64,000 nt of DNA, from positions 14,820,001 through 14,884,000 of the forward strand of contig CM119371.1 of assembly GCA_051294905.1 (NCBI GenBank). The letters are read 5' to 3'. This DNA is from Botryllus schlosseri. Taxonomy: Eukaryota. The translations under genes and the position numbers were made by a program. Under the pieces are notes generated by a model. The model was not told the DNA's origin, searched no databases, and was given only the letters and a program-made list of their open reading frames with translations. Below, in pieces: positions 1 through 64,000 of the stretch (the first letter of the stretch is position 1; the number at the start of each line of letters is the position of its first letter).

Positions 1-668
1 CTCGAGTCTGGTCAACCCTGCCATATGTGAAAGTACCAATATTATTGGACAAATGCATACGCAAGCTTGAGAAAAAAATCGCGAGACCAGTAAACTTATG
101 CATACTGATTTTTCACAGCAGTTGTTTTAGCGATTGGTGCATATAGTAAGCCTAAAACAAAAATGGAAGTGTGGGAGTCTGTCGAGTCAAGCCTTCCAGA
201 ATTTGTTTGATTGAGACCAAGACCAGTGTTTTTGGAGGTCTGCAAAGTGTTATTACAGCACTGCTAGAAACAAACACTCGGTACAGCCCGTCTTATTCTC
301 TCGGTCAACAGGTGTTTGCGCGGTAAAAATGATCTTTTTTAATCATCGGGCAGATTTATCCTAAGGGGGGAATTTTGGCTTAAATTCCGGCCAAGGAAGG
401 CACGAGATGAAAAAGGTTGGGAACCACTGCACTAGCTGATCTGACATTAAGTCAGGTAAAAACTCTGGAATTAGCCGAATATATTGGCTAGGACTTTTAG
501 ATTCCCAGCAAACACTCGATGTCCAGTTGACTTCCGGTGGAATAGCTGGCAGGACATCCGGTTACTTCCGGCCGTTACCTCCCTGGAGTGAGTTTGTCGA
601 CAACTAGAGACGTCCTGTCCACTCGCTGAGTACGTCCGCAATGACGTGCTGTGGACATGGAGAGACTC

Positions 669-800
669 GTCATGGACGCGTCTGACCTAGCCTGGACGTC
701 ACGTGGTTACCTATGGACGCGCCTGACGTACTGTGGACATGACGTCACTCCCTATGGACACGCCTGACGTACTGTGGACATGACGCCACTCCCTATGGAA
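669..800. repeat. 41-bp tandem repeat (~3 copies), subterminal repeat of the CACTA-like element
   Basis: CCTATGGAC(G/A)CGCCTGACGTACTGTGGACATGACG(T/C)CACTC starts at 710 and 751, with a partial copy at 792 and a degenerate copy at ~669. Confidence 0.85.
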
Positions 801-2438
801 CTGTCATTCGCCCCCTTTATCATCTACACTCCATACCTGGTTCAACGCCTCACGACTAACAACATGGGATACAACATCATATCAGCTCACACACAGCGTA
901 TATTGGGCGAGTGGGGAATGAAACTGGCAAAATACAAATACGATATTGGTTATTATCAACGAAACTACAACTATCTAATTTACGAAACACAAAATGTGAA
1001 ATAAGGCGAGAACTACTACCACTCAACACAGTCAAGGCTGAAGTAAAAAATCATATTGCGACAAGCAATCACAGAAAATGTGTTTTAGCAAACAGCAACT
1101 GCTAATACCACTCAAACTAATGACAAATAGTCAAAGTAAAAAAGCATTAATTACATAAAAAAAGGTGTCACAGGAATATAAGACACTGCAACTGTTGGGA
1201 CAACTTGAAGCTAATGGAACAGTCCATGTGCAAAAGATTGATGAAATGAAAGAATGGTATCGCAGGAATAAAGTAACCGCAACAATTTAAAACGAGCATT
1301 ACAAAAAGCGTTCAGTAAAAATTCACTCTGCAAGAATTAAATCAATGCACCGTTTGCAGATGTCGAGTGCCTATTCTTTTTCTTCGTCAATCACAAGTGG
1401 CTGCACCAAAACGTTTTTTCTCGGCGCTTGTGGCTGAAATATATACAGCAATGTCAGTGAATTCCGCATGTTGCCTATTTCTGCTCGAAGTAGTTATACA
1501 ACGCCTTGGAAAGTGCTACATATGCTTCACTACAGATTTACGTTACTTACCGGTACATGTCTGCTTGAGAACTAACTCCTGTTCGACGGAGACCACTTCT
1601 CGAGTACTTATCAACTTATATTTCTACTTCCACTTGAAATAATCTTGACATACCTTGAAAATTGCTACATCTACTTCAGTTGAAATTTATGATGTTACTT
1701 CTACTTCATCAGCTTAAGTACCAAAAACGACTACTTTTACTTCGGCTACCCATGTTCGGACCATTACATGGTAAAAGAATGAAACATTACAACCCAATCT
1801 ACCATTTCCAAACAACTCGAGTACCTTTCAACTTCAATTTCAACTTGGAGTAGTTTTAACATACTTCGTAAATCATTACATACTCCAGTATAAATTCCTG
1901 TTACTTCTACTTCCACTAGAGTCCCAACGTTGAATACTTTAATTTGTTAAATGCCACTTACGGTTATATGCAAAAATCAAGCGACACCTCGACCAAATTT
2001 ACGACATCACACTAACGGCTTCCTTGAGGTAGGTTTAACATGTCTTGTAAACCACTACATATACTTCACTATAAATTATGTATTACTTGAGCAGTACTGC
2101 CTACTTTTACTTCGACTACCCATGTTGGCAAGAAGCCAAATTCCATTACATCAGGGCTGTCAAACATACAGACCGCCCAGCAATTCTGCATAGATTGAAC
2201 AATGCTTGTTTGATGCAATGCAACGTTTAAAATTTCCGTAAGAAATACTTCCATTAAATAATCCCTCAACACTGCAAATATCGATTGCGGAAAAAATGCA
2301 TATTGTGTTCCGAGTTCTATGAAAAAATTACCAAAAACTGAAGCACAAACGCCAAAACGGAACTGATACATGCAAGTTACATGGTGAAGACAATAGTTTC
2401 ACAAAAATATAATTACAATATCTGTTGTCGCAGTAGTG

Positions 2439-3144
2439 CAGGGCTGGCCAACCTTTTCAGCCAAAGGGCCACATTCGAACGCCGAAATATTGCGCGGGCT
2501 ACTAGCCGCGCCAAGCGCGAAAAGTTTTCGAAGTTCATAGCTCAATAATATTGTCACTTGACTATATTGCGGGCCTGCAGTATATCGCTGGGCTCAGTTT
2601 GCCAGGACTGGACTAATCAGCGCCGGGACATATCAATTTCGAAAGCTTCGACCAACATGCATCAATCATTTTGTGCCTAGGTTTCATAGTCGACGGTCTT
2701 TCTGCGAGCGCAAACGCTAGGTCGCATATGTTGAACGACACTTTGTCTCGTAATCGAGAATATAGTTAGACTCAATCTGATACATTAGGCGTTCATTCAT
2801 TTTCAAAAAGGGGTAACAATATTAAAAGCAAGAAATCGAATGACTACATGTTGCGCGAAGCGTGTAGAAAATATTTACTTTTCATAAATTTTTCGCAAAT
2901 TCTTCTGCTTTGTAGTGTACGAAGATCTACCAAAGTGTGACTGGCTCCTGGAAATGCCAATGCGTCGTAACTGATATTTTAGTCATCAGATCTCAAGTGT
3001 TGCGGCGAGACTAATCAAATATTTGGTTGGCCTTGCAAGTTCACAATCTGTGCAATTCATTTTTTTTTATAACATTACCAAGTTCGGAAATTACCTCGCG
3101 GGCCACTCAAAACCTTCTCGCGGGCCACGGGTTGGCCGGCCCTG
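2439..3144. mobile_element. hAT-type MITE, family A (~700 bp)
   Basis: TIRs CAGGGCTGGCCAACC ... GGTTGGCCGGCCCTG; 8-bp TSD CAGTAGTG/CACTAGTG (7/8). Internal sequence is homologous to copies at ~3440-4067, 31855-32556 and 58373-59234. Confidence 0.85.
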
Positions 3145-3439
3145 CACTAGTGCATCACAAAAGACTCAAATGATCCCTGGCCTTGAGGGAAACCTGAATC
3201 ACTATTTAAGACGATGAAGAAAATTTCAACGTCCGCGTTTACAGTAACATACTTTGTCTACCTCAACGCATACCCAGGTTTGCCGCAGTGTTCGAGTAAA
3301 TTATAGGTAGCATAGAAAAATACCGACTTACATCATTGTTTTATTGATTTTAACTGTATTTTTCCGCCAAATCACCATATTATTGACAATTCCATTGTTT
3401 GCGAATATAGGTGCAGCTAGAATAGAACCTATATGATCC

Positions 3440-4067
3440 GAAATCGCGAAATTTTTTCAAAGTTAATGAATGAATTATGGCAATAATAATGTTGCATATA
3501 TTGTGGGTCACCTCTGTATATCGCTGGGCTCAATTGACCAGATCTGTGTACCGCAGGGCTTAATTGACCAAGACACGAATAATCGAAGATTTCAGTGAAC
3601 ATGTGTCTATCATTTTGCGCAAAGGTTTCATCAACGACTATTTTTCAGCGAGTGCAGGCGCGAAGTCGCATGTGGGACAACAAGTTCTTACATAATTGCA
3701 AATATAGTTGAGCTCAATTCCGTAGATTGGGCGCATATTTAATTTTCATGAGAGGGAAACAATACTATAAAAGCTAGAAATCGAGTGACAATAAATCGCG
3801 CGAAGAGCTAAGAAAAATATCAAGTCAAATAAATCTGCAACAAAATATTCTACTTTATGTTCATATACGAAAATGTGGATGGCCCCTGGCTACGCCAATG
3901 CGTCGGAACTGATATTTTCGTCATCAACATCTCAAAGTTTGCGGTCAGGACAATCAAATTTTCGTTGGTCTTGCAAGCTCACAATAAATTACCTGCCTAA
4001 TTTATTTCGATAATTAACTCGCGGGCCACTGAAAACCTTCTCGCAAGCCACGGGTTGGCTACTCCTG
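3440..4067. mobile_element. Left-truncated second copy of hAT MITE family A
   Basis: Colinear similarity to ~2520-3144; ends GGTTGGCTACTCCTG. Left boundary is approximate. Confidence 0.7.
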
Positions 4068-6996
4068 ACCGAGATCAAATCTACTCTATGAAACTAATTA
4101 CAAGATTTCTTTCTAACTCAATTTTCTGCTTGTACTGGAAGCAGCTTTTACATGCCTTATAGATCTCTACATACACTCGATTAGAAATTTGATGCTTCGC
4201 TTGGGTTCCAATGCTGATCATCTTCAACATTAAGATACGCGCTAGTCAACATGGATATACGTTGACTGCCTATATTCAGAAATAGTCACGATTTCGTGGC
4301 AAGATGATGGTAAGACCTTGACCAAATTTACTTCTCAAAATTTCTTGAAGACTTATCAACGCAATTTTTTATCTCCGCTTGTAGTTTCAACAGAAATTTA
4401 GGATATTACTTTCACCTTGACTATACCTATATTTGGAAATGGCCACTTACGATTACACTCTAAAGAATTCCACAATTCAGGCTAATCCACTTCTTGATGC
4501 TCGTGCAATTTTCTTAATTTTCTATTTCCACTTGAGCAATCGCTCACTACTGCTACTTGAACTTGAGCAGAAATATATGATATGATGCTACGACTGATTG
4601 AGTACCAACACTAAATTTTTTAACCACCTTCGGTTTTTGCAAATTGTATCGAAGCTATTTATTTTACCATCGTTTGCTTTCCAACTTTCTTGCCTGGGCC
4701 TGGCGCCACACTTCGCATTGTTGATGAATGGATTTCGCATCCGGTGCCTGAGAATAGATTCTGATTTTGAACATTGATTTTCGCATATGATAGGTAGGCC
4801 TACCATTCAACTTACAGAAAATGATATTATACAGGCACCACTTGTTCCGTGCTCTTTTTTTTGTCAAGTTGAAGCCCATGATGTATTGAAGTACTTCATT
4901 ATGTTAACGGTACACTACACACTTTATAATGCATTCTTCGTGCAGTCTGCTTGACGTGGTCATCACCAACGGCGGACATTGCTGATATCTAGGTAAAAAA
5001 TCAGAATGGTTGTATTCAAGTCATCTGACAGTACGCGAAACAAAAACAAACCGATGCGGGTGCAAGCATGCTGCCTATAGTACATTTACACACTAATCAG
5101 TTATCAGGTTACTGTTGGCGAGAATATTGGCTACTGTGAATCACCCAGAATATGATTACGTCATCAATGGTAATTCGATAATTCATTTTGATAGCCGAGA
5201 TTCGCTGGGCGATAAGGCCAAACCGCGGCTCTGAGTTGAGGGTTTGATTGCGGCACATGCATTTCCTCAACTTGAAGAGGGAGTCAACATAATCTTAAAT
5301 AATGCCTTCTATCACGTTTAGACAATATGCTTGTATATTAACATCAGTTGTCACGCGAGCATTTATATCTGATAACGCCGAATAATGAATTATGCTGACG
5401 TCACAAAGCGATATCATAGTCCAGATGCAGAATAAGGCGCTTGCGCTTTACAATGAACGCAAGCAACCGTGGCATTTGCGCAACAGCGAATATACGGTGT
5501 AACTTTAGTCCGGTGTATACCAGGTCTATTTCAGCACATATTGTCGTTCAAAAGTAATTCAGTATCGAATCAGAGCGAAAAATATTTCCGCCACGCGAAT
5601 TAAATTTTTCAATCACGCGAGAAATGTGTCTGTCACGCACAACATGTTGTCGAAAACAACCACCGATTCCAGTCTGGGGTGCGGCTATATATACAGGGTG
5701 AATTTGGCCACGGCAAGAGCGTATCATGTACTACAAAGGGGCATAGTCATTAACAATTAACTACATAATAATCAATCATGGTATCCTATCAAAGTATAAC
5801 TTGCACTTGTTCATAATCAATTACTCATATAGGTTGTATATGGGGCATACTTTTCAGCAAATGTACTCATTTTATCAGGTTTTTGAAGGAAAAGTCAGCA
5901 GAATACTTTCAGCAAGAGTTGTTAATTGGGAATAATCCACAATGGCGGCAATCAGTCTCAGGCGCAACCAAACTAGTACAATCCATATAGAGTTAGCCAG
6001 TGATCAAGCAATATATAAATGCCTTATTACATGAATTACTATGGTATGACCGCGCAAATACATGATATATTTTTATCACTATCTTGAGGAACATTCAGTC
6101 TACCAACCAGCAAAACATTGCTATTGGAATGAATCAGCAAATAGGTGTTTATGGCGTTTCAATCATACTGCAGCGTGTTCACACTTCACAGTGTGGCGTA
6201 TCTGCATTCCAAGAAATAACGAGGCGTAACAAACAATGAGTGTTCTACCATATATCGATATTGAACACAAACTATCAACGAAAAAGGAGAAGCTAAATTA
6301 CGCTCACAAGAAGTGTATACGGTGGTTAAGTCTATTTACGCATCATTCTATATCATTCTATATATTAGAACTCTTACCATTTCAAACTGTTTCACTGTTG
6401 GAGCGGTTCGGGTAGAGTTTCTGAATCAACAACACTAACAACAGACAGCAAGTCTTCAGCTTTCGCTTCGTACAGCTTCTCAATCTAATCAATGACTAAT
6501 GACTGTTTTGTCTGCGTCCATTATCTCTAAGAAACTCGTCGCATCAGTCACACAGACATCAACTCAGATTCAAATGCCAGAAGCACGCGCCGTCGCGCTG
6601 CACTGAGCAGGTATCACGTGACGGAGAAGGAAGAAGGCTGTCTGGGCCGCCATTGTTGAGATACCAGACTTGACGTGTCGTGTGCTACGAATGGTCAATT
6701 GGTCATGGCGTATCATGCTTACTGAATCACGTTGTGATGCCGCCACATGCATCACAATTTCACCTTGATGCTCACATTTGTTCTTGTATTTCACCATATT
6801 GGGATAGTATACATATTCAGAACACGTATTTCGCCATGATGTGCACTGTGCAGTTGTGCAGGTGCACGCCTGGGTCCTGCTATATGCCTCTTTAGGCCTA
6901 TAGTTCAGCTTATTAACAATTTCATTAAATCAATACAAAGCAGGATTGCGATAAATTAAAAACAAACAGTACACCAATAAATGGCTATATAGCCTA

Positions 6997-7283
6997 TGTA
7001 ACAGTTACTTTAGACGATTGGAGTCGATTGTAGACTGCTACATTAATGTAAGCCTGCTCAGCGGTCTTGATGCTAACACGTCTCTTGGCATCTTTATATC
7101 AGTCATTAAACGGTTTATGATATTTATTGGAAACGGTTAACAATAATTTAACTCGCTCTAAACGAAAAGAATATAAACAAATTAAAAGACAATCCTTCGG
7201 GAACCACACATTTCCTGGGCCCGACACCGAAAACATGTGCGGGGAAAACCCCAGCACGTGACTGCAGTTATTCACCCGTTACA
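6997..7283 (-). repeat. 3' LTR of the BEL/Pao element
   Basis: Direct repeat of 9713-9999; TG...CA termini; AATAAA on the minus strand (TTTATT near 7124). Confidence 0.95.
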
Positions 7284-7294
7284 TTCTCCCCCTC
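7284..7294 (-). other. Polypurine tract (PPT)
   Basis: + strand TTCTCCCCCTC reads GAGGGGGAGAA on the minus strand and abuts the 3' LTR. Confidence 0.85.
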
Positions 7295-7349
7295 AGATGT
7301 GCATATCGCAGAACATCGGGTCTAAACAATAGTATGGGTGAATACAATT

Positions 7350-7745
7350 TCAAACACTTGACTTTTGTACTAAACAAAACTTGGCAATGGGACGGCTCAA
7401 TAGTGCATGAGAAGTCCTTCCAGTTCTTTGCCATCTGCACATATCCTTGCAGGAACAAGGTTCAGATATACGCCACGGGAACGATTTCGTTTCTCATTAA
7501 TATTTGTACTTGCAATCTTGGCATTTGAAACTGGATTTGTTTCCTCCCTTTTTCTCTCAGTTTTGTTCTTCTGATTGATGTAGATGCAGAAGGGTATGAT
7601 GTCTTTTACCACAATCGGCTTCTTCACACCTAGATTGACTTTTACATACTTTTGCAATATGTCCTCGTATTAAACAATTACAGCATAACCCTGCGTTCTT
7701 CACAATCGCAACACGTTCTGCAGTCGGTTTGTCAATATCTTGCAT
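7350..7745 (-). pseudogene. Frameshifted BEL Gag zinc knuckles, protease-proximal segment and extreme Pol C-terminus (internal deletion junction ~7418)
   Basis: 7557-7745 encodes LCCNCLIRGHIAKVCKSQSRCEEADCGKRHHTLLH (BEL knuckles 2-3). The 7397-7657 frame encodes GVYLNLVPARICADGKELE (segment just before the protease active site). 7350-7418 encodes RTSHALLSRPIAKFCLVQKSSV*, matching the BEL Pol terminal RPIxKLC motif (DUF5641-like). Confidence 0.8.
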
Positions 7746-9673
7746 CTAGCTATTATATGATCACCTGAGCATGATGGACATGTACTGTAGTTTCTTGTTC
7801 TTTGCACATTCTTATAAGTAGAGGTTTCTTGTTCTTTGTCGGTAATGACCGCATGGGTAGCATGTGAGTATACTTTCTTGTGGATATGTTGTTTACCCGT
7901 GTCATCATTCTTTTGAGATTGCATTGCCTGATGCATTGACGAATTGGCAATCTTGGCTATTTTTGTCACAAATCTTAGCAAATCAATAAATGTAACATCT
8001 TTCTGATTAGCTTCACATTCAGCTGCCACATCTTCCCAATTGCTGTGATATTTTGTTGGCAGTCGACATGATAACTTCACAATATTATCAAAGGTATTCA
8101 AATCTTGAACCCGATTCAAGTGTAGTGAAACGAGATAACACTCTTTCATCTTGTTCGCAAGGTCATTTAATGCACCAGCATCATCATATTTAATAGGAGG
8201 TGCTCTGATTAATTCATCAAGAAATTCTCGTGAAATAACAATCGGGTTACCATATTGTTCGTCCAAAATTTCCATCGCTTTAGCGTAGCCTTCAGTTGGT
8301 GGGTACATGGAACAATGCTGAATCAATTCTTTTGGTTTTCCGTCACAGTATTGTTGCAACAACGCTAGACGTTTTCCATTGTCAAATGTCTTCTCTACAA
8401 CATTTACTTGAAATGACTCTCTGAACTGCGCATATTGGGTGATGGAACCACTGAATTTCATAATTTCAATTTTTGGAACATTCATAGCAGAGGCTATTGC
8501 ATTTGCCAAGTCAGTAGCAAAACTTGTATTATTTACTGACATTGAAACTTGTGGTTGTACTGCAGGTGCAGATAGTACAGGGATATCGTATTCTTTCGAG
8601 GCACATGCTTTGGACAGTGAACTGTTCATGATATAACTTCCAACTTCATGGTCCTCCTTTTGAGGAATTAAGCTCATAGGATCGATTGGTGGAACGTCAT
8701 TACTCATTGGAATGAAGGAATGTTTGATGTTACCTTCAGCTGTACTCATGGATTTCGCAGTGGTATTCATCGGCTTCGGCACTCCCTCAGTTTCTCTACT
8801 AATATATTCTTCATCAGCGTTTTCCCATATCTCTGCCTGCAAACATGCTGCTTCATATTTGTGCTGTAATTCCACAGCCCTTTGTTCGGCTTCTAATTCT
8901 CTTTGCTTAGTTTCTAATTCTCTTCGCCTGGTTTCTAGTTCAACCTTTTTTCGTAATTGGGATAATTCCAATTTTGCAAGTTCTCTCAAGGCAATAGCTT
9001 CTATCCTTCTTGTTGCAGTAGATGAATAACATAGTGATGAAAGACTAGATCCGTGTGATCTGTCTGATCTTTTGATATTAGTTGATCTCTTACACCATTC
9101 CTGAACGTCATCCTTCATATCTTCATACATCCAATCATTGATATGTAATTTGGCTTCTTGAAATGCCTTGACTTCATTTTCATACTCAAGTTTGATCTTC
9201 ACTGTCTGATCTCCATCTTCATGGAGAAGACTGACACAAATGTTCTTTGTACATGAATACTCATCAAAGACTTTGTCAATTAATCTTGATTTCGATATCA
9301 CCAAGCTTCTATTTTCTTTGTTAAGCATGAGATTCTCCACTTCTAAATATAGCTGTTGTAGGTTCTTGACCATCATTTGCAGCTTCATGATATTTGCATT
9401 GACATCTTGAGTCATCATGGGTTCTTGTTGCAAATTCATTGCACTTGTATTGGCAGGATGTGCCATCATGGGTTCTTTTTGCAAATTCATTGCACTTGTA
9501 TTGGCAGCATGTGCCATCATGGTTTCTTGTTGCAAATTCATTGCACTTGTATTGGCAGCATATGCCATCATGGGTTCTGGTTGCAAATTCATTGCACTTG
9601 CATTGACATCATGTGCCATCATGGGTTGTTGTTGCAAATTCATTGCACTTATATTGGCAGCATGTGTCATCAT
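7700..9673 (-). CDS. gag: BEL/Pao Gag-like protein (DUF1759-type capsid region), 657 aa, ends after the first Zn knuckle
   Basis: Coiled-coil region, then PKIEIMKFSGSITQYAQFRESF...KRLALLQQYCDGKPKELIQHC...GYAKAMEILDEQYGNP, then CPSCSGDHIIARC; lies between paired LTRs. Confidence 0.9.
   Translation of the reverse strand: MMTHAANISAMNLQQQPMMAHDVNASAMNLQPEPMMAYAANTSAMNLQQETMMAHAANTSAMNLQKEPMMAHPANTSAMNLQQEPMMTQDVNANIMKLQMMVKNLQQLYLEVENLMLNKENRSLVISKSRLIDKVFDEYSCTKNICVSLLHEDGDQTVKIKLEYENEVKAFQEAKLHINDWMYEDMKDDVQEWCKRSTNIKRSDRSHGSSLSSLCYSSTATRRIEAIALRELAKLELSQLRKKVELETRRRELETKQRELEAEQRAVELQHKYEAACLQAEIWENADEEYISRETEGVPKPMNTTAKSMSTAEGNIKHSFIPMSNDVPPIDPMSLIPQKEDHEVGSYIMNSSLSKACASKEYDIPVLSAPAVQPQVSMSVNNTSFATDLANAIASAMNVPKIEIMKFSGSITQYAQFRESFQVNVVEKTFDNGKRLALLQQYCDGKPKELIQHCSMYPPTEGYAKAMEILDEQYGNPIVISREFLDELIRAPPIKYDDAGALNDLANKMKECYLVSLHLNRVQDLNTFDNIVKLSCRLPTKYHSNWEDVAAECEANQKDVTFIDLLRFVTKIAKIANSSMHQAMQSQKNDDTGKQHIHKKVYSHATHAVITDKEQETSTYKNVQRTRNYSTCPSCSGDHIIARCKILTNRLQNVLRL
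9375..9673 (-). repeat. 51-bp coding minisatellite (5 full + 1 partial copies; 17-aa unit MMAHAANTSAMNLQQEP)
   Basis: Directly visible at the Gag N-terminus; DNA unit contains TGCAAATTCATTGCACTTGTATTGGCAG. Confidence 0.95.
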
Positions 9674-9712
9674 GTATTCTTCTTGGTCGAAAGTTGTTAT
9701 TGTTAACTTTAA

Positions 9713-9999
9713 TGTAACAGTTACTTTAGACGATTGGAGTCGATTGTAGACTGCTACATTAATGTAAGCCTGCTCAGCGGTCTTGATGCTAACACGTCTC
9801 TTGGCATCTTTATATCAGTCATTAAACGGTTTATGATATTTATTGGAAACGGTTAACAATAATTTAACTCGCTCTAAACGAAAAGAATATAAACAAATTA
9901 AAAGACAATCCTTCGGGAACCACACATTTCCTGGGCCCGACACCGAAAACATGTGCGGGGAAAACCCCAGCACGTGACTGCAGTTATTCACCCGTTACA
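9713..9999 (-). repeat. 5' LTR of the BEL/Pao element
   Basis: Direct repeat of 6997-7283, followed by TSD GCCTA. Confidence 0.95.
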
Positions 10000-10707
10000 G
10001 CCTATTTGTCTTACGATTTCGTCCGCGAGATGTGCATGTGCATCCCACGTGGGGATGAATAATGATAATATGCCATTTTGAACAGAGAGAGAGAGAGAGT
10101 CTTTATTTTGAACAAGCCAGCTGGACTCCATGAAAACGATATCCAAGTAGGGGCATCCTGATGAACTCCCATGTACGTGGCATCCAGGTGACTGACTACC
10201 ATGACATCCTCTGGAATATTCATTGGTGACGGGAATAGGAAGATTCTAAAAATTTCTTCCACTGGAAGTCACCTGGAGTTACATAACTGGACGTCCAATT
10301 TGTGACAAACTGAGCAAGTCCTCAGTAACTAACCTTGGGAGGTGGGACGAGTTGGAACAATTGTGGACATACCAGTAAATCCATGGGATATCGGGTGTTT
10401 GCTGGGTTTCCATATGGCTACCTGGTGAAGGAGTATCCATTTGCTTACACCAGGCGGCCTGAAGTTGGTGTTTGTTTCCAATCTGGACATTTTTATTAGT
10501 ACCCTGATGTCAATTTTGACTATTTTCTTGATCACACCTTCGTTATATGCTATGTGCAGCGGAATGCTGGTATATTCAGTCCATATTGATTTTGTCTATT
10601 CTAACTAGTTATATGTGATACCTGTGACTATTCATGTTTACTGTCAAAACAGATTACATCTGCTAGTTTCTTTTGTACAGCATATACTCAATCAGAGATT
10701 AGCGATC

Positions 10708-11405
10708 ATGGTGTGAATGGTATGTTGGATGCAAAAAAGCACGGAGTGAGTACCTGCATATGATAACGGAATTGTATCAAATGAAGCAAGATAATGATCA
10801 TTGTGATTTCATAATTCAAGTCGGCCATGATGTCTATCCTACCCATACAAATGTATTGTCGGCTGGTTGTCATCGGAGGAAGTCTTGACATAGCATCAAA
10901 CGGCGTGGAAAGATTTGACACCTCTGTAAATCAATGGATTCAACTGCAAAAGAGGCCTACAGCAATTTGTGATGCAAGCCTTGTATCACTAGATGATTCC
11001 ATTTATTGTATAGGAGGCTGGCGAGATGATGTCGAAGATTCTTCATTCTGCAGATTTACTCCATCCCCGTCACAGTGGGTTGACCTTGAACCAATGTGAT
11101 AGACTGTGTGTAACTGTGGTGTTGTTGCAATTGATCAAAAGATATTTGTGATCGGTGGGTCGAGTTACGATTATAGCATTGATTTCGTAAAATGTTACGT
11201 CACCTCGGCTCAATTGACTTCATTGCCATCTATGCGTTGTGGAAGTTGCAACGCAGCTTATCACATTGGCAACTGGATTTATATATTGGAAGATTGCAGC
11301 GAATCTGATTACATTGGGAAGTATGATTTGATAAACAGAAAATGTTATGGCGTGGATGGTGGTACAGATCAAAATTTCCGACTTCACGGATCTGCGATGG
11401 TGTAA
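10708..11405 (+). pseudogene. Kelch-like (BTB-kelch) pseudogene, internally deleted paralog of the 60794-62419 gene
   Basis: ~10760-10868 matches 60848-60947 (MKQDNDHCDFIIQVG...VLSAG) and is joined directly to sequence matching 61862 onward (VIGGS...VERFDTSVNQW...IYCIGG). TGA at 11097-11099 and further indels. The 3' flank (~11520-11605) matches ~62500-62590. Confidence 0.9.
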
Positions 11406-11909
11406 GTATAGATCACTGATTCTTCAATTGAATGCCGTGCCTCTCCAAGGAGAACGGTACATATTCGAACATGAACTATATCCTCTTTGTAAATAATATT
11501 TCTATGAGTATTATTGAGCATTGAATAAGTTTTAGTTGCTGAAACTTAAAACTGATTTTTGTGGATTTGAAATGATATCGTGTATCATTCGATCTAATTG
11601 CATATCTACTAAATTACATCTCATTTGTGTGAGAAAATTGGTGTTTTTCAGGTCATACATTTAAAAGTACAGTTTAAATTGTTAGAATAACAGAAATGAA
11701 GCAGTTTCGAGTAATACATGGATAATTGGATATGTTACATTGTAATCGAGTCTTACATCTAACCCTTATCCAACCTCTCTAAACCTATCCTCATCAAAAC
11801 GGTTAATCTGTTAACCTAACCCTGAAATTGTACGGAATGCAATACTGTATTTTTGTCACGTTTTTGCAGCATAAGTAGTTGTATGTGTCTATCTGATCTT
11901 CTATGAAAA

Positions 11910-13490
11910 ATGGCTCCAAAGGAATGTTGCTTGCATCCACGATCGATGCTCGATTCCATGAACGCATTGAAAGACGAAGAAGAGTTTTGCGATATCACGA
12001 TTGAGATTGGTCAAGATGAAATCAAGGTTCATAAATTTGTATTGATTACCGCGTCGAAATATTTCCTAGCCATGTTTTCGAATGATACAAAAGAGTCAAA
12101 GACTGGGATTGTTTCATTTCCTGATACTCCTGGGGATGTTGTGAAACAATGCATCAACTTCATCTATACTGGGAAAGTTGATTTTTCTTTGGATCACATC
12201 ACTGATTTCATTAAAGCATCGGATATACTTTGCCTCCATAATTTGACGGATCTCTACGTTGAATTTCTTTCTGAGAATGTAACCATTGGAAATGTAGATG
12301 AGATGCTCTCAGTGGCTCGAGTTTATCAGAAGGAAGTTTTGGAATCCTCCATTAAAATCTTTTTCCGAGGCAATCTCCAAGCGTTCATTGAGTCACCAGA
12401 GATACAGTCATTACCACAAGATGAGTTCATTTATGCGCTGTCTCTTATGGAAAACTGGGGTAAAGAATATCAAATGCTGAAATGGGATGCCGTTGTTACC
12501 TGGGTCAAACATCATATGGATGCAAGAAAAGATGCCTTTGATGATTGTTTCCAATCAATTGATCTATCATTTCTTCCCCAACAATTTATTTCAGAAAATG
12601 TTATTTGTGAAGATTTGGTGGTTAATTCCAAAGAATGTTTGCTTAAATTGTCACGCCAGGCTTATATGGTGGAAAAATGTCCGAAATTTATGACTGTTCC
12701 CACTGAACCAATAACGGGCATCGTATCCTGTGACAAAGAAGCAGGAGTAGTGTATAGGTACAGCCTATTTGAAGAGAAATGGTCGGTCTTTTCTCAACTC
12801 CCTATCGGCATGACAACAAAGTGGCTTGATGTAGTTGAGTATAGAGGACTCATTTATGTCACAACGGGGAATGCAATATATAGTTTTTCTGGACTGGCAT
12901 GGAAAAAGTTGTACGAGAGTGACTCTGATGAAGAATATAACAGATGTATAGGATGTGGAAAGTATTTTGTGATAGTTATAGCAAAATGTGCAGTCATACA
13001 CGAGATTGGCACTGACCAGTCATCATCAATTCAAATCAAAAGGCAAGAAGAACCGTTCGATTCCTTTGCCATCACAAGTGCCAAAGAGTGCATTTATGTC
13101 ATTGATGTTAGAAGCAAATATTGCAAAACACCTGCTTACAAGATCAATTTGAAAACCATGCAGTCTGCAGAGATTGCACGCGTACCAGTGCAAACTAGAA
13201 AAGAAGCTGTCTTTGAGTACAAGGGATTTGTGTATGTCATTAGCCACACTCCAAATGAGGTTGTATTCTACAACGATGTAACAAAGCAATGGAAATTTAT
13301 TCCAGATCCCACATGCAAGTACATCAGTGGATGCAAAGTTCAAAGTGCGGACAAGTTATATATGTACGGAGGAGAGTTAGGAACTAAAATAAAAATTTTA
13401 GATACAAAAAATCTGGTGGTATCTGAAACTGACAAGCAACATCCCCCCACAAAGAATGTGGATTTGGATGTATCTTGCTTGACGTTTTGA
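11910..13490 (+). CDS. Kelch-like protein (BTB/POZ-BACK plus degenerate kelch beta-propeller), single coding exon, 526 aa
   Basis: EEEFCDITIEIGQDEIKVHKFVLITASKYFLAMFSNDTKES...FIYTG (BTB); AVVTWVKHHMDAR (BACK); C-terminal repeats such as YRYSLFEEKW, FYNDVTKQW and LYMYGG. Confidence 0.92.
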   Translation: MAPKECCLHPRSMLDSMNALKDEEEFCDITIEIGQDEIKVHKFVLITASKYFLAMFSNDTKESKTGIVSFPDTPGDVVKQCINFIYTGKVDFSLDHITDFIKASDILCLHNLTDLYVEFLSENVTIGNVDEMLSVARVYQKEVLESSIKIFFRGNLQAFIESPEIQSLPQDEFIYALSLMENWGKEYQMLKWDAVVTWVKHHMDARKDAFDDCFQSIDLSFLPQQFISENVICEDLVVNSKECLLKLSRQAYMVEKCPKFMTVPTEPITGIVSCDKEAGVVYRYSLFEEKWSVFSQLPIGMTTKWLDVVEYRGLIYVTTGNAIYSFSGLAWKKLYESDSDEEYNRCIGCGKYFVIVIAKCAVIHEIGTDQSSSIQIKRQEEPFDSFAITSAKECIYVIDVRSKYCKTPAYKINLKTMQSAEIARVPVQTRKEAVFEYKGFVYVISHTPNEVVFYNDVTKQWKFIPDPTCKYISGCKVQSADKLYMYGGELGTKIKILDTKNLVVSETDKQHPPTKNVDLDVSCLTF

Positions 13491-13974
13491 AATGATGAGT
13501 ACTTCAAACCTGCCATGCTCCCTATGGCGATTGTTATCGAACAGTCAATCGCGAAGGCCTTATCGGGAGAATATGCGACCATAAAATTTTGTTGTTGTCC
13601 TCTGCATGCTCCATCCTACATGTTACTATTTCAATACTATTTTTTTGTTTGAATTTTGTGAAATGGAGTTCAGTTGCCATCAGTCTGAAAGAACTGCAGA
13701 TAAGTTTGACTTCTATCACATAAAATACGATATTTGGAGGATCATATCATTTTTTCAAACCGTCATTTTATTGGCCATTTATAGTGAGGAATTGTTTTTC
13801 CATCAATGCTGGATTCTATCATCGTTCCTACTTATACTTGAGTAGCATCTAAGACCGTTCTTGCTATCGTTGCAAAATTACTGCCATCGTTAGACCAGTA
13901 CGAACTTTCTGTTACGCGATTGTCAAATTTATTCACCCGCAATCAAATTTGAAGGTCTCGTAATGCATTGCATT

Positions 13975-14460
13975 GGGGCTGATCCTGATCGAGTAATATC
14001 ATCCCTCGGGCAAGTTTTTGCAACTTTTTTTTACAAATTCTGGCAGCTTTCTAAATACTCAGAAGTTATGTTGTATGGTGTTTTAAGCTGTTTAGAGGAA
14101 TCTTATATTGCAACTTTTCTCCATTTTTTCATGCTACTATTTGCAACTTTTTCGATTTTTCATGCAACCGACTTTTTACTTGAAACATTTAGCGCTATAT
14201 GTAAATAGATCGCTTGATTTTCTCACTACCGTTTAAATTTGAGGTACATTCAGGTTAGACCTCTGGGTAAATTCTTTCAGGCTATTGATTTTGTGTAAGT
14301 CGCCAACACTGAGTTTTTCTACAGTGCCTTGGATACGGCTCGGTTCGAGTATCTCACACCGTAATAATTTCAAGAAACTTGTCCATAAATGCAACGTTTT
14401 AGTGCAACGTTTGTGAAAAATCAGTTTCTCGGATTTGACTGCAAAAAAACTTGCCCTAAT
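13975..14460. repeat. Dispersed repeat (GCAACTTTT-rich); further copies at ~44080-44590 (inverted) and ~62660-63170
   Basis: Shared blocks such as AAATACTCAGAAGTTATG...TTTTAAGCTGTTT...TTGCAACTTTT and TATATGTAAATAGATCGCTTGATT. Boundaries are approximate. Confidence 0.75.
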
Positions 14461-15473
14461 CATGACTTTTGATAGATTCCGTTTACTTGTATTTGAGTGC
14501 TTGCTTTACTTTCTAATCAGGCGAATAAATATCTTTTAAGATTCAGATATCTAGCCTTCAAAAAGAGTGTGGTATAGCTACAGGAGGCAATATGACTGCG
14601 GGCGCTGTTAGGTCAGAACGGATGACCTATTACTGCATTATATCGCTACGAGATAGTTATGTTCGCTTCATCATCCAAAGCGCTTATTTAGATTTGGGAC
14701 GGTCATTATGGGCCAACGTTTTTCGCTGTGTCCAACATAACGCCTCGTTACAAGCCTAGATTTTAACGGCATTGCCGGCACGCTGCCCAAAAACCACAAT
14801 GGGGGTGGCTATGTCTGTAATTCGTCTTTGTAAACGTGAACATCACCTCCAAAGGAGTTCATTTCTCGGTTTTGATTAAGAATACACTGAAGATTTGAAA
14901 ATTGTTTTGCCACACAGGCACCGCCAAAGGCTCTGCGAATAATAATCAACGTATTGTGAAAAACTTAAATCGCATTCAAATCACGCGAAAGGTCGAGTAA
15001 AGTGAATTAGTGCAGAATATTCATTGCCTGCATGACATCAATTTTGATTTGTCAAATATACAAACTCCACCTCGAGCCCGATTAAGATTATTGATTATTT
15101 GCTATTGACTAGAATTATTGTGTGTATAATTTGAAAATTTCGAAGAAATCTCTGCCGTACCGTAAATGGCACAATGGTATGCCGCGGCACACCGGTTGAG
15201 AACCACTCTAGTCATATGTTACAACAAGGGTCGGCAACCTACGGCCCGCGGGCCGGATCCGGCCCGCCAAGCGAAATCGTCCGGCCCGCGACATAATAAT
15301 TAGTTATCACAAGAATACGGCCCGCCGTTTCATAATGAGTTTCAATCTGCAGTGCAGCACTGCATGAAAAAAATGTGGCATTGCTACGATATAATAGTAG
15401 CCTACATCGTATTAGTCTATTGTTACGCCATAAAACGAAGGTGGTTGAAGTCGGAGATGGAGATAGACTAGAG

Positions 15474-16654
15474 CAGGGGTGGGCAAACTACGGCCCGCGG
15501 GCCGCATGCGGCCCGCAACACCGTTTTGTGCGGCCCGCGAGAGTCTAAAGAAACTTATTAAAAATATTAATAAAATGCGTACTAAATACAGAATTCATGC
15601 AGGGACTTATTAAACTTTTTCTTAGTATATTTCACCATAATAATTCTAAGGCAGTGGTTCTCAAACTTGGGGGCGTGCCCCCTTGAGGGCGTCCCCCCTT
15701 GAGGGCGTGCCCCCTTGAGGGCGTGAAAGCATCTGAATGGGGGCGAAGCTGAGCTCAACTGAAAAAATTTTTCGCGCTCGGCGCGATTTACCCCCAATTC
15801 CTGATGATTATTGCTCTGTAATTAGTCTGAATTTCATATCTAAAAATCTCTCACCCACAGTCGTAACCTTCCATGCCATCAAATTATCCGTTAGGTTTTC
15901 TAGCATACTGGTTGCGTTATGTGATATGACGATAAGGGGGCGCCAAATCGTTCACCATCACAAGAGGGGCGTGTCTTAAAAAGTTCGAGAACCACTGTTC
16001 TAAGGTAAATATTTCCTATATTAGTTTTATGTTTAATTTCTGTCGCGACCATCTCAAGGCCCACAGAGTTTGAAAGGTTTCAATTGCTAAAAATCACAGA
16101 AATCCTAAACGAGATTGATATAATTCTGATCACGAGTGTGATTTCAGATTGGCCACTCCAGTTTTGACTATTTTAGTGATGAGCTTGTATATTCGTTCTA
16201 TGCGTAGACTTAGGGTGTTTATATTTTATCTGCAAATAGTAGAAGCGTGTTTGAATCTAACATATGGTTATGATGCTGTCAGCATTGTGTGTCCTGGAAC
16301 TGAACCAAAAGTGGAATTAGTAAATCTATGAACAGATCGCTGCTAGCAGATTTAAATTTCAATCCTGTTCTAAGAAACGGGAAAACCGACTTTCATCTCT
16401 ATAGTTTTGACAAATTGGTCATTGAGGTCGATCAGCCTATGAAATCTCGCCACTGTTTTTGACGCGTGTATGATATCATCAAAGCAATGTTTGGTTTGTT
16501 TTAAATAAGCATATATATTATCTCCATGTCCTGACTATATATTCCAATACAAATTTTGCGTTATGGTTTATAATCCCAATTTTATATAGTGCGGCCCGCG
16601 AACGGATTCAGATGTTGAATGCGGCCCGCGAGCTCAAAAGTTTGCCCACCCCTG
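15474..16654. mobile_element. hAT MITE nested in 15225-18004
   Basis: TIRs CAGGGGTGGGCAAACT ... AGTTTGCCCACCCCTG; perfect TSD GACTAGAG (15466-15473, 16655-16662). Confidence 0.93.
15652..15997. mobile_element. hAT MITE nested in 15474-16654 (innermost layer)
   Basis: TIRs CAGTGGTTCTCAAACTT ... AAGTTCGAGAACCACTG; perfect TSD TTCTAAGG (15644-15651, 15998-16005); internal 16-bp tandem GGGCGTGCCCCCTTGA x3. Confidence 0.93.
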
Positions 16655-16874
16655 GACTAGAGACTGGATCAGTGCTTATCAATCGGGTGTATCTCGCAAC
16701 CGAAGGTGTTCCATGCTTTTTTTTAAAGGGTTTACCACTCTAACGGGGTGTGACAATAAAGGTGTTCTTCCTTTGCTTCAAAAACGCTTGGAACATCTCA
16801 GACGCAATGACGGAATCTCAAACTGTTCAATTATAGATAACTAGCCTCCGTATGTTAGTTAGCCTATCTATAGT

Positions 16875-17810
16875 TTGATTTTCCAGAAGGCATTGTGTGC
16901 CAAGACAAAAAACCTGAATAGTGTTTTGGCCACAATGGTGAAAACTGTTGATATGATTTTTGTCTCAATAACTGAATCAGTTACGCCAGATATTACTATA
17001 GAAGCAGAGAATCAATATGGCGATGTCATGCAGGCCTATATCTGTCATGTTCGCTCATTGAGACGAGCAGCTATGCCTACACGAGTGTATGAACTGAGAA
17101 ATGAAATAGCAACTTTCCTCGAAAACACAAATATCGCCGACTCATAATCTTGTAATCGAAAATGGGTATTTCATCTTGCTTTCCTGGTACATTTAACGTC
17201 ACATCTGAACAAATTGAATTTGCAACTCCAGTGGGAAAACAACTAAATACATGAGATGTTGAGGCACATTCAAAACAAATCTGTGACTCTGGAAATGTCA
17301 ACGGTACAAAGAAAATTATGCTCACTTTCCTATACTGGAGGAGAGAAAACCTAGTACCAACACTACATTTGTAACTGTGATACGAAATTTAACTACTGTA
17401 TATTCACCCGCTTTTCCGACATTCCTTCTCTACAAAATGAATTCTGACTATTTTGTACTCTGTTTAATGCGGACGCCAATACCATTGCCTGAAAATTTCA
17501 AATGGGCCTTTCTGAAATGCGATGCAGTTGAATTGAATGACAAATTTCATACAAAGAGCATATCGCTTCATGACTTTGACAAAGAGTACGTTCTTGAAAT
17601 TGGTCTTTATCCCAGCTTTACCAGCAATGCAAAAGAAATTGCATCGATTTTTGGAAGCATGTACGCATGTGAACAACAGTTGTGAACAATGAAATTCACG
17701 AACAGCAAGCTAAGATCACGTATTTCTGACGTCCATTTTGAATAGGGTCTGATTCTTGTTTCATCTGACTTGTTACCAGAAGTTGAAAACCTTTCACAAA
17801 GCAAGCTGCG
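16875..17810 (+). pseudogene. Decayed hAT transposase (SPIN/GTF2IRD2/EPM2AIP1-like)
   Basis: Fragments QKALCAKTKNLNSVLATMVKTVDMI, YGDVM...HVRSLRRAAMPTRVYELRNEIATFL and SIFGSMYACEQ resemble the conserved HQEALC, YGDL..HxxVRWLSRG and FGSTYxCEQ motifs; multiple stops and frameshifts. Confidence 0.8.
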
Positions 17811-18591
17811 TCAATTGTCACAATTATTCTGTGTTGTTGAAGTGTAAATACATGTGTCTTCTGATTGGTATGATTGAGATTGCAGCAATGTAGGATAATA
17901 TACCGAAGTGAGCGTGAAATATAGTACTAAGAAAAATTTCGGCCCGCCAAAAAGTTGTACACCCGAAATTTGGCCCGCGACTAGCAAAATGTTGCCGACC
18001 CCTGTGTTACAATGAAGCCGGGCAGTTGTCGCATTATTTTGTGTCTGCTTCTACTTCGTTTTTTGGCCTGTTTCTTGAAGTCGATCAGCTATATAAATTT
18101 TATATTGCTGGAATTTTTTCGCCGAGTTCTCTTTCCTGTCGTGACTCTAGCGGTCCAGTCAAGCTGTATAGCCTGGTAGGGAATGGCAGTCTTGTCATGA
18201 AACTTTGTCGAGCAAATGGCACAGTGAAGAAACCTCGCCAGCAATTTGTAGCGAAGACGCGGAGCCACGACACCGTATGAATTTATTTATTCAGATGCGT
18301 GCTATGGGGATAGTTAGAATTAGCTGCAGCTCCATCAAGGCGTGTTTCTGAAGAAAATGACTGCTGCCAAATTTCTTTCCGATTTTATCTTTATGATTTG
18401 AGGCCACATCGTAATTATTTAGAGCGCAGTCCCATTTAATATGTACATTGTACAAGTATCAGTTATCAACATCCCACGTTAGTAATGCTAACCGGTTCTC
18501 CGGTTTCTTGAAAGTTTGTCAGGTGGATCTAACTGACTGAATTCAACCACTGGATAGTGGAAATAGCATCCCAACGAACGCAATGTAAGTA

Positions 18592-19218
18592 CAGTCATCT
18601 CCCGGTTAAGTACGCAACTTGATCCTGAGTAGTTTGTGCGAACTTATGTGGTAGGGCGAACTTAGCAGTAAAACAGCCACCTAGGCTACGCAATGCACAA
18701 ATTTTGCATTTATTACGTAATTCACGATGCGTTGCTCGTGTGTGGTTTTCTATGCCATTCTTTTCTGCTAGTGTACAGTACACCACAAGTATGTTGGGTA
18801 CAATTTTCTCGTTCGCATGATGCCAGGTAAAGGTAAGCGTAGCGTTAAAGTGAATCCCAAACATTGAAAGTCATCGCCAAGTTGTGTGTGCCGTCCTCTC
18901 CGAGTAAAGGAAGTATGGCAAGAGAGTATGGCATGAGTGAAGCTGCTATCCGAAAGATTTTGAAAAACCGGGAGTTATTCGAAAGCGTTCTGCTTTGATG
19001 TCTGAAGCGACAAAAAGTTTCGAGCATCCGTTAGTCGGTTTCCTGAGCCGAAAGATATTCTATGACTTTGAATTGATAGCATGCGCCGTGCAAGTCTTCC
19101 CGTTTCCTTGAAATGAATGAATTGTTGAAAAAGTTGAACCGGTAATTTGTGAAGAATTTTTGCGTACTTATCTGGGATGCGAACTTAAACGGGTGCGTAC
19201 TTAACCGGGAGTTAACTG
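18592..19218 (+). mobile_element. Tigger/pogo-like (Tc1-mariner superfamily) internally deleted element
   Basis: TIRs CAGTCATCTCCCGGTTAAGTACGCA ... TGCGTACTTAACCGGGAGTTAACTG with TA TSD. Internal SKGSMAREYGMSEAAIRKILKNRE (CENP-B/psq-type HTH) at ~18900-18975. The empty site is visible in the paralogous sequence at ~30440-30470. Confidence 0.88.
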
Positions 19219-19994
19219 TACTGGTATATCGACAATGATTGTAACCTATCAGTATATTGTATGTTCCAGTTAACCCAGGGGCCACCAACACGCAGCCCGC
19301 TGGCCGCATGCACACGCGGCCCGCTGACCTACTCTTCGCTATATTGAGTTTGTCAAGTAAACGTAGTACTACCAATGAGAGAGAAAGACCAAGAGAGAGA
19401 GAGAGAGACGGTTTTATTGAGTAGAATTGCATTCAAAAATAAAATACAAGCAGCAGCGTTACGATCCATAGGGACGGGGACTCCCGCGGATCATTCAGCA
19501 AGTTGCATTGATGGAGTACAAAAGCGTCTTTCAAGTCGAGGCTCGCGTTACAAATAAATTATAACAGGTAGAGCCATAGTAGGTTGAAAGATGGGGAAAT
19601 TCAGGGTCTGTTTTCGCGGAGAGTCCAGAATTTTCGTCATGCTTCACGCAAAATATATATTGAGTGACAACTGCCGCACTTCAAACCCCATAATTGGGGG
19701 GACGAGTCGAAGGGGGGTGAAATTATTTCACAAATCAACGTAGAGTATTTTGTGGGAGATTTCGTACCACTTCCAAATTTCTTTCGCGCCTCGCGCGATT
19801 TAATGTAATTAAATGTCTACTTTTTTATATGGGTATCCACGATGCACCAAGAAAAAACACGCATCATTTATATAAAAAAGTAAGCATAATAGCGCCAGTA
19901 ACGACCTCATCCCGTCACACCAAGACTTTTGTAGTTTCGGCCAACACGCCACATCGCGAAGTGCGTTAACAAATAAAACCTTAGCCGAAAATTA

Positions 19995-20450
19995 GGGGAC
20001 ACCGGGGACAATTGTAACACATTTTGTATTTTCCATCATTATCTGTTTTTCTCATGGAAATTTCATTTCCAAAGTTTTATATAAAGAAGTCAACAACTCG
20101 AAAGTTGATATAAAAACTAAAATGGATTAAATCCACAATCAATCATCGCAATTTTTAGTCACTCAGGGGCAATTGTACCACCCACGCGGGCAATTATAAC
20201 CGTTTTATTTATAACTAAAAACAAACAAAAAATGAACAACGAAAATGGGAGCAGAAATTATCGCATTAAGCTAAAGAAATAGAAGTTTGAACGCCTCCAG
20301 GCTACGCCCCATCGCATTTTTCGCATATGAATACAGTATCAGCCTTCTTCATGAGCTCAAAGTGTACAAGAAACACATTCTTTCCATAATCTCCCTTCAT
20401 TTATTTGGCCTCGTTTACCAAGGTGCGGTTGTTCATCGTGTATAATGGAT
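19995..20450 (-). mobile_element. pogo/Fot1-like transposon end with remnant of a C-terminal PHD-like Cys cluster
   Basis: TA followed by terminus GGGGACACCGGGGACAATTGTAACAC, with internal GGGGCAATTGTACC repeats. Minus strand ~20305-20400 reads GRLWKECVSCTLxAHEE/ADTVFICEKCD across a frameshift. The other end was not located. Confidence 0.55.
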
Positions 20451-20695
20451 TGGGCATTCGCTCACCTGCGAAGGTGCGAAACCGCGACCTGGCTAAAATA
20501 TCTTGGTTAATGGGCCGATGATAGTGTAGCAAAACGAGGACATAGCATTGTGTGGCGTAAAAGCTAATGGCATTCTTCTGTTCTGTACAAAATTACACCA
20601 AATACCGTACACCAAATCCCAAAATGTAAGTGGACCATGCTCAAAGTCAGGGGATGAGGATTCAGGCATGGTCAAGTTCCTAAGTGAACATTGAT

Positions 20696-21028
20696 TAGGG
20701 TTACCATACGTCCTACTTTAGGATGATTTCTCCTCCATTTTTAGGCTTTTGAAAATGTCCTTCGAACGCCTAAATGTTCTCCTTTTCGGCAATTCGTCCT
20801 CCTTTACTGCTTCAGAGCTAAGATAGTGATTAGATTCTAATGAAAATCGGCATAAATGACGCTAAATAGGAAACTCGTGGTTCGAACGAGACTGACGACC
20901 TTTTTTAGTCAACCAACCGCAATGTCGTGAAAAATTTACCATTTTCTCCGGAGTTTACTCCAGTATTCTGAGTCTGAAAATTTTGAAAAAGGGTCCTAAT
21001 TTCCAGATTCCAAAATATTGTCACTCTA
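20696..21028. mobile_element. hAT-type MITE (TAGGGTTACCA terminus)
   Basis: TAGGGTTACCATA ... TATTGTCACTCTA imperfect TIRs; flanks ACATTGAT/CCATTGAA (6/8). Confidence 0.6.
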
Positions 21029-21767
21029 CCATTGAAGGTCGACACACCAAAAGTCGATCAATATTGGGTGGTATAATCACGGAAATAACCGAACCCTAGG
21101 ATTCACATCACCACTTCTGTATGGACGTTCCGACAGATGGTCATATAAGAATTGGTATGGCAAGGTAGCAAGGTATAGTTAAATGGGCTTTGAACTTCAC
21201 TGCTAGGCGAGAAGTATCAAGTATGAGCATCAGACAAAGATATGAAATTTTGCACTCGTCAAATAAAAAAATGACGATTTCCACATCGACGCTTTGAGCA
21301 TCAACGGCTGATAGCTGATATGAATCAAAACTGAGCTATGGTTTGCAGTTACTCGTAACGGCAGCACCCAATATATGTATTAGTAGGTTGTATGCAATAG
21401 GCTTACGTATGTTCGTTTACACTACGAGCAGGGAGTAGAGTTATATCCTGACTACGAGTAGCATTATTCATTGTAGCAGAATTGCATGTTCTCTTCATCT
21501 TATCCTCATATGGTCGTACTTGAAAGTTGCGCAAATCTGCAAAACTTCGCGGAACCCATAATTTTCACAAAGATTCAAAACAAAAATAATAGAGCGATGA
21601 TCTTTTGCTTCTGACTTTTAGATTTAATTCAGATCTTGGGGACTTTAAATATGTGCGCATTCCGCCCAAAACTATGGCGCCCACTAGCGGATCATTATTT
21701 CGCAATGACACGACATTTGAATGTACCGCCATAGCCTGCCGCTTATACATCCCGTATGTGTGGGTTT

Positions 21768-22170
21768 GTGCGGAGCATGGACCGCAGCCGGATTGGATAT
21801 CCGGCCAGGCTTTTTCATTTTTTGCCGGAGCCGGATCAGTACCTTTTCTGATGCGGCCGGAGTCAGATCAGTACTTTTTTGGTACGGTCAGAATCTTTGT
21901 TGATAAGCATGAGATTTGAAACTAAATAACTACCAAGTTGGTAGTACCAACCCCACACAAGTAGCCGCCAAGCCAGTGCGAAAATAAACCAGCCATATTT
22001 ATAAATCCATGGTACCACCGTACCGTCATGTAGGGCGGAGCATGAACCGGAGCCGGATTGGATATCCAGCCGGACTTTTTCATTTTTGGCCGGAGCCGGA
22101 TCAGTGCTTTTACTGATACGGCCGGAGTGGATCGGAGCCGGACCAGAGAATTGAAAAACAGGATTGGAGT
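21768..22170. repeat. Two head-to-tail left ends of a CCGGA-rich MITE family
   Basis: GCGGAGCATG(G/A)ACCG(C/G)AGCCGGATTGGATATCC...TTTTCATTTTT...CCGGAGCCGGATCAGT at ~21770 and ~22035; the second copy begins TAGGGCGGAGC. Confidence 0.6.
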
Positions 22171-23234
22171 TCGAAATCAATGCAACTTTTTCAAAAAGAT
22201 TTCGCTCTATGCGCGATTTTTTAATGCCAAATGTCTTGATTATTGGGTACCCTTCCCCCAACAAAAATACGCATGATTTATATAGAAATGGAGACTTTGG
22301 CGTCGGCCATTACTGCACCACGACGCACCAATACATATGAAGTTATAGCTCAGGCCATGTAACATGTGACTCCGAGAAGTGTGTCAGAACGCGATCAGCA
22401 ACGAGAAAACCTTGGCCGAAAATGAATGCCCTTGTGCTGACCGAAAACGTCGATATATAGGCATATATGTTAAATTGTCCAGACACCTAGATGGCTGATG
22501 CCGAATGTTCCTGTCCCGGCGATATGAACCTTAAAGGACAAATGCCATCCCGCATGGGGAAATGATTTACTAGTAAAGATACATACCAATTTGAAATCCT
22601 GTGCGTCTTTCAGTTTAGTACGTTTTAGCGATTTCCATATCTTTTGACATAGTAGATATAGGGGGCACGAAATAGCATCATGTATAACGAAGTCAATATA
22701 CCAACGGATCCGTCCGAAGATGTTTAATTATTATTTAGGGGTTTTCCCTTTTTCAACCGACGTCACTCGACTCTACCGGTAAATCTGATTACTTGAGCAC
22801 AGAGAGAAAGAATTGTGACTTTTCTATTTGCTGTTATGGTCTCTATTAAACTGCCAGGTGTCGTTTAATTGTATCGTCAGAGTTTGGCGAAGTTTGTTTA
22901 TTAAGTCTCCGCCACTATTTCACAATATATAACTTATTGTCCGCGACGAGCTGTAGGTTACTTTTAAACAATTTCTAACAGCACTTTTCCCATTATGACA
23001 AACATCCAAAGTAGACCATGAACTCTCTACTTCGACACGATGCAGAAAATACGATCCAAATTCATAAATCTATTTGAAATCTGATGTTTTAAATCACTAA
23101 TGGACAAGCATTAAACTCTTTACATTTTGGAATTGAGATATCGAATTTCAATATAGTTGGCGGATCGGCACCGGCCCGCCGATCGACGGTTGAGAACCAC
23201 TGGTATAGAGACACGCTAATCGAGTGCATTATTT

Positions 23235-26070
23235 AGTTCAAGGTCGACGTGTGTGTAAAGTCAGGGAAAGAGCGTCATCAAATTCGATATGAAGCTGCGG
23301 TCCGAAATCAAAACTCAGAAGTATAAAGGCCTTAGCTCGGTAGTGATCGAATCTCGAATCAGCCATCTACGTTCAGCACCACGTTACTTGCGCGCTAATA
23401 TTAATATTCGCGTTTTACTCTGTCCAAAGCGAGAAAATCAGAATTCTAAGACAACGGGGATGCTAAAGTATAATGTAGATTCGATACACCGAGAATAAAA
23501 GAGAGATGCAATCATGCATGACTATGTAAAACCCGTTGCGCGAAGTTCCTACGCTCATTTGGTATGTATCTCTTGCGCACTGCGCAGTAAAGAGTGGAGG
23601 CAGAGGAATCGGGATCGTGATAATTAATTTATACCCAAGATATCGCAGGCCCCGTAAGAAACCAATAAGTTTGTAGATAAAAGAGGAAAGTCACCTACGC
23701 CGTACCTTCTGTACGGGGCGCGAAAACAAAACGAAAGAGTTTCCGATGTTTGTTTCTGTAATTCAAAAAATCGCAACCGATGCAAAACTACAAATAGATA
23801 CTGTGTATTTATTAATACCTATTTGTATTTGTGTATCCGCATGTTTGTTGGCGAGAAGAAATAGCGGGTAACATTTCGTGTGACATCAGAGCTCACTTTG
23901 AGATTGTGAATGAGTGCGATATACAGTAATCCTAATCTATTGAATATGGCATTACAGAACGTCAATCTTACGGAGATATTATTAACCAAGTCGTTGAAAC
24001 TCTTCATCCTACGATCATCAACCGCTGCATTCACTTTAAAATCGAGCCCCGAGCGACATCGACATTTTCCGGTTTAATAGCTACAACAGCTGTTATGATA
24101 TTATACGCAGTCATACTCATACATCACAATATATAAAAACCCGTTACGCGAAGTTTTGATTGTAATTGGTACACATCCCCTTGCTGAGAAAGGGCGGGAA
24201 CAGAGTACCAGATAAAACGTGAAAAGTGTCCTACGTATGTAGAATTACATCTACATGCTCTGATATGTCCCAATCGGATCTATAATATGTGTATGTGGCG
24301 CCGGCTTTCCCGTGTTAATATCCCCTTACTGGTACACTCACTACTATATCACTGAAACATTAGGGGTGGTGACTTTTATTCTCAAATTGTAGGCCTACTG
24401 GCTATTTGATAAAATTGTTATGTGACCTGATTGAAGGCTGTACAGCAAATTTGGTTCAATTCCAACCAGTAGCCGCATTGCTACACGAGAAGAATTTTTT
24501 TTATTATATGGAAATAAATATAAAAATAAATAACTGAAGAATTTCCGCTCCGTAAATACTTGTTCCGACGCGTCACTGAAGTGAATGCGTGGCGCTTTGT
24601 CAGGTGTCGGATCCTGTCTGCTGCACACTAAATCTGGCTCGGACTAGTCAAACTGTTGCGTATCAACTCTCTTCGGTTGTCGAATACAAGCAGTCCAAAT
24701 GAATATACGGAACAGCTTGTTCAAAATATGAAGATACGTAAATGGTGAGATTCGCAAGATTGCTTGCTCGTCCGATAACAGTTGAAAAAGAGAATGAAAC
24801 AACAGCAACAGTGAAATATAAAGGTAAACGAGAACGGACGGCGCAACAATTAAATTAACCAATCATCAAATCAAACAAGAGCAATTAAGAGTTGTCGTGG
24901 AGAATAACGGAATGCAAATAAAGGACAGGAACTAAAACATGACTCGTCAAAACAATACTATTTATTCCAATCCAAAATTTTTCGACGGCAATAACTCCGC
25001 TTCCACCGGTTGGAATTGAGCCGAATATTTTAAGCATCGTTTCTCTAGAGAACTTAACAAGTTCATTGGGTGAATAGAAAATCTTCAAATTTTTATCTTC
25101 ATTTGGATATAATAAATAAAAAACTTTCTTCTCCTGTAGCAATGCGGCTACGGATTGGAATTGAACCAAATTTGGTGTGCAGCGTTTAATTAGGTAACCT
25201 AACAATTATATCAAGTAGCCAGTACAATTTGAGAATAAAAGTCATTTTTGAACAATCCTACAGAAACATACTACGGGTTTCAAGAAAACAGTCTCACATA
25301 TCTTCTTGTTGTTGGCAGAGAAGCATAATAATGCTCGTCGATGGCATTTCTCAATCCAAGGTTGACACGTGTGTAAAGTCAGATAAATGGCGTCATCAAA
25401 TGGGATATGAAGCTGTAGTCATAAGCTATTTCCTGAGCTCGGTATTGATCGAATCTAGAATCAGTGGTATCGCAATCTTATGGTGTATTGATTTGATAAA
25501 AATTTCGATAAAATGAGGATGGTGATGATGAATCACGTGATATATTAAGCGCCAAGTCACCCGCGCCTAGAAAATGTATGCATTGGTTTTGTGGAGAGCG
25601 CCAAAATCCGATAACTAAGGAAACTTTGATGTTAAAGCATTATGCAGAGTCGATATAATCTGTTATGAAATGAGAGACGCGCTCATGCATAACTATGTAA
25701 AACCCGTGGCGCAAAGATTTTACGTCAATTTGGTATACATCTCCTGCGTAGTAAGAGTGGAAATGTAAGCACGAGAACCGAGGCTTACGACACCTTACGT
25801 TATACCTAAGTTATCGTAGGCCCCAAGAGAAACAAGTAATTTTATGAATGAAAGTGGAAAGGTCTGCTACACGATATAACTTCAGCGCACGTGATATGAA
25901 CCCCATGCGAAACAGTTTCCAATGTTTTTTTATTTATTTTTAATTAAAATACCATCGTAACCAATTAAAACCAACAACTGGATGCTGTATTATCTATTTG
26001 ATTGTGAGAATAAATAGCGAGGAGCAATTCGCGTGACACTAGAGCCCATCCTTGATTGTGATTTCAAGAC
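23235..26070. repeat. Diverged direct duplication (~700 bp): ~23235-23930 and ~25355-26070
   Basis: Colinear shared blocks CAAGGT.GAC..GTGTGTAAAGTCAG, ACTATGTAAAACCCGT.GCGC.AAG, GTTTCC.ATGTTT and AAATAGCG....CA.TTCG.GTGACA. Confidence 0.75.
24363..25243. mobile_element. Degenerate MITE/foldback element between the duplicated blocks
   Basis: TGACTTTTATTCTCAAATTGTA...CAAATTTGGTTCAATTCCAA (24370-24466) is inverted at ~25155-25243 (TTGGAATTGAACCAAATTTG...TACAATTTGAGAATAAAAGTCA). Confidence 0.65.
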
Positions 26071-26576
26071 ACAACGTATTATATTGGGTCAAAACTATAG
26101 TAACATATTTTGCTAGATAGGCTTTATATACCTACAGTGTTGCGGCTTATAGGTTATGGAAATGGATAAATAGCTTTTGGAAATCAGCATAAAATGATGG
26201 ACAGATGTAAAGCACACATAATGCTTCGCGATAGCGCGATTCAAATTAATAGATCGATTTGAGTTTAGACGAGGTAATGTTTGATAATGCTCTCTCCCCA
26301 CGACGAAGCCTTGTGTCGCCTACTGCAGATATGTGGAACTTGCGTAGCAGTATATGCCGACTTAACATTCCGTGGTTAAAGAACTCATACAACGGTTCAA
26401 CCGCTTGCGGAGCAGTTGTAAATTTGGGTCACACCTTATCCAAGACTATCATCGTTTAATACTATACTATGGTATCGCCGAAGTTAAAATAATATAGTAT
26501 AACATATGTTTCCGGTTGATCTCATATTATAATATATATATTTCAGTCTTCCGGTATTCTTATAGCAGAATAGATT

Positions 26577-27778
26577 ATGGAGTCTGAGATGACGATTGTT
26601 TACAAAAAATCCGAACCGCACCAGAGCAATCTGTTGTCACAATTAAAAGCAAATGGGGAGTTTTGCGACGTCACAATTATATGTGGACACGTTGAAGTTA
26701 TGGCGCATAAATGCGTGTTGGCCGCATCCACAGAATATTCTAGGGCAATGTTCTCGAACGACACGTACGAAGCCAACACGGGATCTATTGACTTCTCCTC
26801 GGCAATGACTCCCGAGGTTTTGAGTCAATGCGTCGACTTCATTTATTTGGGGTCTGTGGGGATCTCCAAGCTATTAGCGACAGGCCTGATTGATGCTGCG
26901 GAAATGCTGCAGATGCTGAAACTGTCTGAACTATGCGTCGAATTCCTGGCCGAGAACATTGATCTGACAACGTTCGCTGAAGTGATCAACTTGTCTCGTC
27001 TCTATAACAAGGATGCTTTAAATTGGCCGATATAGACATTTGTTGATGCTAATCTATATGCGCTCATAAAGTCTGCCCGTATCAACTTGCTGGATTCCGA
27101 AATGATGGATTATTGTTTTGATTTGATCGATTTGATGCGGGGTTCGATTCGATCGTCCGAGCTCATAAAATGGGCCGGGCTAGTGGTGTGGACGAACGCA
27201 AATTTCGAAGAAAGAAAAACCCAGTTTCACGATCTATTTCTAAAGATCGCTTTACAACGCATTCCGCGAGAAATCGTTAAAAAGCGAATTTGTACAGTGA
27301 ATCTGATTGATGGCTCGCTGAAATGCCTGCACCATATCCGCAATTACTTCGCAGGCAAGCTACCTCCCGCTGAGAATAGGATCCCACCGATGAGCCACAT
27401 CACGTCGATTAATAAAGCTACGAAAGTGGTTTACCAATACGATTTGTGCAATGAGACGTTGGAAAAAGCCGGTGAACTGCCATCAACTGTTGGCCGGCAT
27501 TGCCAGGCTGTGGAATATCACGGGATACTTTACGTTGGCGACAGTGTTTCTTTGCACGACTTCAACGGGACAGAATGGAGATGTGTAAAGTAATGACAAT
27601 GGGGGAAGACAACGGTAACGACGACGAAGACGAAAGCGACGAAGCGACTGATGTTAAAACTGTTGAACTACGCGTGCTTGAAATCCCCGCGAATGAGGCG
27701 CAACCTACCAAACGCAGTGCTGACGACATGGAGGCGTGCTGCGCGTCGTATGCCAAGTATGTCAAGCTTTCAAATTGA
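26577..27778 (+). pseudogene. Kelch-like (BTB-BACK) pseudogene of the same subfamily as 11910-13490
   Basis: BTB GEFCDVTIICGHVEVMAHKCVLAASTEYSRAMFSNDTYEA. In-frame TAG at 27033-27035; the same frame resumes (27087-27593) with BACK and AVEYHGILYVG...FNGTEW, matching VVEYRGLIYVT...FSGLAW of the intact gene. Truncated where a LINE fragment begins. Confidence 0.88.
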
Positions 27779-27779
27779 C

Positions 27780-28616
27780 CATTATTGTCCATTGCTTGGT
27801 ATATGAGATTTTGTCCTCTATCGACCAACTCAGACAACGTGAAGTCAGCGTGTCATTCCTCTGGATCCCTGGTCACGTAGGCATTCACGGCAATGAAAAA
27901 GCGGACGGACTGGCCAAAACCGTTTCCGACTCCCCGCCGAATTACCGGGATTTGCCGATGCTCTCGGAACAAGAAGCTCGTCGTGTCGTACGTCGTCACT
28001 GCATGACGTTGTGGGATCAGCAATACCGTATATCCGAAAAAGGATGTCAATATAAATCCTTCAAATCCTCGGTTTGTGATTCTCCCCCTACTTGTGGAAA
28101 CCGCCTTATAGATGGCATCATGTCTCGTTTGAAATCTGGACATTGCCAATTGAACGCTCATTTGTTTAAAATTGGAATAGTTGAATCTCCATATTGTAGC
28201 TACTGCCGATACCCCGAAACCGTCGAACACTTTTTAATATGTTGTCCAAAATATGCTTTTCACCGTGAATTTCTTATAGATAAATGTGCGCAATTAAAAG
28301 TGAATTTTTGTAATACCGATTTACTCCTGAATCCTCGAATAACGCCTTATGTTGTTGAATTTGTGTTATCGTGCAACCGCAATTTGTAACTTGAGTTTAT
28401 CATGCTATTCCGATAATTGATTTGTTTTCTTGTGCAACCGCCTTACCCTCGTGTTTTTGGTCTACCCTCGTGTCCTTGTGATACCGCCTGTTATGATCCG
28501 AGTGCATCCAATTCATTCCGTATCCGCCATTATTCATGTACAATGTTATTGGCCGTGGCGCAAAAGGCCGTCAGGCGATAAGCGCCATTATTTATGTTTA
28601 ATAAACAACAACAACA
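27780..28616 (+). mobile_element. 5'-truncated I-group (Nimb/I-like) non-LTR retrotransposon: RNase H C-terminus, CCHC knuckle and 3' UTR
   Basis: VSFLWIPGHVGIHGNEKADGLAK (RNase H), SRLKSGHCQLNAHL, CSYCRYPETVEHFLICCPKY; stop at 28389; ends AATAAACAACAACAAC. 5' boundary approximate. Confidence 0.88.
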
Positions 28617-30884
28617 TTTGACAATAGCGACGAGTCATCATTCTAGTTTCATTATAGTATCAAAAATGCAATCAGTTGTGAATCAGCATTTTTCCAAATT
28701 TGATTTCGGCATGTACGGCATGTAAATAAAGGCATGCACACTGGATTTAAGAAAAGAAAACATGAAAGCAAGCGACAAAAATGAATGGAGCATGGGCCGT
28801 TATAAGCGAGGTCGATATGTCAGATTGCGGTCAGGTGATCTTGAGGGCGGACTAGTATTGATTCAGTGGAAATTGCATGTATATCGATTTGATGCATGTC
28901 GGATAGCCGACGAGATGCTGTTCCGCTCTGCAAGTCCGGCATACTTAATAGAGCGATGCGCTTCCTCGCATTCATCCTGATCATATGATAGTTGTCCTTC
29001 GAGGACGCACGTGTGTAGTAGCTATGCGCATTTGATGTCGAGGTGAAGTCGTGAAGTAGTAGTTAAAATTGGCGGGACTTTGACCACAATGGAACTGATA
29101 CAAACTTGGCAATTTCGAGCTTCCTCATATCGTCCATGTCTAGAACACCAAATCTTTTGGGTAGCGAATCGGCGTCTCAACAAACAATCATTTCTAGCTT
29201 CTATCACATGTTTTACTGTTCAATTATATGCAGAATTAATGTTTGCTTCATATTGCACTCTTTAATCATCACTTGATTATTTTTTAATATTCGAGCAAAC
29301 GGATATTTGAATTCAATCCGTTTGGCCGATGGCGAGCGTATTCTGCAGTAGGCGTTCCCATGATAACTATAACTAGTATTTATATATTGGCCCGGTTCAA
29401 TTTCTGAATAGATATAATAGAGGTTTAATATAGCCGCCTTTATGGTAGTTAAGAATCGTAAGTACGGTATTGGAAACTTCAAAATAATAAAAAATAGGAT
29501 AGGCCTACCAATATTCCGTAAACGAATAAGGCGTTGCTATACTTGAGCTCTTATGATCAGTAATATATTCATAAGATTTGTTTGACAAACTATGCACACT
29601 TCCGCATTGTCGATGTAACTAACCTTGGATCCAAAACGCATTTCCACGCAGATCGTGTATCACGCTCGAGGATTTAGCCAGACCTCGAAAATTCTACTGG
29701 CAGCCACCCGCAGTTCAATCATAGTTCCAAGCTTCCAACACACCGATTTATAACCTTTGCAGCCGGAAATTTGTTAACTGATATAATTTGATCAACTTTA
29801 CTCATTAATTGTCAAATTCGTCGTGTCTAACATAACGTTGCGCTACAAGCCTATTTTGTAACGGCAGTGCCAGCACGCTGCCTCACAATCGCATTGTGGA
29901 TGGCTATGTCTGTAATTCGAATTTGTCAACGTGGACATTACTACCAAACTAGTTCATTTCTCGCTTGCGATTAGGAAGACATTCAGGATTTGAAGATTTG
30001 ATTGCCACACAGGCACCGTCAAGTCTGTATTCTTCTCTGCGATTAATCAACGTATTGTGAAAAACTTGAATCGCGTGCCACTGTGAAGAAACCGTGCTAG
30101 CAATTCGTAGCAACGACGAGCAACCGCGACACCATAGAAATTTATTTATGCAGCTTGCGTGCAAACAGGGATAGTTAGAATTATATTTTAGCTGCAGTTT
30201 ACTATTACGTCGTCTCTCTGAACAAAATGGCTGCAGACTTATTTTATTCCGATTTTATCTCTAATTTGAGGCCACATCTCAATTATTTAGAGCGCAGTGC
30301 ACATTTAATATGTACATTGTACAAGTTATCAACATCCCACTTAGTAATGCTAACCGCTCTGATCTCTTGAAAGTTTATGTCAGGTAGTTCTATAGAACTG
30401 ACGGAATCCAACCTCTGGATAGTGGAAATAGCATACGGACGAACGCAGTGTAAATACTGGCATATCGACAATGATTCTAACCTATCAGTATATTGTATGT
30501 TCCAGTTAACCCCATTGATAAATTTACCAGAAAAGTTTCAGTTCGTGCGAATTCGCATCTGAAACAGACACGATCGGTCCTTCGCTCGCCTATGGTTACA
30601 TTCTGAGAAAATAATTTTAACGACAAGGCTTCCCGAATTCCATTCTCGATATTTTCAATTACACGCCACGTAATCATGTGAGGTATATGACAAAACAACT
30701 GCTTAGATTCTTCTTGTAGCTCTCAATAAGGAGATCCACGCATAAGCTGCTGGAAATAATCATTTCTAATGGCAAGAGCTCGTGCCACCAAGATCGTGAT
30801 TCATTCTTCTGTCTTGAAAAGGTAATGGTTACCGAATGTATTTTCATGTTATGAGTGCTCATGCCTTGTGTAGGAAGCAATACA

Positions 30885-30960
30885 ATGTTACTGAAGTCAC
30901 ATTTCAATCTCAAGATTTTGTTTTGCGAAGTTTTGGTCGTACTTATTACGGCATCTACAG
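30885..30960 (+). CDS. Receptor-like gene exon 1: signal peptide MLLKSHFNLKILFCEVLVVLITAST(G)
   Basis: ATG at 30885, hydrophobic core, phase-1 donor CAG|GTATGT. Splicing to 35777 gives ...TASTGEA-VSCYVC, the classic signal-exon/LU-exon layout of three-finger genes. Confidence 0.7.
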
Positions 30961-31854
30961 GTATGTAGTTCGAAGTCAAGTTAGGTGGTCGTAAAGCATG
31001 CAGTCCGAGTAGGCCTTAAACCAATGTCTATGTCTATTTCTATGTTTATATGGCCTACAGAGATATATGCTCCATAAATAGATAGGATATTTAGATATAT
31101 CCACACCAAAAATATGTTTATGATCTGGTGCTTTATTGGTGTGCAAATTCTATCCGCGAATTAATTAAATACTTAATGAAGATTGATTCAAATTGTTTTA
31201 ACCGTAAACGAAGTGCCAAGCGATATATAGTAATCTATGCCTACTGGTACCGATATAGACCAGAAAAGCTAGACGATGAGACCTAGCTACGGCCAGAGTT
31301 GGTTAGTTACCAAACGCTTGATTATCGTATTGGATTACTCAAGTGTGCAAGTTGCGACGATTCGAATTTAAAAGTATTCAACGTAGATAAACATATCTTC
31401 AAAATTTCGTCGAGCGTCACGTGAAATCGACGTATCAAGATGAAGGGTATCCCCTGTATAGCACAATTAGGGTTGCATTTAAAACAAACCTGTTTAAATC
31501 AAGGCCCTTGTTTGAAACATGGCTTTTGTTTTTTGTTTTTTTAAGCCATGATTTCACGAATATTCAACTGTGCCGTCATAATGGATTGACAGTGACAATT
31601 GAAAATATAGGGTAAATATCACTCCTTTGACGAAATATCTGTACTATTATGCTGTTGAACCGACTATTTTGAGCGTTCCGACCAGGGCTTTGGAGCAGCC
31701 GTAAATTTGCATTGCTCCAGCTCCGGCTCCCGCTCCGGAGCTTTCCTCCATCATACATTAGCTCCGTCTCCAGCTCCGGGGCCGCATTATTATCACTGCT
31801 CCGGCTCCAGCTCCGGTTCCGGCTCTGAAAACTATCGAAGGTGTCTGTCTATAT

Positions 31855-32556
31855 CAGGGATGGGCAACCCGCGGCCTGCAGGCCATATGTGGCCCGCGAG
31901 AAGGTTTAAGTAGCCCGCGAGCTAATTTCCCATTATATTATCGAAATTCTGTTATATTATCGAAATTGAATTGCTGAGATTGAGAACTTGCAAGGCCAAC
32001 CAAAATATAATTAGTATGGCCGCGACACTTGGGATGTTGATGACTAAAACATCAATTCTGACGCATTGGCAGATCCAGGGTCCAGCAGTCACATTTTTAG
32101 TAAATCGTCGTACATTAGCCTACAATAAACTAAAAAAGTTGTAAAATTTTTCTTTATGCTTCGCGTGTTTAATTGTCACACGATTTCTTTTTCTGTAGCC
32201 TACCCCCACCTGAAAATGAAAAAACGCCTGATTTTGCCGATTGAGTTTAACTATAATCGCAATTACGAGAGAAAGTATTTTCGCGTTTGCAGTCGCAGGA
32301 AGATCGTCGAAGATGAAATGTAGGGACAAAATGATTTTCGTATATTAGCGGAAATCTTCGATATCGATATGTCCAGATGCCGAATAGTCCTGTCCTTGCA
32401 AACTGAGCCCAGCGGGCGGTCACAGTCCATCCGCAATATACCCAAATAATATTATTATTAACTTTGAAAATGTTACGCGCCTGGCGCGGCTAGTGGGCAA
32501 CGCACTCGTTCGTCAATTTCATGTGGCCCTTTAGCCGAAAAGGTTGGCCACCTCTG
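31855..32556. mobile_element. hAT MITE family A (inverted relative to 2439-3144)
   Basis: CAGGGATGGGCAACC ... GGTTGGCCACCTCTG; perfect TSD GTCTATAT. Confidence 0.9.
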
Positions 32557-33616
32557 GTCTATATAGATTACTAATTTACCCTTAGGTTAGTTATCTATGG
32601 TAAATCTAGAGTCTGTCAGCCGTCAGTAACATCGGATGCAGCAATGAAGACATAGGTGCCGCCGTGCCTGATTGTGACGACATAATGAATACTTGTCAAT
32701 TGTCGATAACATCATGGATGCACTAGAACGCACTTTACTCCGTGCCATTGCTGTGTACAGCATTATAATTATGATGCGGCGTTTTAACACTGGCACTGTA
32801 CTCGTTAACATTAAGCCATACAGCTCAATTCAATCTTTAAATGTGCGAGTATTATTCAACTGTAATTGCAGTAATGGCAATATGGGCAGATATACCGACG
32901 TGATCAATAGAAATTCGTTTTGTACCAAATTGCCAATGGTTTGACGTTCGATATTGGTGCACTCGTTACCAGTCCATCCGGTGTCGATCAAATTTATCGG
33001 AATATAATATTTTCCCGTTGAAACGAATCGAATAATCGAATTAAACACAGTACCATGCACATTGCGCCATGCCCATAACGAATTAAACTATGCAGTATGG
33101 ACATTGCACATTTACAAGTTTACGAAACAGATGATTACAAATTGGAAATCGCGTATCAAATCAGTAATTTGTCTCCAACATAAAATACCATGGGGTTTTG
33201 GGCTACTCTTCTGCCATCCCCTATTTACGATCGAAAATCCTTACTGGAGTGAATGACGATGATGCCCAGTAATGAATTGATAAGAGCATGCATAATTGCA
33301 TACTTAATAACACTGTCCAATTTCGCAGCTCGATCACGAAAGAACGAGCATTTGCTCATCCAATTCATAGCAACGATGCGATTGAATTTCTCGACTCGTA
33401 TACTCGCTATATCGACATGTGCAACGAAATCACGTTTTTATCCTTTCTCCCATTTCGTGTAATACATAGTGATGATTATTTTCGAACCGTATACAATTGG
33501 CGAACAAGGTTGTGCTGATGATGAAATTGCGGGTATACCGAATACCCACAATGATCGCAGGCATATTTCGCACACATTTTTTTTAAGAAGGCTTTTGTTT
33601 AAAACACTGTTTAAAA

Positions 33617-35443
33617 CAGTGGTTCTCAACCTTTTCCCCCTCGCGGACCGGTAAAAATCCGCAAAATATTTGGCGGACCGGTGGACCATTAAAAATCATC
33701 CCAAAATGTGCAGTCATGAAACCGTTTTTTGGACTATGGTACCATAGAGAGTGACGTTTTGAGAGTTTTGTTCGTAATTAATATGTTCAGAGTGGTAGGC
33801 TATTCATGTGATTTTACGGTAATTAGTCTGCTGAGTCGAAGAATCATTCTTTTTCCCAGATAAACGTGCTAGCGCCGAAAGTTGATTACTGTCTTTCGCG
33901 CCGAAGGCCGTGAACTAATCGACTACGGCACTACGCCAACTCGAATAATATTCTTCTATTCGCCAAGAAGCGTTTCTGAGTCGGACCAAGCCCAATCTCG
34001 TGCTACCTTGCCTATTTCCCACTACCGCCAGAATGAATGCAATACGCTGCAGAAAAACACCTGGTAACAGCGACATGGGGTCATCCACAAAATGAATGAA
34101 TCGAAAAAATGATCGTGCAAACTGCGCGGTTTAGCGACTCAGTTCGTCCTTATCGGTCGCATGTCGTCACCGGAGACGGCTTAAACTTGCAGTTAAATCA
34201 GGGGTAGGCAATTGGTTTTTAGGCGTGCTAAATAAGAAGCAAAAAATAGGTTTGCGGGCCGGGCCAAAAGTTTAAACTATATTTCGTGGCGTATTTTATT
34301 TCTAAAATGCAAACAGTGAATTACATTGTCGACACAAGCTGTTAGCTAAGTGGATGTGTTAAATTTAGGCTATAAGAGAGTGCGGGTTAATTTACCAAAA
34401 AATATTTCGATTCTTTCAGTGACAATATGCAAAACCATGTAAAGCACGAATCACTCTTAACTAAGTTAAATCACATTTCTCCATACTCTTTTATCTATAG
34501 AGACGTCAAAATGTATTTGGGATGTTACAAGCTGGTCTTGGTCCTGGGCTGTGAGTAGCGTGAAATCCAGCCTCGCTGTTTTGATAGTTTCGCTGGCAAG
34601 TGCTTTGGAATCCGCGCTCTCTCGACCTCAGCCAGTAACGAGTGTTAGTATTTCAGTGCGTTTTTCTCATAACGCCGATTCAGAATATATCTCCACAAAC
34701 TGCTACCTGCTCACCACAAAGAAAATGACTCGTCTCCCACTCATTCGAGTAAACAAATATTTAGTGTTTCAAGACTTTTTAAATGTCAGCCTCCAGCCTC
34801 CACCTCTATTTTTAGCATATGCCTGTTCATCGTTTTGGGTGACCTCTGCTCAGTGCTCACGTGCACTGATTGACTTGTTTTACGGTCTATGGATTGAAAA
34901 CGCACGTCATAACAATATAAATCACAGACCGGGTAATTCGTGATGTAACAATGGCAACACAAGGTTTTGAACTATCTCAAACCGTCACTTTTGACTATAA
35001 TTGTTACGATATACTTTGCTATACAAGCAGTATTTTGAATCCAAATTGTACGACCTATACGTAGGCTGCATAATCACTAATGTACAACACAGATGAAAAA
35101 GCAGGATTTAAAGTAAATGCATTTCCGATTCAGTTTATGTAGCCTTAGGTTTTAGTTCACACATTAGTATTCAAAAGTAGGTTTTATGTTCTAAATTCCA
35201 GGCTACTTTTCTCGGGCCAGTTAGAATCGCGTCACGAGCCGCATTTGGCCCGAGTGCCGTATGCTTTGCCCAGGTCCAAGTTAAATCGAACATGCCAGTG
35301 CTAATCTTACCTCACGAAGTTCTAAATATGTTTAAATTCGTTGTGTTCTTCATTTAATAAATTGAATAAATCAACATTTTGCATCTTGAAATTAAAGTAT
35401 AAAATTTTAAAATACCTCGCGGACCGGCGGTTGAGAACCACTG
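33617..35443. mobile_element. hAT MITE inserted near the right end of 31468-35503
   Basis: CAGTGGTTCTCAACC ... GGTTGAGAACCACTG; perfect TSD GTTTAAAA. Confidence 0.92.
34199..35278. mobile_element. hAT MITE nested in 33617-35443
   Basis: CAGGGGTAGGCAA ... TTTGCCCAGGTCCA imperfect ends; perfect TSD AGTTAAAT (34191-34198, 35279-35286). Confidence 0.8.
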
Positions 35444-35776
35444 GTTTAAAACATGTTTTAAACAAAGTGATTTAAAATACCGTTTGTTTTAAATGCAACC
35501 CTAAACACAATCAAGCAAAGTCATTTTGAAATCGCATCGTATAGCAATTCATAGATTCATTATCAACGAGGGAGCATTTCGACTGGTTGGAGTTTGTGCG
35601 TTGGTATTAGAGCTAGAAGTTCTCGCCAAAACGTACTATTTTACCTGTCCTTTACTTCCACTTGAGTGCTAACGATAACTACTTTCACCACCTCTGTATT
35701 CGCATTATAATTGTATACAACTATAACTATGATCATGTGCGCGCCTTTATATTTAACGTGATAATGTATATTTCAG

Positions 35777-35899
35777 GTGAAGCTGTAAGTTGCTATGTTT
35801 GTACGGCGACGACATTACCCTATTTGTGTTTCCCGATGGAATGCTCGTCTGGCGCTTCTTGTTTCACCCAAGCATGGATTGAAAACGGACAGAGATACT
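35777..35899 (+). CDS. Receptor-like gene exon: N-terminal half of a Ly6/uPAR (LU) domain
   Basis: TTTCAG| acceptor, |GTATGT donor, phase 1-1; (G)EAVSCYVCTATTLPYLCFPMECSSGASCFTQAWIENGQRY has the CxxC...C...C...C pattern. Confidence 0.85.
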
Positions 35900-36165
35900 G
35901 TATGTTCCCTTCTTAATATACCGTTATTTGTAAATCTCAATCAAATCATAGGGATTAACCTATCATATGCAGAATAAGCTAACGATAGAAACTTACATGA
36001 AAACTGCGCAAATATCATTATACTTGGAATATTACCGAATCAGTGCCAACAACATCAAAGGCGAAATTTGTGGGTGAAATTGAAATTATCATCTTTTGCG
36101 ATGCATTTGGTGGATCATCGAAAATTGTTGATGGAATTCTCCTGTTATCGACTAGTACAGTGTAC

Positions 36166-37166
36166 TAGGGATGGTGTGAACGTGAGGTTCACGTTCGCGT
36201 TCTGTGTGTGAACCTCAGAAATTTAGAGGTGCACGTTCACAAACGAACCTCGGTAGGTTCTGGACTGTGAACCTTTTTCATATATTAATATTTCCACTTC
36301 ATTATAACATCTTTGGTTGAAATTTATTGCATTCCAACTGCGGGCCACTCTATGCATGGCGCTTGCAGCATAACAATATCGACACTAAACGAGCATGCAC
36401 TTTGACAATCCCAAATATTTTACTTGCTTTGCTACAACAGTTTGCTCGAAATATCTAGCTTTCCGTTTGTGAATATTTAGTGACTCTCTGCTGTGAGCTT
36501 GACCCGATATGACACAACATCGAGAGCGAAATACACTACATGTAGGTAGTCAGTGAATGATGCTTATTCAACCAATCAATGGAATTGATATTGTTGTCTA
36601 ATTTAGAAAATCTAGCAGGCATGCAGGGCCAGGCTCAATATTGACTTCATATGTTTATTGTATCATAAAAACCAAATCCGTGCAATTGGGGTGTTATGGC
36701 TACTGCTGTATAACTTGTTAATGGGGTGATATCGGCAGCAAGTATAGAAACCCGTTTTACACTCTGCTCAATATCAACGTAGCAATACTCAAACGCCGAA
36801 TGCATTGTCCGGTCTAGCCTATAGACCGTTAAGGCGTAAGCTTATATCCGCTTGCAAGTCCTCGTCGAAATTGTTGGCAAAGCGACGGAAGATATTGATT
36901 TTATGACATTATTGTATCATTTGCTTGCCCCAGTTGATGCGTTTGACGACGTTTAAAACGTCAGCATTGTGTCATTATGTGGCCCGAGTCGTCGCTAGGC
37001 ATCGTGCGCATTAATATAGGCTATCACCTCACTGAAATGTAGGGTTGGAGTTGGCAATATGACGTCACGTGACGTCATGAGGTTCACGTTCGCGTTCACA
37101 CAGAACCTTACAAAAAGGTTCGCGTTCACACGAACCTGAACCTTTCAGAAGTTCACACCATCCCTA
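36166..37166. mobile_element. hAT-type MITE family B (TAGGGATGGTGTGAAC termini, GTTCAC subterminal repeats)
   Basis: TAGGGATGGTGTGAAC ... GTTCACACCATCCCTA; colinear homolog at 48536-50401. TSD is not clean. Confidence 0.85.
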
Positions 37167-38257
37167 ATGAGTGTACGCATATAATACTTTTCTTACTAAA
37201 CTATACCGCCGATCCAGGAGCCAGCGAAACTGTTATATGCAGGTCGCATGGAGAATATAACACTTACAATAAAGTAGAATTCAAATGTATTTGGTCACAT
37301 TCCCGTATCACTTCTGACCCAGAAGGTCCCAGACAGACAGAGAAACCCGAATCACGATTAATTCTAACGTCCGCGTTTACAATTAAATCTTTTGGTTTCC
37401 TCATAACGCATACGCAGAGTTAGCGCCAGTTTACGACTAAAACAAAGGACAACTTTTATTCAGTCTTCATAGTCAGTGTTTGAGCGGTTGAATTCAAACG
37501 ACAAATCTTCGAATTTTTGGCAAAATTTCGTTGTTTGCGAATAAAGGTGTTGCTAGAATATAACCCTATAATGTAATTATTGTGTATACAGGATTGATAA
37601 ATAAAGTATTCAAGCGAAAAGCAAGGTCGTGCATTTTAAGGAAACATATTGGAATCGCGAACCGTTTGAAGGCTTGAATTTGACACTCCTGGACTAAATC
37701 TGCGTTCGCGAAAATGTAGAGCAGATACGGCTATACGAGATTTAGACACTCCAACGATGGAAATACCGTATTGAAACTATATGTTTGTCGTTGACAAAAT
37801 ATTACTCTCTGAAGGCACATATTTTATTACTTTGTATTCCTCTACAGTCTACTCGAGTCGAATCATTACATTTGATACTGAACAAGGATTCGATTACTCG
37901 AACTGTTGTTCCCAGCCCTATCCGTGAATTGACATTCAATATCAAAGCTATACCATATCGCCTATTGCTTAAATCGCCATCCAAATTCTTGCTCTGTGCG
38001 GATAGCTGAGCGAAAATAGCACATATGTTTTTGGCCATACATTAGGCCACAGCCGACCACAGATAGGATGATATTTTTCGTCATTATTCCGACTGGCCCT
38101 CCAACTTTTCAATTGATGATCAAAGTCTGCCGTTGGAAGAATCGGATGTGACATTATCTTTAACGTGTTCGGCGGAGCACATAAATCCATTCGAGCCCAA
38201 TGGGTTATTGCTTTGATGAAGTCCGCCAATTGCGTAATTCTATTTTGATATCTGTAG

Positions 38258-38896
38258 GGTTGAATCACGGGATTCGGCTTTGGTATGGCTGTGTGTAATC
38301 CTGTAAGTGGGGGCTAACATCGATCATTATCTTTTTTCTCGTACCAAAGCAATTCAGAATAGATGGTGCGTTTACAAGAAGTGTATGCGTTCGCGCATTG
38401 AAAACGTGGCTATATGGCAGTCGTTTGGTAACATTCCGTGTCCGTTGAGATAATAAAATACTTATTCACTTACGTGCAACCTTAACATTGGTAGTGTGTA
38501 TGAAAATTATGAATTTTACGAAACAGGAAGTATGGTGGTCGTGGTCGCATAGGGTCGAGGTCGAGGTCGATGTGGCCAACGTACTCAACGTTGCTACTCA
38601 TTAGAAGTCGAAGTATAACGCCATAAATTTCTAGTCCATTGCAATTGAAAGTACCAATTTCAAGGATATGTTATAACAACTTTATGTATAGTAGAGAATG
38701 GAGGTCTCATAGGTCACAACTACTCAAATTAATAGTTTCATAGAGTAGATGTAATCGAGAAGTGGCATAATTTAGCAGTTAATCATGGGTGTCTACTGTC
38801 TACTTCTGGCATTCCCAAATGCAATGTAGCGACGAACGCAAAATGAAAAATGATACTAGAAATAGGTGCAGTTTCCGAAAATAAATTCAGTTACCG
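38258..38896 (+). pseudogene. Decayed LU second-half exons (38258-38302 and ~38776-38896)
   Basis: CTGTAG|GGTTGAATCACGG...TGTAATCCT|GTAAGT reads WLNHG/FGFGMAVCNP with a frameshift. TTTAG|CAGTTAATCATGGGTGT reads VNHGCLLSTSGIPKCNVATNAK*. The sequence after 38896 duplicates the intron after 40386. Confidence 0.5.
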
Positions 38897-40251
38897 TGAT
38901 ACATGGGCTGTTGTTTGTGGTTGTCATGGTGTTTGTCGACTACTATGATCATTTACAGCAGGCCCATATATTCTTTATCATGATTCCGTATCTGACGACT
39001 TGTAGCACGACCCTTGTATAGCGTCTTTTCAAGAGATCGCTTACGCGGATTTGTTGGCGAGGAGGAGTTTCGTCAAAATAAATTATACTCGTTACTGAAC
39101 GACATGTATCTGACCTAAAGCACATGTTTCACACATACAAACATCACACTTTACCCTTGACATATATCACCGTGTTTAGGAGTGTATGTGACTTATTCAT
39201 GCCAACAAAAATTGGTGTGAATGCCACGAGTCGGGCGAGAAGCGCTCCTGATTTGTCTGCATCTTATACTAATGTGGTAATCGTTCGTATAAAGTGATAG
39301 ATTCAGTTCATGCTCAGAACCAGAATTCTTGATTATTTAATATATATATGAATTGTTATCACGTAGTGTAACTGACAGTCGAATGAAGACGGCGCATGTG
39401 AGTTTTCACATATATTATGTGTGGTTTGATAGGAATTGATTATGTGATTCACACTCTGTCGCAGTAATCAGATACATGAATGAGAGAGAAAGCCGCTCAG
39501 ACAACCACACAGCCAGTCTTGCCCAAAGGAAAGGCGCAATCATCAATCTCGAGTCTGGGCTACGCCCATGTTCGAGTTCGCTTCATGCTCAGGCCGCGAA
39601 GTTACGTCTCTTCATCGCGGGGCTCGGATTCGCAATTTAGAACAACCACGATCAAGATACACACTGTAGAAATGATCCCTCTAAGTATGATCTTAGTTTG
39701 ATGAGTCCAGTCGCGCGCACATACTCGAAAAATTATATATAGCTTTAATGGTGAGCAGAGCATCGCATCTCTCTCTCTCTCTCTCTCTACTTTTCTTTGC
39801 TGCCCACATGCGGATCGCTAATTTTAGTCTCCAATCTGGGAGAGAGAGACTGCTCTTGCATACGGTTGGTAATATGAATTTTATCGCCCAACAAGAATTT
39901 CTGCTAAGCGTGTGATTATTAGGCCAAATGTTAGACGAACGGGGTTACCTACGAGATGACACATGACACATGTATATACATTGGCTATTTCGCCCGGTCG
40001 TTATGACGATCTCACAAATAAAGGTGATGCAAAGGTACCCCAAAACTATTTCCTACTTCACAAAATTGAAAGTGTGAGAAATATGTAGTTTTGGTTAACA
40101 ACTGAAACTGTAACCACTTGAGTATTAGTACTGAAAGAAAATAAACCTCTACTTGCGCACTCCGAAAATCAGAATAACTTCGTTATTCGCCTTTGCAGTA
40201 CACTCGTTATGAAATAGTACCAATACTGAATAGCTTTCAACACGTTTCCAG

Positions 40252-40386
40252 ACCAACGCGGGTGCTTCACTCCGAACGAATGGGGAAATTGTGAAACTCT
40301 GTCCAAGTATTTCTGCAGCAACACCAACGCATTCCACTGCTGCAAAGGGGATAATTGCAATAGCGAAGATCCGCTGCTGAACTGGG
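40252..40386 (+). CDS. Receptor-like gene exon: C-terminal half of an LU domain
   Basis: GTTTCCAG| acceptor, G|GTGAGA donor, phase 1-1; QRGCFTPNEWGNCETLSKYFCSNTNAFHCCKGDNCNSEDPLLNW with the hallmark CCxxxxCN. An alternative upstream acceptor at ~40198 is possible. Confidence 0.8.
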
Positions 40387-40984
40387 GTGAGATATTCTTT
40401 GTTTGTTTGTTTCGTGGTATTCATGGTGTTTGTCGACTACTATGGTTATTTACATCAGGCTGATATTCTTCATTATCCGTAACTGCCGACTTGTAGCACA
40501 ACCCACTTATAGGGTTTTTGTGAGACACCGCTTACGCGGATGAGGCGGTGTCTTACAAAAAGGGGTGAGATATTGCGGATTGCACCCATTTAGGTAAAAC
40601 TATATCGCATGCGTGCATGTAGCGTGGCGCGCATCATCTGCGGTTCAAGTTCGCATAAGCACCAAAGTTCCGAAAACTTTTGGTTTGAACAAACATAGAA
40701 GCACTATGACTGATACAAATGCGATTATTTGATATTTTCAGTGACCGGAACTATGATTATCTCTTCTACATAGATAGAAGGTTAAAGTAACGATAAATCA
40801 CCCAAGAGGCAGTGATATGACTAGCAGCGATGTAGGATGATACTAAAGAGCTTCTTGGAGGTGCAGAACTCCAATATACAATTGAATAGTTTATTCATAA
40901 TGAAATGAACCCGTGATGCGCTCGGAGAAAAGCTCACCCTTGAATCATCCCCTGAAACCTGATTCAGAACAGACAAAGGTCATG

Positions 40985-41191
40985 AATTCTGCCATTGGTA
41001 AGCATTTGTTAGATAATCTTGTTTGTGTGAAAGCGTATGCTTGTCGAGACGACAGATTTCGCGTCGTCAGGAGAAGCCGTTCGCACCTTCATTTGTGTGC
41101 CTTGGAGTCGACTTTTTTCAAAATACGCCAGCCAAGTCTGTACCAACAAAAGGAGTTCGTGTACCATCTAAAAATAGTGCATTCAGATTAA
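40985..41191 (+). mobile_element. Penelope-like retroelement fragment (GIY-YIG endonuclease C-terminus)
   Basis: SAIGKHLLDNLVCVKAY...DDRFRVV..SRSHLHLCALESTFFKIRQPSLYQQKEFVYHL matches the PLE GIY-YIG tail pattern (SAIxxHL...LEAxxI....P.L..QKE). Confidence 0.8.
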
Positions 41192-42088
41192 GCACTCTCT
41201 TTGCTATGATTGTTTGATATGTCATACCGGTGACGTAATACTCTGTGATACGATTGTCGCCATACAATGTTCCTTTCAATTCTCTCTACTGGTTGCTGAC
41301 GATTACCCTGACTAGTGCCAGCCGATTATATTCGGATTCATTTCAATATGAATACACTATTGACTATTCAATAGGACGGAACTCTTGTTAAATGCTTTTC
41401 AAAGTAAAAATGACGCTCGAAAACGTATGTGAGTATAAAAGATTTTGCAGCTCGAAGACGTGGTACTGGAAGCAGGCTATGCTATTTTTAGCAATTGCGG
41501 CATTCCGTTAGTCCGGCGTACCGCCGGAGACTCTTAAATTTCACCAAGACTATCGCACTATCGGCACGAATATTACTGTTATATATATAAAGCATTCGAC
41601 GGGGCTATTCTGATGCATTCATCTCTTGCTTGTCTATTGTGATCATGGGGCCAGGCACAGACTCCGGCCGATGAGGATATGTTAAGTTGGAAGTAAGTAA
41701 AACTGGTTGAATTCACTTGCACTGCCAAGACTTTGATCGATATATTGTCCTGTAATATGCAAAACTGTTGTTCAGTCACGTCTGTTCTTATACATATTCG
41801 TTATAACGTCATGACAGTTTTGTTCGACGTGCCCAAACCGCCAATCGTCCCCCACATCTACCCGCAGATTCAATTGCAACATTTGCGATGGGTCTCAGAA
41901 AATCGAAGAAAACGTAATCCCGAGTGAAGTTATGCTTGATACCAACTTTAAGTCACCCAGTACACCGACTATAATGTACGTACACTCGATCCAGCCCAAT
42001 AAGCACTTCGTACCTAACGCTAACTAACGAAATCTCAACTTCTGTGCCGAATTGAAACATCACTATTATGTACTCATCGTTTTAAAAG

Positions 42089-42258
42089 CTCCGAAGATAC
42101 CAACAAACTTGGTGAGCTACGTGACTGATTCATCGGTTGAGCTGTCGTGGGATCCCATTTGCATTGGAGATTATCGTTATGACGTAGAATATGCAAAATT
42201 GCTTGGCGGAACAACTGCAGGCCAAGACCACATAACAGTCGCAGTATACACGAATGCG
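42089..42258 (+). CDS. Receptor-like gene exon: fibronectin type III domain, first half
   Basis: AAAG| acceptor, GCG|GTGAGT donor, phase 1-0; APKIPTNLVSYVTDSSVELSWDPICIGDYRYDVEY (PxNL...T.SS..LSW.P...Y.V.Y). Confidence 0.88.
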
Positions 42259-43065
42259 GTGAGTACTGACTAGGCATATATGTGGATTTGCTACTACGCA
42301 GTTGCGAGAAAGTTATAATAATCACTAAATAAACTAGGAGGAATGGGTCCTACAGTTTTGTAAGAACGGAAGGTGGGCATGACCATTCGAATAGTCGAAT
42401 GGAGTATTAACCGCAACGATTCGAATCGAGTAGCTGGAGTGGATATTTTCCTTTGCCGAAGTTATGACCTTCGGTCTAGGAATTGTTTTGCCGTAATGAC
42501 GCTTATATCGCACCGTGAGACTATATCTGAGCCATTTTAATTCAGTTGTGAATGTGTAACTGCGACTCTCTGATGTAATCGCATAATCGTATTCTTACTT
42601 ACATACAATTGTTCTGGTCTTCTATTACTGCGTGTGACGTCTTAGTTATTCAACTGTTCAACTCGATACTAGGACTGGAGTCAAGAAGAAGGGGGCATTT
42701 CAAAATATATTTCCTACCATCATTCACCATCTGCATCGCCCAGTTGTCATGACAATTTGTCATGCGAAAGCGATACAAATCTATCCATGTACTACGTTCT
42801 ACTATAGACAACACCTAAAAAAGTAATTAGGTTTGCTGCGGAAACTGTCGTTGAAGTAGAAGTGGCAGTAATCCAACACGAAACCGCTTGAGTAAGCTAA
42901 GTATAGAAAAATTGTACAAAACTGTCTTGAGTATTTCGCAAATAGGATTAGGCTACTTCGAAACTGACCATTCCTGAATGTTATGCCTAGTTTCAATCCA
43001 CTAAAGTCAAATATTCGTACGGGACAGAAACACTGCTTTATTGATACAATGCATCTATTTACCAG

Positions 43066-43189
43066 GTCGAGGTTGGTTCGCTGGAATCCGGAACTTCGTA
43101 CCTTTTCCGGGCGAGATCATATCACGGCGGAGTTTTCAGTGAGGCGCAGGCAGTCGAGGCCTCAACACTCGCGACATCAACAACAACAG
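43066..43189 (+). CDS. Receptor-like gene exon: FN3 second half plus Ser/Thr linker
   Basis: TTTACCAG| acceptor, CAG|GT donor, phase 0-1; VEVGSLESGTSYLFRARSYHGGVFSEAQAVEASTLATSTTT (LxxGTxYxFR tyrosine-corner motif). Not in the ORF track in this frame. Confidence 0.88.
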
Positions 43190-43266
43190 GTCTGTGATAT
43201 GTTATAGGGTGAATACATCAAACGAGAAATCATGCTGCAGATGTTTTTTTAAGCATTCGTGTATAG

Positions 43267-43885
43267 CAGTGGTTCTTAACCTTTGTTTCACGGAACACTA
43301 GGGGTTTTGTGGAGGTCAAGACGCACTCTCAACTCATATATATGATTTGTGATGATACGATCGTCTTGGCCATCATTGGTTGCGTGCAATTAGGACTGAT
43401 CAGTAGTCGAATATTGACTGTTGTGGTGGTAGGTCGTGTGCAGTGCGCACGCGGGAAATGTTGGTTTTCGAAACCGAAACCCCGGCCTTCTGAAACGTCA
43501 ATTACATCTATATAAGCATGAATTTAATGACTGGTATTACGCAGTTGCGTATCGGTCGTACAATACGATGACACTATCCAAGGTGTAGCCTATCATTTGT
43601 GAACTGCTGTCTGAATGGAAACAGCAGAAGTCGCACTGATATTAAATAAATATTCATTATAATGTTATATTTAATAATGGTTTCTTCCTTCCAACACTCT
43701 GTTGATTAACCTGATGTACGGTTCATTTTATACATCAGTAATCTATGGTGAGTATATTAGATGTCTGGTTGGATGTGTATTGCGGTAGATTTTTGTTCGT
43801 ATGAATCGCCGAAAATTTGGGGTCCACGAAGGCTTGCAGATTAGAGTAAGTGTTCCGCGGGTTAGTAAAGATTATGAACGTGTGA
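43267..43885. mobile_element. Degenerate hAT MITE
   Basis: Left end CAGTGGTTCTTAACCTT...CACGGAAC; decayed right end GTTCCGCGG...AAAGATTATGAAC. No clear TSD. Confidence 0.5.
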
Positions 43886-44612
43886 TCTAAATACAGAGGG
43901 AGTGCAAGTACTCAGCGATCGTAATCAAATAGAAGTAGAAGCAACGCCTAATTTTTCAACTCCATTACAAGTAGCCATTTCCAAGGCATGTTAACACTAC
44001 TTCAAGTGGGAGTACAATATGATTGGTATTGAAATCCCTAGGGTTTACTTTACACATGTAATAATTACGGAAAGTTTTTGTTGCAGTCAAATCCGTGGAA
44101 AGTTGCGCTTCTTTTTAACAAAAGTTGCATTTATGGGCAGGTTCCTTGAAATTGTCAGGGTATGAGATACCGGAATGGTTACGTATCCAAGACACTGTAG
44201 CAAAAAACTAAATGTTGGCGACATCAACATGATCAAAAGCCTGAAAAAAGTGACCCAGTGAAAATATAATTTTTGGCGGTCTGGCCGGAATGTACGTCAA
44301 ATCAAAAAATACCTCAAATTTAACGACAGTGAATTAATCAAGAGAACTATTTACATTTATTGTCAAATATTTTCCAGTAAAAAGTTAGTTGCATAAAAAA
44401 TTGAACAAAAACTTGCAAAATGTTGCATGAAAAATCGCAAAGAGTTGCAAAAATTTACATGAAAAATCGAAAAAGTTGCAATTTAAGATTCCTCCAAACA
44501 GTATGAAACACCGTACTACACAACTTCTGAGTATTTGAAATCTGCCGGAAGTTGTAACAGAAAGTTGCAAAAGCTGCAAAAATTGCCATTAATAATAAAT
44601 TACATTTTGCAG

Positions 44613-44699
44613 TTAATCGGAGATGGGTACTTTCGAAATTGCAGGTTGCGTCTGCTGTCTGCACGGCTAACGCAAAATCACTAATGACGATACAAATAG
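44613..44699 (+). pseudogene. Frameshifted remnant of an LU first-half exon
   Basis: Reads approximately EMGTFExC/VASAVCTA/RKITNDDTN(R) across frameshifts. Ends AG|GTAGAA in phase 2, exactly what the 45964 exon needs (R-LHSRGC). The 5' part abuts an inverted dispersed repeat. Confidence 0.55.
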
Positions 44700-45963
44700 G
44701 TAGAATCTTTGAAAATATATTCTGTTACCGTGATAGAAATTTATTTCACGCCGTTCTTAAAAGTGATGAAAACCTTTTCCAACAGTACATCTGCTTTTAA
44801 AATCCAAATTATAATAAATTAGCAGTTTTAGCAGAAGCACTTCATGTATGGAGGATACCGATCTGACAACCTGCATTCATACGGATAAGTCAGTAACTCC
44901 TACAATCCGATTCAGGGGCAAAGTGCTGGGTGACCGACAGGTATTTCGAAGCTGAAAATTACTTGAAGACATGTCCTAATTCCGGTGACTGGTGTTTCAC
45001 GCAAGCCGAATACTTCGCGAACACTTCGGAACGGTATTATATATGGTTGGTCGTGTCAGTACTCGATTGACGCAACTATTTTGAAGAGTAAAGTTATTCG
45101 CCTGTGTTGTTTTTCACGACGAAGAGCGAATTGTTGCTCAAGTCGAAGTAGAAGTAACGCCACAAATTTCTACTCAATGACAAGTATATGCTTCGATAAG
45201 ATTAGCAATTTCGAAGACACGCCAAACTTACTTCATGTAGTAAAAAATGATGATCTGAAATGTACTCGAGCACGAATATCTTAAAAGTAGATTTGGTAGC
45301 TGGTTGCATACTTTTAACAGTTAATCGGAATTTTAAGATGTATCTTTCCCTCTATCGTCACCGTCATTTCAATAAAATTTCTATCAAATCAATACACCAC
45401 GATATCGTAATATCAGGAGAAGATAAAGAATTGGTGCCGAAACGACTTGGAGCAGTCTTTCAATCAGACACCCGCATGGCTTACAGCGTGCATAAATAAG
45501 AGGCATGCACACTGTATTTGAGAAAGGATAGAATAAAAGGAATCAAGATGATCAGACACGCTACGAAATTATATTTTGTTACCTAGACACGGCGGCGATG
45601 ACGCCGAGTTACCATGAAAATTCCGTTCGTAAAAGTGATGCAAGCTTATCCTCAAACTAATTTATACTTTATAAAATCCAAAGTGTCGATAGTAAGTAGT
45701 TTTGTCAAAAAAAAACTCTTCGAATAAAAGTGTTAGTAGTCTCAAAGCATAACCAATCGAATATCGAATAAATTAGAAGTAGGCCTACTTTGTTACTGGT
45801 CACCTCTGAGTGGGTTAACCATTCTCATCGGTCATGAAATTAAAACACGAAACACTAAAGACCTACTAGTTAAAACGTCTATACATTGATCACGGGAGAA
45901 ACTATACTAGCTATCCGCAAAACCGAATGGTGAACTATTTCGTAATTTGTTCGACATATTCAG

Positions 45964-46112
45964 GCTTCATTCGAGAGGCTGCATGAGCGAATCTGATTGT
46001 CAGAAATACGTGACATCCAATGATAAGGCTTGCAAGCCTGGAGAGATCGGGGCGGTGTGCCACTTTTGCTGTAAAGGGCAATACTGTAACACAGTCGAGT
46101 GGACCTACTCTG
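45964..46112 (+). CDS. Receptor-like gene exon: C-terminal half of another LU domain
   Basis: ATTCAG| acceptor, G|GTAATT donor, phase 2-1; LHSRGCMSESDCQKYVTSNDKACKPGEIGAVCHFCCKGQYCNTVEWTYS. Its partner exon is damaged, so usage is uncertain. Confidence 0.78.
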
Positions 46113-46203
46113 GTAATTACACTATTTCTGTCCATTGATACCATGAAAAGTATCAGTTGCCACAGCTAATGTGTCTACCTACAATATACATGTTTCCCGA
46201 TAG

Positions 46204-46341
46204 GATTAACCTGCGAAAATATACCCGTCGAGGAACGTATACAATGCGGATGGAGCGATATGCCAATAGCGGCTTGTCTGCAACATGGGTGTTGCTACGT
46301 GCCGTCCAATGATACAACGGCGTGGTGTCATCACGGAAAAT
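46204..46341 (+). CDS. Receptor-like gene exon: trefoil (P-type) domain
   Basis: GATAG| acceptor, T|GTAAGA donor, phase 1-1; LTCENIPVEERIQCGWSDMPIAACLQHGCCYVPSNDTTAWCHHGK fits the six-Cys trefoil pattern C...RxxCG...C...GCCY...WC. Confidence 0.9.
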
Positions 46342-46706
46342 GTAAGATATCATCACATGCACTTCGTTGTAGCCAAGTAGGTTGCCAAAGTATGTACGGG
46401 CGACATCGAATAACAACCGATTTGAATAGGAACGGAATCAGAGGTGATCAGTAACAAAGTACGCCATTTTGGGCGGTACTGGAGTAGGTTTAGGCTGTAC
46501 AGTACATCTGATACTTAATGCTTGAACAACTGCTTCGTGGTAAAAAACTGAAGATTTCTTTCATCAGAATATCCATGGTAATAGTAGGCCTAAATTAATT
46601 ATCACTTGAAGAATTTCCGGGTGAATCTGCTCAAGAGTTATCGCCACAGTAAAGGGATTAAAAAAGATACAAAAGTGGAACCAATATGATACAGTATGAC
46701 GTAACC

Positions 46707-47976
46707 CAGAGGTCTCAAACACGCGGCCCGCCAGACCATTTTGTGCGGCCCGCGACGGCATTTTGGATTTCGAAGTATTCGACAATATTTAACTAACAAT
46801 TTTAGTTAATTCGAGAACTTGAAATTCGCTCTAAAACTACTCTAGAAGCCAGAAACTACTCATCAAACTTCACTATTACATCACTTTCAAAAGTTACGAC
46901 GCAACGGAAGATTACCTATTACGTGACATTACTTGTTCATGATGGTTGAACATGACCCGTTGATGATTCGTACTGGAAATTGTGATTTGGACTTGGCCGC
47001 GACCTTTTGTAGAATTACTCGAATTCAATGGGTGATAAAATAAAAATGACTCGAGTTGAATCGCGTCAAAAGATACAATGAGAGAAGGACTTTTGTGACG
47101 AGGAACGCCGTCACTTGGTACAACCACGGACGAAACAGATTATGAAACTGGTATTGAAAACAGTAAAACATCAAAAGGTCGTGACCTACGTTTCGTCGCT
47201 TATTTAGATATCTAAGAAGGTCGGTATGGCAACCATTGGCATTATGCTACCCTCTTGATGTATAGTTGATTACATCATGCAGTCATCTCGGGTATCTTTA
47301 TCCATGTTATTATCGCTAATTAAATGTGGCAAGTATAAAGTAGTCGTAGCCTACGCTTCACATCTGTAACACAAATGGATTCTTCGGCGATTGAACATTT
47401 CTATTGCTATGGCACAGTAATCGACATATTCAAATTGTTATTGGTCTGTTCGAATATTCGAAGGTAAACCTGACGCTGGTTTAATTTGACTTTGGTAATG
47501 ACATGATCAATATAGCCTAGTTATCAGGAGTATACCCGAGACCTGGATTAGGCTCTACTGCTGCAATGCTCTGATATCAAATCGATATTTCTAAAATTCT
47601 AAAATTCTACCTATATAATTGCGGCTCGTCAAAGGTCCGCTAAGCTGCAAAATTATAACGCGACATGTTTTACGATGTCCTGATGTATTTGTTCTCTCGC
47701 ATGGTGTCTACAACTAATTATTTTGACAAATTATGCCAAGTACAGCAACAATAATTTCATTCAAATATCTAAAAAAATTATTTTTTCGTGACAGGCGTGA
47801 ATTCACAATAGTAAATCACATTTTTACGATGCGTGTGGAATGTCAGTCTGCAAGGTCCCATCAAATCTGGCCTACTTAGAAATACATTGAATTTGCCTAT
47901 TATTAGTGCTGCGGCCCGCGGTGCCATCAAAAAGTAGGAAATTGGCCCACGAGCACCTTTGAGTTTGAGACCTCTG
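46707..47976. mobile_element. hAT MITE
   Basis: CAGAGGTCTCAAAC ... GTTTGAGACCTCTG; perfect TSD ACGTAACC. Confidence 0.92.
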
Positions 47977-48535
47977 ACGTAACCAATAAACTTACAACAA
48001 ATGAAACTCGCATTGTATATATGGCAACGACAGAATTTGAAGTATACCGTGCAATAGTAGCAACGAAAATTGTTAAAACGACAACGGCATATACAAAACA
48101 AAGAAAACTAATGGAATATTTGCAAATTATACAGATACACGTTTCATTCTTAATGACAAACTTCAGTCATTGCTTACGTTAAATGAATTGGTGATACGAC
48201 TGTTGATATTTAACTTTGTGACGAGTTTCAGCCGAAAATATTCGGGTATATTTCACTATAAATGTACTATTATATTTGTAATACCGCCGATTCGGCGTGA
48301 ACTACTTAAGGGGGACGTCGTTATGTGCCGACTGTTGCAAATCAATTACCGGGGTGCCACAAATTAAATAAATCTTATCGACGATAGGGCCCTAGATAGC
48401 ATACGCAGCCTCTTCATGATATTTTCGGATCAATGCTATCACTTCAGAGACGCAAACAGTATCCGAATTGGATCAGGATTTCATCTTATTGAACAGGATT
48501 GCATCCGAACCGCGTAAAACTTGACGCGTTCCTTC

Positions 48536-50401
48536 TAGGAATGGTGTGAACGTGAGGTTCACGTTCGCGTTCTGTGTGTGAACCTCAGAAATTGGAGGTT
48601 CACGTTCACAAACGAACCTTCATAGGTTCTGCACTGTGAACCTTTTTCATATATTACAATTTTAACTTCATTATAACATCTTTGGTTGAAATTTATTGCA
48701 TTTCAACTGCGGGACACTATATATGCAGTTAATGTCGCTGACAGCATAAAAAAAATCAGCACTAAACGAGCATGCACCTTGACAATCCCAATAATTTGCC
48801 TTGCTTTGTTACAAAAGTTTACTCGGATGTTCAGTGACTCTCTGCTGTTAGCTTGACCCGCAATCACACAACATCAAGAGCGAAATACAGTAGCCTACAT
48901 CTATAGGTAGACAGCGAATGATGCTTATTCAACCAATCAACGAAGTTGATACCGTTGTCTGAGGTAAAAAATCTATAAGGCGTACGGGGTTAATCTTGAG
49001 GCGATTGAGGTGTTGGCTACAGCTGTATAACTTGTTGATGGGGTACTGTCGGTAGCAAGTATAGAATCCGGTTGTTCACTCTGCTCAATATCAACGTGGC
49101 AATACTCAGACGCCGAATACATTGTCCGGTCTGGCCTAGACCGTTAAGGCGTAGGCTTATATTCCTTGCAAGTCCTAGTCTAAATTGTTGGTAAAGCGAC
49201 GGAAGATATTGATTTTAAGGGATAATTATATCATTTGATTGTCCCAGTCGATACGTTTGGCGACGTTGAAAACGTCAATATGTAGGGGAGATGTGGTACC
49301 GATGGATCACTGGGACCGAAAATACTTGAAAAATTCTCCATGATAATTCCATGATTACACTCCGTGAATTTGTCTACAATTCCATGCTGGCAGAATCTTT
49401 CCTCACATGCAAAAAAAATCGACCTGCGTGGGTTATGGGGTCTGTGACGACTGATTTACGTTTTAGGGGGTGTAAAGTAAATTTGGATCGACATTTGCAT
49501 TTTTCTATGTCACCTTTCAGACAAACAAACCACCCATAATTTTCAATGTGAAGAGGGCTTGTATCAAGGTATATAATGACACATATTTTTTCAATCAATA
49601 CCATCCTTGCTTGAGTGGACTATTTTCAAGTCAATTTCAATATTTATGGGGTGTGGAACCTATGGCACCATAGCCAAATCAAGCAAAATAGATGTACCAA
49701 CTAATCACTTATCAACATGAACTCGCCTACATATATATAGGCTGTAAATCATAGTTACCTGTGGTATTTTATCGCTATTACGAGGTATTTGAAAGTCATT
49801 GCGGTTTGCGGGTAATATGTATGTGGCATTCATTTTGTAAGTTTGGGCGTGAATGAAAACATGATTTTATGTCAACATTTGAGTTGATCAAATCTATTTT
49901 ATTCTTGAAGGTCGCGACGAAACGTTCTCTATTGGCTTGCTGTAGCTTAGCTTACAGTACACAACAAGTTAACAAATTTGAGTTTTTGAGCGTATGTCTC
50001 ATAGGTCCCCTGGTCGTGTGCCTATGGACCCACCGGGTGGGGACCGATGACACGTTCGAGCAACAAATTTTGAACTTTTATAAACATTTTTGAAAAAGGC
50101 GGATATTCATGTACATGTCCGCGATAGGTCGATCTTGTATCGAAGTGTTGAGACAGCAAAAGATCTGCTATTCTCGGCTGAAGATTTGAGGGCTAGAGAT
50201 CATTTTGCAATTTTTGATCCATCGGTACCACATCTCCCCTACTTCGGTAGGTATCGTGTACATTAGTATTGGCTACCACTTCGCTGAAAGGTAGGCCTAG
50301 GGTTGAATTAGCAATATGACGTCACGAGGTTCACACAGAACCTTTCAAAAAGGTTCGCGTTCACACGAACCTGAACCTTTCAGAAGTTCACACCATCCCT
50401 A
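48536..50401. mobile_element. hAT MITE family B, second copy, interrupted by 49285-50239
   Basis: TAGGAATGGTGTGAAC ... GTTCACACCATCCCTA; TSD GTTCCTTC/GTTCCTCC; colinear with 36166-37166. Confidence 0.88.
49285..50239. mobile_element. TA-targeting MITE family C (GGGGAGATGTGGTACC termini; probably pogo/Tc1-mariner-related)
   Basis: GGGGAGATGTGGTACCGATGGATC ... GATCCATCGGTACCACATCTCCCC perfect 24-bp TIR flanked by TA; absent from the family B copy at 36166. Confidence 0.9.
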
Positions 50402-50449
50402 GTTCCTCCCTATTGACCACATGATGTCAAACTTATTGTTTCAATGCAG

Positions 50450-50613
50450 ATCCTGCTGCACCGGCGATCGCTCAGGCACAGTCTCTCAGCGCGTGGGTGA
50501 TTGTGTTGATAGTGCTATTTATCCTATTTCTGATCATTATCGTCGCCATTATCGTATACTGTTGCCGGAAAAGACAAAGAGAGAAACAGAAAGGGTCGTA
50601 TGACGTTTACGCG
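50450..50613 (+). CDS. Receptor-like gene exon: transmembrane helix and juxtamembrane region
   Basis: TGCAG| acceptor, GCG|GTAAGT donor, phase 1-0; PAAPAIAQAQSLSAWVIVLIVLFILFLIIIVAIIVYCCRKRQREKQKGSYDVYA (hydrophobic run followed by a basic stop-transfer). Confidence 0.9.
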
Positions 50614-50669
50614 GTAAGTATAACGATGCTAGTATTTCCATACGTTCCACAGCTGCGACACCAATGGCT

Positions 50670-51068
50670 TGCGGGTTCGAGTCCGGCTGAGGTCGACTCC
50701 AGAATCCCTATATCCGACTCCAATCTCGCCATTGCGGGCCGAACTATGGTGTGCTATCGTATGTTAACTATCGTATGCCATGACAATGGATTATGTGAAC
50801 TGTGCACACAGCCGGAATCAGTGGAACGTTTCCTGCTAAAATATCCGAGATGCTCAACTAACAGACAATATATCATCGAAGCTGCAAGGAACCAAGGCGG
50901 AAACATTGTGTTATAGGAAATTCTTACTAGCCTTTTCGCTGCAACGCTTATTATAGAATTCGCACACCTGTCGAATCGAGAAAAGTCTTGTTCTCTAATC
51001 AAACTTTCGATTTCGTGCACAAAGCCACAGTAGCCGAGCATCAATAAAAACCATACCAACCAACCAAC
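50670..51068 (+). mobile_element. Retroposon relic: B-box-like head plus LINE 3' fragment with (AACC)n tail
   Basis: GGTTCGAGTCC at ~50674; GLCELCTQPESVERFLLKYP resembles the CCHC tail of the 27780 LINE; ends AATAAAAACCATACCAACCAACCAACC. Confidence 0.5.
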
Positions 51069-51437
51069 CCTAGGTAACTCAAATGTCTTCCAAGATATTC
51101 GCTATATCTTTGTACTGTATGCTAGGCTATCCCTGGTGTCATTAGACATTTTGAGTCGCGAATGTATAGTACATCACAGCCACCTCCGATTAACGGAAAA
51201 GAGTTTGCCGCACTTCGACAAAATCTACTGTTTGCAACTACTCACTTAAGTTCTTTTAATACCATTCACCTCTACTTCCAATTGATGTTGCTTAAACATT
51301 AAATATTTTAAAATTGCTACTTTTATTTCTACTTCAGTAGCAAGACTGAAAACTTTGACCGCTTCTGATTATTACACTAGGGCTGCGTATACTGAATTGT
51401 AAGTGCATGGTTGCTAACGATTTGCCTTCCATTCCAG

Positions 51438-51518
51438 ATCCCAAAATCTCGACGCGAAAGAGGACAGAATATTTCAACTGTATCGAGAGAATCTTACGAC
51501 AACATGGTCATCGATTGA
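51438..51518 (+). CDS. Receptor-like gene last exon: cytoplasmic tail IPKSRRERGQNISTVSRESYDNMVID*
   Basis: Strong acceptor GCTAAC...TTTGCCTTCCATTCCAG|; phase 0 matches the TM exon; open to TGA at 51516-51518. Confidence 0.75.
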   Translation: MPKSRRERGQNISTVSRESYDNMVID

Positions 51519-52146
51519 TTTCGTCGCTGCTAAATTTATGCAGTTATCGCTGCTAAGCCTCGCAGAATATGTACCAAGTTTCCCGTGCCTATGTTTTGTA
51601 TATACGACTTGAGATGGCGAGTGCTATGCGCTATTACCCGGCTTCTACAGTTCTATTCGTCTCAGACTGTTTTTCAATGCTCATATTTTTACATAGGTTG
51701 TCAGTGACTATGTGCTTCTACTTTTCCGAGTATACTCAAGTATCTTTTGCACACCTGATCTACTTACTCCATTTGATATGGCTTTAGACCAATCCTACTT
51801 CTATGCTTATTAACTTTACTTTCCGGGCAATACTACTTACTTTTACACTTTGGATTGCGAAAAATAGAAAGTAGTTTTGAGATATGCTTGCGTCACTTTT
51901 ATGATTGGAGTTATCATGGCAACTGAGCGAAAGTGACCCATGTAACACATGCAGCCAGGGTCCAAAGAACTCGTCAAAAACTTTGACTCGCCACAGCTGA
52001 TTGATATTGTCGATAAATTCATTGAATACTGTTTTTAGTCTCCATGCTTTAAACTTGAAGCTTATACATTAAAGACGATTTATTCGTTGTATAGGTGGAT
52101 AAATACGCGAATAATTTATATATTCGGTAATCCGGCCAGCCAAGTA

Positions 52147-55100
52147 GGAGAGATGTGGTACCGATGGATCACTGGGACCGAAAATACTTTGAAACTTATC
52201 CGTGATAATTCCATGATTACACTCCGTAAATTTGTCTACAATTGCATGCTGGCCAAATCTTTCCTCAGATACAAAAAAATCGACGTGTGCGAGCTATGGG
52301 GTCTCTCACAAATGTTTTTTGTTTTGGGGGGTGTAAACTAAATTTAGATCGACATATACATTTTTGTTTGTAACCTTCAACACGAACAAACCAGCAATCA
52401 TTTTTATTGTGAAGTGTAGGGCTTGTATCAGGCTGTATAATGGCACCTATTATTTTTTCAGTACCTTCCTTGAGTAGTATTTTTTTCGATTCATGTATAC
52501 AATTCGTAGGGTGGGGACCGATGATGCAATAGCCAAATCAAGCAAAATAATCAAGCATACTAATCACGAAACAAATGAAACATGCCTACGTACGGAAAAT
52601 CTTTATGGCTAATAGGCCTTTTGCAGGACTTCGATCACGTGACTAGAAACGCATAGCAACAACAAATTGGTTAGCAAGCTACTTTCTCGCGCACCTGCTT
52701 CAGTGCTAAATATCGCATAGTGTACTGTTGATTTCTGGTTGTAAACGTTTCGGAAATTTGTTGTAGAAGTCATCAGAGATTCACCTATGCTAGATGTCAA
52801 TCCTGTACAAACCGTTTAGAATGATATCGTCAGAATTACGCAGAAATCCATCGGTAACGTAGTTGTATTACGGTACTCAACTCTGATCATATGTACCTAA
52901 ATTTATGCATTTGAAGTGCAGCGATTGGCTTATATTCTGGTAAGAGTATTTGTTAGTTCAAGCAGTACTATTTGTCTGTTATGGAGCCTGATTTTGGATG
53001 GAAGATATGGCTGAAGCAGCCGGGATCCGCAAGGATCAGGATATACTGTCTGCTGGTTTGGGTGCTGGCGTGCTGCTATAAAACAAATGTCGCTGAACAC
53101 ATCGGAAGTATCTTTTGGGAAAACCTGCCGTCAAGACTAAGCAAATCAGTGCACTTTATTGTTGCCTTATACAATGCCGATTTTATTACCACTACGTCGC
53201 AACTGCGATTGAAGTGGATTTGGCAAATCACACTCGATTTTGATAAATAGTTGATGTCACATAGGTGCGATATTTACCGAACTAAGGGAAGTAACTATCA
53301 TATAACTCTTAGAGCAGCTCAAACGCAGTGACAAGATCGGTCATCCTATACCCAGACGTGGTCAACGTGGTCATTGTTGGGAACCGAGTAGAAGTAATGC
53401 CTTAATTTATACTCCAGTACAAGTAGCACTAATTACTTCCAGAACATGTCCAAAGTACTTCAAGTGGAAGTAGAAATGAATTTCTGAAAAGCGGACAAGA
53501 AATTCGTTACATGAAGTAGATTTGGTTGAGGGTCACTTAGTTTTAGAAATTGATGCCATGTGACAACTGTAAACATTGCATGTTGCATCTTCTTGATCAA
53601 CGCAAAAGGGTGATGACACCACAAATAAGTGCAATTTTCAAAAATTAATTTAGTTACCGTGGTACTGGGGCTATTTTGCCCAGTTGTTATGACAACCTCA
53701 CGCTTGAAGGGGATGCAATCATGCGCCAAAGCTACTTTCTAGTTGACAAAATCCCAAACCTGACAAAAAAGTACTACCTTAAAAGCGTCAAGTAGAAGTG
53801 GAAGTAGCCTAAACTCACAATGACGCTAGTACTCAGGTAAAATAGTACTTCGTTGCTGACCCCCTCTGTGTATTGGCTCAACCAACTCAGAAACATCCTC
53901 TAAAGACGACTAACATTGTTTCTTTCGCATTGACTCCGTAATATTCTGAACTTATGATATTCTTTGATTCATTGAATTTACAAATAAACTTGCAAAGAAG
54001 ATCGATTTATTAATTTTTGTGCATTCGATACCCAGAGCATAAGAAATAGTTGAAGAAAAATCGATGTTAACCTTATCAAGTTCAATAACTGCCGAGACTG
54101 TTATGCCTATGTATTTTCCTCTACCTCCATAGCCACTTGTCTAGGCATATTCATAGCATCCATGGAAGAGCGCTTGTATTGCTGTACACAAATGAAATAT
54201 CATTTTCAAAGCAGACATCAACATCGGGAAAGAAGTTCAGGACAGTTAGTCAGTGGTCAGATCATCTGGTGACATTTTCTGTTGGCATGAAACCACGCTG
54301 CCTTCCACCGCATGACCAAATTTTATGTGGTGATAATAATTGGCTCCAGGCTGAATTCTTGACGAGGGCATCATCAATTTCTTAGTTGCCTATGTTCGGC
54401 TCTCTCGGGATAATCCATCAGATCATTAATCCGTATGCATGTGGTATAGCCATATGTCTTGAAACTCAAGATATTTGCACTGTGCCATAGAGTGAAGTAA
54501 TCCAATCTAGGCAATCAATCAAGTAATCCAGGCCCCGGGACAGTTTGTTTCACCCTCAATTGGAGCTGATGATCATTTTCCTTCGGGTAGTGGCACCTGG
54601 CAGCATGACAGAATGATCAATAACTTGTAATATAGGTGTAGAGGTCTAAATATTTTTAATTGTTTAACTGAGAAGTCATACAATAGCTTAGGATATTTAA
54701 TATATTTATGGTATGTAGCACATTGCATGAATTCATGACACATCAACGTACTGGCACTGGCAGTCATTGTCTCTTAGGCTTAAAAATAGCAGTATCCTAT
54801 ATATATATTGCAATCGATATCAATCATCAAAATGCTGCAATGATTACCAACTACCGCTACAATACAACTATAATATACTATCCACACCTAACTTAATGCT
54901 GCAATAAATATCACGCAGTCAATGTCCTGCAATGTCGAATTTTGTGTCATAACATCATAGTTGACAACCAAATAACGGCTACAATGTCAATCATTTTGAC
55001 GCAAGGAGTTTACATAGTTCATGAATCAAAGACATCCAACATATTTGAATCCTTGCGCATCTCCATGACACTTGCGAACGTTTACAGCCCGAAAACGATA

Positions 55101-55870
55101 ATATACTGTATCCGAAATACGCCTACGTTAACGACGGATTTCTGCGTAATTCTGACGATATCATTCTATGTGCTTTGTACAGGATTGACATCTAGCATAG
55201 GTAAATCTCTGATGACTTCTACAACAAATTTCCGAAACGTTTACAACCAGAAATCAACAGTACACTATGCGATATTTAGCACTGAAGCAGGTGCGCGAGA
55301 AAGTAGCTTGCTAACCAATTTGTTGTTGCTATGCGTATCTAGTCACGTGATCGAAGTCCTGCAATTTATTGTGAAAATTGCATATGATGTTTTATCGCTA
55401 TAACGAGGTATTTGGAAGTCACACTGTCGATTTTCAGGCAATATGTATGTACCCTCAAATTTATAAGTTCGAGCCTAAATCAAAACGTGATTTTATGACA
55501 ACACGTGATTTAGTTTACTTTTGGACGGTTGCGACCATACATTCTTCTTTGGCTTGCTGTAGCATAGATTATAATACTGAGCAAGAAAAGTTGTCACATC
55601 TGACTTTTTTAGGGTATATGTGTCATAGGTCCCCGGGTCGTGTGCCATCGGACCCACCGGGTGGGGACCGATGATTCGTTCGAACAACAAATTTTGAACG
55701 TCCATAAATATTTTTTTAAAAGACGGATATCCATGTATATGTGCGCGATAGGTTGAGCTTGTATCAAAGTGCTGAGCCAGCAAAAGATCTGCTGTTTTCG
55801 GCTGAACATTTTGGGGCCAGCGATCATTTTCCAATTTTTGATCCATCGCCCATCGGAACCACATCTCCGC
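52147..55870. mobile_element. MITE family C copy split by a 2.7-kb insertion
   Basis: TA|GGAGAGATGTGGTACCGATGG ... CCATCGGAACCACATCTCCGC|TA; the halves 52147-52606 and 55365-55870 rejoin to match 59538-60215 and 49285-50239. Confidence 0.85.
52621..55364. mobile_element. Long-TIR DNA element (~250-bp inverted repeats, 2.7 kb), superfamily uncertain
   Basis: 52621-~52875 (TTGCAGGACTTCGATCACGTGACTAG...) is the near-perfect reverse complement of ~55105-55364; near-identical peptides appear in ORFs 52609(-) and 54942(+). Confidence 0.85.
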
Positions 55871-56174
55871 TACTTCATTTTCCCATATCCGGCCCGCTGA
55901 CCGGAGAATTTGTCTGCCCCTATCGTAGGGCGGGGGGTTATGCAGCCAGTGACAAAAAGGTCCGAAGAATATAAGTTTGTGTCGATTTTATTGACCTAAT
56001 CATAGTGTCGAATTCAAGCATGACGAAATAAAAGACCAAAATTATATTGGCGTAGCAAGAAGTATGCGATTCTGAACTCTAAATAGCAGTGCGGCTGCTT
56101 CGATTTTTTTATGGTGCTACAGCGCCCCCTTGGGAGCTGCTTCTTTTGCGTTGGGAGAGAGAGAGTCTTTATTT

Positions 56175-56845
56175 CATCATCATCATCATCATCATCATTG
56201 GTTTATTAGCAATTTTATCAGTTCAATACACCACAAAAATGCGATACAATGAAAAGACAGGAAGATGTCGAAGCGACAAGGAGTAGTCTATGGAATCTGA
56301 CACCCACCTTAGCCTAGGCGATGTAAAGAGGAGGCATGCACATTGCACACTGAATGAAAGTAAAGAAGATAGTATAGAAAAAGAAAGCGACAAGAAATAG
56401 GGCGGCATGTCATGGGAAGCGAGATCGATAGGTCAGTCGTGGACCGGTAATCTTGAGGTTGGACTGTATTTATATAGTAGTAATTGCTTGTATTTCGACT
56501 TGAATGTGGACATGCTCGTCGACTGTCGGATGGCCGGCGGGATACTGTTCCACACATCAGGTCCGGCATATTTGATAGAGCGATGATCTTTTCGGTCGAT
56601 CATATGATATTTGGACGACGTGGACGCGCGTGTGTTGTACTTGTGCGCTTTTGATTCCGAGATAAAGAAGTCATTGAAGTATTCGGGGCAACGACCGCAG
56701 TGGAACTGATACATAAACTTGGCGATTTCTAGTTTCCGCATATCTTCTATGTTTAGGACGCCGAATCTCTTCAGCAGCGACTTGTTGGATGGGCAGCCAG
56801 GCCCCTTTGGAGCTCTAGCTATGATTCGGAGTACTTTATTTTCAT
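56175..56845 (-). mobile_element. 5'-truncated L2/CR1-group LINE (ORF2 C-terminus, 3' UTR, (ATG)n tail)
   Basis: NKVLRIIA...LLKRFGVLNIEDMRKLEIAKFMY...HKYNTR...SIKYAGPDVWNSIPPAIRQSTSMSTFKSKYK; minus-strand AATAAA followed by (ATG)n at ~56175-56198; TTTCATC-like sequence at both junctions. Confidence 0.88.
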
Positions 56846-58076
56846 CCAACCAAAATACATAACAAACGGCAGTGATGGTGGTACAGAGAATATGCATGCA
56901 CAGTATTCGGTATTAGATAGGAATGATCGATAAGACCATGAAGGTCATCTAGTCTGATCACACCAGAATCAAACAGGTACACTTAATTGACTCTGAACAG
57001 TCTGGCTGTAAAAAATGTTTAGTTGAAAAAGGAAAATAGAAGAAAAATTAAACGATGGTAGCAAATGATCAATGAAGCAATGTCTGGGCTAGGTAGGGCA
57101 ACAGAGTTAGTAGTATAACGACAGGAGGTGATCAAGTAGGTGTTTTTTGAATCTATTATAAGGCAATTCACGGATATGTGGTGGTAATGCATTCCAGCCA
57201 GATGATAGGTCCCGTAGGCTATGCTTTGAGTCGTCATTTGTGCAGTTTCAGTACGTCTCGCGTTTTTAACACAATATTTAAAGAAACAAATAATGTCTCT
57301 GCTTAAGATTTTCATAAAGCGCTAACTTTGATGAGCGTCAGTGACAATCTTTCAGTTAAAGGTAATTAAATTACATTCACGTTTGTCCTTTACGTAGTGG
57401 TGGCGATAAGCGTCTTCCACCCGGCGGTCCGGTTTCATAATTGGGTTTATTAGCAGTCAGATACTATTCTGGGCTCCGCCTCTCCCATGTCGCTGTTCTT
57501 CCGGCAACAAAAAGCCGGGAAATACCACAGATGAAAGAGTGCACTTTCAAGGAATGGAAACAACAAACAGTGATGCGCGGATAGAGACAAAAATCAAAGA
57601 AAGAACTGCGAGATCGGACACTGTTCCGAGGGGGATGCCCGTTTAAGAGACCGCAACTGCAGCAGCAATTGGTCATTCGGCATCCTCCAATCTGTTCATT
57701 ACGTCTCATTATGCCTTATCGCTTTGATATTGAGTAAACATATACCCCGATGCCTGTTCATTGCAACTGGCACTGGCCCACTTTACGCTCATCAAGTGCT
57801 TCTTTACAGCTTTGTATTGTTAATGTTCATGTTCGAAATTGTTTGCTCGAATATGCACGTAGACCCGAACAGTCTTAGCTTCGCCCTGAATGCCTTTACA
57901 GTTGAGAAGATTTCGTGAGCAAAAGTACTCTTCCATTGAAATCGGGTGTTCATGGTTCAATTCATTAATGTGTTCAAATACATCAACTAAGATCCAAGAA
58001 CAAAAGAACTAAGAACAAAAATAAAACAAAGAACTAAAGTATTAACTAGACGAGTCACTCTAATTTGACGTAGCAA

Positions 58077-58290
58077 CAGGGCTGTGAAGTCGGAGTCGGA
58101 GTCATTGGAGTCGGTGGAGTCGGAGTCTGGGTAATTTTTGCTTCGTGGAGTCGGAGTCGGAGTCGGTGTCGTGAAAACTATAATAGCTGGAGTCGGAGTC
58201 GGGGACGTAGGAAAAATACTGACTGGAGTCGGAGTCGGAGTTTGTGAGAATTACCCTGACTTCGACTCCGACTCCGACTCCAACTTCTCT
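58077..58290. mobile_element. Short GGAGTC-repeat MITE
   Basis: Starts CAGGGCTGTGAAGTCGGAGTC, contains (GGAGTC)n arrays, and ends with inverted (GACTCC)n. Confidence 0.7.
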
Positions 58291-58372
58291 ATCATGAAAA
58301 CATTTGCCTTCAAAGAATTTTCAATCGAATTTTTATGTACCACCAATCACTGTTGTTAATAACCATACAGAT

Positions 58373-59234
58373 CAGGTGCGGCCAGCCCGTGGCACGCAGG
58401 CCAAATTTGGCACACGGGAAGGTTAGGTGTGGCCATGGCCAGTGGCCTGCGAGGTAATTATCGAAATTATTTATGACATCAGGTACAATTGCAAGGCCAA
58501 CCAAAATTTAATTGGCATGACCGCGAAATTTGATGATGACTAAAACAACATGTCTGACGCATTGACGTATCCAGGGGCCAGCCAAATTTATCCCAGATCT
58601 TCGTATATGACCATAAAGTAGAATATTTCACAGCAGATTTATTTGACTTGAAATTTTTCTCGGTACTTAACATGACTCATTGTCACTAGATTTGTTACAT
58701 TCAGTATTTGAGCCCCTTCTGAAAATTATAAATACATATTATTCACAGAATTGAGTCTAACTATATTCGCAATTATAGGAGATAACGTGTCGTCCAACAT
58801 CCGGCTTCGCTTGTGCTCTCGCAGCGAGATCTTCGACAAAACATTTGCACAAAATGATAGAGGCATGTTCACTGATACCGTCGAGTTTGCTATGTCTAAA
58901 CGTCGAATAATCCTGTCCTTGCCAAATGAGCCCAGTGGTATACAGATGCGACCCCCAATGTATGTTAGCAACATATTCATTGATATAATTCAGTCATTAC
59001 CTTGCAAAAAAAATTCGCGCTTTGCGCGACCAGAGCCAGATTGCGCACTGCACTGTTGCATGACATATTGTTATCAATTTTAGAGCGTATTAATATAAGT
59101 CTTGTGTGCAATGTTACCTAATTCGGTTCGCTCCTATCGGACGACTAAAAAAAGGTTATCAACATTCCAATTGCCCGCGCAATGGTTAGTAAATCTTATG
59201 TGTCCCTTTGCCCAAAAAAAGTTGGCCACCCCTG
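58373..59234. mobile_element. hAT MITE family A copy
   Basis: CAGGTGCGGCCAGCC ... GTTGGCCACCCCTG; TSD ATACAGAT/ATATAGAT (7/8); homologous to 31855-32556. Confidence 0.82.
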
Positions 59235-59537
59235 ATATAGATAAAATTAGACATTACTTGCAAATTACAACTCAGTTGCACAGGATAAGAAAATCGCAAT
59301 ATGAGTTTTCGCGATGCAATCAAAATTGATGCAATTTTTGGAATTATACCATATGATACTGTGGCAGAGCAAATGCATCGGCTGGTTTTGTAAAATTGTA
59401 AAAATGATGTGAATATGACCAAACGATGCTTCCCACTTGATAAAATTAAAAATATTTGTAGTGTCGCTTAGCTGTTTGGGTTGAACAAATGATTAAGAAA
59501 GACTGCAAGTCCCAATTCTTGAATACTTGATTAAGTA

Positions 59538-60215
59538 GGGGAGATGTGGTACCGATGGATCACTGGGACCGAAAATAATTTGAAAATTCTCTATGATAAT
59601 TCCATGATTACACTCCGTGAACTTGACTACAATTGCATGCTGGCAAAATCTTTCCTCACATACAAAAAAAAATCGACGAGCGCGAGCTATGGGGTCTCTC
59701 ACAGATGTTTTTTTTGTTTTGGGGGGTGTAAACTGAATTTAAATCGACATATACATTTTTCTTTGTAACTTTCAACACGAACAAACCAGCAATCATTTTT
59801 ATTGTGTAGTGTAGGGCTTGTATCAGGCTGTATAATGGCACCTATTATTTTATTCAGTACCTTCCTTGAGTGGAATTTTTTTCGATTCATGTGTAAAATT
59901 CGTAGGGTGGGGACCGATGATACAATAGCCAAATCAAGCAAAATAATCAAGCCTACTAATCATGAAACAAATGAAACATGCCTACGTACAGAAAATATTT
60001 ATGTAAAAATTGCATATGATGTTTCATCGCTATAATGAGGTATTCGGAAGTCACACTGTCGATTTTCGGGCAACATGTATGTACCCTCAAATTTATAAAT
60101 TCGAGCCTAAATCCAAACGTGATTTTATGACAACATTTGCGTTTTTATTTATTCTATTTTTTGACATTTGCGACCAAACATTCTTCTTTAGCTTGCTGTA
60201 GCTTAGATTATGATA
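59538..60215. mobile_element. MITE family C, right-truncated copy upstream of the kelch gene
   Basis: TA|GGGGAGATGTGGTACCGATGGATC; highly similar to 52147-52606 plus 55365-55575. Confidence 0.85.
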
Positions 60216-60793
60216 CATTCACATTACACATTCACATTACATTCACGCAATTCACTATACCACTTTGTGTTAGTAATTCAAAGGGGTTTCTGAAATGTTT
60301 AGATCACAGCATTCACTACGAAACGAATAGTTAAGAATCTCCTGTGGCTTCAATATTCAATGTATTATGGAAACATCTCTATCGGGCAAAGAAAAATCTA
60401 TCCATGCCTTGATCATAGTTGTTACTTATTGTACAGGTAACTCTATGCAGGCTAAATATTTGGTATTTTCCGTATTCCTGTCTTCATTCAATTAGATCTT
60501 TTCTATCACTAGTAAAAGAAGGTAATGTTGATGTTTATGTTCCACCCTTATAATCAACTGGCTTCCCTTGGAACCTTTCATTGAATGTCTCTGCAATTTT
60601 CGAAAAATGTGTAGTTTTATTCAACTGTGAAATTATAAATCAATATTAACTTAGTTGGTTAGCGGCAGTTATGAATGCGGGTTATTTGGTCGGTATGAAT
60701 GATTTTTGTGTGCTTTTACTTTAATCATGTGTATTTTAAAAACAGCACTTTAGTCTTCAATATAGAAATATCCCTAACAAGTGACTGGTGACC

Positions 60794-62419
60794 ATGATGA
60801 AGGTTGTTTGTCAAGATGTGGCAAGGCATGCTGTGAGGATGCTCGAGGAATTACATCGAATGAAGCAAGATGATGATCATTGTGATTTCATAATCCAAGT
60901 CGGAGACGATGTCTATCGTACACACAAAAATGTATTGTCGGCTGGTTCCGCTTATTTTAGAGCCATGTTGAAGTATGACACGAAAGAGAGTCGCGACAGA
61001 AAAGTTGTTTTGAAAGATGTGGATTCTCAGTGTGTGAAAAATTGCATCGATTTCATATATTCGGGTAAATTTGAGATTCCTGATGAAAGAATCGTTGAAC
61101 TTCTTCACGTCTCAATGATGATGCAGCTGGATGATGTAAAGCAAGCCGTATCCAATATTTTGGAGGAATCAATTACCATTGAAAATTACTTATCTACCAG
61201 AAATGTGGCTGATATTTATGGACTGACGGATGTTTCTTCGAAATGCAGAATATTTTTACAAGAAAATATCATGGAAATCTCAGACCTAGATGGATTTGAA
61301 AGCATTGAGAAAACTGACCTTCTCAGTCTTTTGCAGTCGGGAAAATTGAAATTATGGGAAGAAGAAAAACTTGCATTATCGCTCAAGTGGATCGACAAAT
61401 GTCAAAGTAAAATCGAATATTTGCACGAATTTCTCAAAGTAATCAAGTTTGATCAAATCTCCCCGGCATATTTGCAACAGATTTTAGATACCCACTCCCA
61501 TATAAGTAACGACATCGAGCTGTACAAGTTATTCAATGATCATATTATGAAAGCTTCCGTTAAGGCAAAAGAAGAAAATGACGCCGAAAAACTGATCATT
61601 CTTTTTGATGATGGCGCAAAATGCCTCCGATCCTTAAATCCAATAACTGAGGAAATAGAAAAGTTCCATGATGAATGGATGGATTTCCCGGAGGAATTCA
61701 CAGCTATTTCCCTGGACTCACATATTTATGTCTTTTGTGAAACTAAATCTGTTCATCGGCTAAATTTTCGGGAAAAAAATTCAAAATGGAAGAAGATGGA
61801 TGATATGATTTGCAACCATGGTATGTCTCCAAGGTCAGTTTGTTTAACTGGATTTATAATTGTTATCGGAGGAAGTGGTTATACAGAAAAAGCTGATGTC
61901 GAAAGATTTGACCCATCTGTAAATCAATGGTTTCTACTGCGAGACAAACCATCAGCAATTTCTAATGCAACTCTTGTGTCATTGGATGGTTCCATCTATT
62001 GTATTGGAGGTCGGCGAGATGAAGTCGAAGTTTCTTTGTTCTGCAGATTCACTCCATCCTCATCAGAGTGGGTTGATCTCGAGCCAATGAGATATCCTGC
62101 TGATAGCTGTGGTGTTGTTGCAGTTGATCAAAAGATATTTGTAACCGGTGGGTGGAGTGAAGAAGAGACCCTCGACAATGTAGAATGTTACGATGTCACT
62201 TCAGCTCAATGGACTTCATTACCATCTATGAATGCATATCATGGTACCAATACTGGTTATCGCATCGGTAATTGGATTTTTGTAGTGGATGCATTCGGCG
62301 ATTCTGATCTTGATGTGATTGAGAAGTACGATATATTGAACAAAAAATGGTACGGAATGAAAAAAGTCAATGAACTACTCTGTACCTGCGGATCTGTCAT
62401 GGTGATGGAATATGGTTGA
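60794..62419 (+). CDS. Kelch-like protein (BTB-BACK-kelch), single coding exon, ~541 aa
   Basis: First ATG in ACCATG context at 60794 (the ORF track starts at an upstream GTG). DHCDFIIQVGDDVYRTHKNVLSAGSAYFRAML (BTB); canonical kelch repeats IIVIGG...VERFDPSVNQW, IYCIGG and IFVTGG...VECYDVTSAQWTSLPSM. Confidence 0.94.
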   Translation: MMKVVCQDVARHAVRMLEELHRMKQDDDHCDFIIQVGDDVYRTHKNVLSAGSAYFRAMLKYDTKESRDRKVVLKDVDSQCVKNCIDFIYSGKFEIPDERIVELLHVSMMMQLDDVKQAVSNILEESITIENYLSTRNVADIYGLTDVSSKCRIFLQENIMEISDLDGFESIEKTDLLSLLQSGKLKLWEEEKLALSLKWIDKCQSKIEYLHEFLKVIKFDQISPAYLQQILDTHSHISNDIELYKLFNDHIMKASVKAKEENDAEKLIILFDDGAKCLRSLNPITEEIEKFHDEWMDFPEEFTAISLDSHIYVFCETKSVHRLNFREKNSKWKKMDDMICNHGMSPRSVCLTGFIIVIGGSGYTEKADVERFDPSVNQWFLLRDKPSAISNATLVSLDGSIYCIGGRRDEVEVSLFCRFTPSSSEWVDLEPMRYPADSCGVVAVDQKIFVTGGWSEEETLDNVECYDVTSAQWTSLPSMNAYHGTNTGYRIGNWIFVVDAFGDSDLDVIEKYDILNKKWYGMKKVNELLCTCGSVMVMEYG

Positions 62420-64000
62420 AGGAGGACGCGGTATATTGTAAAGTGAAGTAAATACCTCTGTGAGTAGACTAATGTTCAAACATGCTTTGTTGAACTTGGA
62501 ATAAGTCTCAGTTGTGCTGAAGCTTCAAAGTGATGTTTGACTGTGTTTGAGACGCCGTTTTATTGTAGTATGATCTAATTGTACATCTATTTGGAGACTG
62601 CTGCTTTAAGTAAGAAAATAATTATTTGGCTATTAGATAATGACCATTCGTCGCTGCAGGTGATGGATCTGGCGTCTCTGATTATAGCCCAAGTTTTTTC
62701 AACTATTTTACAGCTTCCGGCACTCTCCTAAATACTCAGAATTTATGTAGTATGATGTTTTAAGCTGTTTGAAGGAATTTTACATTGCAACTTTTTCTAT
62801 TTTTCCATGCTACTTTTTACTCCAACTTTTATCAAGTATTGCGCAAAACGTAAAAGAGTGATTTCAAAAACATGCGATGAAACTATTTCCGGTATGGATC
62901 TTTCTTCGAGCTATGTGATTGATTAGCTGCATCTCAATGTTGTCTATGACACAACGGCTTGTGAGCTAGCAGTTCAACAACCAGTGCTAAGCACGACAGT
63001 GCCTGAACTATATGTAAATAGATCGCTTGATTGATTCACCGTCATTTAAATTTGAGGTCTTTCCCCAATTGACAGACGCTCAGGCGAGACCGCCGAAAAT
63101 CACATAATCACCGGGTCACCTTTACAAGTTATTGCCAACACTGAGTTTCACTGCAATGCCTTGGACCATTTATCAGAGCCAGGGGGATCGGGATGTGGTA
63201 TTTGTGTTGTATGGGTTATCGCTTAGCTGTTTGGTTTTTTGCGGAAAACTATTCATGTTATTTTCGTGCTGCTTCTCCCGGCCTTGCGTGAAAAGGGAAA
63301 TTCGTCAGCTCCGCTGGAGCTGACAGCGAAAAGCTGTCATGTAGGTTACAAACCGAAAGAATATAAAAGTATGTGCATTTTCAGCTTATACTGCATGCTT
63401 AGCATGATTAGCTTATACTGGCATTATATACAGCAAATACGCGAGTTCATCAAAACAGTGAAGCTTCTCTGATCCATGTATGATAAGGATTCCGGCATGT
63501 ACTAATAAATGGATGCTACCATGGTAAATTTGAAGTGTTTTAAACATGTTTTTGATCCCTGTTCTTCCCGGCTAGGTAAACTCGTAATTTTGTCACCATA
63601 TACAAGCGACTAGGTTATTGGTGATATTAAACGCTTGCAAGACGGTGGAAAAGTAATTATTTAACATGTACACAGCTTGTTTATGAATTCTGCCACACTA
63701 TGACGTTACCTGTTTTTGACGTCATCGATCCCGCATTCCTATTGAAAATTAGCGTCTGACGCTTATGTCAAATGGTTACAAATTTTGAATTCGCAAGATG
63801 TATCCACACCACTAATGTAGAATGACCAATGACCAGGCATGTTTATTTTTGGCAAATGCCAAAAATACCAATACGGTACTGTAACAGCTTATTTTTCAGA
63901 TTTTGGAGTCTATGAAATCATGTTTGTAAACTTGAATTAACCATGTAAAACGCTTCAGTTTGGGTTTTCTTATCACACGACAGTCTGAAAACATGCAGTA

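Follow-up and report, generated by a model that had tools for sequence, protein, structure and literature searches.

The window, a 64,000-nucleotide stretch of the Botryllus schlosseri genome, contains an intact ascidian gene whose ten exons encode a single-pass membrane protein of 425 residues (Table 1), with an open frame, four recognizable outer domains, an orthologue in Styela clava, and purifying selection across five genomic copies. Judged from its sequence, there is roughly an even chance that the protein is an orphan co-receptor or adhesion receptor that would act through a YDVYAxP motif in its cytoplasmic tail.

Gene structure and the Styela orthologue

The first-pass annotation had proposed eight exons totalling 1011 nt with an open frame of 336 aa, all of which were recovered with AG/GT ends and compatible phases, but the gene has ten exons and the set was incomplete. 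The missed exon (44916-45033; 118 nt, phase 1 to 2) precedes one that had been set aside as an extra LU half-exon (45964-46112; 149 nt, phase 2 to 1), which is real but not stray, as the two pair to encode a complete second LU domain. The ten-exon frame (1278 nt, 425 aa) is open, with 18 of 18 splice sites and all cysteines intact, and supports the earlier view of a single gene encoding a single-pass type I protein. The encoded order is signal peptide, LU, FN3, Ser/Thr linker, LU, trefoil, TM helix and a 44-aa tail; the kind of architecture first suggested, LU-FN3-(LU)-trefoil-TM, is thus retained, with the correction to LU-FN3-LU-trefoil and to 425 rather than 336 residues. The homologue of S. 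clava is identical at 212 of 425 positions of the ten-exon model, with 15 gap positions on the Botryllus side; the eight-exon model matches it at 167 of 336 positions and needs 105 gap positions. Exon 6 has equal length and splice sites in all four other copies, and comparison of the five copies shows purifying selection on both added exons (pN 0.016 versus pS 0.123 for exon 6; 0.017 versus 0.104 for exon 7). Because skipping exons 6 and 7 leaves the frame open, the 336-aa form is a possible splice variant; none of the RNA reads mapped showed it. Exon 1 was found in copies C and D, the latter having lost the ATG. The intron phases are as exon shuffling predicts, in support of the original suggestion, and the protein would have been assembled from phase 1-1 modules by this process.

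Table 1. Exons of the receptor gene and the neighbouring BTB(-Kelch) copy (positions in the window)
Feature	Position	Strand	Remarks
Upstream intronless BTB(-Kelch) copy, in-frame stop	26574..27593	+	Pfam BTB E 3.5e-21
Exon 1: ATG, hydrophobic signal peptide	30885..30960	+	phase 1 end; hydropathy windows >1.6 from residue 5
Exon 2: LU domain 1, first half, 5 Cys	35777..35899	+	phase 1-1; 24/41 identical to Styela
Exon 3: LU domain 1, second half (6 Cys, CCxxxxCN), and conserved DPLLNW linker	40252..40386	+	phase 1-1; 24/45 identical to Styela
Exon 4: FN3, first half, one conserved Cys (WDPxCIGDY)	42089..42258	+	phase 1-0; Pfam fn3 E 0.044
Exon 5: FN3, second half, and short Ser/Thr linker	43066..43189	+	phase 0-1
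Exon 6: LU domain 2, first half, variable codon 215	44916..45033	+	phase 1-2; 18/40 identical to Styela
Exon 7: LU domain 2, second half	45964..46112	+	phase 2-1; 29/49 identical to Styela
Exon 8: trefoil (P-type), conserved N-glycosylation sequon NDT	46204..46341	+	phase 1-1; Pfam Trefoil E 7.9e-11
Exon 9: stalk, TM helix, juxtamembrane CC, basic stretch, tail start (KGSYDVYA)	50450..50613	+	phase 1-0; hydropathy peak 3.97 at residue 362
Exon 10: remaining tail (completes YAIP; YDNM) and stop codon	51438..51518	+	13/26 identical to Styela

The S. clava protein (LOC120337675; XP_039261472.2, 431 aa; version.1, 455 aa), annotated as "uncharacterized" in RefSeq, is a full-length match with identical domain order. 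Every exon aligns to it in order, and a reciprocal search with it returned the copies on the Botryllus contig as the best matches in the Botryllus genome; sequence comparison shows the window gene to be orthologous to LOC120337675. Among the domains, conservation is highest in the trefoil (34/45 identical, compared with 41/77 for LU1, 33/91 for FN3, 43/82 for LU2 and 27/44 for the tail), the linkers are identical at 7 of 8 and 5 of 7 positions, and all 28 ectodomain cysteines (11 in LU1, one in FN3) are kept in both species. Also common to both proteins are the two NxS/T ectodomain sequons, the juxtamembrane CC and the tail sequence KGSYDVYA-x-PK, whereas the Styela protein has a longer Ser/Thr linker and a second tail tyrosine in YDRT rather than YDNM. 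Pfam matched the Styela protein with fn3 above the cut-off (E 1.6e-7) and with CD59 below it (E 6.3e-5, residues 7-104). Queries with the Styela protein (6315 candidates) and with the alignment (8000 scored), which detect only sequences with common 5-residue words, returned only the Styela protein itself, and a word-based search of longer proteins with exon 7 gave no candidate. A protein profile search gave 97 matches, 3 examined as sequences and 94 by length and stretch number only. LOC120337675 and the other Styela identifiers appear in no paper in the literature searched.

Copies in the BTB-Kelch array and transcription

The Botryllus genome has five near-complete copies of the receptor gene within a BTB-Kelch array, two of them intact (the window copy and copy C) and three broken. 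With two relics they lie within 1.1 Mb, and 54 BTB matches lie around them in the 864 kb scanned (contig positions 15284001-15310000 and 15380001-15640000 left out). The copies are 91-98% identical to each other, and dN/dS is 0.10-0.43 in 10 of 10 copy pairs. Between the two intact copies it is 0.19 (Fisher p 7.5e-8), and their exons are more alike (96.1% identical) than their alignable introns (91.7%), which argues that the gene is more than a chance assembly. The copies are conserved by purifying selection rather than diversified. Codon 215, in LU2, encodes four residues in the five copies, where 0.06 such codons are expected, and the site is also unlike between two Styela records. The in-frame stop of the BTB(-Kelch) copy upstream of the window gene is absent from the aligned stretch of copies B, C and D, which have the upstream Kelch block in common; this copy was duplicated along with the receptor gene, and the extra receptor copies were likely carried along in duplications of the surrounding array. 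A search for a wider family in the Botryllus genome covered the surroundings of the other 46 trefoil matches, in 33 ten-kb stretches, and those of weak TM matches, in 3 more; it found only trefoil matches and two CCxxxCN patterns without LU similarity. Outside the five copies, the TM-tail exon as a query of the genome gave only three weak matches to hydrophobic stretches, and so no tail common to other receptors was seen.

RNA evidence comes from 6 mapped runs of the 21 raw-read runs chosen by species label. Exons 4, 7 and 8 had exon-shaped depth in two of four runs and none in runs X11 and X8, the main bin of exon 6 had no depth in any of the four, and exon 5 had none in run X10. Junction-spanning reads, which had been named as the check on the gene model, were obtained for one junction (exon 4-5, two reads of run X5) and for none of the remainder; in a 19.9-kb mapping with four runs, intronic repeats dominated and no exon-exon junction was among the 15 of 29 listed. 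At position 42117, where the window copy has C, all 8 reads of run X10 and both of run X5 had T, and at 43066, the first base of exon 5, where the window copy has G, 2 of 2 reads had A; these being the bases of other copies, the reads do not prove expression of the window copy. Expression is therefore weakly evidenced at the level of the family, and that of the window copy itself is putative.

Ectodomain, tail and competing explanations

LU1 (77 aa, 11 Cys) and LU2 (82 aa, 10 Cys) fall within the 60-90 residues typical of Ly6/uPAR LU domains, and both end in CCxxxxCN. The two may have arisen as an internal duplicate: their similarity score was reached by none of 1000 shuffles in the window protein, but by 26 of 1000 in the Styela protein. 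Pfam had no match on LU2 of either species, and its fold is tentatively assigned from the spacing of its cysteines and from weak leads: the top Foldseek rows are mostly three-finger folds, none at E 0.001, and the ESM look-up gave leads all below 0.9 (for the whole protein, FN3 clusters only, at 0.81 or less). AlphaFold2 ectodomain models were unreliable (pLDDT 41.7 for the sequence alone and 39.6 with an 8-row alignment), the confident part of the Styela model was confined to helix 358-400, and LU1 and FN3 predicted as two chains scored 0.04. A putative disulfide between the spare cysteine of LU1, Cys80 or Cys88, and the single cysteine of FN3, Cys136, would lock both domains into a rigid head, and the outer modules would bind a protein partner.

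The tail has no catalytic domain, and YxxP, within KGSYDVYA-x-PK, is the sole scored tyrosine motif found in both Botryllus and Styela. Such motifs are preferred for Abl/Src-type phosphorylation and Crk/Nck-type docking; YDVYAxP, with Tyr395 and Tyr398, would be phosphorylated in this way and recruit SH2 adaptors, and the juxtamembrane CC may be palmitoylated. The YDNM motif, presumably of the PI3K/Grb2 type, was rejected as the main signal since it is not conserved in Styela. The broken copy B has YGIL in place of YAIP and reads DVYGIL. No ITIM, hemITAM or [E/D]VYxx[ILV] core is present in the tails of the window copy and of Styela.

Among known proteins, those of the Ly6/uPAR family are similar in their cysteine-rich LU domains, here two in number, each with a terminal CCxxxxCN and encoded by two exons between phase 1 introns. 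A classical Ly6 protein (GPI-anchored or secreted, LU only) was rejected given the FN3 domain, trefoil, TM helix and 44-aa tail. TM-anchored LU proteins are known, and a survey of 387 genomes, none of them from a tunicate, reports LU domains joined to kinase, 7TM, Kunitz, C1q, fibrinogen, Ig, MAM, thioredoxin, permease and other domains; FN3 and trefoil are mentioned in neither its text nor its legends (PMC13719153). The fester co-receptors (FcoR) of Botryllus are likewise type I membrane proteins of an ascidian; their genes are clustered, they carry tyrosine motifs, and the FcoR4 sequence DDVYAIL resembles the DVYAI of the window protein (PMC11507803). FcoR proteins have an IgV, a sushi and two C2 Ig domains in 520-610 aa (PMC12065747) and carry ITIM or hemITAM motifs (PMC11507803). 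Membership was rejected, the window protein having 425 aa, no ITIM, hemITAM or core motif, and no IgV, sushi or C2 Ig domain (E 0.1, Styela orthologue).

BAMBI and the TGF-beta family receptors have in common with the window protein an LU-type ectodomain and one TM helix. In LU2 the cysteine pair of finger 1 is missing and finger 3 carries an additional pair, a spacing that resembles that of activin type II receptor ectodomains. Were the protein, in the manner of BAMBI, a co-receptor without a kinase or a decoy for TGF-beta/BMP ligands, LU2 would bind ligand or receptor and tune signalling. The ESM leads for LU2 include a TGF-beta receptor II ectodomain cluster (0.81) and Activin_recp (0.78), the second-ranked Foldseek row is a receptor chain of the GDF11-ActRIIB-ALK5 complex (E 0.42), and BAMBI itself is cited as an LU and TM protein (PMC13719153). 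These leads fall below the marks of the tools, however, in lists that also hold Lynx2, Lypd6, SLURP1, mollusc LU proteins and snake three-finger folds; Pfam Activin_recp does not match the Styela protein at E 0.1; and a kinase-less protein with four ectodomain modules and conserved tail tyrosines differs from these receptors and from BAMBI-like pseudoreceptors, which have a single receptor-type LU ectodomain, the FN3 domain, trefoil and tyrosines being left unexplained. A BAMBI-like role is an unlikely candidate. The conservation of the trefoil, in which AWC aligns to the PWC of TFF3 and thereby preserves, before the last cysteine, the sugar-stacking Trp, would fit a mucosal lectin in which it is the sugar-binding module. 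TFF1-3, which are alpha-GlcNAc lectins that bind GlcNAc-alpha-1,4-Gal, have the six-cysteine trefoil and this Trp in common, and there are trefoil domains with affinity for different sugars (PMC7221086). TFF3 Asp20, before the second cysteine, is needed for sugar binding, and TFF1 and TFF3 lose almost all binding without the Asp/Asn clamp (PMC7221086); at this position the window copy has Gln, copy A His and Styela Leu. Moreover, the conserved NDT sequon is five residues N-terminal to the Trp, and the membrane protein has a single trefoil whereas TFFs are divalent lectins (PMC7221086). The earlier suggestion of mucosal glycan binding is weakened accordingly, and a lectin must be considered quite improbable.

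The window copy could instead be a recent silent duplicate heading to decay, as are its three broken siblings: all informative reads carry the bases of other copies, and low dN/dS may have been inherited from alleles that diverged before duplication. Against this stand the open frame and the intact splice sites and cysteines, and the runs may come from another individual, in which case the differing bases may be alleles; the chance that the copy is decaying is small. The cluster of copies and relics, partly broken, the variable site in LU2 and the putative PI3K/Grb2-type YDNM would suit an innate immune or self/non-self receptor in birth-and-death evolution, like the fester co-receptors, as would the resemblance of the tail to that of FcoR4 and the DVYGIL of copy B, which fits the FcoR core. 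Such a role is doubtful given the missing Ig and sushi domains, the missing motifs in the intact copy and in Styela, duplications that take in the neighbouring Kelch gene, and a near identity of copies under purifying selection where fester family members average 20% (PMC11507803). The mucosal or immune role suggested in the first-pass annotation is weakened by the loss of the Asp20 position, the missing ITIM and hemITAM, and purifying selection. The most probable reading is still an orphan co-receptor or adhesion receptor. The most far-reaching, though improbable, is an undescribed class of ascidian recognition receptors that would give the sister group of vertebrates variable cell recognition without Ig domains: LU1 and FN3 would form one composite binding head through a disulfide, LU2, with a single hypervariable finger site, would pack on a trefoil converted from sugar to protein binding, and a Crk-type tyrosine motif would relay the signal.

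Significance

As a gene discovery the finding has lesser weight, RefSeq already containing a prediction of the orthologue, but the architecture LU-FN3-LU-trefoil-TM is undescribed in the literature searched: it unites four well-known binding modules, yet no paper on the combination was found, and tunicates are absent from the latest survey of three-finger proteins in invertebrates (PMC13719153). It raises the structural questions of a possible disulfide staple between LU and FN3 and of a trefoil without the mucin-sugar clamp. With an intact and conserved copy, it may define an orphan receptor that is amenable to testing in ascidians.

Gene structure and the Styela homologue

The eight exons predicted by the first-pass annotation are correctly placed, with AG/GT ends and an open 336-aa frame. 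The LU (Ly6/uPAR three-finger) half-exon that it set apart as an extra (45964-46112) is a real exon but not a stray one: its phase 2 start requires a partner, which lies in the intron directly upstream (44916-45033, phase 1 to 2), and the pair, exons 7 and 6 respectively, encodes a full second LU domain (LU2). With both added, the coding sequence of the receptor gene runs to 1278 nt in ten exons and specifies a 425-aa protein comprising a signal peptide, a first LU domain (LU1), FN3, a short Ser/Thr linker, LU2, trefoil, a stalk, a single hydrophobic helix (its Kyte-Doolittle score peaks at 3.97, at residue 362), and a 44-residue tail. Phase 1 introns flank all four modules (LU1, FN3, LU2 and trefoil), and these borders fit their probable assembly by exon shuffling.

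A search of 1.84 billion representatives with a profile of exon 4, built from five copies of the gene, returned 97 hits. Among them was a single match (residues 107-146) in a 431-aa protein of Styela clava (XP_039261472.2, "uncharacterized protein LOC120337675"). Pfam places a trefoil (E 1.6e-10) and an fn3 domain (E 1.6e-7) in this protein, both over cut-off; CD59 falls short of its own cut-off (E 6.3e-5). The orthologues correspond exon by exon, with 212 of 425 residues identical and LU2 complete; the trefoil (34/45) and tail (27/44) show the highest identity, together with the linkers that follow the LU domains (7/8 and 5/7), and FN3 the lowest (33/91). Word-based protein searches found no further relatives, which is weak evidence of absence.

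The domain combination, which the first-pass annotation did not recognise, appears to have no published description: literature searches, thin on subscription papers, found nothing pertinent to it or to the Styela accession. A 2026 survey of LU proteins covers 387 invertebrate genomes and zero tunicates, and its text names no combination of LU with FN3 or trefoil, though its figures and supplements may list more architectures (PMC13719153). The words "fibronectin" and "trefoil" do not occur in the accessible text of a starfish LU study (PMC11595613), nor "trefoil", "Ly6" and "uPAR" in that of a review of tunicate immunity (PMC5465252).

Copies, constraint and expression

The genome holding the window has five near-complete copies of the receptor gene on one contig (14.71-15.79 Mb), with exon 4 91-98% identical among them. 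Two of them, the one in the window (W) and copy C (15.66-15.69 Mb), have all ten exons in an open frame. The other three are broken: copy A carries a 3.7-kb insert in exon 9, and exons 1-2 are absent from the 33 kb examined upstream; in copy B, exons 1-2 are gone, together with part of exon 3 and the beginning of exon 8; copy D no longer has its ATG and carries a 5-nt deletion in exon 8 as well as long inserts. The duplicated block takes in the upstream BTB-Kelch gene, and the region is an array of such BTB-BACK(-Kelch) genes (14.68-15.83 Mb), with 54 BTB hits over the 864 kb that were scanned. The simplest account makes the receptor a passenger of Kelch array duplications. In copy B, at 15343862-15344018 (minus strand), a deletion fuses the Kelch gene upstream with the middle of exon 3, and a nearby AG, a putative splice site, would put the Kelch-derived stretch in frame with the remaining receptor. 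The genome has at least 50 trefoil-domain matches (contigs C2, C5, C6, C8-C11, C13-C16), several of them lying in tandem runs on C5, C9 and C13; no LU exon resembling those of the receptor was found in the 10-kb stretches examined near the other 46 trefoil hits.

Features of the window and of contig C1 of its genome (G000), which carries the receptor copies
Feature	Location	Strand
704-codon open frame, DUF1759 (E 2.4e-9)	window 7700-9814	-
Intronless BTB-BACK(-Kelch) gene	window 11907-13490	+
Intronless BTB-BACK(-Kelch) gene, in-frame stop	window 26574-27593	+
Non-LTR retrotransposon end-like fragment, weak RNase H hit (E 4.1e-5)	window 27724-28389	+
Non-LTR retrotransposon end-like fragment, no Pfam hit	window 56433-56912	-
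Intronless BTB-BACK(-Kelch) gene	window 60785-62419	+
Relic: exons 1-2 without the rest	G000:C1:15033199-15036324	+
Relic: lone exon 6	G000:C1:15209286-15209408	-

The copies are under constraint. W and C differ at 26 synonymous and 19 non-synonymous positions (dN/dS 0.19; Fisher p 7.5e-8), and dN/dS is 0.10-0.43 in all ten pairs. Exons 6 and 7 are constrained like the remaining exons, the exception being exon 10 (pN 0.042, pS 0.028, few sites). Codon 215 (exon 6, in LU2) encodes four residues across the five copies (V, V, K, E, N); out of 186 codons, the expected number with at least three changes is 0.06. Two Styela records also differ at this site, which accounts for one of their 7 differences; this variability may serve as a lead, not as a test of selection.

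Four bulk RNA runs from two studies (X10, X5, X11 and X8) were mapped on 41950-46480. In X10 and X5, depth was 8.6 and 1.4 in the exon 4 bin (0.15 and 0.07 in the next), 3.8 and 1.7 in the exon 7 bin, and 1.1 and 3.2 in the exon 8 bin; X11 and X8 had zero depth in all three, and the main bin of exon 6 had zero depth in all four runs. The proposed splicing was seen at the exon 4-5 junction, in two reads (below the listing mark of three); reads across the exon 6 junctions were not seen. In the two junction reads exon 5 begins with A, and reads on exon 4 show T at 42117 (8/8 and 2/2); copies A-D have both of these bases, W neither. Expression of the receptor family is low, and the informative reads carry the bases of copies A-D.

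At 46025, 8/8 X10 reads have G for A, which would give Glu for Lys in LU2, a base in no copy of the assembly; further alleles or copies therefore exist. Intronic and downstream repeats (36156-37483, 40804-41467, 48108-49435, 52756-53400) attract many RNA reads that extend into unlike sequence, as expected of repeats transcribed elsewhere. DUF1759 is typical of BEL/Pao retrotransposon gag, and the frame that carries it contains a 51-bp tandem repeat (9413-9685).

Proposed function of the receptor

The window and Styela proteins alike have 11 cysteines in LU1, one in FN3 and 28 in the whole ectodomain. Compared with LU2, LU1 lacks one finger-3 cysteine partner, and the FN3 cysteine comes shortly after WDP, on a loop presumably turned towards the preceding domain. 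The most economical reading is a disulfide between LU1 and FN3, with an inter-chain bond as the alternative. The tail, devoid of any catalytic domain, retains KGSYDVYA-x-PK, a further tyrosine and a juxtamembrane CC. Both proteins have YxxP, a candidate Abl site and docking motif for the Crk SH2 domain; YDNM is not shared. The most likely mechanism, to which we give an even chance, is a kinase-less receptor. Its two composite heads would bind a putative protein partner, either in the matrix or on another cell; clustering would carry the tail to a presumed tyrosine kinase of the cytoplasm; and the tail motif, once phosphorylated, would recruit a candidate SH2 adaptor.

The alternatives are all improbable. 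The least favoured is a mucosal lectin: TFF3 holds its disaccharide via Asp20 and Trp47, mutation of either leaving little or no binding (PMC7221086), and the receptor trefoil, aligned to TFF3, keeps the Trp but has Gln at the Asp20 position (Leu in Styela), making TFF-type mucin binding unlikely; the strong conservation of the trefoil would imply a ligand of another kind. A recognition receptor like the Botryllus fester co-receptors (FcoR) is slightly less doubtful. FcoR combine Ig and sushi domains in 520-610 aa and carry ITIM or hemITAM motifs in the tail (PMC11507803; PMC12065747), and membership is ruled out for a 425-aa protein whose tail has no ITIM, hemITAM or FcoR core motif. Equally unlikely are a BAMBI-like modulator of TGF-beta, to which only sub-threshold leads point, and a silent duplicate, which is compatible with the other readings.

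The family was already predicted in RefSeq for Styela, as an "uncharacterized" protein; the window adds an intact copy, LU2, a selection test, a clue to cysteine pairing and the lost sugar clamp. The gene is a real, intact member of an unstudied ascidian receptor family, a variant of the multi-domain Ly6/uPAR proteins.
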